From positions 461 through 64,460 of the forward strand of contig NZ_JALEGT010000093.1 in the NCBI RefSeq assembly GCF_022763305.1: a stretch of 64,000 bases of DNA, given 5' to 3'. The stretch comes from Marivita sp. (lineage in GTDB: Bacteria; Pseudomonadota; Alphaproteobacteria; Rhodobacterales; Rhodobacteraceae). Below the pieces are notes generated by a model. The model did no database searches, was not told the DNA's origin, and saw only the letters and a program-made list of their open reading frames with translations. How positions within the stretch are numbered: the stretch's first letter is position 1; the number at the start of each line of letters is the position of its first letter. Positions 1 through 64,000 of the stretch are shown piece after piece. Position numbers and translations under genes: made by a program.

Positions 1-1
1 G

Positions 2-550
2 GATCTGCGCGAATTTCTCGCGCAAGACACCGGAATTGCGCCGATCCTGCGCGCGATCTCGGAGCTCTTTCAACCCGGAGAGGGATGCCGGGCGATCCTG
101 CCCCATGCCACGACGAACGCCGTTTTCCACGTCGATGTTCAGGAAAACTCGGTTGCCGCCCGCCGTGCCGACCACCCGGTCCTGCAGCAGATTGCCATCA
201 CTCACGGGCACGGACCGCTGTGGTCGGCACTGGCTGTAGCGTATGAACTGGATGCCCTGCTGACGGGAGAGCCCCCGCAGCTTTGGCGGCTTGCCAACGG
301 CGCTGTTGTCGAAGCCGCACGTGGCCTTTACGGGATCACGGCTAAAGTCGAGGACGGCCGCGTCACCGCCTTTACCCGCATCACGCCGACCGATCACCTG
401 ACGGCCCATGGCGGCGCGCTGGACCAGTCACTGGCCAGCCTGCCCGCCGAGCGTGCGCGGGGGTTGGCGCCGCTGCTCTTGTCAATTCTCGATCCGTGTT
501 ATCCAGTTTCCGTGGAACCTGCCCAACAAAGGGAGCCGGAGCATGCATGA
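2..550 (+). CDS. hupK: HupK-like hydrogenase maturation protein, C-terminal part (5' end outside window)
   Basis: Frame 2 is open from the window edge to TGA 548-550 with strong GC3 bias. It contains no Met, so it is absent from the ORF track. Translation ...[22 protein letters not shown]...[15 protein letters not shown] carries a large-subunit-like DPC motif near the C-terminus. It lies directly upstream of hypAB, as I recall for Rhodobacter/Rhizobium hup clusters, and overlaps the hypA start by 8 nt. Confidence 0.5.
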
Positions 551-884
551 GATGTCGCTTTGCGAAGGCATGCGCAGCGTGATCGAAGATCAGGCCCGCC
601 AGCACAATGTCGCGCGCATCACCCGCGTGCGGGTCGAGATCGGGCGCTTTGCCGGGGTCGAGACCAAGGCGCTGCACTTTGCCTTCGACGTGGTGATGCG
701 CGGGTCGGTGGCCGAGGGTGCCGAACTGGTCACGCTCGACCTGCCCGGACGGGCGCTGTGCTACGACTGTATGAAAGAGGTGGAGATCGAAGCCCGCCTC
801 GACCCCTGCCCCTTATGTGGCGGCGGAAAACTGATGCCGCAGGGCGGCGACGAAATGCGGATCAAGGATTTGGAGGTGGCGTAA
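543..884 (+). CDS. hypA: hydrogenase nickel incorporation protein HypA
   Basis: Internal ATG of track ORF 408..884. N-terminus MHEMSLCEG is the classic HypA start, and CYDC...CPLCGG forms the zinc-ribbon cysteines. 113 aa. Confidence 0.93.
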
Positions 885-1720
885 TGTGTAATGTTTGCGG
901 ATGTTCGGACGGCGAAACCAAGGTGCATGGGCACAGCCATGATCACCACCATCACGACCATGACCACGGTCACCACCACCATCATCACCACGATCACCAC
1001 CATTACGGCCACGGCCCTGCGGGCACCGAAGTGCCGGGCATGTCGCAGGAGCGGCTGATCGAGATCGAGACCGACATCCTGTCGAAGAACGACCGCTATG
1101 CGCAGGCCAACCGGGCGGTTCTGACCCAGCGCGGCATTCTGGCGCTGAACCTCGTTTCCTCGCCCGGATCGGGCAAGACGACGCTCCTTTGCAAGACCAT
1201 CGAAGCCCTTGGGGATCAGCCGCTGGCGGTGATCGAAGGGGACCAGCAGACCCAGAACGACGCCGACCGTATCCGCGCGACCGGTGCGCGGGCGGTGCAG
1301 GTGAACACCGGCAAGGGCTGCCATCTGGATGGTCACATGGTGGGCCACGCGATGGAGCATCTGGCGCTGGACCCCGGGTCGATCCTCTTTATCGAGAACG
1401 TCGGCAATCTGGTCTGCCCCGCCGCCTTTGATTTGGGCGAAGATGCCAAGGTGGCGATCCTGTCGGTGACCGAAGGCGAAGACAAGCCGTTGAAATACCC
1501 AGATATGTTCACCGCTGCTCGGCTGGCGATCCTGAACAAGATCGACCTTGCGCCCCATTGCGATGTGGACCTCGACCTCTACGAGGCCAACCTGCGGCGG
1601 GTGAATCCGGGGATCGAGATCCTGCACCTGTCGGCACGCACCGGCGAAGGCATGGCGGAGTGGCTGGCGTGGCTGCGGACCCATCTGGCCGAGAAAGCGA
1701 TCCAAGAGGCGGCGCAATGA
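884..1720 (+). CDS. hypB: hydrogenase nickel incorporation GTPase HypB with His-rich N-terminal stretch
   Basis: TAATG overlap with hypA. N-terminus is [10 protein letters not shown], followed by [31 protein letters not shown]-loop is GSPGSGKTT and the C-terminal [10 protein letters not shown] motif is present. Confidence 0.95.
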
Positions 1721-3198
1721 CCAGCCTGCCCACTCTTCTGCTGGTGGATGACGAAGAGCATTCGCTGGCCGCCATGCGGATGGCGCTGGAGGACGATTTC
1801 GACTGTCTGGCGGCCACCAATGCCGATGATGCGATGCGGCTGATGGAGGAGAACTTCGTTCAGGCGATCTTTTGCGACCAGCGCATGCCCGGCAAGACAG
1901 GTGTCGAGTTTCTTGCGGATGTGCGCGAACGCTGGCCGGACACGGTGCGGATCATCATCACCGGTTATACCGAAACGAACGACATGATCGCGGCGATCAA
2001 TGAGGCCGGGATCTACCAGTTCCTGACCAAGCCCTGGCATCCCGATCAGCTTGTCATGGCGGCCAAGAACGCGGCGCAGTTGTTCCAGCTTGCGCGCGAT
2101 CATGATCGCATGTCGCTCGAGATGCGCTTCATGGGCAAGACAGCCGAAACCAAGGTCGAAGCGCGCCGTCGGACCTTGCGGGAAGGCTTCGGGTTCGAGC
2201 GCATCCTGCGTGCGCCCAATTCTCCGATGAACGCGACGGTTGAACTGGCGCGGCAGGTGGCGAGCTTTGATGTGCCGGTCCTCATCACCGGTGAGGCGGG
2301 CACCGGCAAGGACATCATGGCGCGCGCGATGCACTATGCCTCGTTACGGTCGGACCAGTCGTTCTACGAGTTGAACTGCGCCGGTCTGCCGGATGACGTG
2401 CTCAAACTGGAATTGCTGGGCGCCAAGAAAGGCGCCCTGCCCGGCCAGCCCAATACGAAGATCGGCCTCTTGCAGAAGGCCGCACGGGGAACCCTGTTCC
2501 TGAACGGTGTCGATACGCTCAGCCCGCAGATGCAGTTGGTTCTGCTGCGTGTTGCGACTGAAGGCAGTTTCGAACCGATCGGCGGGATGGAAACCCTGAC
2601 CACGAACACACGGCTGATCACCGGAAGTCACAGCGATCTGTCTGTCGCCGTGGCCGAGGGTGAGTTCCGGTCGGACCTTTACTATGCGATTTCCACAACC
2701 GAACTGTCTCTGCCGCCCCTGCGGGCGCGGATGGAGGATCTCGACATACTGTCGCGCCACATCCTTGGCGATCTGGCAAGCGAACATTCAAAGCCCGTCG
2801 AAGGGCTGTCGAAACTCGCGCTGGAATTTCTGGGCAATTACGACTGGCCCGGCAACCTGCCCGAGTTGACCAACGAACTGACCCGGATGCTGATCCTGAG
2901 CCAAGAGCCGCGGCTTGGGCCGGAACTGATCTCGCGCCACATCCTGCAGGCCGACCCATCGGTGTCGGCCCGCCCCGACCCGCGCGCGACCGATCTGCTG
3001 GTGTCGGAAGGCACGCTCAAGGACAGGGTCGAAGCCATCGAGGCGCGCATCCTGCGCGAAACGCTGACCCGACTGAAATGGAACAAGAGCCGTGCGGCGG
3101 ATGAGCTGGGGCTGAGCCGCGTCGGCTTGCGCTCCAAACTCGACCGCTACGGCGTGCATCAACCGGGCAAGACCACCGCCCCTGAAGAGGAGGATTGA
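1717..3198 (+). CDS. hupR: NtrC-family response regulator HupR/HoxA (receiver + degenerate AAA+ + HTH)
   Basis: ATGA overlap with hypB. Receiver is [10 protein letters not shown]...[10 protein letters not shown], Walker A is GEAGTGKD, and the C-terminal Fis-type HTH is [22 protein letters not shown]. Its position between hypB and hypC matches the Rhodobacter capsulatus order as I recall it. Confidence 0.9.
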
Positions 3199-3201
3199 GC
3201 C

Positions 3202-3492
3202 ATGTGTCTGGGAATACCGGGACAGATCGTCGAGATCACCGATGCCGACCGATTGATGGCGATGGCAGACATTTCCGGCGTGCGCCGTGAGGTGTCAGTG
3301 GCCTGCGTGGCCACCCCTGATCTGAATGATCTTCTGGGCGAATGGGCGCTGATCCATGTGGGCTTTGCCATGAGCGTGATCGACGCGGACGAGGCAGCAA
3401 AGACGCTGGAGGCGTTGCGCGGTCTTGGAGAGGCGCAGGAAACGCTGGAGGCGATGGCCGAAGGGACCGCAGCACTTGAGGGCACGCAATGA
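3202..3492 (+). CDS. hypC: hydrogenase maturation chaperone HypC
   Basis: N-terminus MCLGIPGQIVEI is the HypC signature. GAGGAGGA RBS upstream. 96 aa. Confidence 0.93.
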   Translation: MCLGIPGQIVEITDADRLMAMADISGVRREVSVACVATPDLNDLLGEWALIHVGFAMSVIDADEAAKTLEALRGLGEAQETLEAMAEGTAALEGTQ

Positions 3493-4634
3493 GATATGTC
3501 GAAGAATTCCGCGATCCGATTGCTGCAAAAGCCGTGCTGTCCGCAATTGAGACATTGGTTGAAGAAATCGGTGCAACTGCCGAAAATCCCGTACATATCA
3601 TGGAAATTTGTGGTGGACACACCCATGCGATTTTCCGCTACGGGCTGGACCGGTTGACGCCGAAAGGCATCGAGTTCATCCACGGTCCCGGCTGCCCGGT
3701 CTGTGTGCTGCCGATGAGCCGCATCGACGAATGTGTCGAAATCGCCGAACGGCCCGAGGTGATCTTCTGCACCTTCGGCGACGCGATGCGTGTGCCGGGA
3801 ACGCAGAAATCTCTGTTGCAGGCCAAGGCCGATGGTGCTGACATCCGCATGGTCTATTCGCCGCTCGACGCGCTGGAAATTGCGCGGCGCAACCCGGAGC
3901 GGGAGGTGGTGTTCTTTGGTCTTGGGTTCGAGACAACCACGCCATCGACCGCGCTGTCGATCCAGCAAGCGGCGCGGGAAAGCCTGAGCAATTTCAGCGT
4001 GTTCTGCAACCACATTACAGTGCCCCCGCCGATCAAGGCGCTGCTGGATGATCCGCATATGGTGCTGGATGGGTTTGTCGGCCCCGGCCATGTGTCGATG
4101 GTGATCGGCACCCATCCGTACGATTTCATCGCTGAAACCTACGGCAAGCCCATCGTCGTCGCTGGCTTTGAACCGCTGGACCTGTTGCAATCCGTCTTGA
4201 TGGTGCTGCGCCAGATCCGCGATAGGCGCGCCGAGGTCGAGAACCAGTACGCGCGGGTGGTGCCGGAACATGGCAACCCGGTCTCGCTTGCCGCGATCGC
4301 CGATGTCTATGAGCCGCGCCCGACCTTCGAGTGGCGCGGGCTGGGCGAGATCGACGCGAGCGGGTTGCGCATCCGGGGCAAATACGCGGCCTTCGATGCC
4401 GAGGAGAAATTCGCTGTCGGCTACGGGGCCGGACCGCGCATCGTGGCGGAACCCGAAGGCTGCGCCTGTGGTCAGGTGATGACAGGGCGGATCAAGCCCA
4501 CGGGCTGCCCGCAATACGGCACCGGCTGCACGCCCGAGATGCCGCTGGGCGCGCTGATGGTCAGTTCCGAAGGGGCCTGCGCCGCCTATTACCAATACGG
4601 CGCGACCGATGACACGCTGGAGGCGGCGGAATGA
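3489..4634 (+). CDS. hypD: hydrogenase maturation Fe-S protein HypD
   Basis: ATGA overlap with hypC. Motifs present: CGGHTHA, GPGCPVC, GFETT, PGHVS. Confidence 0.95.
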   Translation: MRYVEEFRDPIAAKAVLSAIETLVEEIGATAENPVHIMEICGGHTHAIFRYGLDRLTPKGIEFIHGPGCPVCVLPMSRIDECVEIAERPEVIFCTFGDAMRVPGTQKSLLQAKADGADIRMVYSPLDALEIARRNPEREVVFFGLGFETTTPSTALSIQQAARESLSNFSVFCNHITVPPPIKALLDDPHMVLDGFVGPGHVSMVIGTHPYDFIAETYGKPIVVAGFEPLDLLQSVLMVLRQIRDRRAEVENQYARVVPEHGNPVSLAAIADVYEPRPTFEWRGLGEIDASGLRIRGKYAAFDAEEKFAVGYGAGPRIVAEPEGCACGQVMTGRIKPTGCPQYGTGCTPEMPLGALMVSSEGACAAYYQYGATDDTLEAAE

Positions 4635-5680
4635 ACATGACCACTCCGATCAAACCCGCCCGCCTGCGGGGCGACCGCGTGACCATGGCGCATGGCGGCG
4701 GTGGCAAGGCGATGCGCGATCTTATCGAAGAGATCTTTACCGACGTGTTCCTGCCCCCGGGATCAGAGGATCAGGCGCGGCTGACCTCGGATGCGCTGCG
4801 TGAACCGGGTGCACAACTGGCCTTCACCACCGACAGCTTTGTCGTGTCGCCCCCTGAATTTCCCGGCGGTGACATCGGCAAGATCGCGGTCTGCGGCACG
4901 GTGAACGATCTGGCGGTCGGCGGGGCGAAACCGCTTTGGCTGTCTGCTGCGTTCATCATCGAGGAAGGCTGCGAATTCGCCCTTCTGCGCCGCATCGTGA
5001 CGTCGATGCAGGCCGAGGCCGACAAGGCCGGTGTGCGGATTGTCACCGGCGATACCAAGGTTGTGGAACGGGGGGCGGCGGACAAGGTCTTTGTCACCAC
5101 CTCGGGCGTCGGGGTCATTCCAGCGGGGCGTGACATGCGGGCGGACAACATCCGCCCCGGCGATGTGGCACTGGTCAATGGCGTGCTCGGCGATCACGGC
5201 GCGACAATCCTTGCGGCGCGCGGCGACATGGCGCTGAGCACCGACATCCAGTCCGATTGCCAAAGTCTCAACGCGCTGATCGAGGCGGTGCTGGAAGCCG
5301 CACCCAACACCCGCGCCGCCCGGGATGCAACGCGCGGTGGGGTTGCGTCGGCGCTGAACGAGATGGCAGACGCCGCCGGCGTGCAGATCGAAATCGACGA
5401 GACCACCCTGCCCCTGCGCCCCGAGGTCAAAGGCGTCTGCGAGGTGCTGGGGCTCGACCCGCTATACCTTGCCAATGAAGGCACTCTGGTGCTTTTCGTT
5501 CCCGCCGACGAGGCCGACGCTGCGCTCGCCGCGATGAAAAGCGTCGAGGCGGGACGCAATGCCACCGCCATCGGCACGGCCAAAGCCGGTCATCCGGGAC
5601 GGGTCACGATGAAGACCCTGTTCGGCGGGCAACGGCTGGTGGACACATTGGTCGGAGAGCAATTGCCCCGCATCTGTTGA
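4631..5680 (+). CDS. hypE: hydrogenase maturation carbamoyl dehydratase HypE
   Basis: ATGA overlap with hypD. AIR-synthase-like fold sequence, ending in the characteristic C-terminal PRIC. Confidence 0.95.
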   Translation: MNMTTPIKPARLRGDRVTMAHGGGGKAMRDLIEEIFTDVFLPPGSEDQARLTSDALREPGAQLAFTTDSFVVSPPEFPGGDIGKIAVCGTVNDLAVGGAKPLWLSAAFIIEEGCEFALLRRIVTSMQAEADKAGVRIVTGDTKVVERGAADKVFVTTSGVGVIPAGRDMRADNIRPGDVALVNGVLGDHGATILAARGDMALSTDIQSDCQSLNALIEAVLEAAPNTRAARDATRGGVASALNEMADAAGVQIEIDETTLPLRPEVKGVCEVLGLDPLYLANEGTLVLFVPADEADAALAAMKSVEAGRNATAIGTAKAGHPGRVTMKTLFGGQRLVDTLVGEQLPRIC

Positions 5681-5696
5681 CCTTGCCCTCGGAGGA

Positions 5697-6092
5697 TCAG
5701 CGCGCAACCTCATAAAGTTCGAGCGGCAGGTCGTCCGGATCGCGGAAAAAGGTGAAACGGCACCCGGTGTAAGGGTCGATCCGAATGTTTTCGACCGCGA
5801 TGCCCCGTGCCTCGAGCCTGGTCTTCATGTCGGCGACATCGGAAACGGCAAAGGCCAGATGCCGCAGGCCGCGCGCTTCGGGGCGCGACGCGCGGGCGGG
5901 TGGATCGGGAAAGGAAAACAGCTCCACCTGCGATCCGTCGGGCAAGCCGAGATCCAGCTTCCACGACCCCCGCTCTTCGCGGAAATTCTCGGCGAGAACG
6001 GTCAGACCCAGCGTATCGATATAGAACGCCCTGGACCTGTCATAGTCCGAACAGATGATGGCGGCATGGTGAAGTCCGCGCAGATGCGCCAT
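5697..6092 (-). CDS. VOC (glyoxalase/bleomycin-resistance/dioxygenase) family protein
   Basis: Internal ATG of track ORF 5697..6173. MAHLRGLHHAAIICSDYDRSRAFY...HLAFAV is typical of YaeR-like VOC proteins. 131 aa. Confidence 0.8.
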   Translation of the reverse strand: MAHLRGLHHAAIICSDYDRSRAFYIDTLGLTVLAENFREERGSWKLDLGLPDGSQVELFSFPDPPARASRPEARGLRHLAFAVSDVADMKTRLEARGIAVENIRIDPYTGCRFTFFRDPDDLPLELYEVAR

Positions 6093-6216
6093 CGGCGTCG
6101 CTCCGTGTTTTGCGCCATTATGAAAGCAGCGGCCCGCCCCCGCAATGGGCCCACGACCGCGCCATCCGGACATCCCCGAGGGTTGACACCCGGTCGACCG
6201 CTGTTAGCGCTTTGGC

Positions 6217-6879
6217 ATGCGGAAGACAGACACCCACGTTGCGCCCGTGCGCACCCGAGACCCGGAGCGCACCCGGGCGCAGATCCTCGAAGCGGCGCTG
6301 ACCGAATTCGCGGCGCATGGCTTCGATGGTGCAAAGGTGCATGCGATTGCCGAAAGCGCGGGCTGCAATGCACGGCTGATCTATCATTACTTCGACAGCA
6401 AGGAGCGGCTCTACATCGCTGCCCTGCGTCGCATTTATTCAGAGATCCGCGCGCGCGAAGAGGATTTGCACCTCGATACGCTGCCGCCGGAACAGGCGAT
6501 CCGCCGTCTGACGGAAACCACCTTCGATTTCTTCGGAAACAACTCGGTTTTCCTGTCGATCACGCGCAGCGAGAACCTTCTGGGCGGGCGGTTCATCAGC
6601 CAGGAACCCGAGATCCAGAAGATGTCGCAACCGTTTCTCGACAAGATCGCCGATGTTCTGAAACGCGGGCATGAGGCTGGTGTTTTCCGCGACGGGATCG
6701 ACGCGTTGCAACTCTATGTCAGCATCGTTGCGCTAAGCGCACATCACATCAATGCCAGCCACACTCTGTCGGCCACCTTCGGGCGGGACTTGTCCACCGA
6801 GGCGTGGCGGCAGGACCGGCGACAGCATGTGATCGAGATGGTGCAGGCCGCCGTCCGTCAGCGCGAATCGAAGGCCTGA
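6217..6879 (+). CDS. TetR/AcrR family transcriptional regulator
   Basis: N-terminal HTH RAQILEAALTEFAAHGFDGAKVHAIAESAGCNARLIYHYFDSKERLY. Confidence 0.9.
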   Translation: MRKTDTHVAPVRTRDPERTRAQILEAALTEFAAHGFDGAKVHAIAESAGCNARLIYHYFDSKERLYIAALRRIYSEIRAREEDLHLDTLPPEQAIRRLTETTFDFFGNNSVFLSITRSENLLGGRFISQEPEIQKMSQPFLDKIADVLKRGHEAGVFRDGIDALQLYVSIVALSAHHINASHTLSATFGRDLSTEAWRQDRRQHVIEMVQAAVRQRESKA

Positions 6880-7037
6880 CCCGCGCCAAGGGTGCGACAT
6901 TGTATACCTCCGCATATGCAGATTTCTTGCTCAGACGGCGAAAATAACGCCTGCAAAAGAGGCAGCGCGAAGATAATTCAATTTTCATTTACTTAACCAC
7001 TTCCGGTTTCACGACGCGCTGCTGTTGGGTCGGCGGC

Positions 7038-7892
7038 ATGAACATGTCAGCCAACATCCCCGCTCCCACCGCGCAGCAGGCCAAACCTGCAGGCGTTCAT
7101 TCCCGACCGGCGTTGGAACTGCAGGACGCGTCCGTTGTCTTTGGCAGCGGAGACACCGCAGTCACGGCTCTGTCGCCCACAAACCTCAAGATGGAGCGCG
7201 GGGATTTCCTTGCGCTTGTCGGCCCATCAGGCTGCGGAAAGTCCACGATCCTCAAGCTCGTCAGCAACCTGATCCAGCCCAGCTCGGGTCTTGTGCTGGT
7301 GGGCGGGAAAGAGGCGAAGGCCAAGGAACTGCGCATCGGCATGGCGTTCCAGAACCCGACGATGCTGCCCTGGCTCACCATCGAGCAGAACATCCTGATG
7401 CCGCTCAAGATCGTGGCACCGTTCAAGCACACCTATCGGCAGGACAAGAAGGGCGCGTTCCGCGACCGCGTGCATGCGCTGCTGGCACAGGTGGGGTTGA
7501 AGGATTTCGCCAACCATTATCCCTGGCAGTTGTCGGGCGGCATGTTGCAGCGGTCCAATCTCTGCCGGGCGCTGGTGCATGAACCGGACCTGCTGCTGCT
7601 GGATGAACCCTTTGGCGCGCTCGACCAGTTCACCCGCGAAGAGCTGTGGCAGATCATGCAGACGCTGTATCTGGATCGCAAACCCACGGTTCTTCTGGTC
7701 ACGCATGACCTGCGCGAAGCGGGATACCTGGCCAACCGCATCTGCGTGATGAGCGCACGTCCGGGGCGGATCATCTCGGACGAGCCGGTGAACATCCCGC
7801 AACCGCGCGACATCGGCATGATCTATAGCCCCGAATTCGTCGAAATGACCCAAGGCCTGCGTGAGTTGATCGCGCAAGTCCGCAGCGCGTGA
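7038..7892 (+). CDS. ABC transporter ATP-binding protein (NitT/TauT family)
   Basis: Walker [10 protein letters not shown], signature LSGGMLQRSNL, Walker B LLLLDEPFGALD. Confidence 0.92.
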   Translation: MNMSANIPAPTAQQAKPAGVHSRPALELQDASVVFGSGDTAVTALSPTNLKMERGDFLALVGPSGCGKSTILKLVSNLIQPSSGLVLVGGKEAKAKELRIGMAFQNPTMLPWLTIEQNILMPLKIVAPFKHTYRQDKKGAFRDRVHALLAQVGLKDFANHYPWQLSGGMLQRSNLCRALVHEPDLLLLDEPFGALDQFTREELWQIMQTLYLDRKPTVLLVTHDLREAGYLANRICVMSARPGRIISDEPVNIPQPRDIGMIYSPEFVEMTQGLRELIAQVRSA

Positions 7893-7902
7893 GGATTTTG
7901 CA

Positions 7903-8676
7903 ATGACCGACTCTCAACGCATCCGAGTGCTGTCCAGCTCGCTGATCATCGGGTTCTTCCTGACATGGGAGGTGCTCTGCATAATCCTGAACGTGTCTGA
8001 CCTGATCCTGCCGCGCCCGTCCGAGATTTTGGTGACGATGTGGACGCGGTTCCCGGTGCTCTGGCCGCATATCCTGCAGACGCTCTATTCCACTTTGTTC
8101 GGCTTTTCGCTGGGCGTGATCATCGGGGTCGCTTTGGGCGTGATCGTGGGAACCTCGAAGATCGCCTATGCCGTGGCGTACCCCTTGCTGGTCGGATTTT
8201 CGTCGATCCCCAAGGTCGCGGTGGTGCCTATTTTCGTTTTGTGGTTCGGGTCGGGCACCACGCCCGCCGTGCTGACGGCGATGGTGATCTGCGTGTTCCC
8301 GATCGTCGTCAACATCGCCACGGGCCTTGCCACGACCGAGCCAGAACTTGAAGACGTGCTCAAGACGCTGGGGGCCTCAAAGACAGAGATCCTGTGGAAT
8401 GTCGGTCTGCCCCGCGCGATGCCCTATTTCTTTGCCTCGCTCAAAGTGGCGATCACGCTCTCCTTTGTGGGCGCGGTCCTGTCGGAGACCGTGGCGTCCA
8501 ACATGGGCATCGGCAACGTGATGATGACCGCCTCCTCAAACTTCCAGGTCTCGCTGGTCTTTGCCGGGCTGATCATCCTCGCCCTGATGGGGGTCGCGCT
8601 TTACGCGGTCTTCTCGTTCCTCGAACGCCGGGTCACCGGCTGGGCCACACGCGGCAACGACATCGCCGTCACCTGA
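7903..8676 (+). CDS. ABC transporter permease (NitT/TauT family)
   Basis: Multi-TM hydrophobic protein of 257 aa, placed between the ATPase and the binding protein. Confidence 0.88.
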   Translation: MTDSQRIRVLSSSLIIGFFLTWEVLCIILNVSDLILPRPSEILVTMWTRFPVLWPHILQTLYSTLFGFSLGVIIGVALGVIVGTSKIAYAVAYPLLVGFSSIPKVAVVPIFVLWFGSGTTPAVLTAMVICVFPIVVNIATGLATTEPELEDVLKTLGASKTEILWNVGLPRAMPYFFASLKVAITLSFVGAVLSETVASNMGIGNVMMTASSNFQVSLVFAGLIILALMGVALYAVFSFLERRVTGWATRGNDIAVT

Positions 8677-8715
8677 TCCGAAACTTCCCTCTCTCCAATC
8701 GAAAAGGACGACCTC

Positions 8716-9741
8716 ATGAAACACTCTCTGTTCGGTGCCGCCCTCGCCCTTCTGGCCGGAGCTGCCCCCGCCTTTGCCGAAATGACCGACATCCGCTTCA
8801 CACTCGGCTGGAAAACCCAAGGGTCGGACGCGCCCTTCCTGCTCGCACTGCACAAAGGCTATTTCGAGGAAGAAGGCCTGAACGTCACCATCGACCAGGG
8901 CGAAGGATCGGCCGCAACCGTGACGCGCATCATGGGCGGGGCCTATGACGCAGGTTTCGGGGACATCAACGCCATCATCCAGAACGCGGCCGCCCGTCCG
9001 GGCGAAGCGCCGGTCATGGTCTACCAGCTTTGGAACCGCCCGCCCTTTGCCATCGTGACGCCCAAGACCGCCGGGATCGAAACACCCGCCGATTTCGAAG
9101 GCAAGACGCTGGGCGGCGCGCAAGGCACGCCGACCACCCGCCTTTTCCCGGTCTTCGCCGAGCTGAACGGCATCAACCTTGATGCGGTCAAGCAAGAGAA
9201 CATGGCGCCGAACCTGCAGGAGCCGATGATGATCCGCGGCGACATCGACGGCGCGTTTGTCTTCACCTCGACCAGCTGGTTCAACCTGATCGCCAACCGT
9301 CAGGACCCGGCAAACGACTACAACTGGTTCAACTTCGAAGACTACGGGATGGACCTCTATTCCAACGGTCTGATGGTATCGCGCCAGTTGCTGGCCGAGA
9401 ACCCCGAAGCGGTGGCAGGTCTCGTCCGCGCGGTGAACAAGGCCACCATGGAAGTCGCGGCCAATCAGGACAGCTCGGTCGAGGCGATCCTTGCCTTCGA
9501 CAACCTGGTCGACCCGGAACTGGAACGCGCCCGTCTGGAATTCGCGCTGACCAACCTGATGAACGCGCCCGAAGTGACCGAGATCGGCATGGGCGATCTG
9601 GTGGACGAGCGTCTGACCCGTTCCATCGAGATCGTCGCCAAGGGCTATGGCCTCGACCGCCTGCCCGAAGCGTCGGAAATCTTCAACCGCTCTTTCCTGC
9701 CGCCGATGGAAACGCGCACCTTCGAAGTGACGCTGAACTGA
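8716..9741 (+). CDS. ABC transporter substrate-binding protein (NMT1/SsuA-like)
   Basis: Signal peptide MKHSLFGAALALLAGAAPAFA. Periplasmic-binding-protein-like sequence adjacent to the permease. Confidence 0.88.
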   Translation: MKHSLFGAALALLAGAAPAFAEMTDIRFTLGWKTQGSDAPFLLALHKGYFEEEGLNVTIDQGEGSAATVTRIMGGAYDAGFGDINAIIQNAAARPGEAPVMVYQLWNRPPFAIVTPKTAGIETPADFEGKTLGGAQGTPTTRLFPVFAELNGINLDAVKQENMAPNLQEPMMIRGDIDGAFVFTSTSWFNLIANRQDPANDYNWFNFEDYGMDLYSNGLMVSRQLLAENPEAVAGLVRAVNKATMEVAANQDSSVEAILAFDNLVDPELERARLEFALTNLMNAPEVTEIGMGDLVDERLTRSIEIVAKGYGLDRLPEASEIFNRSFLPPMETRTFEVTLN

Positions 9742-9750
9742 GCCACGCAA

Positions 9751-9791
9751 CAGACATGCGCCAAGGCCCTGCTTTGGCGCATGTTGTCTGT
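9751..9791 (+). other. intercistronic stem-loop after the binding-protein gene
   Basis: ACATGCGCCAA (9754-9764) pairs with TTGGCGCATGT (9774-9784) across a 9-nt loop. The stem is extendable with a bulge and has no trailing T-run. Likely an mRNA-stabilising or attenuating hairpin, not a full terminator. Confidence 0.4.
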
Positions 9792-9808
9792 CTGGGGATC
9801 GCGGACAT

Positions 9809-11266
9809 ATGACGAAAACCCTGATCCATGGCGCCGAGGTGCTTGTCGGGAACGACCAGTTTGCCGAGGTGTCGCTTATGATCGACGGCGACCGGATCGC
9901 GGCGATCCTGCCCAAGGGTGAAACCGTTACGGACGCCAAGGCACTGGATGCCAGCGGTCGCCTGATCATCCCCGGCCTTGTCAACGGACACACCCATTCG
10001 CATGGCGCACTGTCGCGCGGCGGTGTGCCGGATGATGCCACTCTTGAGACATTTCTGTCCGGGTCCGCATGGTTGAACGCCAACCGCAGCCATGACGATC
10101 TGTCACTTTGCGCGCAGCTGTCGGCGGTCGAGCTGATCCGCAAGGGCTGCACCGCCTGTTTCGACCTCTTCATCGAATTGCCCGGTCCGACGGTCGATGG
10201 CACCCATACCGTGGCCCATGCCTATCACGAGGTGGGCTTGCGCGCGGTCGTTGCGCCGATGATCGCGGACCAGACGATTTATCAGGCGCTGCCGGGGCTG
10301 CTCGACGCCTTCGACGGCCCGCTGAAAGACGCGGTGGCGGCGCTGAGCCTGCCGGATTGGGACAGCACGATGGCCGTCTGTTCCGAGGCGCTGCGCGACT
10401 GGCCGGTGCCCATGGATCGGGTGCGGCCGGGGATCGGGCCGACCATTCCGCTGCATTGCTCGGATCCGTTCCTGCAGGCCTGTGCGCGCCTCTCGGACGA
10501 CATCGGTGTGCCGCTTCAGACCCATCTGGCCGAAACGCGCATGCAGCAGATCATGGCGCAGCGCAAATACGGCACCTCGCTGGCAGAACACCTGTCTGAG
10601 CTTGGCGTGCTGTCGCCCCGCTTCAGCGGCGCGCATGGTGTCTGGCTGTCTGATGTGGAGATGGAGCTCCTCGCCGAAGCTGAGGCTGGCATCTCGCACA
10701 ATCCGATGAGCAATCTGCGGATCGGGTCAGGTATCGCACCCGTGCGCCGTATGGCAGATGCGGGCGTGACCATGGGCATCGGCACCGATGCCAGCAACAC
10801 CTCGGACGGGCAGAACATGTTCGAGGCGACCCGCCTTGCTGCCACCCTCAGCCGCGCCCAGAGCATCGACAGCACCGAGTGGGTCCGCACGCGCGAGGCG
10901 TTCGACATGGCGACGACCGGCAGCGCACGGCTGTTGGGGTTCGACAGGCTTGGGCAGATCGCCGAAGGCTGGCTCGCTGACCTTGTTTTCCTTGACGCGG
11001 GCTATTGCCACTACACGCCCCGACGCGCCCTGCTCGACCAGATCGTGTTCGCCGAAACCGGCGCCGCCGTGCGCGAGGTGATGATCGCGGGCCGGATGGT
11101 TTTCGCCGGGGATCGCATCCTGACGCTGGACGAGACCGCCCTGCGCAGCCGCGCCCTTGCCGCCGCCGAACGGATCACCCACGCCAATGCCGAGGCCCGC
11201 GTGATGAACGCCGCTGCCGCCGCAGTCGTCAAAGGCTTCTGCCTGCGCAACTGTGCTGCCCACTGA
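9809..11266 (+). CDS. amidohydrolase-superfamily enzyme (ATZ/TRZ / nucleobase-deaminase-like)
   Basis: Metal-binding PGLVNGHTHSHGA and downstream GIGTDASNTSD. 485 aa. Confidence 0.85.
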   Translation: MTKTLIHGAEVLVGNDQFAEVSLMIDGDRIAAILPKGETVTDAKALDASGRLIIPGLVNGHTHSHGALSRGGVPDDATLETFLSGSAWLNANRSHDDLSLCAQLSAVELIRKGCTACFDLFIELPGPTVDGTHTVAHAYHEVGLRAVVAPMIADQTIYQALPGLLDAFDGPLKDAVAALSLPDWDSTMAVCSEALRDWPVPMDRVRPGIGPTIPLHCSDPFLQACARLSDDIGVPLQTHLAETRMQQIMAQRKYGTSLAEHLSELGVLSPRFSGAHGVWLSDVEMELLAEAEAGISHNPMSNLRIGSGIAPVRRMADAGVTMGIGTDASNTSDGQNMFEATRLAATLSRAQSIDSTEWVRTREAFDMATTGSARLLGFDRLGQIAEGWLADLVFLDAGYCHYTPRRALLDQIVFAETGAAVREVMIAGRMVFAGDRILTLDETALRSRALAAAERITHANAEARVMNAAAAAVVKGFCLRNCAAH

Positions 11267-11285
11267 CCCCATGAAGGAGGACCAC

Positions 11286-11711
11286 ATGGACCAGAAAACC
11301 GATCCCGCCACCGCCGCAAAGGCCATCGTCGAGGCCTATCTCGAACGCTCGATGGTGCCCGATCCCGAGGGCGCGCGGGCCTATGTGTCCGACGATTTCG
11401 ACATCACCTTCACCGGCGGGCGCAAGTTCACCGGACCGCACGAAACCTCCGCCTTCAACGCCAAACGCTACAAATGGGTGAAAAAGAAATTCCTGCGCAC
11501 CGATGCGGCCTACGATCCGGCGACGGGGGATGTCCATGTGTACAACACGGGCTATCTTTACGGCGAATGGCATGATGGAACGACGTTCGAGACCAACCGC
11601 TACATGGACAGCTTCGTTGTTCGCAACGGTCAGATCGTCAGCACCCATGTCTGGAATGACAGCGCAGAAATCCTGCTGGACAAGGCAGGCTTGGCCGAGG
11701 CCCCTTTATGA
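11286..11711 (+). CDS. SnoaL-like / NTF2-fold protein
   Basis: Start moved to the ATG 5 nt after a GAAGGAGG RBS (11273-11280). 141 aa small alpha+beta type sequence. Function unknown. Confidence 0.7.
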   Translation: MDQKTDPATAAKAIVEAYLERSMVPDPEGARAYVSDDFDITFTGGRKFTGPHETSAFNAKRYKWVKKKFLRTDAAYDPATGDVHVYNTGYLYGEWHDGTTFETNRYMDSFVVRNGQIVSTHVWNDSAEILLDKAGLAEAPL

Positions 11712-12595
11712 TCCAACTGCCGACCCACGACCGGTACGACTACAGCGCCATCACGGACCGCCCGGACTTCACATGGCCGAACGGGAAACGGCTGGCGGTC
11801 TATATCGGGCTGAACCTTGAACATTTCGCCTTTGGCGAGGGGTTGGGCGCGGAACTGGCCCCCGGCGGTCCGCAGCCTGACGTGCTCAACTACGCGTGGC
11901 GCGACTATGGCAACCGTGTCGGCGCGTGGCGGATGCTCGATCTGTTCAACGCGCTGGATCTGCCCGTAAGCGTGCTGGCCAATTCGGTGATGTATGACTA
12001 CGCGCCCGATCTGATGGCCGCCTACAGCGCGCGCGGAGACGAGATCGTGGGCCACGGGCGGACCAATTCGGAACGGCAAAGCTTGCTGTCCCCTGCGGAA
12101 GAAGAAGCCCTGATCATTGAAGCCACGGATGTCCTGACCAAAGCAGAAAGCAAATCGCCAAAAGGCTGGCTGTCGCCCTGGATCGCGGAAAGCCGGGTGA
12201 CGCCGGACCTGCTGAAGAAGGTGGGCTACACCTACACGCTCAACTGGTGCATGGATGACCAGCCCGTGTGGATGCGCACCGAACATGGCCCGCTTCTGTC
12301 GATCCCCTATCCGCAGGAAGCGAACGACATCCCGTCCATCGTGGCACGCAAGGATGGCGCTGCAGCGTTTGCCGACATCCTGATCGACACTTTCGACGAG
12401 ATGCTGGAACAGTCCAAAGCACAGTCTTTGGTGATGGGTATTGCCCTGCACCCCTATCTGGTCGGCCAGCCTTACCGCCTGCGTCACCTGCGCCGCGCAT
12501 TGACGCATATCTGCGCACACCGCGACGACATCTGGATCACGCAGGCCGGAGCTGTCTACGACGCCTTTGCCGCCCTGCGCCCGCCGCAAGCGTGA
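11708..12595 (+). CDS. polysaccharide deacetylase family protein (PuuE-like)
   Basis: ATGA overlap with the upstream gene. WRDYGNRVGAWRMLDLF...EIVGHGRTNSE resembles PuuE-type deacetylase/allantoinase fold proteins. Confidence 0.8.
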   Translation: MIQLPTHDRYDYSAITDRPDFTWPNGKRLAVYIGLNLEHFAFGEGLGAELAPGGPQPDVLNYAWRDYGNRVGAWRMLDLFNALDLPVSVLANSVMYDYAPDLMAAYSARGDEIVGHGRTNSERQSLLSPAEEEALIIEATDVLTKAESKSPKGWLSPWIAESRVTPDLLKKVGYTYTLNWCMDDQPVWMRTEHGPLLSIPYPQEANDIPSIVARKDGAAAFADILIDTFDEMLEQSKAQSLVMGIALHPYLVGQPYRLRHLRRALTHICAHRDDIWITQAGAVYDAFAALRPPQA

Positions 12596-13142
12596 TCCTT
12601 GTCGAAACAGGTCGCCCATCGGTTTGATAGGTAGTTCAGCATGGTCTCGGCCCCGGAGCGGTCAAGCGGAACGCCCGGAGGATTGTCCTTGAACCCCGGT
12701 TCGCTGAACATCTGTTCGATCCGGCAATCCTCGACATACATCGCGTAGCGCCAGCTGCGCAGGCCCATGCCGTTGCTGGTCCGTTCGACCAGCATGCCCA
12801 TCTTGCGGGTGAATTCGCCATTGCCGTCCGGCAGCATGCGGACCTTTTCGATGTTCCGGGACAGCGCCCATTGGTGCATCACGAAGGCATCGTTGACCGA
12901 CAGGCAGATCACCTCGTCGATGCCCAGCGCGCGGAAGCTGTCATACTGGGCCTCAAAACCGGGAAGGTGATTTTCGGAACAGGCCGGTGTGAAGGCACCG
13001 GGCACGCCGAACAAAACAATCCGCTTGCCCGCGAACACGTCGTCTGTGGTCACCTGCTTCCATTCGAACGGGTTGGGACCGTCCAGCGCGCGTTGCGCAC
13101 ACGAGTGTGAAAAAGGGCGTCGGGAACGGTTTGGGGGTGCAT
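12556..13142 (-). CDS. Prx5-type peroxiredoxin, apparently frameshifted near codon 18
   Basis: Body is in the track frame: ALDGPNPFEWKQVTTDDVFAGKRIVLFGVPGAFTPACS...DGNGEFT...SWRYA. The family-typical N-terminus MHPQTVPDALFHTRVRNA, with a GGAAAGG RBS, lies in another frame starting at 13142. The two frames meet in a GCGCGC run around 13085-13096. Confidence 0.7.
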
Positions 13143-13273
13143 GTCGGGCCTTTCCAGATGTGCTCCAGACAGGCTTTACGCCAAGTCGTGTCGTCCGTCG
13201 ATCACCTGTTCCATGGTCCTGTGCCGATGTCGAAAGGTCCCCCGACGCGTCATGGCACATCGGGGGTGCTTTT

Positions 13274-14311
13274 TCACTTCTTCAGGTTGGTCCAGATCTG
13301 GTCGTAGACCTCTTGCGTGGCTTGATCGCAGACCTCGATGAACACGCCGGCCCCGGCGCTTGCGGGCGGGTTGCTTTCGGGCTGGGTGGCCAGCGTCGGA
13401 TCAAGGAAGTCGCCCACACCCGTGACACCCGCGTTATAGCGCGCGTAGTTGGTGACGGCGGCGATGTTCTCGGGTTCCAGAAGGAAGTCCATGAATTTGA
13501 TCGCGTTGTCGCGGTTCGGCGCATCCTTGAGCAAGACGACGTTGTCCATCCAGACGATGTAGCCCTGCGACGGGAAGGCGTATTCGATATTGGCGCCCTC
13601 TTCGCGGCCCTTGGCGGCAAAGCCATCATAGATCTGGCCGACCGCGGCATCACCCGACACCAGCACCTCTTTCGCGGTGTCCGAGTTGAAGGACGCCCAA
13701 TGGGTCTTGGCCTCTTGCAGCATGTCGTTCAGCGCCTTGAGCTGATCGCGGTCGGTGGAACATTGCGGGATGCCCATGTGCAGCGCCGCCATTGCCAGCA
13801 CTTCGCCCTGACTGTCGAGCATGTTGATCTTGCCCGACAGCTCGGCCGGAGGATTGAACAGGATGTCCGTGGTGCCGATGTCGCCTGTAAAGACGTCACG
13901 GTTCACGGCAAAGGAGGTCGACCCCCACTGATACGGGATCGAGTGCTGCCGACCCGGATCGAAGGACGGATCGGCCCATTCCGGCGCGATATTGCCCTTG
14001 TTGGACAGCTCTCCGTCGGCAATCGTATCAAGCAGACCCTCGCCCGCCATGATCTGCACCATGTAGTCGCCCGGCACCGCCACGTCATAGGTGCCGATGG
14101 CCCCGGCCTTGAGCGATGCGAGCAATGCTTCGTTGCTGTCATAGGTGTCCATGACCACCTCGACGCCGTAGTCTTCGCTGAATCTGTCCAGCAATTCCTG
14201 CGGGATGTACTCGAACCAGTGGTAGATCACCAGTTTGCCCTCGGCCGCTGCGGCCCCGGCTGTCAGCGCCAGCGCGCTTGCTGCGACGGTGGTCTTGAGA
14301 AATGTCTTCAT
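13274..14311 (-). CDS. polyamine (spermidine/putrescine) ABC transporter substrate-binding protein, PotF/PotD-like
   Basis: Internal ATG of track ORF 13274..14623. Signal peptide MKTFLKTTVAASALALTAGAAAA, then KLVIYHWFEYIPQELLDRF. Confidence 0.9.
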   Translation of the reverse strand: MKTFLKTTVAASALALTAGAAAAEGKLVIYHWFEYIPQELLDRFSEDYGVEVVMDTYDSNEALLASLKAGAIGTYDVAVPGDYMVQIMAGEGLLDTIADGELSNKGNIAPEWADPSFDPGRQHSIPYQWGSTSFAVNRDVFTGDIGTTDILFNPPAELSGKINMLDSQGEVLAMAALHMGIPQCSTDRDQLKALNDMLQEAKTHWASFNSDTAKEVLVSGDAAVGQIYDGFAAKGREEGANIEYAFPSQGYIVWMDNVVLLKDAPNRDNAIKFMDFLLEPENIAAVTNYARYNAGVTGVGDFLDPTLATQPESNPPASAGAGVFIEVCDQATQEVYDQIWTNLKK

Positions 14312-14364
14312 GGTCAGTCCCCTGTTGGTTGATGCCCGTGTGGGCCGAGTTGGTTGCGCCACGC

Positions 14365-15393
14365 TCAGTGGCCTTGGAATCCTTCCAGCACGTTCACGGT
14401 GTTGATCCCGATTTCCGCGATGTCGTAGCCGCCCTCCATCACAAAGAGCGTCGGCAGGCCTGCAGCCGCGATGTCCGCGCCCATCGTGATGAAATCCGGT
14501 GAGGTGAGTTTGAAAAAGCTGATCGGATCGGTCGCGAACGTATCGACCCCAAGCGACACGATCAGGGCGTCCGGTGCATAATCCGCGATCCGCTCCAAGG
14601 CTGTGGCGAGCGCGGTGCGCCATACGTTAAAGCCGGTTCCGCGCGGCATCGGCAGGTTGAGCGTAAAGCCTTCGCCCGCGCCCGAACCGGTTTCGTTGGC
14701 ATAGCCGAGAAAGTAGGGAAACGCCTCCTCCGGAGTACCATGCAGCGAGATGAACAGAACATCATCCCTATCGTAGAAGATGTCCTGCGTGCCGTTGCCA
14801 TGGTGGAAGTCCACGTCGAGGATGGCGACGCGCGCCATGCCTGTGTCGCGCAGATGCTGGGCCGCGATGGCGGCGTTGTTGAAGAAGCAATAGCCGCCGT
14901 AAAGGTCCTTTGCCGCATGGTGCCCCGGCGGGCGGCAGAGTGCGAAACAGCCGCGCGCGCCGGTGCGCAGACGCTCCGCCCCGGTCAGGGCGACATGGAC
15001 ACTTGAAAGCGCGGCCTGCCATGTGCCTTGCGTGATGCTGGTCTCGGCAGCAAGCGCATAATAGCCCAACTGCCCGTCGATGCCCGAGGGGCGCGTCTGC
15101 ACCATCCGGCGCGCGGGCCATGTGCCTGCAATCGCCTCGCCCTTGAACCCGGCGGCCTGCCAGCGGTCCCATGCGGAGTGCAGGAAGTCGACGTAGTCGG
15201 CATCGTGCACCGCCAGGATCGGCTTCATGCCAAAGCTGTCGGGCGCCGTGATCGGCCCAAGACCCACCTCGGTCAGCCGCTCATGGATATAGTCCAGCCG
15301 CGACGGGCGTTCGAACGGGTAGACCAGTTGCCCGCCATATAGCTCCGTCTGGGCGTCGCGCAGTTTGTGGTCTTCGGAGTAGATCGTTTCCAT
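14365..15393 (-). CDS. histone-deacetylase-family enzyme (acetylpolyamine amidohydrolase-like)
   Basis: Internal ATG (METIYSEDHK). Motifs RPPGHHA, DVDFHHGNGTQ and GGY near the C-terminus. Confidence 0.88.
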   Translation of the reverse strand: METIYSEDHKLRDAQTELYGGQLVYPFERPSRLDYIHERLTEVGLGPITAPDSFGMKPILAVHDADYVDFLHSAWDRWQAAGFKGEAIAGTWPARRMVQTRPSGIDGQLGYYALAAETSITQGTWQAALSSVHVALTGAERLRTGARGCFALCRPPGHHAAKDLYGGYCFFNNAAIAAQHLRDTGMARVAILDVDFHHGNGTQDIFYDRDDVLFISLHGTPEEAFPYFLGYANETGSGAGEGFTLNLPMPRGTGFNVWRTALATALERIADYAPDALIVSLGVDTFATDPISFFKLTSPDFITMGADIAAAGLPTLFVMEGGYDIAEIGINTVNVLEGFQGH

Positions 15394-15424
15394 CAGCGTC
15401 CCTCTGCCGGATCCCGGCGTCCGA

Positions 15425-16204
15425 TCAGCCAGGACAACGCGACCATGACGATGGACACCGCCAGCAGAAGCGTTGCATGGCCATGATGTTGGGCTTGATG
15501 CCCTGTTTGACCGCGCCAAAGATCGCGGTGGGAAGGGTCTCGACCCCCGCGCCTTTGACGAAATTGGTGATGATGAAGTCATCGAGCGAGATGATGAAGG
15601 CAAGGATGAACCCTGACACGATCCCCGGCATCATCAGCGGCAAGAGGATACGAGTAAACGCCTGCCGCTTGGTGGCGTAAAGGTCCATCGCGGCCTGCTC
15701 GTACGTGGCTTCGATCCCCTGCATCCGCGCGGAAATCGGCATATAGGCGAAGGGAATGCAGAAGGCGATGTGCGCCAGCAGGATGGTCATCAGCCCGCGT
15801 TCGATCGCGATGGCGTTGAAGAAGATCAGGGTGGCAACGGCCGTGACGATCTCGGGCACCATGAGCGGCAAAGAGATCAGGCCGATGGAGACCGTGCGCA
15901 ACCGGAACGTACCGGCGCGCAGGACGGCGGTGGCGGCAAGTGTTGCGATGATGGTGGCCGTCGTGGCGGCGGTGATCGCGATGATGAAACTGTTCCACGC
16001 CGCCTCTTTGAACTTGCCGCTTTCGGGGCCGGTGAACACGTCCACATACCAGCGCAGCGAGAATCCTTCCCAGATCGTGATCGAGGGGGAGTCGTTGAAG
16101 CTGTAGACCGCGACCACCACCAGCGGCGCGTAGAGGATCACGAGACAGAGCAGCGTGATGGCGAAAAAGCCCGGATAGCGGCGCAGGTCATAGGGTTTGG
16201 CCAT
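15425..16204 (-). CDS. polyamine ABC transporter permease (PotC/PotI-like)
   Basis: Internal ATG ([14 protein letters not shown]) in ATGA overlap with the upstream permease. Multi-TM. Confidence 0.88.
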
Positions 16205-17124
16205 CACGCCGCCTCCTTCCGGCTTTGACGGGCAAAGACCATCAGCAGGATCAGCACCATCGTCAGAAGGATCATCGACGCGGCTGCGCCGAAAGGCCAG
16301 TTGCCTGCGTTGCCCTTGAACTGTTCCTCGATCAGCGACCCGATCATGAAGGTCCGCGCCCCGCCCAGAAGGTCCGGTGCGAGGAACGACCCGAGCGAGG
16401 GTACGAAGACAAGGATGCATCCCGCGATGATGCCCGGCTTGACCGACGGGATCACGATCCTGCGCAGCACCGCCCAGCGCGGGGCGTAAAGATCGGACGC
16501 CGCCTCGGACAGGGCGAAGTTGTAGCGCTCGACGGCGGCATAGATCGGCAGCACCATGAAGGGCAGGTAGGAGTAGAACAGCCCCAACTGCACGGCGAGG
16601 TTGGTGTTCACGAGACCCAAGGGCTCGGAAATGATGCCCAGCCCGATCAGCCCGTCATTCAACGGCCCTTCGTCGCGCAGCAGGAACTTCATCGACACGG
16701 TGCGGATGAGCAGGTTCACCCAATAGGGGATCGTCACCAGAAACACCCAGAACGCGCGTTGCCCTTCGGGGCGCGTGGCGATGAAATACGCGGTCGGAAA
16801 GCCGATCAGCAGGCTGAGGAACGTGGCCGCGCCCGCCTGCCAGATCGAGCGCCAGAAGATGCCGATATAGGTCCATTCGATTTTCGGTGGCTCGTCCCCG
16901 AAAAGGCCCCGGTCAAAGAAGAACTGGTCATAGGCGTCGAGGCTGAACTCCCAGATCACGCCGCCCCGGAATTCCTTGGTCAGGAAGGAATAGACCAGCA
17001 TGATCATCAACGGTGCGAGCGTCAGCAGACCCAGCGTCACCCAGGCGGGCAGCAACAGCAGCGTGCGCGCCTCGCGATAGGTTTCGCTCTGGACCGTGCC
17101 ACCTGTCGCGCCGCCCCCTGCCAT
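16204..17124 (-). CDS. polyamine ABC transporter permease (PotB/PotH-like)
   Basis: Internal ATG (MAGGGATGG...) in ATGA overlap with the ATPase stop. Multi-TM. Confidence 0.88.
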
Positions 17125-18215
17125 CAGTCGATCAGGAGCCGTGCGGCCCCCGGCTCCATGTTGACGGCAACTTCGGTGCCCGGCTCGAAGATGCGCGCGT
17201 TTCCGCGCGAGGAATTGGACGAGCGCACGGTGAATTGCGGGCCGCCGTCCAGATCTACGATGGTGGCGATGTCGGTGCCGATATAGATCATCTCGCGCAC
17301 CCGCCCCTTGAGGCTTTCGTCCGCAACCGGGTCTGCCGACAGGAACAAGCGTTCCGGGCGTAGCGACATATGCACCTTGGCCCCCGGTCCGATCCCGTCC
17401 ACGGCATCGCAGGTCAACCTGTGCCCGCCGCCCAGATGGCACTGCGCGCGCCCATTCGAAACTACGTCCACCGTGACTTCCATCAGGTTCGTATCGCCAA
17501 TAAAGTCTGCGACAAAGACGTTGCGTGGACGTTCATAGATCTCGCGCGCTTCGCCCAGTTGCTGCAATTCGCCCGCCGACATGACCGCGATCCGGTCGGA
17601 CATGGTCAGCGCCTCTTCCTGGTCATGGGTGACAAAGATGAAGGTGATGCCGGTTTCGCGCTGCAGGTGCTTGAGTTCCACCTGCATCGCCTTGCGCAGC
17701 TTGAGGTCCAACGCAGACAGCGGTTCGTCCAGCAACAGCACCTTGGGCCGGGGTGCCAGTGCGCGGGCCAAGGCCACGCGTTGCTGTTGCCCCCCGGACA
17801 GTTGCGACGGCTTGCGCGCCGCGAATTGCGACAACTGCACCATCTCGAGCACCTCGCCCGCCCGTGTGCGGGCCTCGGCCTTGGACTTGCCCAGCATTTC
17901 AAGGCCGAACCCCACATTGTCGAGAACGGTCATATGCGGAAAAAGAGCGTAGTTCTGGAACACCGTGTTCACCGGGCGCTTGTGCGGCGGTAGGGTGTCG
18001 ATCTCGTCGCCATACAGATAGATCGCACCTTCGGTCACATCCTCGAACCCGGCGATCATCCGCAGGAGTGTGGTCTTGCCACAGCCCGAGGGGCCCAGAA
18101 GGGTGAAAAACTCGTTGTCCCGGATCGACAGGGAAATCGTCTTCAACGCCGTGAAGGTGCCATACCGCTTGACCGCGCCCTGCACGTCAATGGCGATGTC
18201 CCTGTCTTGCGGCAA
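17124..18215 (-). CDS. polyamine ABC transporter ATP-binding protein (PotA/PotG-like)
   Basis: Walker A GPSGCGKTT, signature LSGGQQQRVALARAL, Walker B LLLDEPLSALD. Start is uncertain. I prefer TTG 18215 (GGGGA 7 nt upstream). The next in-frame ATG at 18383 would overlap the preceding gene and cross an AT-richer non-coding-looking stretch. Confidence 0.85.
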   Translation of the reverse strand: MPQDRDIAIDVQGAVKRYGTFTALKTISLSIRDNEFFTLLGPSGCGKTTLLRMIAGFEDVTEGAIYLYGDEIDTLPPHKRPVNTVFQNYALFPHMTVLDNVGFGLEMLGKSKAEARTRAGEVLEMVQLSQFAARKPSQLSGGQQQRVALARALAPRPKVLLLDEPLSALDLKLRKAMQVELKHLQRETGITFIFVTHDQEEALTMSDRIAVMSAGELQQLGEAREIYERPRNVFVADFIGDTNLMEVTVDVVSNGRAQCHLGGGHRLTCDAVDGIGPGAKVHMSLRPERLFLSADPVADESLKGRVREMIYIGTDIATIVDLDGGPQFTVRSSNSSRGNARIFEPGTEVAVNMEPGAARLLID

Positions 18216-18366
18216 ATCGGTGTCCCCAACCGGTGAAGTCTCTGGGACCGAGCGTAGAAACGAAGTGGCCTGCGCAGAAGACTTGTGTCCCTCAGCACTT
18301 GTTAGCCTTTGCCTAATTTCTTTTCGCAAATCGCCCGTTTTTTGGGCATTGCGTGTTAGGTTCTTC

Positions 18367-19242
18367 CTATCCAGACATCCCATCCAGCGTGCCCAGAAGG
18401 CCGTAGTGTTCGGGCCGACGGTCGCGGAAGACACCCCAATATGCTCGGTTGCGGGCCGTCGCGTCCAGATCGAAGGTATGGAGCAGCACGGTCTCGGTGG
18501 TCCGATCCGCTTCGGCCACCTTGGCGCCGAATTCGTCGGCAATGAAGGATGATCCGTAGAAGGTTATTTCGGTGCCATGCCGCCCCGGTTCCGTACCGAT
18601 GCGGTTCGAGGCGATCAGCGGCACAAGGTTGGCCCCCGCATGGCCCTGCTGGACACGTTGCCAATGCGGGGCGCTGTCCCACTCTTCGGCACCGATCTCC
18701 GACCCGATGGCAGTGGGGTAGAACAATAGCTCCGCGCCCTGCAACGCCATGGCACGTGCGCTTTCGGGAAACCATTGATCCCAGCAGATGCCCACGCCGA
18801 TCCGGCCATAGGCGGTCTCCCACACCCGAAACCCGGTGTCGCCCGGCGAGAAATGGTACTTCTCCTGATAGCCCGCGCCATGCGGAATATGCGTCTTGCG
18901 GTAGACACCCAATCGCGCGCCGTTTGCGTCGATCACGGCAACCGAATTGAACCGCGCCTGCCCCGCGAGTTCGTAAAACGACACCGGCAGCACGACCTTC
19001 AGGTCCGAGGCCAGCCTGGCAAACCGCTCGAGCGTGGGATGGTCAGCAGCGGGCCGGGCGCGGAACAGGTCTTCGGGGTCTTCGTCCTGACAGAAATAGC
19101 GGCTTTCGAACAATTCCTGCAGCAGGATGATCTGCGCGCCCTGAGCGGCGGCCTGCCGAACCAAAGCCTCTGCCCGGTCGATATTCTCTGGCTCACCCGC
19201 ACCACAGGCCATCTGTGTCGCGGCAACCGTGACCTGTCTCAT
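18367..19242 (-). CDS. aguB: N-carbamoylputrescine amidase (carbon-nitrogen hydrolase family)
   Basis: MRQVTVAATQMACGAGEPENIDRAEALVRQAAAQGAQIILLQELFESRYFCQ closely follows the AguB family N-terminus. Catalytic ICWDQWFPE present. Confidence 0.85.
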   Translation of the reverse strand: MRQVTVAATQMACGAGEPENIDRAEALVRQAAAQGAQIILLQELFESRYFCQDEDPEDLFRARPAADHPTLERFARLASDLKVVLPVSFYELAGQARFNSVAVIDANGARLGVYRKTHIPHGAGYQEKYHFSPGDTGFRVWETAYGRIGVGICWDQWFPESARAMALQGAELLFYPTAIGSEIGAEEWDSAPHWQRVQQGHAGANLVPLIASNRIGTEPGRHGTEITFYGSSFIADEFGAKVAEADRTTETVLLHTFDLDATARNRAYWGVFRDRRPEHYGLLGTLDGMSG

Positions 19243-19252
19243 CTTTCGCCCC

Positions 19253-20395
19253 TCAGTTCGTCATTGCATGCAGCAGCCGGTCGAGCATGGCGTCGCAGGC
19301 CTGCAACTCCGACTGCAACAGGTATTCATCCGCCTTGTGCCCCTGCCCGCTCATCGAACCCGGACCACAGACCACGGTCGGGATGCCCAGCGCGTCGAAG
19401 AACCCCGCTTCGGTGCCGAAGGCAACCTTGGTGGTGCCGTTCCCGGCAAGGCGTTGGACCTCTGCCACCACCGGCGCGTCTTGTGGGGTATCAAGACCCG
19501 GATAGGACCACAGCCGATCCACTACGATCCCGGCACCCGGGCCATAGGCCATGGCGACGCGTGTGGCCGCGTCTGTGATCTGTTGCTCCAGCTTATCCGG
19601 ATCGTCCTGAGCCAAGTGCCTGATTTCAAATGTCATCTCGGCATGGTCCGGCACGATGTTGAGCGCCCTCCCACCGGACAGAAGACCCACATGGACGGTG
19701 CTGTAGGGCACGTCAAAGGCCGCATCCTGAGCGCCGTTCCGGGCGAGGTTGGTCTGCATGTCCTGCAGCGCCTTCACGAAATCCGCCGCCACGTTCAGCG
19801 CGTTGACGAAATTCGGGGCCATGGCCGAATGGCCGGCCTCGCCTCGGAGAGTGGCGCGGTAGGACCGTTTGCCCTTGTGGCCGATGGCGACGCGCATGTC
19901 GGTCGGCTCTCCGACAATCGCGAGGCGTGGTGCGCCGATCAGAGGTGTCAGGCGGTCGAGCATGCGCGCGATGCCCAGACAGCCCACTTCCTCGTCATAG
20001 GACAGAACCAGTTTCAGCGGCTCGCTCAGCGCAAGATGGCTTGCCGCATCGGCCGCGCGGAGCATGGCAGCGACAAAGCCCTTCATGTCTGTGGTGCCGC
20101 GTCCGTAAAGACGGCCATCCGCCTGGGTCAGAGCAAAGGGATCGCGGGTCCAATCCTGCCCTTCGACCGGCACAACGTCGGTATGGGCTGACAGCAGCAC
20201 GCCCCCGGTGCCCTCGGGACCAATCTCGGCATAGAGCCCGGCTTTGGGCGCGTCCGGATCGTCGATGCGCTTGACGCGGAAGCCACGCTGGGTCAGGTGG
20301 TCCTCGACATGGTCGATCAGCGCAAGGTTCGATTTGGCGCTGACCGTGTCGAAGGCGATCAGCCGCGCGAGGATGTCTTCGGTCCGGGTGGTCAT
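19253..20395 (-). CDS. M20-family deacylase (acetylornithine deacetylase ArgE-like)
   Basis: Internal ATG (MTTRTEDILARLIAFDTVS) in ATGA overlap with the upstream gene. Motifs SAHTDVVP, GRGTTDMKG, YDEEVG. Confidence 0.85.
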   Translation of the reverse strand: MTTRTEDILARLIAFDTVSAKSNLALIDHVEDHLTQRGFRVKRIDDPDAPKAGLYAEIGPEGTGGVLLSAHTDVVPVEGQDWTRDPFALTQADGRLYGRGTTDMKGFVAAMLRAADAASHLALSEPLKLVLSYDEEVGCLGIARMLDRLTPLIGAPRLAIVGEPTDMRVAIGHKGKRSYRATLRGEAGHSAMAPNFVNALNVAADFVKALQDMQTNLARNGAQDAAFDVPYSTVHVGLLSGGRALNIVPDHAEMTFEIRHLAQDDPDKLEQQITDAATRVAMAYGPGAGIVVDRLWSYPGLDTPQDAPVVAEVQRLAGNGTTKVAFGTEAGFFDALGIPTVVCGPGSMSGQGHKADEYLLQSELQACDAMLDRLLHAMTN

Positions 20396-21726
20396 TGCAG
20401 CGTGTCCAGAACGGACATGACATGATCCGCGTCTGTCTGCGGATTGACGATGCAGAGGCGGAACACCATCTCGCCACGCCAGCGGGTGGGCAGGCAGAGC
20501 AACGCGCCGGAGCGGCGGTGTTCTTCGGCCCAGCGGATCATCTCGTCCTCCGTCTTGCCCTTGGGCCGGAACAGGATCACCGTCAGGTTCGGTCCGAGCA
20601 ACAGGTCGAGCCATCGCGCGGCAGCGATCCGATCCGCAAGGTCTTCGGCAATCGCGCGGGTGTGGGCAATCGCCTGCGCATAGGCCTTGGTGCCATGCGT
20701 CACCAGCGAATACCACAGCGGCAGCCCCCGTGCCCGGCGCGTCAGGTGAAGCGCGTAATCGGAGGGATTCCATTCGCTCTTGTCGACCGTGTCAAGATAG
20801 ACCGCACGCTGCCCATGTGCGGCAGCCCCATGGGCCGCATCCCGGTAGAGCAAGGCGCAACTGTCATAGGGGGCAAAGACCCATTTGTGCGGGTCGATGA
20901 TCAATGAGTGCGCCCGCTCGATCCCGTCAAACGCCGGGCGCATCGCCGGATCGGCCATTGCGGCCCCGCCATAGGCCCCATCGACATGCACCCAGACGCC
21001 CTTTGCTTCGGCCAGGTCGGTCAGCCCGGCAATGTCATCCACCGCCCCGCAATTGGTGGCCCCGCCATTGGCCACAAAGGCAAAGGTTTCAGGCGTCACA
21101 TGCGCGGCGGCGGCTGTGGCTGTCATCCGACCTGACGGGTCCGAGGGGACGACGATCAAATCCGCATCCATCACGCGCGCAACGGCGGCAATCGAGGAAT
21201 GCGCCTCGGACGAACAGAGGATCGCACCGCGCCCGTTCGTGTCAGTGCGCCCCCGGTGCCAGTGCCGGGCGGCGTGCAGGGCGGAAAGGTTGCCCAAAGT
21301 TCCGCCTGCCACAAAGACACCGCCTGCAGATGACGGCCAGCCCGCCAGATCGGAGAGCCAGCGCAGCGCCTGATTTTCGGCATGGATCGCCCCTGCCCCG
21401 CCATCCCAGTTGCCGGCAAAGATGCCCGCCGCGCCCAAGGCCGCGTCGAAACTCAGCGCAGCGCGCGTGGGCGCTGCGGCGACGAAGGACAGAGATGTCG
21501 GATGGCCGAACGGGCGCGTCGCGGGTTGTATGACGTCAGTGAAAAGCGCAAACGCCGCTTCGGCGCCAAGACCGTCGGGCGTGATCGCACCGCCCATCTC
21601 GGCCTCCAACGCGACAGCGGGTCGGGCCCCGTTCCTTGGGTCGGGACCAGCGGCGACATGGCCTTCGACCCAATCCAGTATGCGGCGCGTGTCGTCTTGC
21701 GCGAAGGGAAAGGGATCGTGGCTCAA
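20392..21726 (-). CDS. pyridoxal-dependent (group II) amino-acid decarboxylase
   Basis: HVDGAYGG and the PLP-lysine motif DPHKW. 444 aa. Confidence 0.85.
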   Translation of the reverse strand: MSHDPFPFAQDDTRRILDWVEGHVAAGPDPRNGARPAVALEAEMGGAITPDGLGAEAAFALFTDVIQPATRPFGHPTSLSFVAAAPTRAALSFDAALGAAGIFAGNWDGGAGAIHAENQALRWLSDLAGWPSSAGGVFVAGGTLGNLSALHAARHWHRGRTDTNGRGAILCSSEAHSSIAAVARVMDADLIVVPSDPSGRMTATAAAAHVTPETFAFVANGGATNCGAVDDIAGLTDLAEAKGVWVHVDGAYGGAAMADPAMRPAFDGIERAHSLIIDPHKWVFAPYDSCALLYRDAAHGAAAHGQRAVYLDTVDKSEWNPSDYALHLTRRARGLPLWYSLVTHGTKAYAQAIAHTRAIAEDLADRIAAARWLDLLLGPNLTVILFRPKGKTEDEMIRWAEEHRRSGALLCLPTRWRGEMVFRLCIVNPQTDADHVMSVLDTLQ

Positions 21727-23804
21727 TCGACTGCGAGCTCCGTGATCTCGCGACGGAAGGGCAGCGCATCGCCAATATCCTCACCATCGAGTTCGCGCGC
21801 GTAGCGATGGCCTGCATAGGTCGCCCAGGCAATCGGCCCCGGCGCTTCGGCATCGCCGATGATCCGCACCGAGTTGATCCCCGCATCCGCCCAATCCGCC
21901 TCGCGCGCCTTGAGGTCATGGTAAAGCTGGTTGTTCTCCAACTTCGACGCCACCACCACAACCGCGTCGCAGTCGATCTGGCGGGTCTGATCGGTATAGG
22001 TGCAGTTCGACACGACATGGCCCGCTCCAATCTCGGTCACACCGCGATTGAGAACGATCTCGACGCCCATCTCGGCCAGTCGGCGGTGGATCGTGTGCTG
22101 TTCCAGCGTGTTCACCGTCCAATCCGAAAGATAAGCCGATGGCGTGACGATCGTCACCGCGCAGCCCGCGTTGCGCAGCAGTTCCGCCAGCACGCCGCCC
22201 ATGTAGTAGTGATCGTCGTCATAGATCACCACATGGCCCGAGGGGCGCTGGCCGTCCATGATGTCATCGGGCGTGAACACCGGCATTGCAGCATCCATCG
22301 GGAACGGCACCACATGCTGACGGCTCACCCCGTCCCTGCGCCATGTGGCCCCGGTGGCGATGCAGATGTTCTGGAAGCCGAATTCCAGGATTGCCTCGGC
22401 ATCCAGAGCACTGTCGAAATAGGTCTCCACATTGGGTTTCTGGCTGATCTGATAAGTGCGGTAATCTGCAACCCGCCCCCAGGCCGACAGGCCCGGCAAC
22501 AGCCGTTCCCGCGCGACGCGCCCACCCAGCACACGGCCGGCCTCGGCCAGTGCCACGTCATAGCCGCGTTCGGCCAAGGCCCGCGTCGCCTCCAACCCCG
22601 CCGGACCAGCGCCCACGACCAGTACGTTTTCGCTGCGGCCCTTGGGATTCATGCGTTCCGGGTGCCAGCCCTTGCGCCATTCCTCCATGAAGGTGGGGTT
22701 CTGCGTGCAGCGGCTGATCGACATGGTCATGTCACCGGTGATGCAGATGTTGCAGCCGATACACTCGCGGATGTCCTCGATCCGGCCTTCCTCGATCTTC
22801 CTGGGCAGGAAGGGATCGGCGATCGACGGGCGGGCGCAGCCGATGGCGTCGAGCACGCCACTGCGCACCATTCTGGCCATCACGTCGGGCGAGGTGAACC
22901 TTCCCACTCCAACGACAGGTTTCGACGACAGCTCGCGGATGCCACGCACCAGCGCCTCTTGTGCGCCCTCTTCCTTGAAGCGGGACGGGCCGGAGCAGTC
23001 TTCCCACGTGCCATGCGCCAAATCCCAGAGGTCCGGCAGGTCCTTGTTCATGTCGATGAACTCGCGCACCTCGGCATTGGAAAAGCCCAGATCACCGATG
23101 CTCTCGTCCAGCGAGACCCGCAGGGTGAGGCCCATGCTGTCCCCCACCGCGTCGCGCATGTCGGAAATCACCTCGCGCGCGAACCGGGACCGGTTTTCCA
23201 GGCTGCCGCCATATTCGTCATCACGCATGTTGGTGGCGCGGCTGAGGAAGTGCTGGAAGATGCCGAACCCATGCGCGCCGTAGAGGCAGATCAGGTCGAA
23301 GCCCGCGATCCTGGCGCGCTTGGCCGCGTTCACGAACCAGCGGCGCAGATCCTTGATCTCGTCCTTCGACAGGGCGCGCGCCTGAACGGGGTCATTGGTG
23401 AAGGTGCGGATCGGTCCCGCCGAGACCGCCAGCGGCACCTCCTTGGTGTACATGTTCGGCCCGTTGATGCCGGAATAGGCCAGTTGGATGCCCGCCAGCG
23501 CGCCATGCTCCTTCATCTTGCCCGCCATCTTGGCGAGCATGGGAATGTCCTTGTCCTCCCACAGGCGCAGTTCGATGAACGGCGTGATCTCAGACGTGTG
23601 GTGCATCTCGCATTGTTCGGTAAAGATCACCCCCCAGCCACCTTCGGACTTGATCCCGCGCATGGCCGCCGCCGCGGACGGGTCGCGATAGCCGCCGCCG
23701 TTGCAATGCGGCACCTGGTAAAAGCGGTTCTTGGCGGTGACCGGACCGATGGTCAGCGGGTCGAATAGCACGTCATACCGGGGATCGCGTCCGTCGAGCA
23801 TCAA
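21723..23804 (-). CDS. trimethylamine/dimethylamine/histamine dehydrogenase-family flavoprotein (OYE-like FMN + 4Fe-4S + ADP-binding domains)
   Basis: NRFYQVPHCNGGG includes the Cys that carries 6-S-cysteinyl-FMN in TMADH. Cluster motif is CIGCNICITGD...RC, and a later GAGPAGLE dinucleotide fold is present. 693 aa. Confidence 0.88.
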   Translation of the reverse strand: MMLDGRDPRYDVLFDPLTIGPVTAKNRFYQVPHCNGGGYRDPSAAAAMRGIKSEGGWGVIFTEQCEMHHTSEITPFIELRLWEDKDIPMLAKMAGKMKEHGALAGIQLAYSGINGPNMYTKEVPLAVSAGPIRTFTNDPVQARALSKDEIKDLRRWFVNAAKRARIAGFDLICLYGAHGFGIFQHFLSRATNMRDDEYGGSLENRSRFAREVISDMRDAVGDSMGLTLRVSLDESIGDLGFSNAEVREFIDMNKDLPDLWDLAHGTWEDCSGPSRFKEEGAQEALVRGIRELSSKPVVGVGRFTSPDVMARMVRSGVLDAIGCARPSIADPFLPRKIEEGRIEDIRECIGCNICITGDMTMSISRCTQNPTFMEEWRKGWHPERMNPKGRSENVLVVGAGPAGLEATRALAERGYDVALAEAGRVLGGRVARERLLPGLSAWGRVADYRTYQISQKPNVETYFDSALDAEAILEFGFQNICIATGATWRRDGVSRQHVVPFPMDAAMPVFTPDDIMDGQRPSGHVVIYDDDHYYMGGVLAELLRNAGCAVTIVTPSAYLSDWTVNTLEQHTIHRRLAEMGVEIVLNRGVTEIGAGHVVSNCTYTDQTRQIDCDAVVVVASKLENNQLYHDLKAREADWADAGINSVRIIGDAEAPGPIAWATYAGHRYARELDGEDIGDALPFRREITELAVD

Positions 23805-23825
23805 GCCTCTCCTGTCGGGTTTCGG

Positions 23826-23841
23826 ACAGATTACAATCTGT
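23826..23841. promoter_or_regulatory. perfect inverted repeat ACAGAT-TACA-ATCTGT upstream of the amine dehydrogenase gene (candidate operator)
   Basis: Read directly. Its near edge lies 22 nt upstream of the 23804 start codon, in the 89-bp gap after the LysR gene. Confidence 0.35.
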
Positions 23842-23893
23842 GCTGCAGTGCAAAAGTCTTGGCCACGGAAGCGTTGCTTAGGCTGTCGCTAAG

Positions 23894-24829
23894 TCAGACC
23901 AACGGCTCTCCGCCAATTCGGTCCAACCGCCCGGAGCGGACAAGCGACGCAGCGTATTCGATGAACGCCCGCACCGCGTTCGACCGGTTCGCATCCTGCG
24001 CTGTCAACAGGCCCATGCGCAAGGCCCGCACCTTGCCGCCGATGGGGATCACCCGCACAGGGTTGCCATCGGGCGAGGTGTCGCTCAGAGGGCGGACATT
24101 GGCTATGGAATAACCGAAATCATTGCCCACCATCGACCGCATCACCGCCATGTCGCGGGTCCGTTCGGCGATCACCGGCTTGCCGCCCGCCTGATCGAAC
24201 AGCGACAGGAAGTAATCCGCGCTCAGCGGCAGGTCGAGCAACACCATGGGATGCGCGCTGAGGTCTTCGACCGTCACGACATCGCGCTCCGCCAGCGGGT
24301 GTGCGATCCCCATGAGCGCGATGGGTGGAAGGCGCACCAGTGCGGTGAATTGCAAATCGGCAGGCACATCAAGGTCATAGGTCAGCGCCACGTCGATCTC
24401 GGACCGGCGCAAGGCACTGAACAACTCCACCTGGTTCAGTTCATGCTGACGCAGCCGCACTTCGGGGAATTCGGCTTCGAACCCCCGGCGCAGGGTCGGC
24501 AGGACAAGCTGCGCAAAGGTCAACAGGCAGCCAATGCTGAGCGGCCCCCGGACGGAGCCGGAAATGTCGCCCGCGATGTCCATCATCGCGCCCGCTTCGC
24601 GTAGCACGATCTTCGCCTGCTCCAGCATCTGCCGCCCGGCCTGTGTCAGCGACAGGCCCTGCGCGTGCTGCCGCACAAACAGGGGCAGGCCGAATTCCGC
24701 CTCAAGCTGCGAGATGGCCGAGGAGATGGACGGCGAGGACACGTTGATCCGCTCGGACGCACGCGCAATGCTTCCGGTTTCGCCGACGGCGACGAAATAC
24801 TCCAATTGCCGCAACGTGTAGCGCAGCAT
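23894..24829 (-). CDS. LysR family transcriptional regulator
   Basis: Internal ATG. MLRYTLRQLEYFVAVGETGSIARASERINVSSPSISSAISQLE is the LysR HTH. Confidence 0.9.
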   Translation of the reverse strand: MLRYTLRQLEYFVAVGETGSIARASERINVSSPSISSAISQLEAEFGLPLFVRQHAQGLSLTQAGRQMLEQAKIVLREAGAMMDIAGDISGSVRGPLSIGCLLTFAQLVLPTLRRGFEAEFPEVRLRQHELNQVELFSALRRSEIDVALTYDLDVPADLQFTALVRLPPIALMGIAHPLAERDVVTVEDLSAHPMVLLDLPLSADYFLSLFDQAGGKPVIAERTRDMAVMRSMVGNDFGYSIANVRPLSDTSPDGNPVRVIPIGGKVRALRMGLLTAQDANRSNAVRAFIEYAASLVRSGRLDRIGGEPLV

Positions 24830-24910
24830 CCATGCCCCCTGACCAAGCGGTTCCTTCAAACCTTGGACGGGTTGCCCAGTGTCTTCAAGGCTGTCTGATG
24901 CCAAAGCGCG

Positions 24911-25585
24911 TCATTCGTCGCCCGGCACACCGTAGGACGGCGCCTGCGTCGGATCGAGCGCGCGCTGCACATAGGCCTCAAGCTGCGGTTTGTAGACCTC
25001 CCACGCGGTGGCCACCGCTTCGATCGGGCAATCCTCGGTCCAGTCGCAGCGCAGGTCGGCTACGGGCCAGTTCACTTTGTCGACCAGCATCATACCTGCG
25101 GAATGCACCGGCCCGGCCTCGCCGCCAGCCGCCAGCCCCGCACGCAAGGCGGCAATGAGCCTGTCGCCCAGATGACCCTGCGCCGCCTCAAAGGCCGCAA
25201 CGATGTCCCCTGGCACGCCGTCATTGGCCAGAAGATTGCCGCCCGAGGCGACATTCACCCCTTCGGCCTGTGTCCAGATCCCCAGCGATTTCGGCCCCGA
25301 ATGGATCGCCGTCCGTCCCTGCCGGTCAATTGCCAGCACCTGACGGTAGGCGATGTGCCATCCCTGATCACGCACGCCCGCAATCGCCTCAGACGCCGAC
25401 ATGCCGCCCTGCATGAGGTCGAGCGCAAACGGCCCAAGCGTCGGGTCGGTCACGTTCTGGCTCGCCACCGCACCGACACCTGCCCGCGCGTAGGAACACC
25501 GCGCCGCAACTGCCGGGGATGACGAGGAAATCGCCACGCCGAACATCCCCGTGTCGGCGCATCGGGCTACCAGTGAGAACGTCAT
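24911..25585 (-). CDS. DUF1028 family protein (Ntn-hydrolase-like)
   Basis: Internal ATG (MTFSLVARCADTGMFGVAISSSSPAVAARC) in ATGA overlap with the RidA gene. The MTFS...C..TG N-terminus is typical of DUF1028. Confidence 0.75.
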   Translation of the reverse strand: MTFSLVARCADTGMFGVAISSSSPAVAARCSYARAGVGAVASQNVTDPTLGPFALDLMQGGMSASEAIAGVRDQGWHIAYRQVLAIDRQGRTAIHSGPKSLGIWTQAEGVNVASGGNLLANDGVPGDIVAAFEAAQGHLGDRLIAALRAGLAAGGEAGPVHSAGMMLVDKVNWPVADLRCDWTEDCPIEAVATAWEVYKPQLEAYVQRALDPTQAPSYGVPGDE

Positions 25586-26010
25586 CGCTGATACCCGTCC
25601 GGGATCACGGCGGTGCCGTCGATCTCGACCAGCCATTCCGGCCGCGCAAGTGCGCTGACGACAAGGCCCGTGGACACGGGATGCACGCCTTTGATGTACT
25701 CGCCCATCGTGCGATAGACCGCCTCGCGGTGGCGCACATCGGTGATGTAGACCACCACCTTGACCAGATGCGCCATCTCGCCTCCGGCCTCTTCGATCAA
25801 CTGACGGATGTTCTGCATCACCTTGTGGGTCTGTTCGACCGGGTCATGGCTGTCGATGTTCCTGGCATCATCAAGGTTCTGCGGGCACTGCCCCCGCAGC
25901 CAGACGATCCGCCCACCTTGGGTGACGACCGCCTGACAAAGGTCGTTGTCGAGGTTCTGTTCGGGATATGTGTCGGACGTGTTGAAGGTACGGATGCGGG
26001 TATGGGCCAT
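25582..26010 (-). CDS. RidA/YjgF family protein
   Basis: Internal ATG (MAHTRIRTF). ...HLVKVVVYITDVRHREAVY...LARPEWLVEIDGTAV is a RidA-like C-terminal pattern. Confidence 0.78.
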   Translation of the reverse strand: MAHTRIRTFNTSDTYPEQNLDNDLCQAVVTQGGRIVWLRGQCPQNLDDARNIDSHDPVEQTHKVMQNIRQLIEEAGGEMAHLVKVVVYITDVRHREAVYRTMGEYIKGVHPVSTGLVVSALARPEWLVEIDGTAVIPDGYQR

Positions 26011-26204
26011 GCCGGGTGTCCTCTTGGAGCTTGAGGATCGGTCTACCCTTTCGGCGTCGAAGGGCGGAACGACCCTTTCCCTCATCTGTGGTTAGCCCAA
26101 GCCTAAGTTTGATTAGCGTGAACCCAAGCAAGGCTTTCGGAATCCGTTGTGTGCCCCGCGCCGGACCGCTGCCTATGCTCGGCCCCATCGTCAAGGAGGC
26201 ACCC

Positions 26205-27467
26205 ATGGAAGAAATCGATACGGTTGTTGTCGGCGCAGGACAGGCCGGGGTCGCGATGAGCGAACACCTGACCCACCTCGACATTCCCCATGTGGTTCTC
26301 GAACGCGCCCGGATCGCCGAACGCTGGCGGACCGAACGCTGGGATTCGCTTGTCGCAAATGGCCCCGCCTGGCATGATCGCTTTCCGAACATGGCCTTTG
26401 GGTGTGACGACGATGCCTTCCCCGACAAGGAAAGCGTGGCCGCCTATTTCGAAGCCTACGCCAAGCGGTTCAACGCGCCGATCCGCACCGGCGTCGATGT
26501 GACGGCGGTGACGCCCAAGGATGGTGGCTTCGTGGTCCAGACATCCAAAGGCACGATCCGCGCACGGCATGTGGTGGCCGCGACAGGCCCCTTCCAGAAA
26601 CCGGCGATCCCGCCGGTGGTGCCCGCCGACGCGGGGCCGCTGCAACTTCATTCCAACGCCTATCGCAACCCCGCACAGCTTCCCCAAGGGGCGGTGCTGG
26701 TCGTGGGCGGTGGCTCGTCCGGGGTGCAGATTGCCGAAGAGCTGATGGAGGCGGGACGCGAGGTCTACCTCTCCATAGGTCCCCATGACCGCCCGCCCCG
26801 CCGCTACCGGGGGCGCGACAATGTCTGGTGGCTGGGGGTCCTGGGCAAGTGGAACGCCGACAGCCCCGGCCCCGGAACCGAGCATGTGACCATTGCCGTC
26901 AGCGGCGCGCATGGCGGCAAGACCATCGATTTCCGCGCGCTGGCGCATCGGGGCATGACGCTTATGGGGATGACCGAGGGGTACAGCGACGGCGTGGTGC
27001 GATTTGCCGACGATCTGAAAACCAACCTTCAGGCCGGGGACGCGAATTACCTGTCGGTGCTGGACGAGGCGGACGCCTATATCGCCAAGCACGGGCTCGA
27101 TCTGCCGCTTGAACCCGAAGCGCGGACCATCCCGGACGATCCCACCTGCGTGACCGATCCGATCCGCGAGATCGATCTGGCCGAGGCGGGGATCGGCACA
27201 ATCCTCTGGGCCACCGGCTATCAGTTCGATTTCGGCTGGATCAAGGCCGACACGTTCGACGACAAGGGCCGTCCCCTGCATCAGCGCGGTGTGTCCCGCG
27301 AACCGGGGCTCTATTTCGTCGGCCTGCCCTGGCAGACGCGGCGCGGCTCGTCCTTCATCTGGGGGGTCTGGCACGACGCCAAGTTCATCGCCGACCAGAT
27401 CGCTATCCAGCGCGGCTACATGGCCTATCAGGGCTGCGCCGCGATCCGGGTGCCCGAGGACGCCTGA
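26205..27467 (+). CDS. NAD(P)/FAD-dependent oxidoreductase (flavin-containing monooxygenase-like)
   Basis: ATG preceded by an AAGGAGG RBS. Two dinucleotide folds: VVGAGQAG and VVGGGSSG. Confidence 0.85.
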   Translation: MEEIDTVVVGAGQAGVAMSEHLTHLDIPHVVLERARIAERWRTERWDSLVANGPAWHDRFPNMAFGCDDDAFPDKESVAAYFEAYAKRFNAPIRTGVDVTAVTPKDGGFVVQTSKGTIRARHVVAATGPFQKPAIPPVVPADAGPLQLHSNAYRNPAQLPQGAVLVVGGGSSGVQIAEELMEAGREVYLSIGPHDRPPRRYRGRDNVWWLGVLGKWNADSPGPGTEHVTIAVSGAHGGKTIDFRALAHRGMTLMGMTEGYSDGVVRFADDLKTNLQAGDANYLSVLDEADAYIAKHGLDLPLEPEARTIPDDPTCVTDPIREIDLAEAGIGTILWATGYQFDFGWIKADTFDDKGRPLHQRGVSREPGLYFVGLPWQTRRGSSFIWGVWHDAKFIADQIAIQRGYMAYQGCAAIRVPEDA

Positions 27468-27472
27468 CCGCG

Positions 27473-29404
27473 TCAGTCCCTCGCCGCAAACATCGGCCCG
27501 CCTTTCCAGCGCGGGAAGCTGTAGCCGTTGACCATGACCACGTCGATGTCATCGGCGGATCGGGCGATGCCTTCAGCTAGCACTGCCTCCGCTTCGCGTG
27601 TCATCGCGCCCAGAATACGGGGCATCACATCTGCATCGGCAAAGTCGCCACCCGCCGCCCCCAGCGCCTGACGCTCCTCGGCAATGATGGACAGCACCAC
27701 CTTAGACGGCTGAGCGCCCGCATCGGAATAATCGTACCATCCGGCTCCCGTCTTGCGCCCGAACCGCCCCATCTCGCACAGTCGGTCGGCAATCCTGATA
27801 TAGGCCCCAGTGATCTTGCCCTCGGCCAGCCGCCGCTTGCGCATGGCCCACGCGATGTCGAGGCCCGCCATGTCCTGCATCTCGAACACGCCGATCGGAA
27901 AGCCATAATCCCGCATGGCCGCATCCACCTGTGAAGGCGTGGCCCCGTCGATCAAGAGCCGATCCGCCTCGGCCCTGTAGGCCGACATGATGCGGTTGCC
28001 GATGAAGCCGTCGCAGACACCGGACAGGACTCCGATCTTGGCCAGCGATTTGGACAACTTCGCCGCCGTGGCAATCACATCCTCTGACACCGCGTCGGGC
28101 AGAACGATCTCCAAGAGCTTCATGATATGCGCCGGGGAAAAGAAATGCAGACCGATGGCACGCGACGGGTCGGAGAGGACCGCTGCGATGGCGTTCACGT
28201 CGAGATAGGAGGTGTTGGTCGCCAGAATCGCATCCGGTCTGGTGACTGCATCCAGTTGCACAAAGACCTGTTTCTTGACGTCCATGTCCTCGAAAACCGC
28301 TTCGATCACCAGATCCGCATTGGCCAGCGCGGCGTAATCGGTTGCGGTCTCGAACCGCGCGACGACGGCGTCCAGATCAGGCAGAAGGCCCCGCTTGGCG
28401 CTGCTGTCAAGTGTTCCGCGAACACGGTTGGCCCCAGCCTCAAGGCTGGTCTCGTCGCGTTCGATCAGCGTCACATGGAACCCGCGCATCAGGCAGGCCG
28501 ACGCAATGCCCGCCCCCATTGTGCCGCCCCCGATCACACCGATCCGGGTGACCGGGCGCGGGGTCTGTTTCGCTCTCGGGTCGGCCAGGGTGGCGCGTTC
28601 GGCAAAGAAGATGTGCCGCAAGGCACGGGCCTGATCGCTGGATTTCAAGGCGAGGAAGGTTGCGCGTTCTTCGGCCAATGCCGCGTCTGCGGGCAAGCGC
28701 AGGCCGCGCTCCACCGCGTCGATGGCCGCGCCAATCGACACCTGCCCACGTGCTTTGCGCCGCAGGTCCGACGCCGACTTGGCGAACGCCTCCGCGTTGG
28801 CCGCTCCAATAACCGTCTTTTCAAGTGTGCGACGAGGCGCGCCCAGTTTCGCGGCCAAGGCCACGGCCTTTTCCAACAGATCGCCTGTGGCAATCGCGTC
28901 GATGAGACCGGCTTCCAGCGCCGCCTCGGCCGAGATCGGCTTGCCCCCCGCGATCATCGTCAGCGCCAGTTCCGCCTCCACCAGACGCGGCAACCGGACC
29001 GTGCCCCCCGCACCCGGCACAAGACCAAGGGTCACTTCGGGCAACCCCATGCGCGCCGTGGCGTCCGCAATCCGCGCATGACACCCCATCGCCAGTTCCA
29101 ACCCGCCGCCCAAAGCGGTGCCGTGGATCGCCGCGACCCAGGGTTTTGAGGCTGCCTCGATGGCGGAGATGACGTCCGGCAGATGCGGCTCGACCGGCGG
29201 CAGGTCGAACTCGCGCACGTCGGCCCCGGCGACAAAGGTACGCCCGGCGCAGGCGAGAACAACCGCGTCAACGCTTGGGTCAGCCTCGGTCTCCGCCACG
29301 GCCTGCAATAACCCCGCTCGCACCGCCTGTGACGACGCATTGACCGGGGGATTGTCGATGGTGACGACCGCCACGCGGCCTTGTTTGGCTATCGAAACGG
29401 TCAT
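27473..29404 (-). CDS. bifunctional enoyl-CoA hydratase / 3-hydroxyacyl-CoA dehydrogenase (FadB/FadJ-like)
   Basis: N-terminal crotonase (VAVVTIDNPPVNA...GGGLELAM) and C-terminal HADH (IGVIGGGTMGAGIA). 643 aa. Confidence 0.9.
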   Translation of the reverse strand: MTVSIAKQGRVAVVTIDNPPVNASSQAVRAGLLQAVAETEADPSVDAVVLACAGRTFVAGADVREFDLPPVEPHLPDVISAIEAASKPWVAAIHGTALGGGLELAMGCHARIADATARMGLPEVTLGLVPGAGGTVRLPRLVEAELALTMIAGGKPISAEAALEAGLIDAIATGDLLEKAVALAAKLGAPRRTLEKTVIGAANAEAFAKSASDLRRKARGQVSIGAAIDAVERGLRLPADAALAEERATFLALKSSDQARALRHIFFAERATLADPRAKQTPRPVTRIGVIGGGTMGAGIASACLMRGFHVTLIERDETSLEAGANRVRGTLDSSAKRGLLPDLDAVVARFETATDYAALANADLVIEAVFEDMDVKKQVFVQLDAVTRPDAILATNTSYLDVNAIAAVLSDPSRAIGLHFFSPAHIMKLLEIVLPDAVSEDVIATAAKLSKSLAKIGVLSGVCDGFIGNRIMSAYRAEADRLLIDGATPSQVDAAMRDYGFPIGVFEMQDMAGLDIAWAMRKRRLAEGKITGAYIRIADRLCEMGRFGRKTGAGWYDYSDAGAQPSKVVLSIIAEERQALGAAGGDFADADVMPRILGAMTREAEAVLAEGIARSADDIDVVMVNGYSFPRWKGGPMFAARD

Positions 29405-29498
29405 CGCTCTTGGCCTCTTTGGTCTTGGAGAGTTGGCGCATTTGTCGGGGCGCGGGTGCGGAATGGCAAGTGTCTCCTGCCATCGGATCGCGGCATCG

Positions 29499-29538
29499 CA
29501 TTTATTTCAAGTTTAAAATTTCAAACTTGAAATAAATG
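29499..29538. promoter_or_regulatory. 40-bp AT-rich near-perfect palindrome in a divergent promoter (candidate operator)
   Basis: CATTTATTTCAAGTTTAAAATTTCAAACTTGAAATAAATG. 19 of 20 position pairs are complementary and the outer 16-bp arms are perfect. It lies 49 nt upstream of the 29587 start and 95 nt from the divergent 29404 start. Confidence 0.6.
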
Positions 29539-29586
29539 GGCGACTCGGGCAGCCTTCCCCTCAAGCTGCTACAGAAAGAGGTCGAG

Positions 29587-31881
29587 ATGCGGGTTGCATG
29601 TCTGGGGGGCGGTCCGGCGGGGCTTTACTTCGCGATCTCGATGAAGCTGCGCGATCCGTCGCACGAGATCACCGTGATCGAACGCAACAAGCCCGATGAT
29701 ACGTTTGGCTGGGGCGTCGTGCTGTCGGACGAAACGCTCGACAATCTCGCCGCCAATGACCCCAAAAGCGCCGAGGCGATCCGCGCCCACTTCGCGTACT
29801 GGGACGACATCGCCCTGCACTATCGCGGCGAACGGCTTGTGTCCTCCGGTCACGGGTTCTGCGGCATCGGGCGCAAGCAACTCTTGATCCTTCTGCAGGC
29901 GCGGGCGCGGGAACTGGGTGTCGACCTGCGGTTCGAGACCGAAATCGCCAGCGCTGACGATTACCGTAAGGACTACGACCTTGTGGTGGCGAGCGATGGT
30001 CTCAATTCCAAGACCCGCACGCTTTATGCCGACAGTTTCAAACCGGACATCGACCTGCGCCATTGCCAGTTTGTCTGGTTGGGTACTCATCAGCGGTTCG
30101 ACGACGCGTTTACCTTCATTTTCGAGGAAACCGACAAGGGCTGGGTCTGGGCGCATGCCTACCAGTTCGACGACAACACCGCGACCTTCATCGTGGAATG
30201 CACGCAAGAGACCTTTGACGCCTTCGGGTTCGCCGACATGACCCAGGACGAAAGCATCGCGACCTGCGAGGAGATCTTCAAGGACCACCTTGGCGGCCAC
30301 ACCCTGATGACCAATGCGCGACACATAAGGGGATCGGCCTGGATCCGCTTCCCCCGCGTGCTGTGCGAAACCTGGAGCCATGAGAACGTCGTCCTGCTGG
30401 GCGATGCCGCCGCGACCGCGCATTTCTCGATCGGGTCGGGCACCAAACTGGCGCTGGAATCCGCGATTGCATTGGCCGAGTACCTGCACACTGAGCCGGA
30501 TTTGGGCCGAGCCTTCCAGCGCTACGAAGACGAACGTCGCCTCGAAGTGCTGCGCCTGCAATCGGCGGCGCGCAATTCGATGGAGTGGTTCGAAACGGTC
30601 GAGCGGTATCTCGGCCTCGATCCGGTGCAGCTCAATTACTCGATGCTCACCCGCAGCCAGCGCATCAGTCACGAAAACCTTCGCGCGCGCGACAAGGCGT
30701 GGCTTGAAGGTGCGGAACGCTGGTTCATGACGCAAGCCGGTTTGCCCGAGACAGCACCTTTGCGGGCGCCGATGTTTACGCCTTTTCGGCTACGAGACAT
30801 GACGCTGAAGAACCGCATCGTGGTCTCGCCCATGGCGCAGTACATGGCAGAGGATGGCTGCCCGACGGACTGGCACCTTGTCCATTACGGCGAACGTGCC
30901 AAAGGGGGCGCGGGGCTGGTCTTCACCGAAATGACCTGCGTGTCGCCCGAGGGGCGGATCACCCCCGGCTGTCCGGGGCTTTACGCACCCGAACACGAGG
31001 CAGCCTGGGCGCGGCTGACCAAATTAGTACACGGCGTTACGGATGCGAAGATCTGCTGCCAGATCGGCCATTCCGGACGCAAAGGATCGACCCAACTGGG
31101 ATGGGAACGGATGGACGCCCCGCTGCCCACTGACAACTGGGACTTGGTCAGCGCCTCGGCCATGCCGTGGTCGGACGACAACGCCACCCCGCGCGAAATC
31201 AGACGGGCAGAGATGGATGAGATCACCGCGCAATTCGCGGCGGCGGCCGAAATGGCGGACCGGGCCGGGTTCGACATGATCGAACTGCACGCGGCACACG
31301 GGTACCTTCTGTCGTCTTTCATCTCGCCCGCCTCGAATATCCGTACAGATGAGTACGGCGGCAGTCTTGAGAACCGTCTACGTTACCCGCTTGAGGTGTT
31401 CGCCGCGATGCGCGCGGTCTGGCCGGAAGGCAAACCGATGTCGGTGCGTATTTCGGCGACCGACTGGCTGGACGAGGATGGCGTGACGCCGGACGAGGCT
31501 GTGCTGATCGCCAAGGCCTTTGCCGATGCCGGGGCCGATTTGATCGACGTTTCCGCAGGCCAAACCTCGACCAAGGCCAAGCCGGTCTATGGAAGGATGT
31601 TCCAGACCCCGTTCTCGGACCGCATCCGCAACGAGGCGGGGCTGTGCACCATGGCGGTGGGGAATATCTACGAAGCCGATCATGCCAATTCGATCCTGAT
31701 GGCCGGGCGCGCCGATCTGGTGGCGGTGGGGCGTCCGCATCTGGCCGATCCCTATTGGACCCTGCACGAAGCAACCAAGCTTGGCGACCGCGCGGCTCAG
31801 GACTGGCCTTTGCCCTATCTCGCCGGGCGCGATCAGGCGTGGCGGCTGGCCGAGCGCGAGGCCGAGGCGGTGCGGGCATGA
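29587..31881 (+). CDS. bifunctional aryl-CoA monooxygenase/reductase (salicylyl-CoA 5-hydroxylase / 2-aminobenzoyl-CoA monooxygenase-reductase family)
   Basis: Internal ATG ([16 protein letters not shown]). An N-terminal FAD aromatic hydroxylase is fused to a C-terminal OYE-like NADH:flavin oxidoreductase (VVSPMAQY...HSGRKGS...AHGYLLSSF). 764 aa. Confidence 0.88.
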
Positions 31882-32597
31882 GGCGGGTTCTGGTCACCGG
31901 TGGCGGAACGGGGATAGGTCGGGCGATTGCACATGCCTTTGCCGACCATGGCGATGCAGTGACCATCGCGAGCCGCCGGATGGAGCCATTGCAAAAGACC
32001 GCCGAGGGGCGCGATATCACCTGCCGTCAGGCAGACGTGACCTCTGAGGCGGACATCGCGGCCCTGTTCGACACACCGTTCGACGTGGTCATCGCAAATG
32101 CGGGCTGGGGGGCGTCCGGCAAGGTGGCGAAGCTGTCGCTGGACGACTGGAACGCCACGCTTGCCGTCAACCTCACCGGCACGTTCCTAACCTTCCGCGA
32201 GGCATTGCGGACGGGACCGGCGGATGCGCGCCTGATTGCCATCGCCTCAACCGCGTCCTTGCAGGGCAACGCCTCTGTCCCGGCCTACTCCGCGGCCAAG
32301 CACGGGGTGCTGGGGCTCGTGCGCTCTATCGCGCTGGACGTGGCGAAATCCGGCGGCACCTGCAACGCGATCTGTCCGGGCTTCACCGATACCGATCTGG
32401 CGGAAGGGGCCATCAGCGGGCTGATGCAGCGGTTCGATTTGGACCGGGAGGCCGCGACCGCAAAGGTCGCCGCAGGCAATCCGCAGGGACGGTTGATCAC
32501 CCCGTCCGAGATTGCGGGAACGGCGCTTTTCCTCGCCTCGCCTGCCGCTGCGGGGATCAACGGACATGCTTTGTCAGTTTCAGGGGGCGAGGTATGA
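31878..32597 (+). CDS. SDR family oxidoreductase
   Basis: ATGA overlap with the upstream gene. Motifs [14 protein letters not shown], and YSAAK catalytic Tyr-Lys. Confidence 0.9.
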
Positions 32598-33070
32598 AAC
32601 CCGAACATAACGTACAGGCCGAACCGATGTCTAAGGCGCGCCTGCGCCTGTGGTTGCAACTTCTGAAACTGTCCTCGGGCATCGAAGGCGAATTGCGCCG
32701 CCGGTTGCGCGACAGGCATGACACCACCCTGCCCCGGTTCGACGTGATGGCCGCCCTTGCACGCCACAAAGACGGGCTGAAGATGAGCGACCTGTCCCGC
32801 TACCTCAAAGTGTCGAATGGGAATGTGACAGGCATCGTCGACCGTCTGGTCGAAGAAGGGCTGGCGCTGCGTGTGGCCGTGCCCGGCGACCGCCGTGCCA
32901 ATCTGGCCCGGTTGACCCCCAAGGGCGAGGCTGCGTTTGCCGACCTCGCCGCACAGCACGAGGCGTGGATTGACGAGTTGCTCGCACCGCTTTCGGACAC
33001 CGACACCCAGACACTGATGGGCCTGCTCAAAAAGGCCATGACGCAGGAGGCCAGAAATGGATCTGAGTAA
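32594..33070 (+). CDS. MarR family transcriptional regulator (embedded in operon)
   Basis: ATGA overlap. Winged-helix [45 protein letters not shown]. Confidence 0.88.
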
Positions 33071-33860
33071 GCCGCAGCATTTCCGCTGCGAAATCGCAGG
33101 CGGTATCGCACGCATCGCGCATGACCGGCCCGAGCGGAAAAATCCCTTTACCTTCGAGAGTTACGCCGAATTGCGCGACTGGTTCCGGGCGCTGGTCTAT
33201 TCCGATGACATTCATGCCGTGGTGATCCTGCCCAATGGTCGCAACTTTTCCTCGGGCGGCGATGTGCATGACATCATCGGGCCCCTGACGCGCATGAGCA
33301 TGAAAGACCTGCTGACCTTCACGCGGATGACCGGCGATCTGGTCAAGGCGATGATCGGCTGCGGCAAGCCGGTGATTGCGGCTGTCGATGGCGTATGCGC
33401 GGGCGCCGGGGCGATCATGGCGATGGCCTCGGACCTGCGGCTGGCCGCGCCCGAGGCCAAGACCGCGTTCCTGTTCAATCGTGTGGGGCTTGCGGGCTGC
33501 GACATGGGTGCCTGCGCCATCCTGCCCCGGATCATCGGACAGGGCCGCGCGGCGGACCTGCTTTATACCGGGCGCGCGATGAGCGCCGCCGAGGGTGAGG
33601 CCTGGGGGTTCTTCAACCGCGTGGTGGAGGCTGACGCATTGGAGGCCGAGGCGATCAAGCTGGCCGAACGCATCGTGGCAGGTCCGACCTTCGCCAATTC
33701 CATGACCAAGACGATGCTGGCGCAGGAATGGTCGATGAGCCTTGAGCAGGCCATCGAAGCCGAGGCTCAGGCGCAGGCGATCTGCATGCAGGGCAACGAC
33801 TTCCGCCGCGCCTACGAGGCGTTCGTCGCCAAGGAAAAACCGGTGTTCGAGGGCAATTGA
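33057..33860 (+). CDS. enoyl-CoA hydratase/isomerase family protein
   Basis: Crotonase signature [19 protein letters not shown]. 267 aa. Confidence 0.9.
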
Positions 33861-35011
33861 TGGCAGATCAAAGCTACCTCCACTGGCCGTTTTTCGACCC
33901 TGCGCACCGGGATTGGGCGGCGCGTGTCGACGAGGTGGCGCAGGGGTTGGAGATTGACCACGGCGACACGGATGCGGCGTGCCGGGCGCTTGTCGCTCAA
34001 TTGGGTGCGGCGGGTCTTTTGCAACCTACCTCAAGCAACGACGGACGGTTCGACCTGCGCACGCTCTGCCTCGCGCGGGAAACTCTGGCGCGGCACGACG
34101 GGCTGGCCGATTTTGCCTTTGCCATGCAAGGGCTGGGCACCGGGGCGATTACGCTGTTTGGCACCGAGGCGCAGAAAGCCACTTGGCTGCCGAAAACCCG
34201 CGCGGGTGAGGCGATTGCCGCCTTTGCGCTGACCGAACCGGGGTCGGGATCGGATGTGGCCAACTCCACCATGACGGCCACGCGCGATGGCGACAGCTAC
34301 GTGCTGAATGGCGAAAAGACGTGGATTTCAAATGGCGGCATCGCGGATCTCTACACGCTCTTTGCCCGCACCGGAGAGGCTCCGGGGGCCAAGGGCCTGT
34401 CGGCGTTCATCATCACCCCCGGCCTGCCGGGGTTCGAGATTGCCGAACGGCTCGACACCATCGCGCCGCATCCGCTGGCCACGTTGCGCTTTACCGACTG
34501 CCGCATCCCGGCCAGCGCGTTGCTGGGTGAAACCGGTCAGGGGTTCAAGGTCGCCATGTCGGTGCTGGACGTCTTCCGCGCCACTGTAGCGGCCGCTGCA
34601 CTTGGCTTTGCCCGCCGCGCCATGGACGAAGCTTTGGCGCGGGTCACGACACGGCAGATCGCCGGATCGCCTCTGGCCGACTTGCAGATGGTCCAAGGCC
34701 ATATCGCGGAGATGGCCGTCGATGTCGATGCCAGCGCCCTGCTTGTCTACCGGGCCGCATGGACCCGTGACAGCGGTGCGCCACGCATCACCCGCGAGGC
34801 AGCGATGGCCAAGCTGTTTGCCACCGATCAGGCGCAACAGGTCATCGACACCGCAGTTCAGCTTTTCGGCGGTGACGGCGTGCGGTCGGGCACGGCTGTC
34901 GAAACGCTCTACCGCGAGATCCGCGCGCTGCGCATCTACGAAGGCGCGTCGGATGTTCAGAAAGTCATCATCGCCCGTCAGACCCTTGCCGCCTTCGAAG
35001 GAGGAACGTGA
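33857..35011 (+). CDS. acyl-CoA dehydrogenase
   Basis: [19 protein letters not shown] and the C-terminal IYEGASDVQ motif. Confidence 0.92.
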
Positions 35012-36627
35012 TGCTCGGACCCTCTGCCCATGTCGACACATTCGCCCGCGACAACCTTCCGCCGCCTGACCTTTGGCCCGAGTTCAATCTGGCGGGGTTC
35101 GATTATCCCGAACGGCTGAACGCCGGGTGGGAATTGACCGACGGCATGGTCGAGAAGGGTTTTGGCGACCACACCGCGCTGATCGGCAACGGGCGGCTGC
35201 GCACCTACAAGGAGCTGAGCGACTGGACCAACCGGCTGGCGCATGTGCTGGTCGAGGATCTGGGCGTGAAACCGGGCAACCGCGTGCTGATCCGGTCCGC
35301 CAACAACCCGGCGATGGTGGCCTGTTGGCTGGCAGCGACCAAGGTGGGTGCGGTGGTGGTCAACACGATGCCGATGCTGCGCGCGGCCGAGTTGCGGACC
35401 TATGTGGAACTGGCCGAGATCACCCATGCGCTGTGCGACACACGGCTGATGGATGAGATGGTGGCCTGCGCCAAGGACAGCGCAACGTTGACATCGGTGG
35501 TCGGCTTCGATGGCACCTCCAACCACGACGCAGAACTGGACCGGTTGGCGCTGGAAAAGCCTGTGCGCTTCACTTGCGTGCCCACGGGGCGGGACGACGT
35601 GGCGCTGCTGGGGTTCACCTCGGGGTCAACCGGGGTGCCTAAGGCGACGATGCACTTCCACCGGGACCTGATGATCATCGCCGATGGCTATGCGCGCGAG
35701 GTCTTGGGCGTCACACCGGACGACGTATTCGTCGGCTCGCCCCCGCTGGCCTTCACCTTCGGGCTGGGCGGGCTGGCGATCTTTCCGCTGCGGTTCGGCG
35801 CGGCAGCCACGCTGCTCGAACAGGCGACGCCGCCGAACATGATCGAGATCATCGAGAAATACAAAGCCACGGTCTGTTTCACCGCCCCCACCGCGTACCG
35901 CGTGATGCTGCGCGCGATGGAGGACGGGGCCGACCTGTCGTCCCTGCGGGCTGCCGTTTCGGCGGGCGAAACCCTGCCCGGACCGGTCTATGACGAGTGG
36001 ATCGCCAAGACAGGCAAAGCCATGCTCGACGGGATCGGCGCGACGGAACTCCTGCACATCTTCATTTCCAACCGTTTCGACGATCACAAGCCCGCCTGCA
36101 CCGGCAAACCTGTGACAGGCTACGAGGCCAAGGTCATCAATGACGCGGGTGAGGTGGTGCCGGATGGTGAGGTCGGGCGGCTGGCGGTGCGTGGTCCGAC
36201 CGGGTGTCGCTATCTCAAGGGGGATCGTCAGAGCGCCTATGTGCAGGACGGCTGGAACATCACCGGCGACAGCTTCTGGCGGGACGAAGACGGCTATTTC
36301 CACTTCGCCGCGCGCAATGACGACATGATCGTGAGTTCCGGCTACAACATCGCCGGACCCGAGGTCGAAGCGGCCTTGCTGGCCCACCCTGCCGTGGCCG
36401 AATGTGCGGTGATCGGCGCACCGGACGAGGAACGCGGACATATCGTTCAGGCCCATGTGGTCTTGGCGGACGGCCACAGCGGGGATGGCGATATGGTCAA
36501 AGCCTTGCAGGACCATGTGAAGGCAACCATCGCGCCGTACAAGTACCCACGCTCAGTCGTGTTCACCGACAGCCTGCCCAAGACCGCAACCGGCAAGATC
36601 CAGCGTTTCAGATTGAAAGACCAATGA
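35008..36627 (+). CDS. AMP-forming aryl-CoA ligase (benzoate/2-aminobenzoate-CoA ligase-like)
   Basis: AMP-binding motif [14 protein letters not shown] and C-terminal [10 protein letters not shown]. Confidence 0.9.
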
Positions 36628-37043
36628 CAGAGCCCGTCTTTGCCAAGGACCAGAAGGTTCTCTTTCGCCATTGCGACCCGGCGGGGATCGTCTTTTTCCC
36701 GCGCTATTTCGAGATGATGAACGATCTCGTCGAAGCCTTCTTCGACGAAGCTCTCGACTACCCGTTCGAGCAAATCCTCAAGACCGAGGGCATCCCCACA
36801 GCCCAGATCGAAACGCGGTTCGTGCGGCCCAGCCATCACGGCGACCACCTCCGGCTGTCGCTTTGGGTGCTGCGGCTGGGCAATGCGTCCCTGACCTACC
36901 GCATGACAGCAACCTGTGGCGGCGAGGTCCGCTTCGAGACCCGCGCGACGCTGGTGCATGTCGACAACACAGGCCGGCCAAGCCCGTGGCCCGAGGTGCT
37001 CGTCCCCCTTCTCAAAAGCAAAGAGGTCCCAGATGACGCATAA
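36624..37043 (+). CDS. hotdog-fold acyl-CoA thioesterase (4-hydroxybenzoyl-CoA thioesterase family)
   Basis: ATGA overlap with the ligase. FRHCDPAGIVFFPRYFEMMND carries the catalytic Asp context of 4HBT-type thioesterases. Confidence 0.85.
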   Translation: MTEPVFAKDQKVLFRHCDPAGIVFFPRYFEMMNDLVEAFFDEALDYPFEQILKTEGIPTAQIETRFVRPSHHGDHLRLSLWVLRLGNASLTYRMTATCGGEVRFETRATLVHVDNTGRPSPWPEVLVPLLKSKEVPDDA

Positions 37044-37428
37044 GACCATCCAACCCGAGGGCTGGTTGCCCGCCAAGGGCTATGCCAACGGGATGCTGAC
37101 CAAGGACGGGGTGCTGCATATCGGCGGGCAGATCGGCTGGGATGCCGACAAGGTATTTGTGGCTTCGGATTTCATCGGCCAGATGCGGCAGGCCCTGTCC
37201 AACATCCGTGCGATTGTCGAGGCGGCGGGCGGTACGGTGGAGGATGTCACCCGCCTGACATGGTACGTGACGGACAAGGCCGAATATCTGGCGCATCAGG
37301 CTGAAGTCGGTGCCGCCTATCGCGAGGTGTTCGGAAAGCACTTCCCTGCGATGTCGATGGTGGTTGTCAGCGCGCTGATCGAAGACGAGGCCAAGGTCGA
37401 GATCGAGGCCACCGCGCATCTGGGCTGA
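37033..37428 (+). CDS. RidA family protein (second paralog in window)
   Basis: Internal ATG (MTHKTIQPEGW) overlapping the thioesterase end by 11 nt. GYANGMLT...LTWYVTD...EIEATA is the RidA pattern. Confidence 0.85.
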   Translation: MTHKTIQPEGWLPAKGYANGMLTKDGVLHIGGQIGWDADKVFVASDFIGQMRQALSNIRAIVEAAGGTVEDVTRLTWYVTDKAEYLAHQAEVGAAYREVFGKHFPAMSMVVVSALIEDEAKVEIEATAHLG

Positions 37429-37434
37429 CGGGTC

Positions 37435-38685
37435 TCAGCCTCGCGCGGGCAGCACCTTGCCGACACAGGACCCGAACCCGATGCGGTAGCCGTCGCCTTG
37501 CGCATGACCGCGCAGCGAAAGCGTATCGCCATCCTCGACAAAAGTCCGCGTTTCGCCCGTGTCCAGCGTGATCGGCTTTTTTCCGCCCCAGCTCAGCTCC
37601 AGCAATGCGCCGCGACTGTGCCTCTCCGGCCCCGAGATCGTGCCTGACCCAAGCAGATCGCCCACCCGCATCGGACAGCCGGAACTGGTGTGATGGGCCA
37701 GTTGCTGGGCGGCGGAATAGTACATTTCACGGTAGTTGGTGCGCGCGATCACGGTTTCTGTTCCCGCTTCCGGTGTCAGCCCGACCTCGAGCGCGATGTC
37801 GTAGAGCATCGGACCGGGTTCCAACAGATAGTCCAGCAGCGGTTTTTCCCGCGCAGGTGTGCTGGTGCGGAAGGGCGCCAAGGCCTCGGCGGTCACGATC
37901 CACGGGCTGATGGTCGTGGCGGTGGCCTTGGACTGAAAGGGTCCGAGCGGCTGGTATTCCCACGCCTGAATGTCCCGCGCCGACCAGTCGTTCAGGATCA
38001 CGTATCCGAAGATGTTGTCAAACGCCTCGGCCACGGTGATCGGGCCGTCTGACGCCTGCCCCACGATTGCGCCCATTTCAAGCTCGATGTCGAACCGGGC
38101 GGAGGGCGCAAAGCGCGGTATGGCGTCGTCCGGTCCCTTTATCTGACCATGGGGCCGCGTGACCGGCGTGCCGGAGACCACAACCGAGGACGCGCGGCCA
38201 TTGTAGCCGATGGGGATGTGCAGCCAGTTCGGCGGCAGCGCGTGTTCCGCCCCCCGGAACATGGTGCCGACATTGGTCGCGTGGTGAAGGCTCGAGTAGA
38301 AATCGGTGTATTCACTCACGCGGAACGGCATGTGCAGCACCGCCTCGGCCATCGGGACGGAATGCGTGATGATCTGGTCCTGCACCGTCTCATCGGCGTC
38401 TTCGGCCAGCATGGCGGTCAGTTCGGCGCGGTAGCGGGACCACGCCGCGCGCCCCAACTCCATGAAATCGTTCCAATACGGCGCGTCCAGCACGTCCGCA
38501 TCGGGATCGGCGCGCAGAAGCCCTGCTGCTTCCAACCCGGTCGCATCGACGATCCGGTCACCGATCGCCACACCGCAGCGTAGATCACCATCACCCACCG
38601 AGAATACGCCATAGGGCAGATTGTTCAGCGGGAATTCGCCCTCAGGCGCGTTGGCGCTTTCCAGCCAGGACCTGCGCAAACCCAT
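37435..38685 (-). CDS. fahA: fumarylacetoacetase
   Basis: FPLNNLPYGVF..., IGYNGRASSVVVSG and the C-terminal FAH fold sequence. 416 aa. Confidence 0.93.
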   Translation of the reverse strand: MGLRRSWLESANAPEGEFPLNNLPYGVFSVGDGDLRCGVAIGDRIVDATGLEAAGLLRADPDADVLDAPYWNDFMELGRAAWSRYRAELTAMLAEDADETVQDQIITHSVPMAEAVLHMPFRVSEYTDFYSSLHHATNVGTMFRGAEHALPPNWLHIPIGYNGRASSVVVSGTPVTRPHGQIKGPDDAIPRFAPSARFDIELEMGAIVGQASDGPITVAEAFDNIFGYVILNDWSARDIQAWEYQPLGPFQSKATATTISPWIVTAEALAPFRTSTPAREKPLLDYLLEPGPMLYDIALEVGLTPEAGTETVIARTNYREMYYSAAQQLAHHTSSGCPMRVGDLLGSGTISGPERHSRGALLELSWGGKKPITLDTGETRTFVEDGDTLSLRGHAQGDGYRIGFGSCVGKVLPARG

Positions 38686-38688
38686 CTG

Positions 38689-40038
38689 CTATTTCTTCCC
38701 CGGCGTGCCGTCGAACTTTTTCTCCAGGCTGTCCCAGCAATCGATGTAATCGTCCTGCAAGGGCGCCTCTTTTCCAGCAAATTCAGTAAGATGCTGCGGA
38801 AACCTCGTCTCGAACATGAAGGACATGGTGCGGTCGAGCTTGTCAGGGCCAAGGTTGGCATTCGACGCTTTTTCGAATGCCTCCCGATCCGGACCGTGGG
38901 GGAGCATCATGTTGTGCAGGCTCATGCCGCCGGGGACAAAGCCCTGCGGTTTGGCGTCGTACTGGCCGTAGATGTTGCCCATGAGCTCGGACATGATGTT
39001 CTTATGATACCACGGCGGGCGGAAGGTGTTCTCCGCCACCATCCAACGTTCACGGAAGAGAACGAAGTCGATATTCGCGGTTCCGGGAACCACGGAGGGT
39101 GCCGTCAGAACAGTGAAGATTGACGGGTCGGGATGGTCGAAGAGGATCGCGCCGACCGGACAATAGTTCCGTAAATCATACTTGTAGGGCGCGTAGTTGC
39201 CATGCCACGCCACCACGTCGAGCGGGCTTTGGCCGATTTTTGTCTCGTGGAACTGCCCGCACCATTTGACGGTCAGGGTCGACGGAACCTCGCGGTCCTC
39301 GAAGGCTGCGACCGGTGCTTTGAAATCGCGCGGGTTGGCGAGACAGTTCGCCCCGATGGGGCCACGCCCCGGAAGTTCGAATTTCTGGCCGTAGTTTTCG
39401 CAGACGAAACCCCGGCACGGACCGTCGAGAACCTCGACCCGGTAAACCAGCCCGCGCGGGATGATCGCGATCTCCTTGGGTTCGATGTCGATGATGCCAA
39501 GCTCGGTCGCAAAGCGCAGGCGTCCTTCCTGAGGAACGACAAGCAACTCGCTGTCCGCACTGAAGAAATAGGCGTCCTTCATGCTTTCGGTGACAAGGTA
39601 GATGTGGCTTGCCATGCCGACCTGCGTGTTCACATCCCCGGCCGTGGTCATGGTGCGCATGCCCGTCAGCCAGGTGAGCGGCGCATCGCTGTGCGGCACC
39701 GGATCCCAACGGTATTGGCCGAGGGAGGTCACGTCCTCAACCACATTGGGCGCGCTTTTCCAGTATGGCAGGTCAACCCGCGTATACCGCGCCGAGTGCT
39801 TGACGGAGGGGCGGATGCGGTAGGACCAAGTGCGTTCGGGCGGGTTGGCGGTGAAGGCGGTGCCGGAAAGCTGTTCACCATAAAGGCCGTAGTTGCACTT
39901 CTGTGGGCTGTTCATGCCGCGCGGCAGGGCGTCGGGCAGCGCTTCGGTCTCGAAGTCGTTGGCCCAGCCGGGCATGTATCCCGGCTCGGTCAGGGTGCCT
40001 TTGGCCTGAATGAGGCCGGATGTGTGCGGAGCATTCAT
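38689..40038 (-). CDS. hmgA: homogentisate 1,2-dioxygenase
   Basis: [43 protein letters not shown]... is diagnostic for HmgA. 449 aa. Confidence 0.95.
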
Positions 40039-40232
40039 GACTTGTCTCCTTTCGATGCAGCGGCCAGCGCTTCGGTCAGCACCGCGCGGTCGCCGATATG
40101 GTTGGCGAGGATCAGGATCAGACGGGCATTCAGCGCGATACTGTCATCGTCGCTCAGCCCCTCATGGGTGGCCAGCAATTCGGCGTAGAAGCCATCGGGA
40201 TCAGGGACGTTGGGAGCGGTGTTCAAAGCCAT
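40035..40232 (-). CDS. DUF2783-like small protein
   Basis: 65 aa. [39 protein letters not shown] matches my recollection of DUF2783. ATGA overlap with hmgA. Confidence 0.7.
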
Positions 40233-40236
40233 CGCG

Positions 40237-41850
40237 TCAGTCCTTTCCTATGGCGCGGCGCAGGGCGGCGCGGACAATCGCTTCGTCATAGGCAGGCCAG
40301 CGGGCCGCGACGTGTTGGTCGGGGCGGATCAGGTAGACGGCAGCGGGCGCATCGCCCAGATACCGGTCTTTGATCTCCCCCTCGGCAGGCACGGACAGAC
40401 AACGGACGGTCAGCCCTTCGACCTCCAGCGTGTCGGGCACATCACCCCCGATGCCGAGCAGTACAAAGTGTCCGCCAAGGTGATCCAACAGAAACCCCTG
40501 CCCCAATGGCGCATCCGGGCATGGGGCACCGGGGCGCGTGCGGGCCGGGCCATCCGTCAGCGCATCGGCTGTGTTCAGCGGCAAGCCGTCATAGACACAA
40601 GGCACCGACAACCGACCGGAATTGACCAACGGGCGGGCAAAGGCGTGATGTTCGGCAAGATCAAGCACCGCGTTGCGGAACACATGGCTGATCTTCGACT
40701 TCGGCGTGATGAAATCGGTCGAGCGCGAGGAGTTGAGGATGTTCTCGTCCGCCCCGTATCGACGTTCAAGATCGTAGCTGTCCAGCAGGCTCTCGGGCGC
40801 TTTTTCGTTCAGAACAAGCCCAAGCTTCCACCCCAGATTGTCCACATCCTGAATGCCGGAATTGGCGCCGCGCGCACCGAAAGGCGAGACCTGATGCGCG
40901 GCATCCCCGGCAAAGATCACCCGACCGTGGCGGAACTTTTTCATCCGGCGGCACTGGAAGGTGTAGATCGAGGTCCAGACCAGCTCATACTCCACATCAG
41001 GCCCAAGCATCGCATCCAGACGGCGGCGGATGTTTTCTTCCTTCAGTTCTTCCTTCCGGTCGATATCCCAGCCCAGTTGGAAGTCGATCCGCCAGACACC
41101 ATCGGGCTGCTTGTGCAGAAGCGCAGAGTCGCCCGATTTGAAATGCGGCTCGAACCAGAACCAGCGTTCGGTCGGGAAATCCGCTTTCATCGTGATGTCG
41201 GCGATCAGGAAATTGTCCTCGAACACCCGGCCCTCGAAATCGAGCCCCATCATCTTGCGGAGTGGGCTGGAGGCACCGTCACAGCCGATCAGCCAGTCCG
41301 CTTCGATCCGATACGGGCCATCCGGCGTGGTGATGTCGAGGATGACGTGATCGTCCTGCACCTCCACCGCATCCACTCGGTTCTTGCCGCGCAGGTCAAT
41401 CGGCGCGCCCGCCGCCTGTGCCTCGCGGACGCGTTCGACAAGGAAGCGTTCGAAATAGGGCTGTTGCAGGTTGATGAAGGCGGGGAAGCGGTGGCCCTCT
41501 TCGGGGAGCAGGTTGAACTCGTAAACCTGCCGGTCGTCATGGAACACCTTGCCAAGGTTCCAGACCACCCCCTTGTCCAGCATCGGTTGCGCGCACCCGT
41601 ACCGATGGGCGATCTCAAGCGTCCGTTTCGCAAAGCAGATGGCGCGGGACCCCTGCCCGACGCCCTCGTGATCATCGAGCAGGACCACCGGAATGCCTTG
41701 CAAGCCCAGGTCCAATGCCGTGGCCACACCAATTGGCCCGCCCCCCAGCACGACCACCGGATGGCGCACGGGGGCTGCCGCATCCTGATCGGTGCTGCGC
41801 GCGTAGGGGTACAGCTTGAACGCCAGCTGATAACGGTCATCGAGCGGCAT
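40237..41850 (-). CDS. FAD-dependent aromatic-ring monooxygenase (MhpA/PheA-TfdB-like)
   Basis: VVVLGGGPIGVATALDL dinucleotide fold, GDAAHQVSPFGARG FAD motif. 537 aa. Confidence 0.88.
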   Translation of the reverse strand: MPLDDRYQLAFKLYPYARSTDQDAAAPVRHPVVVLGGGPIGVATALDLGLQGIPVVLLDDHEGVGQGSRAICFAKRTLEIAHRYGCAQPMLDKGVVWNLGKVFHDDRQVYEFNLLPEEGHRFPAFINLQQPYFERFLVERVREAQAAGAPIDLRGKNRVDAVEVQDDHVILDITTPDGPYRIEADWLIGCDGASSPLRKMMGLDFEGRVFEDNFLIADITMKADFPTERWFWFEPHFKSGDSALLHKQPDGVWRIDFQLGWDIDRKEELKEENIRRRLDAMLGPDVEYELVWTSIYTFQCRRMKKFRHGRVIFAGDAAHQVSPFGARGANSGIQDVDNLGWKLGLVLNEKAPESLLDSYDLERRYGADENILNSSRSTDFITPKSKISHVFRNAVLDLAEHHAFARPLVNSGRLSVPCVYDGLPLNTADALTDGPARTRPGAPCPDAPLGQGFLLDHLGGHFVLLGIGGDVPDTLEVEGLTVRCLSVPAEGEIKDRYLGDAPAAVYLIRPDQHVAARWPAYDEAIVRAALRRAIGKD

Positions 41851-41878
41851 GATGGGTCTCCTCCCCCCTCAGTCAGCC

Positions 41879-42823
41879 TTAGCCTTGCAATTGTTCCCAC
41901 ATCTCGAGGTCACGTTCCGCCGTCCAGACGCGCGGATGCACAATCCCGCGCGCCTCGTCATAGGCGCGGGCGACGTTGAACGGCAGGCAGTGTTCGTAGA
42001 TCGCGTAATCCTTGAACTTGGGATCGCAGGCATCCCGTACCGCATCCCACGCATCCTTGAGGCTTCCGCCCTTCGCGGCAATCGGTTTGACCGCGTTATA
42101 GGTGCTGTCCACAAAGTCCCGCGTGTTCGCGAGGGCGGCATCCACCATATCGCGCCCCACAAGAGCGTCACCGCGACCGGGCGCGATGCTCTGCGGATCA
42201 TAGGCTTTGACCGCATCCAGTGTCGCGCCCCACTCCTCGAAATGGCCGTCGCCACAATAGCAGGCCGAGTGGTACTCCACGATGTCCCCCGTGAACATGG
42301 TCTGACTGTCAGGCACGCAGATCACGCTGTCCCCGGCGGTATGCGCGCGCCCGATCTGTTTGATCTCGACCTTCCGCTTGCCCAGATAGACCGTCATGCT
42401 GTCGCTGAAGGTGGTGGTGGGCCATGTCAGGCCGGGGATGCTTTCGTGGCCTTCGAAAAGGCGCGGAAAGCGCTGGAATTCGCTGTCCCAGTCTTCTTGC
42501 CCGCGTTCGACCACCATGCCGCGCGCGGCGTCGGACATGATGATCTGGTCGGCGTTGAAGGCGCTCGCCCCGAGCACCCGCACCGCGTGGTAATGGGTCA
42601 GCACCACGTGGGAAATCGGCTTGTCGGTCACGCTGCGCACACAGTCGATGACCTTCTGCGCCAGACGGGGTGTGGCCTGCGCCTCGACGATCATCACACT
42701 GTCATCGCCGATGATCACGCCGGAATTCGGGTCTCCCTCGGCGGTGAAGGCATAGAGGCCATCACCAATCTCGGTGAAGGAAATCTGCTTTTCTGCGGTG
42801 TCACCCTGCGATGCAAAGGCCAT
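41879..42823 (-). CDS. MBL-fold protein with degenerate HxHxDH motif
   Basis: VVLTHYHAVRVLG sits where HxHxDH is expected. Later GRAHTAGD and FTGDIV are present. 314 aa. Confidence 0.8.
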   Translation of the reverse strand: MAFASQGDTAEKQISFTEIGDGLYAFTAEGDPNSGVIIGDDSVMIVEAQATPRLAQKVIDCVRSVTDKPISHVVLTHYHAVRVLGASAFNADQIIMSDAARGMVVERGQEDWDSEFQRFPRLFEGHESIPGLTWPTTTFSDSMTVYLGKRKVEIKQIGRAHTAGDSVICVPDSQTMFTGDIVEYHSACYCGDGHFEEWGATLDAVKAYDPQSIAPGRGDALVGRDMVDAALANTRDFVDSTYNAVKPIAAKGGSLKDAWDAVRDACDPKFKDYAIYEHCLPFNVARAYDEARGIVHPRVWTAERDLEMWEQLQG

Positions 42824-42933
42824 TGTTGCATGTCTCTCCCTGATTGGTTTGGTGCAGTCTCCTGCGCGACCTTGGTCGTTGCAAAAGCAACAAAAGTCAA
42901 TATCATTTCATTTGCAACGAGTTTGGAACCGCC

Positions 42934-43443
42934 ATGACGCCCGACACCTTTCACCTGTCGTCTTTCCTGCCCTACCGCCTTGCCGTGCTGTCCGAACGGG
43001 TCAGTCGGCGGCTGTCGGTGGAATACGGGCGGACGCACGGTCTGGTCGTCGCGGAATGGCGTGTGCTGGTGCATCTGCTGCGGTGCGGGGCTGTGTCGGT
43101 CCGGGACATCCACAATTGCGTCAATCTGGAAAAACCGCGCGTCAGCCGGGCCGTGTCACGGCTCGAAGCGGAGGGGCTGGTGCAGAAAACGCAAGGTGAA
43201 GGCGATGGGCGACTGGTCGCCATCTCGCTGACCGAAGCGGGACGCGACGTGCTGACGGACATCATCCCTGCTGCTACGCGGATCGAACGCAGCATGATGG
43301 AGGCCGTCAGCCCGGACGATCTGGCAACGTTCTTCCGCGTGATGGAGCGGATGCACGCGGTGCTGGACGATGATCCCGAGGCCAAACCGCGCACGGAGAT
43401 GGACCGACGCCCCGGGATCACCGCGTTGGCGCAACAGGGCTAG
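42934..43443 (+). CDS. MarR family transcriptional regulator (divergent from the hmgA unit)
   Basis: Internal ATG (MTPDTFHLSSFLPYRLAVL). Winged helix NLEKPRVSRAVSRLEAEGLVQKTQGEGDGRLVAISLT. Confidence 0.88.
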   Translation: MTPDTFHLSSFLPYRLAVLSERVSRRLSVEYGRTHGLVVAEWRVLVHLLRCGAVSVRDIHNCVNLEKPRVSRAVSRLEAEGLVQKTQGEGDGRLVAISLTEAGRDVLTDIIPAATRIERSMMEAVSPDDLATFFRVMERMHAVLDDDPEAKPRTEMDRRPGITALAQQG

Positions 43444-43637
43444 GTTTTTGCAATGCGCGCCTTCGGGCGCCTGGCCCTTCGCGACCCGGGTCCGCCTCGC
43501 CATGCGAGGATCAGGGCCGAAACGATCGCGGCGACGCCGCCCAGCAAGGGCAGCGTAGAGGCGATCATGACCACCTCGTGATGGGCCGCTGCCGGGGTGG
43601 CGACAAGCGCCAGCAAGACCGCAAGCGCTCTCCTCAT
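43440..43637 (-). CDS. small membrane protein: predicted signal peptide, then HHE, one TM helix and a basic tail
   Basis: Internal ATG in ATGA overlap with the upstream ORF. MRRALAVLLALVATPAAA|HHEVVMIASTLPLLGGVAAIVSALILAWRGGPGSRRARRPKARIAKT. High GC3. No family recognised. Confidence 0.55.
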   Translation of the reverse strand: MRRALAVLLALVATPAAAHHEVVMIASTLPLLGGVAAIVSALILAWRGGPGSRRARRPKARIAKT

Positions 43638-44062
43638 GTCACATCCCGCGCGGCGGGGTGGAGTTTGAGGAAGGCGCGCAGGTCGGTCACCTGTTTGGCG
43701 CGCAATGAGACATAGACAAAGCCCATATTCGTCCGCTCCGTCACCATGTCGCCGGGATACGGCAGATAGGACAGTTCCTGTGATCCGAAGGAGGGCGAGG
43801 CCGTGCCGACCTGCCATTCCGTGGTCAGTTGCACATCCACCAGTTTCATCGAGGGTCCGCCATCGGGGGCCGCGATTTCCAAAGGCACACCCGCCAGCCG
43901 AAGGTAAGACATCTTGTCCTTTGCCGCGACAAACCCGTCGATGAACTGCGCGGTGAGCACCTGCAGCTCTTCCGCCTTGTCGGCGTCAGGCATATGGCTG
44001 TGCAGGTGGTCGCCATGGCTGTGGTTGTGGCCGATATGGCCGTTCACGATATCATGTGGCAT
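43634..44062 (-). CDS. uncharacterised His-rich protein (MPHDIVNGHIGHNHSHGDHLHSH...)
   Basis: ATG 44062 has AAGGAAAG upstream and overlaps the hydrolase stop by 11 nt. The alternative ATG at 44092 has no RBS. Nine His occur in the first 23 residues, followed by about 115 aa with no motif I recognise. Confidence 0.65.
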   Translation of the reverse strand: MPHDIVNGHIGHNHSHGDHLHSHMPDADKAEELQVLTAQFIDGFVAAKDKMSYLRLAGVPLEIAAPDGGPSMKLVDVQLTTEWQVGTASPSFGSQELSYLPYPGDMVTERTNMGFVYVSLRAKQVTDLRAFLKLHPAARDVT

Positions 44063-45296
44063 TGGACCACCGCTTTCCTTCGAACGCGCCATGCGGGATC
44101 GTCACGGGCTTATCGATATGGCGCTTGTGTTTGCCAAGATTGCCCGAGGCGACAAGGCTGCCCAGCACATCGACGATCACGCGGGTGCCCATGAGTGCGG
44201 TGATTTCGGACTGGTCATAGGGCGGCGCCACTTCGACCAGCTCCATGCCGCAGATGCCTTCGGCTGCGACCTTGGAGGCCAAGGCCAGTGCCTCGCGCGG
44301 CAGGAAGCCACCGGGTTCGGGCCAGCCTGTGCCGGGCACAAACCCGCAGTCGATGCTGTCGATGTCGAAGGACATGTAAACCATGTCGACCCCATCCCAC
44401 GCCATCTCGAGCGCCATCTCGGCGGTCTTGTCGACACCCATCTTTTCCATGTCACCCATGGTGATGATGTTGGTTTCGCGTTCGCGCGCGACCTTCACCG
44501 CCTCGCGGGGGACCTGCCAGCCGCCGATGCCCACCTGCACCAGGTTCTTGGCAGGCACGTTGGGCAGGTTCGTGGAATGGAACCACGGGGTTGTGTGCAT
44601 CCGCTCGTCCAGATCCTTCTCCTGAATGTCGGCGTGGCGGTCGAAATGCACGATGCCGATCTTCTTGGACGTACATTCCGCAATCCCGCGCACACAGGGA
44701 AAGCCGATGGAATGGTCGCCGCCGATCATGATCGGCAAACTGCCCGAGGAAAACACGTGGCTGACGGCGCGGCTGATCTGGTCAAAGGTCTTTTCGATAT
44801 TGGCGGGGATCGTGAACACGTCGCCCGCATCACAGAGCGTCATCTGTTCACGCAGATCGACGGCCATTTCGTAATTGTAGGGCGTGTAGAGCGCACTGAT
44901 CTTGCGCACACCCTGCGGGCCGAACCGAGTGCCTGCGCGATAGGTCGTGCCGCCGTCAAAGGGAATGCCCAGAACGGTGGCGTCATAGTCCCCCACCTCG
45001 GTCACGTCCTCGGCATAGGGGGCCTTGAGAAAGGTGTTGATCCCGGCGTAATGCGGCAGCTCCCCACGGGCGAAGGTGGGGATGGACTTGTCCTCGATGC
45101 TGTCGGCCCCGGTCAGGCCCATGCGCAGCGCCCATTTGCGCTCCTGCTCCCAGCCGCTGCCGGGGATGCCCGCCTCGTCATGCATCGCCTTCCAGCCGCG
45201 CAGCTTGGTCAGGTCGGGATGGTGATGGCGCGCCTCGGTGCGGGGGTGATCCGCAGGGTGGTGCGACCGGGTCCGGTCACGCGGGCTGTGGAACAT
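44052..45296 (-). CDS. extended arginase/agmatinase-family ureohydrolase (candidate guanidine hydrolase, GdmH-like)
   Basis: Metal-site motifs GGDHSIG, FDRHADI, SFDIDSID and ELVEVAPPYD. There is an N-terminal extension of about 70 aa beginning MFHSPRDRTRSHHPADHPRTEARHHHPD. GC3 stays high through the extension, so the upstream ATG is preferred; it overlaps the ATPase end by 20 nt. Confidence 0.85.
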   Translation of the reverse strand: MFHSPRDRTRSHHPADHPRTEARHHHPDLTKLRGWKAMHDEAGIPGSGWEQERKWALRMGLTGADSIEDKSIPTFARGELPHYAGINTFLKAPYAEDVTEVGDYDATVLGIPFDGGTTYRAGTRFGPQGVRKISALYTPYNYEMAVDLREQMTLCDAGDVFTIPANIEKTFDQISRAVSHVFSSGSLPIMIGGDHSIGFPCVRGIAECTSKKIGIVHFDRHADIQEKDLDERMHTTPWFHSTNLPNVPAKNLVQVGIGGWQVPREAVKVARERETNIITMGDMEKMGVDKTAEMALEMAWDGVDMVYMSFDIDSIDCGFVPGTGWPEPGGFLPREALALASKVAAEGICGMELVEVAPPYDQSEITALMGTRVIVDVLGSLVASGNLGKHKRHIDKPVTIPHGAFEGKRWSNAT

Positions 45297-46044
45297 GGGA
45301 AGCCTCCTTCAGGGTCTGGTACGGGATGCCGCCATTGCGGGCATCGAAATCGTAGGTGATGGTCGCGCCATAGCGGGACGGGTCGTGCGGGTCCCAACGG
45401 GGCTTATCGAAGACGAGAACGCGGTCACCCAGCTTGAACGCTTCTTCGAGGTCATGGGTGACCATGAACACGGTCATGCCGGTTTCGGCGCGCAGGTCCT
45501 GCAGGAAATCATGCATGGACACGCGCGTTCCGGGATCGAGCGCGCCGAAGGGTTCATCGAGCAGAAGGACACGCGGTTTCGCGGCCAGTGCCTGAGCGAT
45601 GGCAAGGCGCTGCTGCATGCCGCCCGACAGCGTGGCCGGGTAGTTGTCGGCGACGTGATCCAGGCCGATACGCGCGAGCGTCCGGTCGGCGCGCTCGCGG
45701 GCGGCCCTTGATTTTTCTCCGAAAAATCGGCCCCACCCGCTGCGGAAGCTTTCACCAGCCACGATGTTGTCCCGCACCGTCATATGCGGAAAGACCGAAT
45801 AGCGCTGAAACACGATGCCCCGGTCCAAACCCGGTTCGCGCGCAGGCTCTGCCCCGTCGATGCGGATCTCGCCACGCGACGGACGCTCCTGAGCCAGCAG
45901 AAGCCGCAGGAAGGTGGACTTGCCACAGCCGGACGCTCCGACGATGGAGATGAACTCTCCCTCGTCCACGTCCAAATTCACGCGTTCGATGATCGGGCGG
46001 TTGTCATAGGTTTGGAACAGGTCGCGGACGGTGACAAAGCTCAT
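45277..46044 (-). CDS. ABC transporter ATP-binding protein (NitT/TauT family)
   Basis: Internal ATG (MSFVTVRDLF) in ATGA overlap with the permease. Motifs [35 protein letters not shown]. Confidence 0.9.
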   Translation of the reverse strand: MSFVTVRDLFQTYDNRPIIERVNLDVDEGEFISIVGASGCGKSTFLRLLLAQERPSRGEIRIDGAEPAREPGLDRGIVFQRYSVFPHMTVRDNIVAGESFRSGWGRFFGEKSRAARERADRTLARIGLDHVADNYPATLSGGMQQRLAIAQALAAKPRVLLLDEPFGALDPGTRVSMHDFLQDLRAETGMTVFMVTHDLEEAFKLGDRVLVFDKPRWDPHDPSRYGATITYDFDARNGGIPYQTLKEASHVPQPA

Positions 46045-46853
46045 AGCCCCTCCTCCGCCCACGGGTAGACACGGCGCGAGGCCCAGCGCAGAAGCCAGTC
46101 CATCGCGAAGGCAAGCAGGGTGATCCAGATCACGTAGGTCAGGATGACGTCCATCGCGAGATAGCGGCGCACCAGGAAAATGCGGTAGCCGAGGCCCAGA
46201 TCCGCGGCGATGGCCTCGGCCGCGATCAGGAAAAGCCATGCGGGGCCAAGCGACAGGCGCACCGCCTGTATGAGGCGCGGCATGACCTGCGGCAGCGCCA
46301 CGCGGATCGCAATGACCCAGCTTGACGCGCCCAGTGTCTGCGCCTTGACCAGAAGTTCCTGCGGAATTTCGAGCGTGCGCTGACTCAGATCGCGGATGAT
46401 GAAGGGCAAGGTGCCGACGACGATCAGCACCACCTTGGAGAGCTCACCCAGCCCGAACACGATGAAGAGGATCGGCAACAGCGCCAGTGGTGGGATCATC
46501 GACAGCACGGCCACGAATTGCGACAGCAGGTTGCGCACAAGCGGGAACAGACCAATAAGCAGGCCGAAGACCAGCCCGACGCTGGCCGAGATGGCGATGC
46601 CCAGCCACAGCCGTTGCAGGCTGGCCCATGTGTCATGCCAAAAGAGGATGCGCCCCGTGCGTCTGTCGCCTTCGGTGAGCAGGCGCATCATCGTATCGCC
46701 AATCGTTCCAGGCGCGGGCAACAGCTTGTCCGACGGGTTTTCCGTGAGCCGGATATCCGACCCCATCGCATAGGCGATCATCACCGCTGCAAAGGGCAGC
46801 AGCACGAGAAACAGCGCGAGCGCGGGGCCGGGTTTTATGTTGATCAGACGCAT
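46041..46853 (-). CDS. ABC transporter permease (NitT/TauT family)
   Basis: Multi-TM, 270 aa, between the binding protein and the ATPase. Confidence 0.88.
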   Translation of the reverse strand: MRLINIKPGPALALFLVLLPFAAVMIAYAMGSDIRLTENPSDKLLPAPGTIGDTMMRLLTEGDRRTGRILFWHDTWASLQRLWLGIAISASVGLVFGLLIGLFPLVRNLLSQFVAVLSMIPPLALLPILFIVFGLGELSKVVLIVVGTLPFIIRDLSQRTLEIPQELLVKAQTLGASSWVIAIRVALPQVMPRLIQAVRLSLGPAWLFLIAAEAIAADLGLGYRIFLVRRYLAMDVILTYVIWITLLAFAMDWLLRWASRRVYPWAEEGL

Positions 46854-46892
46854 CGGGAAGATGCCGCCACGCGCACGCGTGACGGCGGGTCC

Positions 46893-47939
46893 TTAGAGGC
46901 TGCCGTCGGCAGCCATCTGCATGTAGGTCGTGTCGAAGCGGAACATGACGTTGTTCGCATCACCCGTGATCGAGCCGTCCGGATAGGCCACACCGACGAA
47001 ATCCGCCGAGGGTGCACCTTCACCCAGAATGCCCTTGTCGAACAGGAATTCGGCAACATTGACCATCGTCTGCGGCAGCTCTGCGCTTTCGGTGAAGGCC
47101 ACCGCGGCGGCGGGATCGTAGAACATCTCGGTCGAGGCAAGCTGGGCCTTGTATCCGGTCAGATCGGTGCCCGAGGCGTCGGCCATCGCGGTCAGGACGT
47201 CTTCGTCGCCTGCCGCCATCAGGCTCATCACCTCGTACCACGCCCCCACCAGCGCCTTGCCGAAATCCGGGTTCGCGTCGAGCGTTTCGGTGTTCACCAC
47301 CATCAGGTCGATGATTTCGCCGGGGATGTCGGAGCTGTCGAAAATGCTGTTGGCCCCCGGTGTTTCGAGGATCGAGGACACCAGCGGGTTCCATGTGACC
47401 ACCGCTTCGACATCGTCAGTGGCAAAGGCCGCGATCATGTCGGCGTCCGACGTGTTGATCACCCCACCCAAATCCGCCTCGGACAGGCCCACACTGTCGA
47501 GCCCCCGCGCCAGCAGATAGTGCGAAACCGACAGTTCCACGAGGTTCACCGGCTTGCCCGCCAGACTCGTCAGATCGCCCTCGCCCTTGAGGATCACCGC
47601 GTCATTGCCGTTGGAATAGTCACCCACGATCAACGCCGTGGTGTCGACACCGCCACCCGAGGGGATCGAAAGCGTGTCCATGTTGGTGGCGGACACACCA
47701 TCGAATTGACCGGCGGTGTATTGGTTGATCGACTCGATATAATCGTTGATCTGCACGATCTCGACATCGATGCCGTATTTTTCGGCCCATTTGTCCATGA
47801 TGCCGCTGTCTTCGAGATAGCCCCAGGGCATCCAGCCGACATAGATCGACCAGGCGACACGGAATTCGGTCTTCTCTTGCGCGACAGCGCCGGTCGCAAG
47901 GCAAAGAGCAAGGGCGGTGGTGGTTACAAGCTTTTTCAT
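46893..47939 (-). CDS. ABC transporter substrate-binding protein (NitT/TauT type; first gene after the riboswitch)
   Basis: Signal peptide MKKLVTTTALALCLATGAVA. Periplasmic-binding-protein sequence. Confidence 0.88.
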   Translation of the reverse strand: MKKLVTTTALALCLATGAVAQEKTEFRVAWSIYVGWMPWGYLEDSGIMDKWAEKYGIDVEIVQINDYIESINQYTAGQFDGVSATNMDTLSIPSGGGVDTTALIVGDYSNGNDAVILKGEGDLTSLAGKPVNLVELSVSHYLLARGLDSVGLSEADLGGVINTSDADMIAAFATDDVEAVVTWNPLVSSILETPGANSIFDSSDIPGEIIDLMVVNTETLDANPDFGKALVGAWYEVMSLMAAGDEDVLTAMADASGTDLTGYKAQLASTEMFYDPAAAVAFTESAELPQTMVNVAEFLFDKGILGEGAPSADFVGVAYPDGSITGDANNVMFRFDTTYMQMAADGSL

Positions 47940-48019
47940 CTTCGGTCCCCATCAGGTTTTCACAATGGAATGACCGCGTGGAGGGCATCATCGGAGCGCG
48001 GGTCAAACCAGCGCAGTAG

Positions 48020-48112
48020 CCTCCCGGGATTTTGCCCCGCCGTGTACTGCCCGGGATTGACCGGACAGCGATATCTCTCGGACCAGACCGTGTGTGCGAC
48101 GCGGAACCCTAG
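48020..48112 (-). promoter_or_regulatory. guanidine-I (ykkC/yxkD) riboswitch aptamer
   Basis: The minus strand reads CTAGGGTTCCGCGTCGCACACACGGTCTGGTCCGAGAGATATCGCTGTCCGGTCAATCCCGGGCAGTACACGGCGGGGCAAAATCCCGGGAGG. All four conserved ykkC blocks are present in order and spacing: CUAGGGUUCCG, GGUCCGAGAG, ACACGGCGGG, CCCGGGAG. It ends about 80 nt upstream of the 47939 start codon. Confidence 0.88.
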
Positions 48113-48228
48113 ACATCCTGCACCTTCACCCAAGCGAACTGTCGCTTGCCGGGCAAGTTCGGCCTCGGTCCAGTCTTCACGTTGGACGACGCTGCCCATT
48201 CCCTACGCCGGCACAGCGGCGAATGGTC

Positions 48229-48256
48229 AAAAAACGGGCACACGGGAAAGTGCCTG
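48229..48256 (-). terminator. possible intrinsic terminator after the response-regulator gene
   Basis: The minus strand reads GGCAC-TTTCCCGT-GTGCC-CG-TTTTTT. The stem is short (5 bp), so this is tentative. Confidence 0.4.
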
Positions 48257-48302
48257 CGTCAGAGAAGCTGGGGGATTGCAGGAAGAATCGGGGGCAGAAC
48301 GC

Positions 48303-48905
48303 TCAGATCAGACCAGATTGCCGGGCGCGGGCGACGGCGCCTTTCGTATCAAGCGCGTCGAATTTTCGGCAGAGGGTCTTGACGACGAATGCGACCGTCA
48401 CCTCTTTCAAACCCAACGCCGCAGCGATCTCGGGCACGGATTGCCCCTGATCGAGGCCTGTCAGAACCTGCACTTCGCGCGTCGTCAGATCGGCGACGCG
48501 GGATTGCGGCGCAGGCTCGGCGTCGCTTTCGAGCATGTTGACGACCTGCCCCTCGGCCATGGCACGGATGGCCTGAACATAGCTTTTCGCCGGCAGCTTC
48601 TTGGGCAGAAACCCCGCCGCGCCAAGGCGTAACGCCTCGTCCACGATATGCTGGGCGAGATTGCCGGACATGAGCGCGACCGGCGCTCCCCTGCCCTCGG
48701 TCAGGGCGCGGCGCAGACCGTCGAGCCCGTCCATACCGGGCATGTGGTAATCCAGCAGGATCAGGTCGAACGGCGGATGCTCTGCGACCTGGCGCAGGAC
48801 ACTGTCCAGATCTTCGGCCAATGTCACACCGATCTCTTGACGCGACAGCATCGCGTCGAAGAGTTCGCGCAACATCTCCTGATCATCGGCAATCAATACC
48901 CGCAT
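48303..48905 (-). CDS. LuxR/FixJ-family response regulator
   Basis: Receiver MRVLIADDQ...LLDYHMPGMDG and C-terminal LuxR HTH LTTREVQVLTGLDQGQSVPEIAAALGLKEVTV. Confidence 0.92.
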   Translation of the reverse strand: MRVLIADDQEMLRELFDAMLSRQEIGVTLAEDLDSVLRQVAEHPPFDLILLDYHMPGMDGLDGLRRALTEGRGAPVALMSGNLAQHIVDEALRLGAAGFLPKKLPAKSYVQAIRAMAEGQVVNMLESDAEPAPQSRVADLTTREVQVLTGLDQGQSVPEIAAALGLKEVTVAFVVKTLCRKFDALDTKGAVARARQSGLI

Positions 48906-48908
48906 GGT

Positions 48909-51900
48909 TCAGCCAGTCTGTTCCGCTGCGGCCAGCAAGGCCAATTCCGCCTGAAGCACCAGTGATCGTCGGTCAATGGGCTTTGGCAGGACGGCGGAAA
49001 AATGCACACCGGTCCGACCGGCTTCACCGGCAAGGGCGGTCACAAGAAGCATCGGCAATCCGGGCACGAGACGTCGCGCCTCATCGGCCAGTTGCGCACC
49101 GGTCATGTGCGGCATGTCGAAATCCGTGACCACGAGGTCCCAGCTGCCGGGATCATCCCTGAGTGCGTCGATCACGTCCTCGGGATTGGTTGTGGACGCG
49201 ACTTCGGCCCCGGCCGCTTCGAGATAGGCGGTGATCACATCCAGCACTTCGGGATGGTCATCAACCACGATGATCATCCGACCATCGAGACGGCCCGTTG
49301 CGGCATCAGTGGAAACAGGAACCGACGGGAGCGACTGAACGGCGTCCACCGGCCAGAACACGTCGAACCGTGCTCCTTCGCCGGGGGCAGTCGTCAGACG
49401 CAGCGCACCGCCATTGTCCTCGATCACCGACGACACGACGGCCAGTCCCAGACCGGTGCCCAGATCACCTTTCGTGGTGAAGTAGGGCATGAGAATCTGC
49501 GAGGCGACGTCCTCGGACATGCCCGGCCCTGTGTCTTCGACGGTCAGGCAGGCGTATCGCCGCGCCGGATCAACGCGCCCGACAGACATCGGCCCCATGT
49601 CTCCAACCTGCTGCGGCGCGGCCAGTCGGATCGTGACCGTTCCCGGCGCACCGGCAAGCGCATCGCGCGCATTGATCGCGAGATTGAGCAAAAGCTGCAG
49701 AACATCGGTCGGGTCGGCCAAGGCCTCGACCGCGGTTTCGGGCAGGGTCAGGGACAGGCGGGTCGGCGCGCGCAGGCTGGACCGCACAAGCTCGGCCGCC
49801 TCCTTGACCGGCTGCCGCAGGTCGAGATTGACACGGGCCGACTTTCGCGCTCCGAGCGTGAGCAGACGTTTCACCAATCCGGCCGCCTGATCCGACGCCG
49901 CCAGAATGCGGGACGCGCCCGAGGCGGTCGATGCGTCCTTGTCGGCGGTTTCCATGATCAGCGACGCCCCGCCGGAAATGATCGCCAGCAGATTGTTGAA
50001 ATCATGGGCAAGCCCCGCCGCCATCTGGCCGATCATCTCGCGGCGTTGTGCCAGTTGCAGTTCATTGAGAAGGCGTTCGCGTTCGGCCCGTTCGCGGCGG
50101 CGGACGGAGATGTCGCGCGTGATGCAGAGCAGGCCACCATCAGCGTTCACCGTGAGAGAGACATCCTGTTCGACGGGGCTGCCGTCGCGCGCAAGGCCGA
50201 CTGTCTCGCCTGACCAGCCGCCATCCCGCATCAACGCCGGGAAGACGTGCTTTTCGATCCATGCAACCTCTTCGGGCCCATAGAGCATGGCATAGGACTG
50301 GCCAAGAACCTCCTCTTCACGCGTGTATCCGAACATCTCCAGATGCGCTCGGTTCATATAGACAAAGCGCCCTTCGGCGTCGGTGATGGCGATCCCGTCA
50401 AGGCTTGCTTCCATCGCAGCGGCCCGATCGGCCAAGGCGCGTTGCTCGGCAAGCTTGAGGTCCGTGATGTCGACGCGCAATTCAACACGGCCGCCTGCGG
50501 GCATGGCCTTTTCGAAAACGCGCAGCCACGTCCCGTCGGGCAGCATCTCTTCGAATTCCCGGTCCGGCTCGGAATGCTGCGCCAGTCTTTCGGCCAGCCA
50601 CTCTTCCTCGCGGCCAATCGCTTCGGGATACTGGCCCACCTGCACGCCGTAGCGCATGATGCTTTCGAACTCGGCACCGATGACGATGGCCGGTTCGGAC
50701 AGGGCATGGATTTGGCGGAACCGGCTGTTGCAGATCACCAGCCGATCCTCTGCATCATACAGCACGAAACCATCCTGCAGCGCCTCGACGGCCTGCTCGA
50801 GATTGGCGCGCGCCAGGGCCGCCTCACCGGCCGCGCGACGCAGCGATTCCGCCTGTGCGCGTTGTTCGGTGATGTCGACCTCGACGGCAAGAAAGCCCGC
50901 AAGACCACCTTCGTCATTGTGCATCGGCTGGATGTCGATCGAGAGCCAGTATTCGATGCCGTTACGTGCCTTGTTCAGCAATTCGACCTGCACCGCCTGA
51001 CCGCGGTCAAGCGCGTCGCGCATCTTGCCCACGGTTTCGGGATCCGTCTTGTCGGACTGGAGAAGCTTGCCCGGGTTCTGCCCCCTGACCTCGTCAAGCG
51101 TCCAGCCGGTTGTCTGCTCGAACGCGTCGTTGACCCATTCGATACGACGTTTTGCATCCGTGATGACGACGAGGTTGGTGGTGCGGCGGGCAATTTCCGA
51201 CAGCCGTTCAAGTTCCGTCGCTTTCTTGCGTGCCTCCGAGATGTCCCGCAGCGCGATCAGATAGCCCTGATCGCCGATCGCAGACCCCGTCAACTGCCAC
51301 CATCCGGACAAAGGCGGCAGGAGTGTCATCTCGAAGGTGTGTCGGACGACCGGTGCTCCGGCGTCCAGTTCGGCCATCTTGGCACGCAACGTCCGCACCA
51401 TCTCGGGGTTGAGCTTTTCTTCGGGCAGGCGGTTGAAGAAGGCATCAAAAACCGCATCGGGGATTTCGATCGTGCCCGAGTGCCAGGACGTAAACCGTCC
51501 TTCCCGGTCCAACTCGACGATGAGATCCGGCATTGCGGACAAGACCGCCTCGAGCCGGGTGCGCTGCGACAGGGTCTCGGCATGGGCGGACACCAGCCGC
51601 TCTTCGGCGTCGCGACGTGCCAGAACCGACATGATGACCTTGGCCACCGAGCGGATCAGATACACCTCGCCGGGCAGGAAATTGCGCAACTCGCGGACCG
51701 CGTCAAAACCCACGAACCCGCGAAACGCCCCGTTTTCCATCATCGGCACGGTCAGGAGCGATTGGATGTCCTGCTCCAGCAGCCCGTCCTTGTCCGGCGC
51801 ATCATCCGGCAAGGCCGCGACATCCGGGATCAGGACGTCTTCACCCGACGCGAATTGCGTGCGCCAATGGTCAATCGTCTCGGCGGGCATGCCCTGTAGA

Positions 51901-52871
51901 AGGTCGCGGACAGGGGTGATGCCCGGCGCGCACCATTCGTGCGTGTTGTCGATAAAGGCGCCGTCCGAGCGAAGACGGAACACATAGACGCGGTCCATAC
52001 CGGTCACTTCGCCCATACGCGCCAGGGCGGTGTCGATCGCAGCATCGGTGTCCTGCAGCGACGCGCTCAGCAAGGCATCCAGAATGCCGATGACGTGCCC
52101 CTGCATTTCGGTCAGGCGCGCAAAGGCATTCTGCACCGTTTCAAGCGGCGCATCCAGAACCGCGTCGGACCGTTCCAGCGGCTTGCCTTCGACAAGCGCC
52201 AGCAGCAAGGCATTGCGACGTGCTTCGCGCAGCGCCAGCAACGCCTGCGTTGCCAGTCGGGAGACATGTTCAAGGCTGCGCAGATCGCCCGCAGTATATC
52301 GCTTGGCCAGCTTGCAGCCGATGAAAAAGGCGCCGGCGGTCTCGTCCGGCATTTCAAGCGGCACGATCATGCCGGACGCGGGCACATTGCTCCCGCCCGG
52401 CCAAGGCAGACCCTCGATCAGACCCGTCAATTTCGCAATGCGTCTTGGCCGCGTGATCAAGGCCGCCGGAAGCGGCAATCGCTGACCCTGATGCGTCTTG
52501 TCGGCGCAGACCGACACTACCGTATGATCCCCTTCGGCCTGAACGAAAAAGCAGTCGCGTCCGCCGATTTCGCGCTTGAGCACGTCAAGCAGGGCCTGCA
52601 TGGCTTCATCGGCGCCGGATTTGCCGGTCAACGCCTTCAACGCTTCGGACAGGATCAACCGCTCCTTGAGCGCCTTGGCTTCACGGAGACGGATCGTTTC
52701 GGTGTCTGCAAGCGCCGCGCGCACGGCCTCCGTTTCGGCAAGAAGCCGACGGTTTATCTCCTGGATTTCACGGTTTTTCGCTTCGAGTTGCGCCTCGGCA
52801 TCCAGCCGCGCCTGTTTTTCACGCTCATACAGGCTCCGTGAGATCATCAGGTCTCGAGTATCGCCATTCAT
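48909..52871 (-). CDS. cytoplasmic hybrid sensor histidine kinase (coiled coil, GAF, multiple PAS, HisKA, HATPase, receiver)
   Basis: 1320 aa with no obvious TM segment. H-box GLAHDFNNLL, G-boxes DTGPGM and GTGLGLAVV, C-terminal receiver IIVVDDHPE...VTDFDMPHMTG. Several PAS-like repeats have (I/V)TER/QR ends. Confidence 0.9.
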   Translation of the reverse strand: MNGDTRDLMISRSLYEREKQARLDAEAQLEAKNREIQEINRRLLAETEAVRAALADTETIRLREAKALKERLILSEALKALTGKSGADEAMQALLDVLKREIGGRDCFFVQAEGDHTVVSVCADKTHQGQRLPLPAALITRPRRIAKLTGLIEGLPWPGGSNVPASGMIVPLEMPDETAGAFFIGCKLAKRYTAGDLRSLEHVSRLATQALLALREARRNALLLALVEGKPLERSDAVLDAPLETVQNAFARLTEMQGHVIGILDALLSASLQDTDAAIDTALARMGEVTGMDRVYVFRLRSDGAFIDNTHEWCAPGITPVRDLLQGMPAETIDHWRTQFASGEDVLIPDVAALPDDAPDKDGLLEQDIQSLLTVPMMENGAFRGFVGFDAVRELRNFLPGEVYLIRSVAKVIMSVLARRDAEERLVSAHAETLSQRTRLEAVLSAMPDLIVELDREGRFTSWHSGTIEIPDAVFDAFFNRLPEEKLNPEMVRTLRAKMAELDAGAPVVRHTFEMTLLPPLSGWWQLTGSAIGDQGYLIALRDISEARKKATELERLSEIARRTTNLVVITDAKRRIEWVNDAFEQTTGWTLDEVRGQNPGKLLQSDKTDPETVGKMRDALDRGQAVQVELLNKARNGIEYWLSIDIQPMHNDEGGLAGFLAVEVDITEQRAQAESLRRAAGEAALARANLEQAVEALQDGFVLYDAEDRLVICNSRFRQIHALSEPAIVIGAEFESIMRYGVQVGQYPEAIGREEEWLAERLAQHSEPDREFEEMLPDGTWLRVFEKAMPAGGRVELRVDITDLKLAEQRALADRAAAMEASLDGIAITDAEGRFVYMNRAHLEMFGYTREEEVLGQSYAMLYGPEEVAWIEKHVFPALMRDGGWSGETVGLARDGSPVEQDVSLTVNADGGLLCITRDISVRRRERAERERLLNELQLAQRREMIGQMAAGLAHDFNNLLAIISGGASLIMETADKDASTASGASRILAASDQAAGLVKRLLTLGARKSARVNLDLRQPVKEAAELVRSSLRAPTRLSLTLPETAVEALADPTDVLQLLLNLAINARDALAGAPGTVTIRLAAPQQVGDMGPMSVGRVDPARRYACLTVEDTGPGMSEDVASQILMPYFTTKGDLGTGLGLAVVSSVIEDNGGALRLTTAPGEGARFDVFWPVDAVQSLPSVPVSTDAATGRLDGRMIIVVDDHPEVLDVITAYLEAAGAEVASTTNPEDVIDALRDDPGSWDLVVTDFDMPHMTGAQLADEARRLVPGLPMLLVTALAGEAGRTGVHFSAVLPKPIDRRSLVLQAELALLAAAEQTG

Positions 52872-53021
52872 TCGTCGGGTCCACTTGCCACCACTTCCAG
52901 TACATTCTCAAACAATTGCCCCACGATACTCGAACCACCCGAACCGGCCGCACCTGCGATACGATTCGAATGTCACTTTCGGGAAACCCACCCGCTCACT
53001 GTGGGCCCCAAACTTAGCCTA

Positions 53022-54212
53022 TCACACCTCGTCCGCACTGAACATCGTGCACGAGATCATCAGATTTCCATGTTTCGGACCGTCGCCATCCGGCACACCC
53101 TGCTCTCCGAAACTGAAGAGCCCAAGCCAGGGGAGATTCCCAAGCTCGGCCTGAATGCCCGCGGACACTTCGTCCATGCGGTCACGTACCGCCAGCATGC
53201 AGCCACCGCAATAGACAACGAGCGCGCCTGCGACAGCACCACCCACATCCGTCTTGGCCCGCGCCGCGACACGGCCCGCCCGTGCAACCAGACTGTCCGC
53301 CGTTCCCTGCATCTGCCAAAGCTGATCGCCTTCCGCGACGGCTGCAAACAGATCGACCGCACCATCGGGATGGGCGATGGCGGGATGCGCCAGGAGATGA
53401 AACGGAACGCCCGCCACTTGCCGGGTGACACGGCCCAGCGGCCAAAGCGTGGCCTCGGCAAGAATGGATCGCGGCCCATCTCCGGCCATGGCAATCGCCC
53501 CGGAACTCCATTCGTTGAGCACCTCGACCGCCTTGCGATCGTCAATCTCGTAAACACGCCGCCCCGAGACCCGCGTGACCACGCCGTTCGCGCCTGTCGG
53601 GGCATAGCCGCTCTGATACGACGACGCGACCTGGCGTGACGGGAACAGCACCGTCACCACAAGCCCATCCCCATGCACCGCCTCCGTGCTGAATTGAGAC
53701 CAGCGCCCCGACACATCATTGTCCGCAGAACTGCCACCAACGATCAGCGTTTCAGACCCGACGGCATCCCGCAAACCGGCCAGCACGTCTTCCTCGCGCC
53801 CGGGCGCCACGGTGAGCCAGACCAGTTCGGGGATTTCCCCGGGTCGGCCAGCCCGCTCCAACGCGATCATCACGGCATCATGAGCAGCGGTTCGGGCATC
53901 CTCACCCAGATCGGCAGAACAGGTGCCATAGCTGCCCGCCGAATCCCAAATCGCAAAGGCCCCCAGACCGTTACCCGTAATATCGACACCCGACGGTCCC
54001 ATCACCCCGAGACAGGATGAGCCGCCATGCAGGGCATGTGCCCCCAGAACCGAGATTGCCTCGCGGTGCACCTGTGCGACATCGCGCTCCACGCCGAAAT
54101 GCAGCGCCACGAAATGTGGCGCACCGCGACGGTCGATCTCGAGCTGTGACGCAATTTCAGCGATTGCCTCTGCGATATCCGGAGAGGTTCCCTGTGCTGC
54201 CGATATTTCCAT
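53022..54212 (-). CDS. FIST-domain signalling protein
   Basis: Internal ATG (MEISAAQGTSPDIAEAIAEI) with AGGA upstream. FIST_N/FIST_C style sequence (...LIVGGSSADN..., ...GLFSFGEQG...). The track start at 54263 is a GTG. Confidence 0.8.
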   Translation of the reverse strand: MEISAAQGTSPDIAEAIAEIASQLEIDRRGAPHFVALHFGVERDVAQVHREAISVLGAHALHGGSSCLGVMGPSGVDITGNGLGAFAIWDSAGSYGTCSADLGEDARTAAHDAVMIALERAGRPGEIPELVWLTVAPGREEDVLAGLRDAVGSETLIVGGSSADNDVSGRWSQFSTEAVHGDGLVVTVLFPSRQVASSYQSGYAPTGANGVVTRVSGRRVYEIDDRKAVEVLNEWSSGAIAMAGDGPRSILAEATLWPLGRVTRQVAGVPFHLLAHPAIAHPDGAVDLFAAVAEGDQLWQMQGTADSLVARAGRVAARAKTDVGGAVAGALVVYCGGCMLAVRDRMDEVSAGIQAELGNLPWLGLFSFGEQGVPDGDGPKHGNLMISCTMFSADEV

Positions 54213-54354
54213 TGTCCAGTCCTTTGACGTGGACGTTAACCGGAAGTCTGCTTGGTCTGCCACCGAAATACTGCGCCGACCAAATGTAAGCCCCGATCAC
54301 GGGCGCATTTTGTGCCAGCCGCGCGACAAAAGGAACGGCTGGCGGTGATCAGGA

Positions 54355-55353
54355 TCAGATGCGGGGCCCGGATGCATCAAACGTCATCTCGTGTTCGGAA
54401 CTCCAGCCCAGACCGACCTCTGCCCCCTCTTGCGGGAAGGGCGCGGCGGCATCCTGGCGGACGGTGACTTGCGTGCCGTCGGCGCAGGTGAGGTGGACCA
54501 GCGTTTCCGCGCCCAGCGCCTCGCAATAGGTGGTGCGGGCGCGCAGGGGGCCGGTGTCGAAGAGGCGCATGTGTTCGGGGCGCACGCCCAGTTTGATGCC
54601 CGACGCGCGGCCTAGCAGCGCACCGGAGAGGAAATTCGTCGGCGGTGATCCGATGAAGCCCGCGACGAATTCGGTGGCCGGGTTGGCATAGACCTCGAGC
54701 GGCTTGCCGATCTGGTCGGCCACCCCACCATTCATCACGATCATGCGGTCGGCCATCGTCATCGCCTCGACCTGATCATGGGTCACGTAGAGCGATGTCA
54801 CGCCGAGTTCGCGCTGCAGGGCGCGGATCTCGAGCCGCATCTGCACGCGCAGTTTCGCGTCGAGGTTCGAGAGCGGCTCGTCAAAGAGGAACACCGCCGG
54901 TTTGCGCACGATGGCACGGCCCATGGCAACGCGCTGGCGCTGGCCGCCGGACAGCTCGCGCGGTTTGCGGGTCAGGTAGGGTTCAAGCTGCAGCAGCTTG
55001 GCAGCCTGTGCCACGCGGGTTTCGATCTCGGACCGGGGCACCTTGGCGATCTTGAGCCCGTAGGCCATGTTGTCGAAGACCGACATATGCGGGTAAAGCG
55101 CGTAGTTCTGGAACACCATGGCGATGTCGCGCGCCATCGGTTCCTCTTCGTTGACGCGTCGCCCGCCGATCTGGACCTCGCCATCGGTGATGGTTTCAAG
55201 CCCCGCCACCATGCGCAGCAAGGTGGATTTGCCGCAGCCGGACGGGCCGACGATGACGATGAATTCGCCGTCTTCGATGTCGATGGACACACCATGGATG
55301 ACATCGGTCTTGCCGAAGGATTTCTTGACGTTGTTGAGGGTCAGCGTTGCCAT
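54355..55353 (-). CDS. ugpC: sn-glycerol-3-phosphate ABC transporter ATP-binding protein
   Basis: Internal ATG ([14 protein letters not shown]). MalK/UgpC-type with [27 protein letters not shown] and a C-terminal regulatory domain. Confidence 0.88.
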
Positions 55354-55357
55354 GTTC

Positions 55358-56212
55358 TTATTTCTCGCTTTCCACAAGCCCGCGAATGAAAAGTTTCTGC
55401 ATGCCCACGACCACCAGCACCGGCGGCACCATTGCAAGGATCGAGGTCGCCATGATCACCGGCCAGTCGGCAATGTCGTCCCCCGAGGGGAACATCTGCT
55501 TGATGCCCATGACGATGGTGTTCATCGACGGATCGGTGGTGATCAGCAGCGGCCAGAGATACTGGTTCCAGCCGTAGATAAACAGGATGACGAAGAGTGC
55601 GGCGATATTGGTGCGGCTCATCGGGAGCAGGATGTCGAAGAAGAACCGCATTGGCCCTGCCCCGTCGACCCGCGCCGCCTCGGCCAGCTCGTCCGGCACG
55701 GTCATGAAGAACTGACGGAACAGAAACGTCGCGGTTGCAGACGCGATCAGTGGCAGGATCAGGCCCTGATAGCTGTTGAGCATCCCGAAATTCGCGATCA
55801 CCTCGTAGGTCGGCACGATGCGCACTTCGACGGGCAGCATGAGGGTGAGGAAGATCAGCCAGAAGAACAGCTTTTTCCCCGGAAACTTGAAGTAGACGAT
55901 CGCAAAGGCCGAGAGCAGCGAGATCGCGATCTTGCCGATGGCGATGCCGAGGGCCATGAAGAGAGAGTTGCCCAGCATCAAGGCCACCGGCGCATTGATG
56001 CCGGCGGTCAAAGCCTTGGAGTAATTCTCGAAGAACTGGTCCCCCGGCAGAAGCGGCATCGGGGGACGCACGATTTCGGGCTGACTCACCGTCGAGGCGA
56101 CAAAAGCCAGCCAGATCGGGAAGAAGATGAAGGCGACGCCGATGATCAGACCCAGATGGGTCAACCACAGCCCGGCGCCACGCTTTTCGACCATGCCAGA
56201 GTGTTCGGCCAT
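55358..56212 (-). CDS. ugpE: sn-glycerol-3-phosphate ABC transporter permease
   Basis: Multi-TM MalG-like protein. ATGA overlap with ugpA. Confidence 0.85.
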
Positions 56213-57093
56213 CAGTAATGCACCCTGCGTTCGATGTATTTGAACTGGATCACGGTCAGCAGCGACACGATGATCAGAAGGATCACGGATTGCGCCGCCG
56301 AGGACCCGAGGTCCTGACCCACGAAGCCGTCGGAATAGACCTTGTAGACAAGGATCGTGGTCGCCTGCTGCGGTCCGCCGCTCGTGATGGTGTGGATCAC
56401 GCCGAAGGTTTCGAAGAAGGCGTAGATGATGTTGACCACCAGCAGGAAGAACGTCGTCGGCGACAAGAGCGGCCAGACGATCGTGCGGAACCGGGTCCAG
56501 AAATGCGCGCCGTCGATGGCGGCGGCTTCGATCACCGAGCGCGGGATCGCCTGCAGGCCCGCGAGGAAGAACAGGAAGTTATAGCTGATCCGGCCCCAGG
56601 CGCTGGCCACGACGACAAGGCCCATCGCCTCGCCTTCGTTCAGAACGTGGTTCCAGTCATAGCCCAGAAGGCCCAGATACCATGTCACCACGCCAACACG
56701 GGTGTTGAACATGAAAAGCCAGAGCACCCCCGCCACGGCAGGCGCCACGGCATAGGGCCAGATGAGAAGCGTGCGGTACGTGCCCGATCCCTTGATCAGC
56801 CGGTCCGCGAGAATGGCAAGATACAGCGCCACGCCCATCGACACGACGGTGACAAGGATCGAGAACACCGCCGTCGTGATGAAGGACGCGCGGTAGAACC
56901 GGTCGGACAGCAGATATTCGAAATTGCCAAGCCCCACCCATTGCATCGACAGCCCGAACGGATCGGGAATGAAGAGCGACTGCCAGATCGCCTGCCCTGC
57001 CGGGTAGAAAAAGAAAATGGCCGTGATCAGGATCTGGGGCAGCACCAGCAAAAGCGGCAGCCAGATGCCTTTGAACGTAACACGCTTTTCCAT
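56212..57093 (-). CDS. ugpA: sn-glycerol-3-phosphate ABC transporter permease
   Basis: Multi-TM MalF-like protein, 293 aa. Confidence 0.85.
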
Positions 57094-57099
57094 AGAGCC

Positions 57100-57132
57100 A
57101 AAAACGGCTGCCCCACCTTGACGGGGGCAGCC
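57100..57132 (-). terminator. intra-operon terminator-like hairpin between ugpB and ugpA
   Basis: The minus strand reads GGCTGCCCC-CGTCAAGGT-GGGGCAGCC-G-TTTTT: a 9-bp GC stem plus a T-run, 7 nt before the ugpA start. Confidence 0.5.
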
Positions 57133-57148
57133 GCTCCCTTAATGCCAG

Positions 57149-58450
57149 TTACCGGGATGCCTGCTCGAAACGACGCAGCAAGGCATTGCCACGCTCAACA
57201 GCGCTGTCGAGCGCCGCCTGCGCGTCCTTGTCACCCGACCACACCGCTTCGAGCTCTTCGTCGATGATGGTGCGGATCTGGTCGAAGGACCCAAGGCGCA
57301 GACCCTTGGAGTTCGCAGTCGGCTCTTTCGCGGTCATCTGGATCACCGCGATATCGGTGCCCGGATTGGCATCGTAGAAGCCCTGCTCACGGGTCAGATC
57401 TCCGGCTGCGTTCGTGATCGGCAGATAGCCGGTGTCCTGGTGCCACTTGGCCTGGATTTCCGGGCTGGACAGGAAATTCATGAAGGCGGCGACGCCTGCA
57501 TATTCCTCGTCGGTCTGGCCTTCCATCACCCAGAGGGATGCGCCACCGATGATCGTGTTCTGCGGCTCGCTGGCGACAGCCGACCAATAGGGCAGCGGAC
57601 GCACTTCGAAATCGAACTGCGCTTCGGACTTTATGCCCGCATACCCGGCCGACGATTCCGTGAAGAGCGCGCATTCCCCGGCGCGGAAGTTCGCACCACC
57701 TTCGTTGCGACGACCGGCATAGATGAACTTGCCGTCCTGCGCCCATTCGCCCATCGCGCTGATATGTGCCACCTGCGCCGGGCTGTTGAACGCCAGCTCC
57801 GTATCCGTGCCGTCAAAGCCGTTCGATTTTGTTGCAAAAGGCACATCGTGATAGGCCGAGAAGTTCTCGAGATGGATCCAGCTCTGCCATGCGGTGGTCA
57901 TCGGGCAGTCGACACCTGCTTCCTTGAGCTGGTCCAGAACCGTGCCGACCTGTTCCCATGTCGACAGGTCTGTGTCGGGGTCGATGCCCGCTTCCTGCAG
58001 CTTGTCGCGGTTGACCCAGAGCACCGGGGTCGACGAGTTGAACGGCAGGGACAGCATGTCGCCTTCGGGCGACGTGTAGTAACCCGAGACCGAGCTGATG
58101 TATTTCGACTGGTCGAACCCGTCGCCCATCACTTCGTAGACCGGCTTGATGGCGCCCTTGGCGGCCATCATCGTCGCGGTGCCCACTTCGAAGACCATCA
58201 GGATGTCGGGCTGTTCGCCTGCCCGGAAGGCCGCGATCCCGGCATTCAGCGTTTCGGAATAGTTGCCCTTGTGTGTCGCAACCACGGTATAGTCGGATTG
58301 CGAGGCGTTGAAGGTCTCGACCTGCTCGGCCACCAACTCGCCAAGGCGACCGGTGAAGGCGTGCCAGAACTCGATTTCGGTCTGGGCAAACGCGGTCTGC
58401 GCGGAGCCAAGAACGGCCGAGGCGGCAAGGATGCTGATTGTGTGTTTCAT
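57149..58450 (-). CDS. ugpB: sn-glycerol-3-phosphate ABC transporter substrate-binding protein
   Basis: Internal ATG (MKHTISILAASAVLGSAQTAFA signal peptide). TEIEFWHAFTG...NAGIAAFRAGEQPDILMVFEVGTATMMAAKGAIKPVYEVM is UgpB-like. Confidence 0.88.
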   Translation of the reverse strand: MKHTISILAASAVLGSAQTAFAQTEIEFWHAFTGRLGELVAEQVETFNASQSDYTVVATHKGNYSETLNAGIAAFRAGEQPDILMVFEVGTATMMAAKGAIKPVYEVMGDGFDQSKYISSVSGYYTSPEGDMLSLPFNSSTPVLWVNRDKLQEAGIDPDTDLSTWEQVGTVLDQLKEAGVDCPMTTAWQSWIHLENFSAYHDVPFATKSNGFDGTDTELAFNSPAQVAHISAMGEWAQDGKFIYAGRRNEGGANFRAGECALFTESSAGYAGIKSEAQFDFEVRPLPYWSAVASEPQNTIIGGASLWVMEGQTDEEYAGVAAFMNFLSSPEIQAKWHQDTGYLPITNAAGDLTREQGFYDANPGTDIAVIQMTAKEPTANSKGLRLGSFDQIRTIIDEELEAVWSGDKDAQAALDSAVERGNALLRRFEQASR

Positions 58451-58550
58451 GTGGTTTCTCCCTCTTTGACTGAATGACCCGGACGACCAACCGTACGGGC
58501 TTTGCGCTGTCACATCGCGCTTGGTAGAGCGTCCGAGACAAAGTTTTGTG

Positions 58551-59456
58551 TCACGGCCGCTCCACAATGAAGTCGGGCACGATCCCGGCAGCCCTGACGG
58601 CCTCTTCGGCATCGTGACCCGCAAAAAATCCGTATTGCGCGATCAATGCAGAGGCGATGCCCACACTGCGCGCGTCAAGGATATCGGTGTGCAGACTGTC
58701 TCCCACCATCAGGACCCGAGACTGGTCCACGTCCCCCAAACGTTTGAACGCGAGTTCGAAAATTCCCGGGAAGGGTTTGCCGTAGAACTCGGGTACGATC
58801 CCGGTGCGGTCGGCCAGTCTATGTGCGAAATGGCCCGGTTCGATGGAAAAACTGGTTTCCCGTGGCGCGACGATATCCGGATTGCCGACCAGGACAGGGC
58901 GCGGCCGCCGTTCAAGTGCCGCTTCCAGCAGGGCCTGACGGGGTTCGGTCCAGGACATGCTGCCGACAAGCAGAAATCCGTCCACCCGGTCATAGGCCTC
59001 GGGGTCTTCCTCGAGATAGCTCAGCGTCAGATCTTCGAAATCCTGCAAGCCGGTGCTGCGCGTTGCCATGAGACCCCAATGCAGGTCCTCACGGCTCTTC
59101 AGACCGTCCAGCAGCGCCACGCGGCTGGTGATGACGTCCTCGGGCGCAAAATCAAAGCCAAGCCTTGTGTATTTCTCGGTCAGCGCGGCATGCGGAAACC
59201 CGGCTGCATTCGACACGACCAACACGCGTTTTCCGGCTGCCCGAAGATCGTCGATCCGCTCACGCGTCCCCGGAATGGCGGTCTCACCGATATTCAGCAC
59301 GCCGAACGCGTCCAGCAGGAAGACATCGAACCCGTCGGCGATGTCGGCGAGGGTTTCTGCCCGCCTGTGGCGCGCGCCGCTTGCAGCCACCGTCGGCAGA
59401 CGATGCCGGACCGCCTCGTAGGCCTCGAAAGCCTCTTTCGTGGAAATCGTCTTCAC
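58551..59456 (-). CDS. HAD-superfamily subfamily IIA hydrolase
   Basis: FDVFLLDAFGVLNIG (DxxG nucleophile motif) and MVGDSLHTDI. Start is uncertain. GTG 59456 (GAAGG upstream) is preferred because GC3 drops upstream of it. The alternative ATG is at 59573. Confidence 0.75.
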   Translation of the reverse strand: MKTISTKEAFEAYEAVRHRLPTVAASGARHRRAETLADIADGFDVFLLDAFGVLNIGETAIPGTRERIDDLRAAGKRVLVVSNAAGFPHAALTEKYTRLGFDFAPEDVITSRVALLDGLKSREDLHWGLMATRSTGLQDFEDLTLSYLEEDPEAYDRVDGFLLVGSMSWTEPRQALLEAALERRPRPVLVGNPDIVAPRETSFSIEPGHFAHRLADRTGIVPEFYGKPFPGIFELAFKRLGDVDQSRVLMVGDSLHTDILDARSVGIASALIAQYGFFAGHDAEEAVRAAGIVPDFIVERP

Positions 59457-59838
59457 TGGCTCGCCTTCGGGACGTCCACCTTGGGACACCGGCGTCGACG
59501 CTTGGGATGTCGCGTGTGCCAAGGTTCGCTCCTCACGTATCTTGTTCCGGATAACGCTTTGAAAACGCGTCATGAGCGAGCCGGTATCGCACCTGTGTGA
59601 CAGTTGCGTGACGGACGCGGCCTTGCAGACAGGGGCACCGGCCAGAGCAGGACCTGCCATCAAGCGCGCAGAGGGCCACAGCACAGATCCGAAACGCCGA
59701 AGGGCGGACCCGGCGGCGCGAACGTGGTGCGCCGGCGTCCCTGTCGAGCGCCCGAAATGTGACGCCACCTCTCGTGGTGTCATGAGTCCGTCCTCCCGTT
59801 GAGCGGCGTTTCTCGCCGCTTCTTGCTTGGTCTTTACG

Positions 59839-60654
59839 TCACGCTTTCGGCGCGACGATCACCTCCACACTTGCTCCGTCCAGCGCGGTCAGAAGCTCGC
59901 CCTTCGGTCTTGCATCCACCACGATCGAGTTGAGATCGGCCATGTCCCCAACTTGTGCCAAGCCTTTGCGCCCGAACTTGTGCGAGTCGATGAGCAGATG
60001 CCGTTTGGCCGCGCGCGACAACATCATCCGCTTGACCGCCGCAAATCCCCGAACGGTTTCCGATGGGCCTTCGGCGGACAGGCCCGAGGCACCGATCATG
60101 CAGCGGTCAACGTTGAACCGCGCCAGAAACTCGAGCGTTTCGGTTCCGATCAACGCCGATTCCGCCGCCAGATATTCGCCCGGGCACAGCAGAACCTGCG
60201 GAGTCCCGTGTCCAATGGTCATGGCCACCGGGATAGAATTCGTGATCACCGTGCACTGCGTGCCGCGGAACGCCAGCGCCCGGGCCAACTGAATCGTCGT
60301 CGAACCGGAGTCGATCATGACGGTTTCCCCGTCCTGCACCAGTTCGGCTGCTCTCAGCCCGATGCGTTCGCGCTCCTCGATCCAGGCGTTTGCCCGCTCG
60401 TCGAGACCGGGATAATGCCCCTGCGCCGGAGCTGAGGCCCCGCCATGGGCGCGCGCGATAAGCCCGTCATCCGACAGCGCGTCGAAATCGCGCCGCACGG
60501 TTTCCGTGGACACGTTGAACCGGCGCGCAAGCTCGCTGATCCGCACATGCGGCCGCAGCTTCAACTCCAGCAAGATCTGGCGCCGTCGGTCCGATTTCTT
60601 GAGCCGATCCCGGCCCTTTTCCGAACTGGCGTCACGCATTTCAGTGTTCGACAT
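59839..60654 (-). CDS. DeoR/GlpR family transcriptional regulator
   Basis: HTH RRRQILLELKLRPHVRISELARRFNVSTETVRRDFDAL and a DeoR C-terminal sugar-phosphate domain. Confidence 0.9.
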   Translation of the reverse strand: MSNTEMRDASSEKGRDRLKKSDRRRQILLELKLRPHVRISELARRFNVSTETVRRDFDALSDDGLIARAHGGASAPAQGHYPGLDERANAWIEERERIGLRAAELVQDGETVMIDSGSTTIQLARALAFRGTQCTVITNSIPVAMTIGHGTPQVLLCPGEYLAAESALIGTETLEFLARFNVDRCMIGASGLSAEGPSETVRGFAAVKRMMLSRAAKRHLLIDSHKFGRKGLAQVGDMADLNSIVVDARPKGELLTALDGASVEVIVAPKA

Positions 60655-60823
60655 CCATTGCCCCGACTCGAATTCACGCTCAGTTTTGTGGCATTTCCGG
60701 CATTTTGCAATTATATTTGTTGCATAAACCTCGACTTGGTGTTCAGAATTTTACAAACACCACTGAATTTATAGGCGTTAAGATCACCATGCTTTTGCGC
60801 ATCGCTGTCTGGGACAGTCTCAC

Positions 60824-62485
60824 ATGATCAGTCTTGCCGCACATCTCGCGGCAGCTGTCGCGCTGTTGCTTTGGTCGACCCGTCTGATCCGGACCGGCGT
60901 GGAACGCGCCTTCATGCCAGAGCTGAAATCCGGACTGAGAACGCTGTCGGGCAACCGGCTGTCCGCAGCAGCCGGCGGCGGTATTGCTGCCATGCTGATG
61001 CAAAGCGCGACCGCCGTGGCCCTGATCAGCGCCGGCTTCGCCGCATCGGGAATGCTCGCCCCGCACACAGCGCTCGCCCTGCTGTTCGGCGCCGAGCTGG
61101 GCTCGGCGCTGATGACGCGCGTCCTGATCCTGCCGGTCGAAACCGTGCTGCCCTTTGCGCTGCTGATCGGTGTCACCGCATTCTTCAAGGCGCAGACGCG
61201 CAAGACCAAGCAGATCGGGCGGATCATCATCGGGCTTGCGCTGGTCTTCATTTCGCTCGGGATGATCCGCGAGGCGACTGCGCCCATCGGAGACAACGCC
61301 ATCATCCAGAGCATTGCCGCCTATTTCCGGGAGGATCTTCTCAGTGCCTATCTGCTGGGTGCCGCTCTGACATGGGCCATGCACTCCAGCCTCGCAGCCG
61401 TCCTGACATTTGCCACCTTTGCAGCCACCGGCCTGATCGCAGCGCCGGTTGCGGCGGCGCTTGTCATCGGGGCCAATCTGGGCGGCGCGGCCATTCCCTT
61501 TGCGCTGCTCTGGTCGGCGGAACGGCCCGCCCGGCTGATTGCACTCGGAAACCTTGTGGCCCGTGGGGCCATGACCCTGATCTTTCTCGGCGTCCTGCTC
61601 AGCGGGACATTTGACCTGACGCTGCTCGGAGCCAGTTCTGGCCAACAGGCGGTCGCTTTGCACATCCTGCTCAACGCGACCCTGCTCCTGCTGTGCCTGC
61701 CGCTCGTCGGTCCGATCATCCGTTTGGCCCAGGCCACCCTGCCCCGCCATGCGGCCTCCGACTCCACCTCGCTCAGTGCGCTCGATCCCGATGCGCTCGA
61801 TCACCCGCCGCTGGCGCTTGCCTGTGCGCAGCGGGAATTGCTGCGCATGTCGGAAACCGTACAGGCCATCCTGATCCCGGTGATGCAGCTGTTCCGCGGC
61901 TGGGATCCGGAACAGGCCCGCGTCATCGAACGACGCGAGGACGAGGTCGACCGGATGCATTTCGAAACGAAGATCTATGTCTCTCGCCTGCGGGAAACGC
62001 GGCTGCAGCCGGCGCAGGAGAAAAAGACGCTCGAAATCGTGGCGATGGCCAACAGCCTTGAAGAGGCTGCCGACCGCATCGCGGTCAACCTTGTCGCGCT
62101 GGCGCGGAAGATGTCCGACGAAGCCATTACCTTTTCCGACGAAGGCCTGGCTGACATCGCGGATTTTCACGACCAGATCGTCACCAACGGGCAACTTGCG
62201 CTCAGTGTTCTGACAACCGGCGATGCCGAAGCCGCGCGGCAACTGGTTGCCGAGAAAGACCGCATCCGCATCGAGGAACAGAAATTGCAGGAACGTCACC
62301 TCAAGCGCCTGCAACGCGGGGCCATTGCAAGCATCGAAACCACGAACATCCACCAGGAAACGCTGCGCGTGCTGAAACAGATCAATGCCGCCCTGACCTA
62401 TGTCGCCTATCCCATCGCCGAGGAAACCGGCGATCTGCTGGAGAGTCGACTGGCCCGCAAGCGCAGCATCGGAGGATCTGCATGA
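60824..62485 (+). CDS. Na/Pi cotransporter family protein with C-terminal PhoU-like repeats
   Basis: N-terminal multi-TM region (LLWSTRLIRTGVERAF...QSATAVALI) and a C-terminal helical PhoU-like region. 553 aa. Confidence 0.85.
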   Translation: MISLAAHLAAAVALLLWSTRLIRTGVERAFMPELKSGLRTLSGNRLSAAAGGGIAAMLMQSATAVALISAGFAASGMLAPHTALALLFGAELGSALMTRVLILPVETVLPFALLIGVTAFFKAQTRKTKQIGRIIIGLALVFISLGMIREATAPIGDNAIIQSIAAYFREDLLSAYLLGAALTWAMHSSLAAVLTFATFAATGLIAAPVAAALVIGANLGGAAIPFALLWSAERPARLIALGNLVARGAMTLIFLGVLLSGTFDLTLLGASSGQQAVALHILLNATLLLLCLPLVGPIIRLAQATLPRHAASDSTSLSALDPDALDHPPLALACAQRELLRMSETVQAILIPVMQLFRGWDPEQARVIERREDEVDRMHFETKIYVSRLRETRLQPAQEKKTLEIVAMANSLEEAADRIAVNLVALARKMSDEAITFSDEGLADIADFHDQIVTNGQLALSVLTTGDAEAARQLVAEKDRIRIEEQKLQERHLKRLQRGAIASIETTNIHQETLRVLKQINAALTYVAYPIAEETGDLLESRLARKRSIGGSA

Positions 62486-62973
62486 GCAAGGGCAAAGGAA
62501 AGAACAAGGCAAAGGATATTCCTCCCGTCGACCAGATCGCCGCGCTCCCGGTGCACTGGGACAAGACCGGCAAACTTCGGGTCCTCATGGTCACATCGCG
62601 CGACCGCGGACGGTGGGTCATGCCGAAGGGCTGGGAGATGGACGGCAAGAAGCCGTGGCACGCCGCCGAAATCGAGGCCTTGGAAGAGGCCGGGGCCGTT
62701 GGATTCATCTCTGACACACCGATCGGCCACTATCACTATGACAAGCGCCTCGAGAACGGGAAAAAGCTTCCGTGCCGGGTGACGCTCTACCCGATGCTCG
62801 TGGACACGCTCAAGAAGCGCTGGAAAGAACGCAAGGAGCGCAAGCGCCATTGGTTCTCGCCCAAGAAGGCGGCGAAACTGGTTGAGGAAAAGGAACTGGC
62901 CAGCCTGCTCAAGGCGCTCAACGAGCAAAACGACGTGCTTATGGCAATCCGGCAGATGCGCGACGCGGCCTGA
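62482..62973 (+). CDS. Nudix-fold protein with degenerate Nudix box
   Basis: ATGA overlap with the transporter gene. PKGWEMDGKKPWHAAEIEALEEAGAVG aligns to GX5EX7REUXEEXGU. Confidence 0.8.
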   Translation: MSKGKGKNKAKDIPPVDQIAALPVHWDKTGKLRVLMVTSRDRGRWVMPKGWEMDGKKPWHAAEIEALEEAGAVGFISDTPIGHYHYDKRLENGKKLPCRVTLYPMLVDTLKKRWKERKERKRHWFSPKKAAKLVEEKELASLLKALNEQNDVLMAIRQMRDAA

Positions 62974-62986
62974 CGGCTCCGGACAG

Positions 62987-63991
62987 TCAAACCATGTCCA
63001 ACAGCGCCTCGGCCACGCGCGTGCTTGTGGCCAGATGGGTCACAAAGCCCCCGATCATCGCAGCCCGCGCGGGACGCGCCCGCCCTGCCCCCGCCGCAAC
63101 CAGAAGCGCCATGTCCTTGCCGCGCATCTGCTCCAGCGACACTCCGATCATCCGGTCTTCGACCGCCGACAGAACCGGCCGCCCGTCCCCGTCGATCAGT
63201 CGACCGCAGATCACACCAACTGCCCCCTTGGCGCGCTGTGCGGCGATTTCATCCGGTGTCAGGATCCCGCTGCGCACCACATGGGCATCGGCATCGCAGG
63301 TGCCACAGGCCAGAACCGTCTTGTTGCAGGTGGCCAGCGCTGCAAGCTGGTCGCGCACCACCGGCTCATCGCACAGCGCGTCGCGGAGCGCCTTGTTCGA
63401 CAAAACCAAGGGCGCATGAAAGTTGATGCATTCGGCCCCCAGCCGTTGCGCCAGCATGGCCGTGCAGGCCTCGGCTGCAAATCCGAGCGCGGCGGGACGC
63501 GACCCCAGAAGCTGGATCACGGTCAGATCGGGAATCGGTGTCGTGGGCACCTGCTGCGCCATCTGGTACACCGTGGCCCCCCACGAGACGCCCAACCTGT
63601 CGCCCGGTTCCAAAAGGCGGGGCAGCCAGTCGGCGGCGGCGCGCGTCACCCGGGCCACGCTGGCGGCATCATCCTCCCGGTCAACCGGATCGTCCGGCAC
63701 CACCATCGCCTCGATCAGACCATAGGCGGCACACAGTTCTTCTGCCAGCCGGTGCCCCTTGAAGACATCGCTGTCCATATGAACGCGGACCCAGCCCCGG
63801 GCGCGCGCCTCGTTCAGATAGTTGACCACCGATGCCCGGCTGATCCGCATGCGCTCGGCGATCTCGTTCTGGTTCAGCCCGTCATGGTAATAGAGCCACG
63901 CCGCCTCGATATACGGCGCATCGTCACGCAGCGTCACGCGCGGCGTGTCCAGACCCGCACTGCGCGACTTGCCCAAGGCGGACATCGGCAT
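62987..63991 (-). CDS. SorC/DeoR-type sugar-binding transcriptional regulator
   Basis: N-terminal HTH AAWLYYHDGLNQNEIAERMRISRASVVNYL and a C-terminal sugar-binding domain. 334 aa. Confidence 0.88.
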   Translation of the reverse strand: MPMSALGKSRSAGLDTPRVTLRDDAPYIEAAWLYYHDGLNQNEIAERMRISRASVVNYLNEARARGWVRVHMDSDVFKGHRLAEELCAAYGLIEAMVVPDDPVDREDDAASVARVTRAAADWLPRLLEPGDRLGVSWGATVYQMAQQVPTTPIPDLTVIQLLGSRPAALGFAAEACTAMLAQRLGAECINFHAPLVLSNKALRDALCDEPVVRDQLAALATCNKTVLACGTCDADAHVVRSGILTPDEIAAQRAKGAVGVICGRLIDGDGRPVLSAVEDRMIGVSLEQMRGKDMALLVAAGAGRARPARAAMIGGFVTHLATSTRVAEALLDMV

Positions 63992-64000
63992 CCCGGTCCT

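Follow-up and report, generated by a model that had tools for sequence, protein, structure and literature searches.

Analysis of the window, the whole 64-kb stretch of Marivita sp. DNA considered here, revealed a guanidine-I riboswitch followed on the minus strand by six ORFs, which encode the periplasmic substrate-binding protein (SBP), permease and ATPase of an ABC importer, a hydrolase with an arginase fold, and two small proteins, referred to below as p142 and p65 (Table 1). This six-gene layout had been part of the original prediction and proved exact, with a gap of 39 nt between the SBP and permease genes and with overlaps of 4 nt (ATGA; permease/ATPase), 20 nt (ATPase/hydrolase), 11 nt (hydrolase/p142), and 4 nt (ATGA; p142/p65). 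GC3 was far higher than GC2 in each of the six ORFs (0.76 – 0.82 versus 0.40 – 0.59), which fits coding sequence. A terminator-like hairpin with a T6 run sets the riboswitch-led unit apart from the upstream LuxR-type regulator gene.

Table 1. Features of the riboswitch-led unit and of the hyp genes in the same window
Feature	Position	Strand	Evidence
Guanidine-I (ykkC) riboswitch aptamer	48019..48123	-	RF00442, 78.9 bits, model positions 1-107
Terminator-like hairpin + T6 run, 3' of the LuxR-type regulator gene and 5' of the riboswitch unit	48237..48254	-	Consensus scan only
SBP of NitT/TauT-type ABC importer, 348 aa	46893..47939	-	TIGR03427 ABC_peri_uca; Pfam NMT1_2
ABC permease, 270 aa	46041..46853	-	PF00528, E 4e-21
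ABC ATPase, 255 aa, ATG overlapping the permease stop (ATGA)	45277..46044	-	PF00005, E 8e-35; sequence read directly
Guanidine hydrolase GdmH orthologue, 414 aa, arginase fold	44052..45296	-	PF00491, E 5.5e-75; PDB matches
GdmH N-terminal extension, residues 1-35, 7 His	45192..45296	-	Motif R-x-H-H-P-D-L-x-K-L-x-G-W-K-A
p142, 142-aa cytoplasmic protein, unnamed family, candidate GdmH-specific accessory/nickel-delivery protein	43634..44062	-	Homologues, synteny, AF2
His-rich, predicted-disordered N-terminal tract of p142, MPHDIVNGHIGHNHSHGDHLHSHM, 8 His/24 residues	43991..44062	-	pLDDT < 50, residues 4-24
p65, 65 aa, predicted signal peptide + one transmembrane span + basic tail	43440..43637	-	ATGA-coupled ORFs, invariant residues
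hypA	408..884		
hypB	within ORF 560..1720		

The aptamer is a true member of the guanidine-I family, as its full-length match (E 2.3e-12) scored well above the gathering score of 63; it extends 11 nt past position 48112, where the originally predicted unit ended. The same family was found 5' of ten homologous operons, including those of distant lineages, and the exact aptamer core motif was present at 50 of 85 loci. A consensus scan found no intrinsic terminator between the aptamer and the SBP gene, and a search for an expression platform 3' of the aptamer identified none. The assignment of the importer to the NitT/TauT type was borne out by the SBP, scoring 527.4 bits against TIGR03427 (cut-off 333.9 bits). 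Its ligand is probably guanidine; indeed, the cyanobacterial counterpart GimABC helps to assimilate guanidine at low concentrations (PMC12704784).

The hydrolase, described at first as GdmH-like, is by sequence clearly orthologous to the guanidine hydrolases of known structure. It matched the Synechocystis enzyme Sll1077 (GdmH; PDB 7esr/7oi1) with an E value of 5.6e-165 and the Nitrospira inopinata guanidinase (PDB 9fek) with one of 2.4e-162, whereas the best PDB match outside the guanidinases reached 2e-48 and the guanidino-acid hydrolases 1e-46 to 1e-48. The guanidinase signature is kept as well, T118, H234 and W325 corresponding to T105, H222 and W313 of the N. inopinata enzyme. Nickel dependence of the Marivita enzyme is likely by analogy, as Synechocystis GdmH requires nickel and is activated by GhaA and GhaB (PMC12704784; PMC12186494); the related MefH and DmgH require HypA/HypB, and their genes adjoin HupE (PMC11399263). 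The alignment to the two solved guanidinases begins at residue 36/37, so that the N-terminal extension falls outside it. This extension had been noticed before as a His-rich tail, of which the short R-x-H-H-P-D...G-W-K-A motif turned out to be conserved, being common to Rhodobacterales, Hyphomicrobiales, Sinorhizobium fredii and planctomycete-like orthologues, whereas the remaining His-rich stretch is lineage-specific.

The protein p142, originally regarded as an orphan, belongs instead to a widespread unnamed family of 131 clusters at 50% identity, with relatives in 495 species genomes. All of its 1464 close homologues are labelled 'hypothetical' and none carries a Pfam domain; p142 itself found no match in Pfam, NCBIfam, PDB sequences and profiles, or Foldseek (best E 0.2 – 0.44, TM below 0.3; no fold relative). 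A GdmH orthologue lies directly 5' of the p142-family gene at all 134 informative loci (77/77 and 57/57), an arrangement seen in Rhodobacterales, Hyphomicrobiales, marine Alphaproteobacteria of other orders, a Myxococcota MAG and a planctomycete-like contig; it was also recorded at a set of eight loci, and the two genes mostly overlap in Rhodobacterales. The family shares an alpha/beta core of about 95 aa (AF2 pLDDT about 90) that contains neither conserved His or Cys nor other conserved metal ligands. The description of the 142-aa protein as His-rich held for Marivita, where eight of its nine His residues lie within residues 1-24, but not as a fixed trait, the tract being N-terminal, C-terminal or absent depending on the family member. 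Nevertheless, most subfamilies carry His tracts at one terminus or the other, the motifs GHN, HxH and QWQxPH are invariant within subfamilies, and across two subfamilies conservation reaches at least 90% at H3, D4, G11, H12, N13 and H19. As the His tract is left disordered in the AF2 model, no metal site is visible there.

The last ORF, p65, encodes MRRALAVLLALVATPAAA|HHEVVM, followed by a single hydrophobic span and a basic tail; residues 1-18 are predicted to form a signal peptide, leaving a mature N-terminus His19-His20-Glu21 ahead of a transmembrane span at about residues 22-46. Of about 76 Rhodobacterales loci, at least 42 have an ORF of this architecture, always ATGA-coupled at the same position; among background ATG ORFs, the small-ORF pattern has a frequency of 0.36%. 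Given this excess and the recurrence of the operon gene order in 80 species genomes, the arrangement is not due to chance. Conservation of the small ORFs beside such hydrolases, set beforehand as a test of the original prediction, was thus found for both p142 and p65. The latter is confined to Rhodobacterales, and is missing from about 45% of the loci there and from all soil subfamily-2 loci. A protein 100% identical to p65 is on record for a Marivita sp. MAG, and PGAP annotates an equivalent gene (54 aa) in Limimaricola. Only M1, Ala(-1) and His(+1) are invariant, the Ala and His flanking the predicted cleavage site. Hence, of the His-His exposure proposed earlier, one His at the start of the predicted mature protein stands, while the pair is not conserved as such. 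A conserved N-terminal His behind a signal peptide has experimental support as a marker of nickel- or copper-binding proteins, among them domains attached to HupE/UreJ-2 permeases (PMC12537917). No homology of p65 to HupE was detectable (hhalign probability 0.2), and its similarity to DUF6732 is sub-threshold only.

As predicted, no Hyp-type helper flanks the hydrolase gene, here or in related loci; none of the p142/GdmH loci examined contained HypA/HypB-type genes within 6-8 kb. The only hypA and hypB of the window lie about 43 kb away in the hydrogenase cluster, adjoining hypD and hypE, as had been stated. Nickel permease genes recur: HupE/UreJ is encoded directly 3' of p142, in the position of p65, in two S. 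fredii strains, on the 5' side at one other locus and nearby at another, and one library sequence (P0204) reads like a p142-HupE chimera. Near the GdmH orthologues of Rubrobacter, Nonomuraea and Embleya, both p142 and Hyp genes are missing, and likewise no p142-type or Hyp helper has been reported near the comammox Nitrospira guanidinase (PMC11410670). This indicates that GdmH can mature by other routes.

Overall, the original prediction is partly supported, and the unit can be read, with a probability of roughly 0.6, as an operon for guanidine assimilation under riboswitch control in a Marivita-like roseobacter, combining a nickel-type GdmH with metal supply by p142 and p65. Binding of guanidine to the aptamer would switch on the six co-translated genes, the importer would bring guanidine into the cell, and GdmH, whose characterised relatives are nickel-dependent, would hydrolyse it to urea and ammonium. 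Together, p142 and p65 probably form a dedicated metal-supply module of GdmH that replaces the known helper proteins. The p142 core may dock on GdmH, possibly via the conserved HHPD...GWKA extension, and its flexible His-rich tract may take up Ni2+ and deliver it to the active site, p142 thereby doing the job of the HypA/HypB-like GhaA/GhaB of cyanobacteria without an NTPase domain. Similarly, p65 would be exported and cut after Ala-x-Ala, yielding a membrane-anchored peptide with a free periplasmic N-terminal His(-His-Glu) that may bind Ni2+ and aid its capture or transfer, comparable to the HupE/UreJ permease that Sinorhizobium encodes in its place.

Several other explanations have to be weighed. 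That the hydrolase is a Mn-dependent guanidino-acid or agmatine hydrolase is suggested by its top NCBIfam matches, which are agmatinase models, and by the NCBIfam/PGAP label 'agmatinase family', but these scores all fall under the cut-offs (207.6 versus 302; 170.1 versus 174.3), the match to guanidinases (about E 1e-160) surpasses that to GbuA, GpuA or PAH by over 100 orders of magnitude, and the signature residues and the guanidine-specific riboswitch argue against it too, making this reading highly improbable. Maturation of GdmH in trans by the hydrogenase HypA/HypB or by urease accessory proteins is conceivable, as hypA and hypB are present in the genome, even in the same 64-kb window. In that case, p142 and p65 would serve another guanidine-related purpose, such as nickel storage or buffering, guanidinium protection or urease coupling. 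Urease, itself nickel-using, is required after the GdmH step, and at one locus the p142 gene overlaps ureD by its stop codon, with urease genes coming next; yet p142 is linked to gdmH rather than to urease, which is encoded near few of the loci, and this linkage holds where no Hyp genes occur within 6-8 kb. In-trans maturation is distinctly improbable.

A less remote alternative, albeit still unlikely, is that p142 partners GdmH in a role unrelated to metal, whether by assisting its assembly or stability, by forming an additional subunit or by regulating the hexamer, its His tract being incidental or just a metal buffer and nickel insertion occurring spontaneously or through other proteins. 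The core devoid of metal ligands and the members lacking a His tract agree with this, strict adjacency and overlapping frames would suit any obligate protein partner, and the N. inopinata guanidinase takes up some nickel in Escherichia coli without chaperones (PMC11410670). Against it speak the His tracts at either terminus, the motifs invariant within subfamilies and the repeated linkage to HupE, as well as the solved guanidinases, which are single-protein hexamers (PMC11410670). It is equally doubtful that p65 is unrelated to nickel, being a generic small membrane protein (an importer modulator or membrane tether) or a lineage-specific add-on. Its restriction to part of the Rhodobacterales loci, its three invariant positions and its lack of HupE homology would fit, whereas the coincidence of these positions with the signal-peptidase site and a first mature His, the constant ATGA coupling to p142, and the bona fide HupE/UreJ in its place in S. 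fredii speak against this reading.

Compared with known systems, p65 resembles the signal-peptide/His1 'anglerase' domains and HupE/UreJ in that its mature form is predicted to begin with an invariant His once the signal peptide is removed; it is also membrane-anchored and occupies the operon position of S. fredii HupE. However, p65 comprises about 45 mature residues with a single transmembrane helix, where HupE has at least six, and it lacks a folded periplasmic domain. Like UreE, HypB, SlyD, CooJ and HypA, p142 is a small cytoplasmic protein encoded beside the nickel enzyme that would be its client, with a His tract that varies in length, shifts between termini and is dispensable in some members; it differs from these metallochaperones in having no sequence or fold match, GTPase partner in the operon, or core metal ligands. 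Its Met/Pro-His start is presumably reminiscent of the HypA MHE motif. The locus of the comammox bacterium N. inopinata (riboswitch, APC permease and guanidinase) shares the guanidine-I riboswitch, an orthologous enzyme and the absence of a HypA/HypB-type chaperone nearby, but it has an APC permease instead of an ABC importer. No dedicated nickel-loading protein was found there, the mechanism being called unclear (PMC11410670), whereas the Marivita operon contains a conserved candidate, p142. The Synechocystis cluster gdmH-ghaA-ghaB/gimABC (Sll1077-Sll1082) has the same riboswitch class, enzyme and NitT/TauT-type importer, and follows the same logic of import, hydrolysis and accessory genes directly 3' of the enzyme gene. 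In Marivita, HypA/HypB homologues are not among the accessory genes, p142 having neither the NTPase domain nor the HypA zinc-ribbon nor any detectable relative in sequence or fold; the importer genes come first and the enzyme gene after, GdmH carries the additional N-terminal HHPD extension, and a small, putatively exported membrane peptide with His1 is added.

A full-length guanidine-I (ykkC) aptamer (RF00442, model positions 1-107) scored above its gathering score, in agreement with the original prediction, and was the sole Rfam family retrieved from the whole window by cmscan. It ends 79 nt before the start codon of the gene for the binding protein (SBP), both being on the minus strand, and hence occupies a leader position; homologous operons likewise carry a guanidine-I riboswitch. 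This riboswitch appears to open a unit of its own, since a hairpin with a T6 run lies behind the upstream LuxR-type regulator gene. No intrinsic terminator and no clear sequestering or alternative helix was found in the stretch leading from the aptamer to the first start codon (MFE z-score +1.0). All elements of the predicted feature were present, with the overlaps and the gap between the six co-directional genes exactly as claimed, but the aptamer passes the predicted end by 11 nt. The six ORFs all display a coding signature of GC3 far above GC2 (window GC 63%), and the operon proteins are 95-98% identical to those of M. cryptomonadis and M. lacus. The SBP scored 527.4 bits against TIGR03427 (equivalog cut-off 333.9), a NitT/TauT-type binding protein model named 'putative urea ABC transporter' by NCBI. 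Together with the adjacent permease (PF00528) and ATPase (PF00005) genes, both of an ordinary kind, this places the importer among the TIGR03427-type NitT/TauT systems associated with urea/guanidine carboxylase. Directly upstream of the riboswitch lie the genes for a 1320-aa hybrid PAS/GAF histidine kinase and a response regulator of LuxR type; such a regulator beside the operon is conserved only in loci L001-L003, with a weak partial match in L061. Elsewhere in the window, a second NMT1/TauT-type ABC system adjoins a TetR regulator, and no riboswitch was detected there.

Features of the riboswitch-led operon and of other genes discussed, in window coordinates
Feature	Position	Strand	Remarks
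Guanidine-I (ykkC) aptamer, RF00442	48123..48019	-	78.9 bits against a gathering score of 63, E 2.3e-12
SBP	47939..46893	-	348 aa
Permease	46853..46041	-	270 aa; 39-nt gap to SBP gene
ATPase	46044..45277	-	255 aa; ATGA, 4-nt overlap with permease gene
Hydrolase	45296..44052	-	414 aa; 20-nt overlap with ATPase gene
p142	44062..43634	-	142 aa; 11-nt overlap with hydrolase gene
p65	43637..43440	-	65 aa; ATGA, 4-nt overlap with p142 gene
Hairpin and T6 run	48254..48237	-	3' of the upstream LuxR-type regulator gene
LuxR-type response regulator and histidine kinase	48303-52871	-	
Metallo-beta-lactamase-fold gene	41879..42823	-	
hypA/hypB	408..1720	+	about 43 kb from operon, beside hypD and hypE
Hydrogenase maturation cluster	408-5680	+	hypA, hypB, sigma-54 response regulator, hypD, hypE
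Second NMT1/TauT-type ABC system	6217-9741	+	ATPase, permease, NMT1 binding protein

The hydrolase contains an arginase/ureohydrolase domain (PF00491, E 5.5e-75) and matches Synechocystis Sll1077/GdmH (PDB 7esr/7oi1, E 5.6e-165) and the guanidinase of N. inopinata (PDB 9fek, E 2.4e-162) far better than proclavaminate amidinohydrolase (PAH, 2e-48), guanidinobutyrase (GbuA, 1e-46), or guanidinopropionase (GpuA, 1e-45). Guanidinases are called by Thr105, His222, and Trp313 in N. inopinata numbering (Palatinszky et al., PMC11410670). The corresponding residues of the window enzyme are T118 (GGTTYR), H234 (ERMHTT), and W325 (GTGWPEP), with one consistent offset across the three positions when a 1-residue indel and the 2-residue tag in 9fek are allowed for. 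Given this close match to the solved guanidinases and the signature residues, the hydrolase is, on sequence grounds, a GdmH orthologue, and the predicted GdmH-like identity, apart from GbuA and GpuA, was upheld by both E values and signature. Synechocystis GdmH is nickel-dependent and is activated by the HypA/HypB-like GhaA/GhaB (PMC12704784, PMC12186494). Activation via HypA/HypB-type chaperones also applies to characterised metformin and dimethylguanidine hydrolases (PMC11399263); MefH and DmgH require HypA/HypB and adjoin HupE (PMC11399263). By analogy with these characterised relatives, the window GdmH is probably nickel-dependent too. The His-rich enzyme tail that had been noticed was recovered (7 His in residues 1-35), but it is conserved in part only. 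The one conserved motif, R-x-H-H-P-(D/N)-(L/F)-x-x-(L/M)-x(2,3)-G-W-K-A, occurs in Rhodobacterales, Hyphomicrobiales, S. fredii, and a planctomycete-like orthologue, falls outside the region aligning to the two solved guanidinases, and may, as a conjecture, be a plausible docking or hand-off site.

The protein encoded right after gdmH (p142), previously taken for an orphan, turned out to be a member of a large unnamed family. It had no match in Pfam, NCBIfam, or the PDB sequences, and an exact-sequence look-up of the window protein gave no record. Its 1464 close homologues, mainly from Roseobacter and Paracoccaceae, are all annotated as 'hypothetical' and contain no Pfam domain; phmmer, run exhaustively against 1.84 billion cluster representatives, gave 131 clusters at 50% identity, 66 of these at E <= 1e-10, and 495 species-representative genomes were found by a pattern scan to contain relatives. 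Another 1616 proteins were retrieved with a profile built from distant members, mostly a second subfamily of soil Hyphomicrobiales (Pseudolabrys, Xanthobacteraceae, Fulvimarina, and Jiella). Further members occur in uncultured marine Alphaproteobacteria, Rhodospirillales, and Myxococcota. No Pfam match was found among 53 diverse members, and the family profile gave only a chance-level match with PDB chain sequences (E 0.49). The core comprises about 95 residues (FxxGF..A.D(K/P)..FLRLAG(I/V)P...L.L..V.....VG...P..G...L.Y.P.P......R....F.Y.); hydrophobic residues, Pro, Tyr, and one Asp account for its near-invariant positions, and no His or Cys is conserved in it. A His-rich tract is N-terminal in the window protein (MPHDIVNGHIGHNHSHGDHLHSHM, 8 His in 24 residues). 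It is N-terminal in subfamily 2 as well, with an invariant M-H-x-x-H ... G-H-N ... Q-W-x-x-x-H (consensus QWQTPH), but C-terminal in some members (e.g. ...HAHGHHHHHPH) and absent from others. In the window protein, H3, D4, G11, H12, N13, and H19 show at least 90% conservation over both main subfamilies. AlphaFold2 predicted a five-stranded antiparallel sheet with two helices packed against it and a further helix at the C-terminus (core block-mean pLDDT ~88-97), with a disordered His tract; the subfamily-2 model gave the same picture, its tract likewise being disordered. In view of the family size and the model confidence, both an orphan status of p142 and a spurious ORF call were rejected. Foldseek searches of the PDB with two confident models returned best E values of 0.44 and 0.2, and the top matches, cystatin, HU, and COMMD, were rejected as fold relatives (TM < 0.3). 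Neither by sequence profile nor by fold did p142 fall into a nickel metallochaperone family (HypA, HypB/UreG/CobW, UreE, SlyD, or CooJ).

Throughout the loci examined, which span several bacterial lineages, the p142 family is strictly tied to gdmH. A genome sample of the best 80 loci, taken from a narrow-alignment scan that recovers close relatives only, consisted of Rhodobacterales and one Inquilinaceae. Of the loci offering at least 400 nt of upstream sequence, 77 out of 77 had a GdmH orthologue immediately before the p142 gene on the same strand, with 84-98% identity to the window enzyme. Similarly, this was the case for 57 out of 57 such loci in a soil-metagenome sample of subfamily 2 (80 loci), at 68-79% identity. 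SBP-permease-ATPase-GdmH-p142 is the gene order retained in the genome loci, in most cases along with the overlap seen in the window. The pairing extends to two Hyphomicrobiales contigs (L081 and L083; riboswitch 93 bits), a planctomycete-like contig (L084), a Myxococcota MAG, and marine alphaproteobacterial contigs in which p142 has a C-terminal His tail.

Several loci deviate in gene content. In at least eight Rhodobacterales genomes (L004, L010 [L010:4388-4792], L011, L014, L021, L037, L060, and L080), a gene for a carboxymuconolactone-decarboxylase/AhpD-like protein (about 130 aa; PF02627, E 6e-16) stands between gdmH and p142, a place taken in L018 by a 299-aa metallo-beta-lactamase-fold gene. 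Soil loci L091:3289-4659, L099, L111, L113, L125, L138, L143, and L161-L164 contain a different ABC system (~27% identity). Two of these, L091 (PF00120) and L164, have a glutamine-synthetase-like gene between importer and gdmH, still under a guanidine-I riboswitch (95 bits in L091); the remaining ones show a comparable gap of about 2 kb at that place. In an Inquilinaceae MAG (L059:8411-9319), ureD (PF01774) starts in overlap with the p142 stop codon and a urease cluster comes next, joining guanidine hydrolysis directly to urea hydrolysis. Matches to RF02514 (Helicobacter 5' ureB sRNA; 92-128 bits) within or beside urease clusters (L059:10468-10755, L164:9664-9949, and L168:11166-11455, the last inside ureC) probably reflect conserved urease coding sequence rather than an sRNA.

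A word-based search with p65, the predicted membrane protein encoded after p142, found only four homologues, one of which, from a Marivita sp. MAG, was 100% identical; with the identities of the operon proteins given above, this match assigns the window to Marivita. An ATGA-coupled ORF of 50-73 aa nevertheless follows p142 in at least 42 of about 76 Rhodobacterales loci and on a Limimaricola plasmid, where the PGAP labels read 'agmatinase family protein', 'hypothetical protein', and, for 54 aa, a second 'hypothetical protein'. Both small ORFs are thus conserved beside such hydrolases, a point on which the original prediction had made itself depend. The coupled ORFs share a predicted build of signal peptide, ..P-A-x-A|H.., one hydrophobic span, and a basic tail, a pattern present in 0.36% of background ATG ORFs; a p65-type ORF is absent from the soil subfamily-2 loci. 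In an alignment of 40 sequences, only M1 and the Ala (-1) and His (+1) of the predicted signal-peptidase site are invariant, with Pro(-4) and Ala(-3) conserved in at least 90%. The His-His said to be exposed by this protein is found in most members (HHE after the site), but only its first His is invariant, as HQE, HG, HP, and HT occur too. A conserved His placed first after the signal peptide is an experimentally shown marker of periplasmic nickel- or copper-binding proteins, including domains fused to HupE/UreJ-2 permeases of Rhodobacteraceae (PMC12537917). Searches of Pfam, NCBIfam, and the PDB sequences with p65 gave no above-threshold match. With HupE/UreJ (PF04955), p65 shares only a signal peptide followed by an N-terminal His, and the 40-sequence profile revealed no homology to S. 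fredii HupE (hhalign probability 0.2). Six of the 40 members matched DUF6732 below its gathering score of 27 bits (best 16.5, window protein 11.8), so that a distant relationship is possible, albeit uninformative on function. Sub-threshold matches to DUF6232 and other transmembrane families were attributed to chance. In L026, L029, L063, and L079, a metallo-beta-lactamase-fold gene right after p142, in some cases overlapping its stop codon, replaces the small membrane ORF. The window gene of that fold encodes a different protein, and its membership in the system was not supported, as it is conserved only in L001-L003, which have near-identical flanks (two Marivita and one MAG labelled Pelagibaca).

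The absence of Hyp-like helpers that had been claimed holds for the operon, which contains no Pfam HypA or CobW/HypB, and for the surroundings of gdmH elsewhere. When the 6-8 kb around gdmH in the fetched loci were searched by tblastn with the window HypA and HypB, no Hyp-type gene emerged; the only matches were two weak ones resembling HypB, one in the urease cluster of L059, read as UreG, and one of 28% identity on the opposite strand in L161/L162/L164. The adjacent HypA-like and HypB-like genes of a GdmH-GhaA/GhaB system were accordingly not found beside gdmH. The only hypA and hypB in the window belong to the remote hyp cluster, as originally located; this hypB carries a long His stretch. 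Nickel permease genes, on the other hand, occur repeatedly in the vicinity. Two S. fredii strains, NGR234 and CCBAU 83666, share the arrangement SBP-permease-ATPase-GdmH-p142-HupE/UreJ (PF04955, E 6e-45). A HupE gene also stands upstream of gdmH in L141 and in the neighbourhood in L164, and the library sequence P0204 looks like a chimera of p142 and HupE. In a marine alphaproteobacterium (L171:6421-6579), a C-terminally His-tailed p142 is followed by a 52-aa ORF (MKHIIIATLAAAVSVPTVAFA|HVDGHAQM...) resembling the start of a HupE-type protein, which may be a remnant because an IS66 transposase gene is nearby.

Two conserved, translationally coupled, unnamed genes thus stand where cyanobacteria encode GhaA/GhaB. 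The favoured explanation is that the operon imports guanidine for hydrolysis by GdmH, with p142 and p65 supplying its nickel, to which a probability of about 0.6 is assigned; the importer-plus-guanidinase part, taken alone, is highly probable. The p142 core would dock on GdmH and its His arm would deliver Ni2+ without an NTPase of its own, while p65 would expose its N-terminal His in the periplasm and aid nickel acquisition. As HupE takes the p65 position in Sinorhizobium, p65 is proposed to be its functional analogue, not its homologue. A more far-reaching version, held with slightly less than even confidence, is that p142 represents a new NTPase-independent class of nickel metallochaperones for an arginase-fold enzyme, which would dock through a novel alpha/beta domain and deliver the metal with a mobile His-rich arm, and p65 a minimal 'His1' membrane peptide feeding periplasmic Ni2+, both forming a second, independently evolved route of dinickel loading. 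The original interpretation is supported in part: it passed every comparative test that could be run, some details being corrected, with metal delivery as the inferred function.

Regarding the alternatives, that p142 is a non-metal partner or regulator of GdmH is considered unlikely. A role of p65 unrelated to nickel, judged separately, is likewise held to be unlikely, its invariant features being those of the predicted signal-peptidase site. For the Hyp proteins of the window, an action in trans on GdmH is conceivable; maturation by hydrogenase HypAB or by urease proteins, with other roles for p142 and p65, nonetheless seems improbable. An agmatinase identity was rejected, as all NCBIfam agmatinase models remained below cut-off, the guanidinase matches were far better, and the Thr/His/Trp signature was kept. 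On the same grounds, a Mn-dependent hydrolase of another substrate is scarcely credible.

The guanidine hydrolase is among the very few nickel-dependent enzymes with an arginase fold. The riboswitch-importer-GdmH logic was already known, the accessory module p142/p65 was not. A literature search for either family found no describing paper, and neither a curated family containing p142 or p65 nor a solved structure resembling p142 was found. Being tied to gdmH in all loci examined, the p142 family offers a concrete candidate for maturation by another route. If its nickel role is true, p142 would be a new metallochaperone class and fold, and marine roseobacters as well as Hyphomicrobiales of soil would use the p142/p65 route widely. 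This could also provide a lead on GdmH-type enzymes without a Hyp-type chaperone alongside, better heterologous production of active guanidinase, of relevance for ethylene- or guanidine-producing cyanobacteria and biosensing, and a sharper prediction of which marine and soil bacteria use guanidine nitrogen under scarce nickel. In addition, thousands of gene pairs labelled 'agmatinase family protein' and 'hypothetical protein' could be renamed.

The reverse association, i.e. the share of GdmH genes accompanied by p142, by GhaAB, or by neither, was sampled on 11 plasmid/chromid records. A third type of guanidinase locus was found on the Rubrobacter indicoceani plasmid NZ_CP031116.1 (L168), in which a GdmH-like gene (61% identity) stands behind a guanidine-I riboswitch (75.7 bits) and ahead of a sodium:solute symporter gene, with formamidase and urease genes nearby and without p142 or Hyp genes. 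Distant GdmH-like genes of Rubrobacter, Nonomuraea, and Embleya (54-61% identity) have neither p142 nor Hyp genes nearby. These loci resemble the published case of comammox Nitrospira, for which the nickel-loading mechanism is called unclear (PMC11410670), and they indicate that guanidinase loci come in at least three configurations, namely with GhaA/GhaB, with p142, and with neither.

Follow-up and report, generated by a model that had tools for sequence, protein, structure and literature searches.

Introduction

Hydrolysis of guanidine has only recently been recognised as a widespread route of nitrogen acquisition, and the guanidine hydrolase GdmH is among the handful of nickel enzymes that do not belong to the classical set. 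To our knowledge, the only known loading system of a guanidinase is the cyanobacterial, HypA/HypB-like GhaA/GhaB pair. GdmH is Ni-dependent and nickel-loading proteins are needed for its full activity (PMC12186494; PMC12704784; PMC11410670); in Synechocystis gdmH is co-transcribed with ghaA and ghaB, the genes of HypA/HypB-like nickel-loading maturases (PMC12186494; PMC12704784), and the operon of metformin hydrolase carries hypA, hypB and ureJ (PMC10927577). For the guanidinase of comammox Nitrospira no chaperones were found, the recombinant enzyme from heterologous expression was under-metallated, and the mechanism by which guanidinases are loaded with nickel without GhaA/GhaB-type chaperones was left unclear (PMC11410670).

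In this work the gene standing directly behind an arginase-family gene was analysed in a stretch of 64,000 nucleotides from Marivita sp. (hereafter the window). An earlier note on this stretch had proposed that the gene encodes a histidine-rich metallochaperone which is translationally coupled to a ureohydrolase. The genomic context, the family and the predicted structure of this protein were examined, and its probable role as an accessory factor of GdmH was weighed against the alternatives.

Results

The reading frame of the His-rich gene and its start

The 142-aa open reading frame that had been reported at 43634-44062 exists, on the minus strand, and its translation is identical with the one quoted before. 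The ATG (44062..44060) is situated within the final codons of the arginase-family (gdmH) frame, the stop of which is the TGA at 44054..44052, hence the two genes do share 11 nt, ATGCCACATGA, as the earlier note had stated. This overlap is preserved in 52 of 79 loci, and the junction around it, GAAGGAAAGCGGTGGTCCAATGCCACATGA, including the SD-like GAAGGA, is nearly invariant across loci. Since 118 of 120 close homologues begin with MPHD and the junction is near-invariant, this start is favoured over the in-frame ATG at 44092, which would give a 152-aa version; the longer form was rejected because its extension is unconserved and lies inside gdmH.

Spurious reading frames are common in high-GC genomes and dozens of them are listed in this region, therefore a chance, non-functional frame over the end of gdmH had to be considered. 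In 37 ungapped homologous syntenic loci the differences at codon positions 1/2/3 numbered 393/269/1754, and 1552 synonymous codon changes stood against 439 non-synonymous ones, a pattern of purifying selection in which the third position dominates. Together with thousands of homologues, down to 25% identity, and a confident AlphaFold2 fold, this leaves practically no probability for a chance frame; the homologues and the pattern of codon changes already refute it.

The guanidinase partner and the operon

The features of the operon are collected in Table 1.

Table 1. Coordinates of the guanidinase operon and of the parts of the His-rich gene in the window
Feature	Coordinates	Strand	Remarks
Guanidine-I riboswitch aptamer (RF00442)	48019..48123	minus	operon head; 78.9 bits vs gathering score 63, E 2.3e-12, full length
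NitT/TauT-type ABC importer substrate-binding protein	46893..47939	minus	TIGR03427 ABC_peri_uca ("urea-carboxylase-associated"), E 1.3e-158, 527 bits vs cut-off 334
ABC transporter permease	46041..46853	minus	BPD_transp_1, E 4e-21
ABC transporter ATPase	45277..46044	minus	ABC_tran, E 8e-35
gdmH, guanidine hydrolase orthologue	44052..45296 (start 45296 or 45185)	minus	Arginase Pfam, E 5.5e-75
His-rich gene	44062..43634 incl. TGA stop	minus	142 aa; from the ORF list and translation
His-rich gene, residues 1-24 (MPHDIVNGHIGHNHSHGDHLHSHM)	43991..44062	minus	predicted disordered tail; M-P-H-D, GHN, HLHSH
His-rich gene, residues 25-142 + stop	43634..43990	minus	predicted folded alpha+beta core; probable GdmH-docking domain
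65-aa ORF, small membrane protein	43440..43637	minus	ATGA-coupled; MRRALAVLLALVATPAAA-HHEVV, one TM helix, basic tail

Judged by sequence comparison, the enzyme encoded upstream, which the earlier note had called a ureohydrolase without recognising a guanidinase within a Guanidine-I riboswitch operon, is orthologous to Ni-dependent GdmH rather than to any other ureohydrolase: it matched 7ESR/7OI1 (Synechocystis Sll1077) with E 1.3e-164 and 9FEK (the N. inopinata guanidinase) with 4.7e-162, the next arginase-family class reaching only 1.7e-48. The identity of GdmH and the Guanidine-I operon around it thus provide a specific metal, nickel, and a specific client for the His tail. The C-terminal tail of the enzyme (HKRHIDKPV...) reaches beyond the solved structures. 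Its HKxxIDKPV pattern occurs in 9/9 of the partner GdmHs that were compared, and neither of the solved guanidinases, which are stand-alone or GhaAB-served, has it; this correlation in a small sample makes the tail a possible docking element.

The genes from the riboswitch to the His-rich gene are all on the minus strand, with ends overlapping or nearly abutting, and the His-rich gene thus lies downstream of the RF00442 aptamer, on the same strand, in the gdmH operon. The likely start of the ATPase, MSFVTV, overlaps the permease stop as ATGA, and in the comparison of 80 loci below the permease end and the ATPase start fall at the same coordinate where the ATPase is conserved, in 76 of them. No terminator-like site was found between 44052 and 43440. 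The ABC transporter is a probable guanidine importer, its cyanobacterial counterpart GimABC having been described as such (PMC12704784). A genuine HypB with its own His stretch is encoded in the same genome, about 40 kb from the His-rich gene. A divergent MarR gene (42844..43443) is conserved in only 3/80 loci and was therefore not counted as part of the system.

Conservation of the gene order

Relatives of the His-rich protein are encoded in 318 stretches of species-representative genomes, and the best 80 of these 318 were compared. Nearly all of them are from Rhodobacterales, the closest to the window being Marivita (96% identity). Among these best 80, gdmH stands directly upstream in 79/79 testable loci, the 80th being cut by the contig end, and the genes of the importer are largely kept (substrate-binding protein 70/80, permease 74/80, ATPase 76/80 loci). 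The Guanidine-I riboswitch occupies the same position in 10/10 sampled close loci. Some loci have a CMD/AhpD-like or an MBL-fold gene inserted between gdmH and the His-rich gene; such genes occur only occasionally and do not belong to the core. The apparent GdmH fusions P0153, P0189, P0234 and P0251 were rejected as frameshifted or read-through calls that contain out-of-frame GdmH sequence.

The pairing extends to divergent members of the family. All 11 of the 11 examined follow immediately behind an arginase-family (gdmH) gene, where the His-rich protein is 25-40% identical to that of the window and GdmH, where tested, 71-76%; homologues of the gene in syntenic loci, on which the earlier note had made its proposal depend, are therefore present in close and divergent genomes. 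The riboswitch heads divergent operons as well (L083, L084, L086 and Sinorhizobium fredii NGR234). In none of the 79 Rhodobacterales loci does a HypB/UreG-type GTPase or HupE/UreJ occur within 7 kb, and HypA/HypB Pfam families are missing from the genes around the divergent members.

Not every guanidinase has a partner encoded next to it: neither the His-rich protein nor GhaAB is encoded near the comammox Nitrospira enzyme or in the gdmH loci of Rubrobacter, where the riboswitch is present. When guanidinase genes were sought on plasmids from the side of the enzyme, 11 records were obtained, too few for statistics.

A family with a predicted fold of its own

The protein had been called an orphan, which turned out to be wrong. 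A word-indexed search gave 1464 homologues, all unnamed or "hypothetical", with the Roseobacter group at the top, and when 1.8 billion cluster representatives were searched exhaustively with a profile, 142 clusters (50% identity) came up, 77 with E <=1e-10; the profile of the most divergent subfamily added 2226 further proteins, which brings the family above 3,600. No prior description of it was found in the searchable literature, where subscription papers are largely outside coverage.

The statement that the protein has no CxxC pair and no P-loop proved correct. It contains no Cys at all, it has no match in Pfam (2025) and NCBIfam (2026) at E up to 1, Pfam gave nothing for 56 diverse members of the family either, and a profile search of the PDB sequences returned His-tags only, thus no known unrelated family was recognised among these collections. 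In particular, the Zn domain of HypA/GhaA (PF01155) with its two CxxC pairs is absent, and neither the protein nor the 56 diverse members have profile similarity to it; there is no cobW match and no GxxxxGK[ST] P-loop of the HypB/UreG/CobW GTPases (PF02492), the true HypB of the window having, by contrast, the P-loop GSGKTT; the UreE domains (PF02814/PF05194) gave no Pfam, PDB-sequence or Foldseek match; and for the SlyD-type FKBP domain there was neither a Pfam nor a structural match.

An AlphaFold2 model was built with a 56-sequence alignment (pLDDT 87 and pTM 0.71 overall). Residues 1-24 are predicted to be disordered (pLDDT about 57), and residues 25-141 form a confident domain, with pLDDT >92 for residues 30-135, which is made up of five strands and of three helices, one long, one short and one C-terminal. 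The Foldseek comparison of this model, which the earlier note had suggested, revealed no structural neighbour in the PDB (best E 0.35, TM <=0.25) or in BFVD (best E 0.07; TM <=0.30); COMM-domain and HU-like rows were discarded as noise (probability <=0.18, TM <=0.25). The conserved core positions are F40, D49, L54, P60, L74, G86, P90, P101, P103 and Y117. No His or Cys is conserved in the core over the 56-sequence alignment, consequently any metal chemistry of the protein must reside in the tail.

The histidine tail

Nine His had been counted in the first 23 residues, while MPHDIVNGHIGHNHSHGDHLHSH contains eight, the ninth His of the protein being H135. Eight in 23 residues have a binomial P of 1.3e-6 at the His frequency of the ORFs in the window (3.8%) and of 2e-8 at 2.2%, and in six frames the only other place in the window with equal His density is the HypB His stretch at about 899-977. 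In 18 close sequences M1, P2, H3, D4, G8, H9, G11, H12, N13 and H14 are invariant, and so are H16, H19, L20, S22 and H23. The divergent subfamily has His2 in 112/117 members, typically in MHRGHDHDHH, with an acidic residue 3 in only 12 of those that start with MH-; GHN is found in 117/117 and WQxP in 114, and the median is 11 His within the first 45 residues. Read from these alignments, the tail is a set of position-specific motifs, more than a compositional bias.

The tract varies considerably across the family. Some members carry at least 20 His in the tail, in other branches the tract is at the C-terminus instead of the N-terminus, and one terminus or the other bears a tract in 55/103 representatives, which is an undercount owing to frameshifted entries. 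In some seemingly His-free entries the His codons appear to have been translated out of frame. At least one lineage is truly His-poor, and its nearly His-free members (P0133/P0382) still adjoin gdmH, which means that the core must have a role independent of the tail.

By the specificity of methionine aminopeptidase, M-P-H-D is expected to mature to P-H-D and M-H-x to retain its Met, therefore both kinds of start would present X-His at a free N-terminus. Such a start, MPHD or MH-, with His2 or His3, is similar, though not identical, to the nickel site of HypA, where Ni(II) is bound via the N-terminal MHE motif by the N-terminal amine, His2 and Glu3; RcnR and NmtR likewise have the N-terminal amine and His3 as ligands (PMC7055735).

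Links to nickel in the neighbourhood

In three lineages, represented by a Devosia contig (L085), by L088 and by pNGR234b of S. fredii NGR234 (L092), the gene directly downstream of the family member encodes a HupE/UreJ nickel permease (Pfam E 6e-45), which in Devosia is followed by a CDF cation-efflux gene. The next gene in a locus of Inquilinaceae (L059) is ureD, ATGA-coupled, and a complete urease cluster adjoins the operon of L086. Neighbours such as HupE/UreJ and ureD are a sign that nickel is being handled.

The small reading frame downstream

In the window the His-rich gene is followed by a 65-aa reading frame, the ATG of which (43637..43635) overlaps the TGA of the His-rich gene (43636..43634). 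Its predicted signal peptide ends with ...ATPAAA and is followed by HHEVV, so that an N-terminal His-His is predicted to face the periplasm. Among the best 80 of the 318 loci a comparable frame is present behind the His-rich gene in 46/80, with the -4 (ATGA) overlap in 41, and the predicted mature N-terminus is HHE in 29 of those loci. This family has 87 members, all from the Roseobacter group, one of them 100% identical in a Marivita sp. MAG, and the window peptide has no Pfam match, HupE_UreJ included.

The peptide has the same position as HupE/UreJ, right after the His-rich gene, and in both cases the predicted signal-peptide cleavage leaves an N-terminal His (...AYA then HTGHG in Devosia HupE/UreJ, ...ALA then HSGNDH in that of NGR234, and ...AAA then HHEVV here). 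In contrast to HupE/UreJ, which has about 190 residues and several TM helices, it has one TM helix in 50-73 residues and is restricted to the Roseobacter group. It is a further, lineage-specific component, and it could be hypothesised to act in periplasmic nickel capture or uptake.

Discussion

The 142-aa protein is probably a dedicated accessory factor of GdmH, for which the role of a nickel-binding metallochaperone or of a local nickel store seems the most likely. In the mechanism that we propose, guanidine would open the Guanidine-I riboswitch, whereupon a single transcript would yield the importer, GdmH and the His-rich protein, the last by translational coupling to gdmH, which would set the stoichiometry. 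The tail, predicted to be disordered, might capture Ni(II) at its N-terminal amine/His2-His3-Asp site, as in the HypA MHE motif, with further His residues of the tail (GHN, HLHSH) joining in; the Cys-free, His-poor core might dock on the GdmH hexamer, possibly at the C-terminal HKxxIDKPV tail; and the metal could be passed from the tail to the binuclear site of GdmH without a dedicated NTPase, hence the protein would take the place of the cyanobacterial GhaA/GhaB pair. Nickel binding, interaction with GdmH, metal transfer and independence of an NTPase are all what we infer for this protein, and a preference for Ni over Zn, Co or Cu is suggested by the context, the core having no conserved metal ligand. 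For the interaction, the strict adjacency of the two genes, their translational coupling and the C-terminal tail peculiar to partner GdmHs give indirect support. The metallochaperone idea of the earlier note is thus strengthened by the GdmH partner, the near-universal pairing, the HupE/UreJ or ureD neighbours and the HypA-like N-terminus, all of which are circumstantial support.

The protein might instead be a subunit of GdmH that has no catalytic function and is structural or regulatory, serving for instance to stabilise the hexamer in the presence of its chaotropic substrate, or as a gate or an inhibitor, with a tail that is incidental or metal-sensing and with nickel coming from HypA/HypB, from UreE/UreG or spontaneously. 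We regard this as unlikely, and it stays alive because of the His-poor members, which remain linked to gdmH, and because of the HypB elsewhere in the genome, which could load GdmH. It would also agree with the folded core being the universally conserved part and having no metal ligands, with the C-terminal tail of the partner GdmHs that stand-alone guanidinases do not have, and with a precedent in the superfamily, MfmB, the non-catalytic partner in metformin hydrolase (PMC10927577). What speaks against it is that the invariant tail residues (MPHD, GHN, HLHSH / WQxPH) are position-specific and not mere composition, that even by an undercount a His tract is found at either terminus in more than half of the representatives, and that the co-location with HupE/UreJ and ureD suggests nickel handling.

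Tails that are His-rich and predicted to be disordered, with up to 20 or more His in some members and with a length and position that vary as is typical of storage tracts, could be expected of a general buffer or store of nickel (or Zn/Co) of the Hpn or HypB-His-stretch type, raising the local supply or protecting against toxicity with no specific docking or insertion; the CDF cation-efflux gene beside the Devosia operon would fit in as well. Such a buffer does not account for a well-folded 110-aa core that is conserved over 142 clusters, it leaves the strict adjacency to gdmH alone unexplained, and His-poor members survive, the tail of the window itself having only 8 His; we consider it improbable. 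Somewhat less probable still is an action on another step or metal, such as a filter against Zn or Cu or the placement of Mn in a mixed Ni/Mn site, or a role unrelated to metals, e.g. protection from guanidine stress. His-rich motifs are known to bind Zn, Co and Cu too. In crystals of the N. inopinata guanidinase each subunit contained one Ni and one Mn (PMC11410670), nevertheless Mn is bound poorly by His-rich sites, the neighbouring transporter, where there is one, is HupE/UreJ of the nickel-permease family, and nothing in the sequence hints at a chaperone for denatured proteins.

Returning to the nickel accessory factor, a more far-reaching version of it can be outlined, which is tentative and on the whole doubtful. 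It would see here a new family of NTPase-free nickel insertases, with a fold that has no solved relative, replacing GhaA/GhaB in Alphaproteobacteria; the disordered tail would bear a HypA-like amine/His site, the core would recognise the C-terminal tail of GdmH, and in roseobacters the protein would be teamed with the 50-73-aa membrane micro-protein, whose periplasmic N-terminal His-His would substitute for the rhizobial HupE/UreJ.

If the proposal is true, it would explain the maturation of guanidinases in the abundant marine Rhodobacterales and in soil rhizobia, it would enlarge the short list of nickel chaperones by a new fold, and it would test whether NTP hydrolysis is dispensable for metal insertion into a binuclear ureohydrolase site. 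In practice it would help to make guanidinase or metformin-hydrolase-type enzymes in fully active form, for engineered cyanobacteria and for bioremediation, and thousands of "hypothetical proteins" would become annotatable. It should be emphasized that S. fredii NGR234 carries the full operon, and the hypothesis is therefore open to a direct genetic test.

Compared with the described systems, this locus resembles those of GhaA/GhaB in Synechocystis and of HypA/HypB in the metformin hydrolase operon, since accessory genes stand directly behind a Ni-dependent ureohydrolase, together with a Guanidine-I riboswitch (PMC12704784; PMC10927577), and the Met-(Pro)-His-acidic start of the His-rich protein can be set beside the MHE site of HypA. 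It differs from both pairs in having no kinship of sequence or fold with them and no Zn-binding CxxC pair, and in consisting of one small protein instead of two; a P-loop GTPase partner is found neither in the operon nor within 7 kb of it. The dense His tract is shared with Hpn, Hpn-like and the HypB His stretch, a type of tract thought to store or buffer nickel; unlike the Hpn-type proteins, which are nearly all tract with no conserved fold, this family is most conserved in its folded core of 110 aa and includes His-poor members.

CooJ of CO dehydrogenase is a small nickel chaperone with a flexible His-rich tail and is encoded beside its client nickel enzyme. The design of UreE in the urease system, where the Klebsiella protein has a His-rich tail (PMC7055735), is similar to the present one too: a small folded domain is joined to a flexible His-rich tail whose length varies, and the gene neighbours that of the nickel enzyme it serves. 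The His-rich family differs from UreE in matching neither UreE_N/UreE_C nor any PDB chain, the PDB holding UreE structures, and from both UreE and CooJ in its tail, which is usually N-terminal and has a defined His2/His3 motif. Nickel accessory proteins that are rich in His and encoded next to a nickel enzyme are therefore of a known kind, while the family, the fold, the single-gene and presumably NTPase-free format and the client are new.

Genomic surroundings of the gdmH operon

The gdmH operon looks like a separate transcription unit, since a terminator-like hairpin with a T-run, lying just upstream of the Guanidine-I riboswitch, closes the preceding response-regulator and hybrid sensor kinase genes. 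At the other end the gene of the small His-rich protein is coupled to a 65-aa ORF, whose product is predicted to consist of a signal peptide ending in ATPAAA, an HHEVV motif, a single TM helix and, after it, a basic tail. Counterparts were found in 46 of the 80 syntenic loci (with the identical overlap in 41), and the family, 87 proteins only, is exclusive to the Roseobacter group. In some roseobacter loci an extra gene stands between gdmH and the His-rich gene; the 11-nt overlap is preserved at the stop of the CMD/AhpD-like insert.

The forward strand of the window also holds a hydrogenase maturation cluster, which means that this genome encodes a HypB of its own, some 40 kb away from the gdmH operon. 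At 7038-11266 (+) lie the genes of a second ABC transporter of the NMT1/TauT type (for an ATPase, a permease and an NMT1-like binding protein), with an amidohydrolase-family gene after them; this set has no relation to the riboswitch operon.

Features of the window and of roseobacter loci (L) carrying inserts
Feature	Position	Strand	Remark
HypB	884-1720	+	MCNVCGC, long His stretch, P-loop GSGKTT
sigma54-type response regulator	1558-3198	+	within maturation cluster
HypD	3489-4634	+	maturation cluster
HypE	4631-5680	+	maturation cluster
65-aa ORF	43440-43637	-	ATGA overlap with His-rich gene
GdmH C-terminus	44052-44120	-	tail HKxxIDKPV; also in L081-L089
Terminator-like hairpin, T-run	48237-48254	-	
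Response regulator	48303-48905	-	
Hybrid sensor kinase	48909-52871	-	1320 aa
CMD/AhpD-like insert	about 6600-7011		about 130 aa; L004, L010, L011, L014, L021, L060, L080
MBL-fold hydrolase insert	6080-6979		299 aa; L018

gdmH loci in other lineages

The full operon is present in a model rhizobium, S. fredii NGR234 (pNGR234b; L092 2903-8249), with the Guanidine-I riboswitch, SBP, permease, ATPase, GdmH, a His-rich family member (MHGGHHHHH...GHN...WQVPH) and HupE/UreJ, and an allophanate hydrolase gene is immediately upstream. In an Inquilinaceae locus (L059, 7402-8310 and downstream) ureD directly follows the His-rich gene by ATGA coupling and ureG lies farther downstream, thus the small gene has the guanidinase gene on one side and genes for urease maturation on the other. 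The actinobacterial gdmH-like genes (57-63% identity; L090 5714-7068 on a Rubrobacter indicoceani plasmid, with urease genes close by, and L091), one of which has its own Guanidine-I riboswitch, are followed by a solute symporter, and neither a small His-rich protein nor an annotated HypA/HypB is encoded directly after them.

Six database representatives of the His-rich family (P0204, P0239, P0257, P0153, P0234, P0251) are seemingly His-free or fused to GdmH. Such entries seem to stem from gene calls that are out of frame or read through, with ITT/IIT runs at places where one would expect His codons; tallies of His-rich members are therefore too low.

Comparison with known systems

In rhizobia HupE/UreJ takes the operon position that the 65-aa ORF has in the window. 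The HKxxIDKPV tail is common to the nine GdmH enzymes examined that have a small His-rich partner (9/9), and the guanidinase structures of Synechocystis and N. inopinata are devoid of it. It might possibly serve as a docking peptide.
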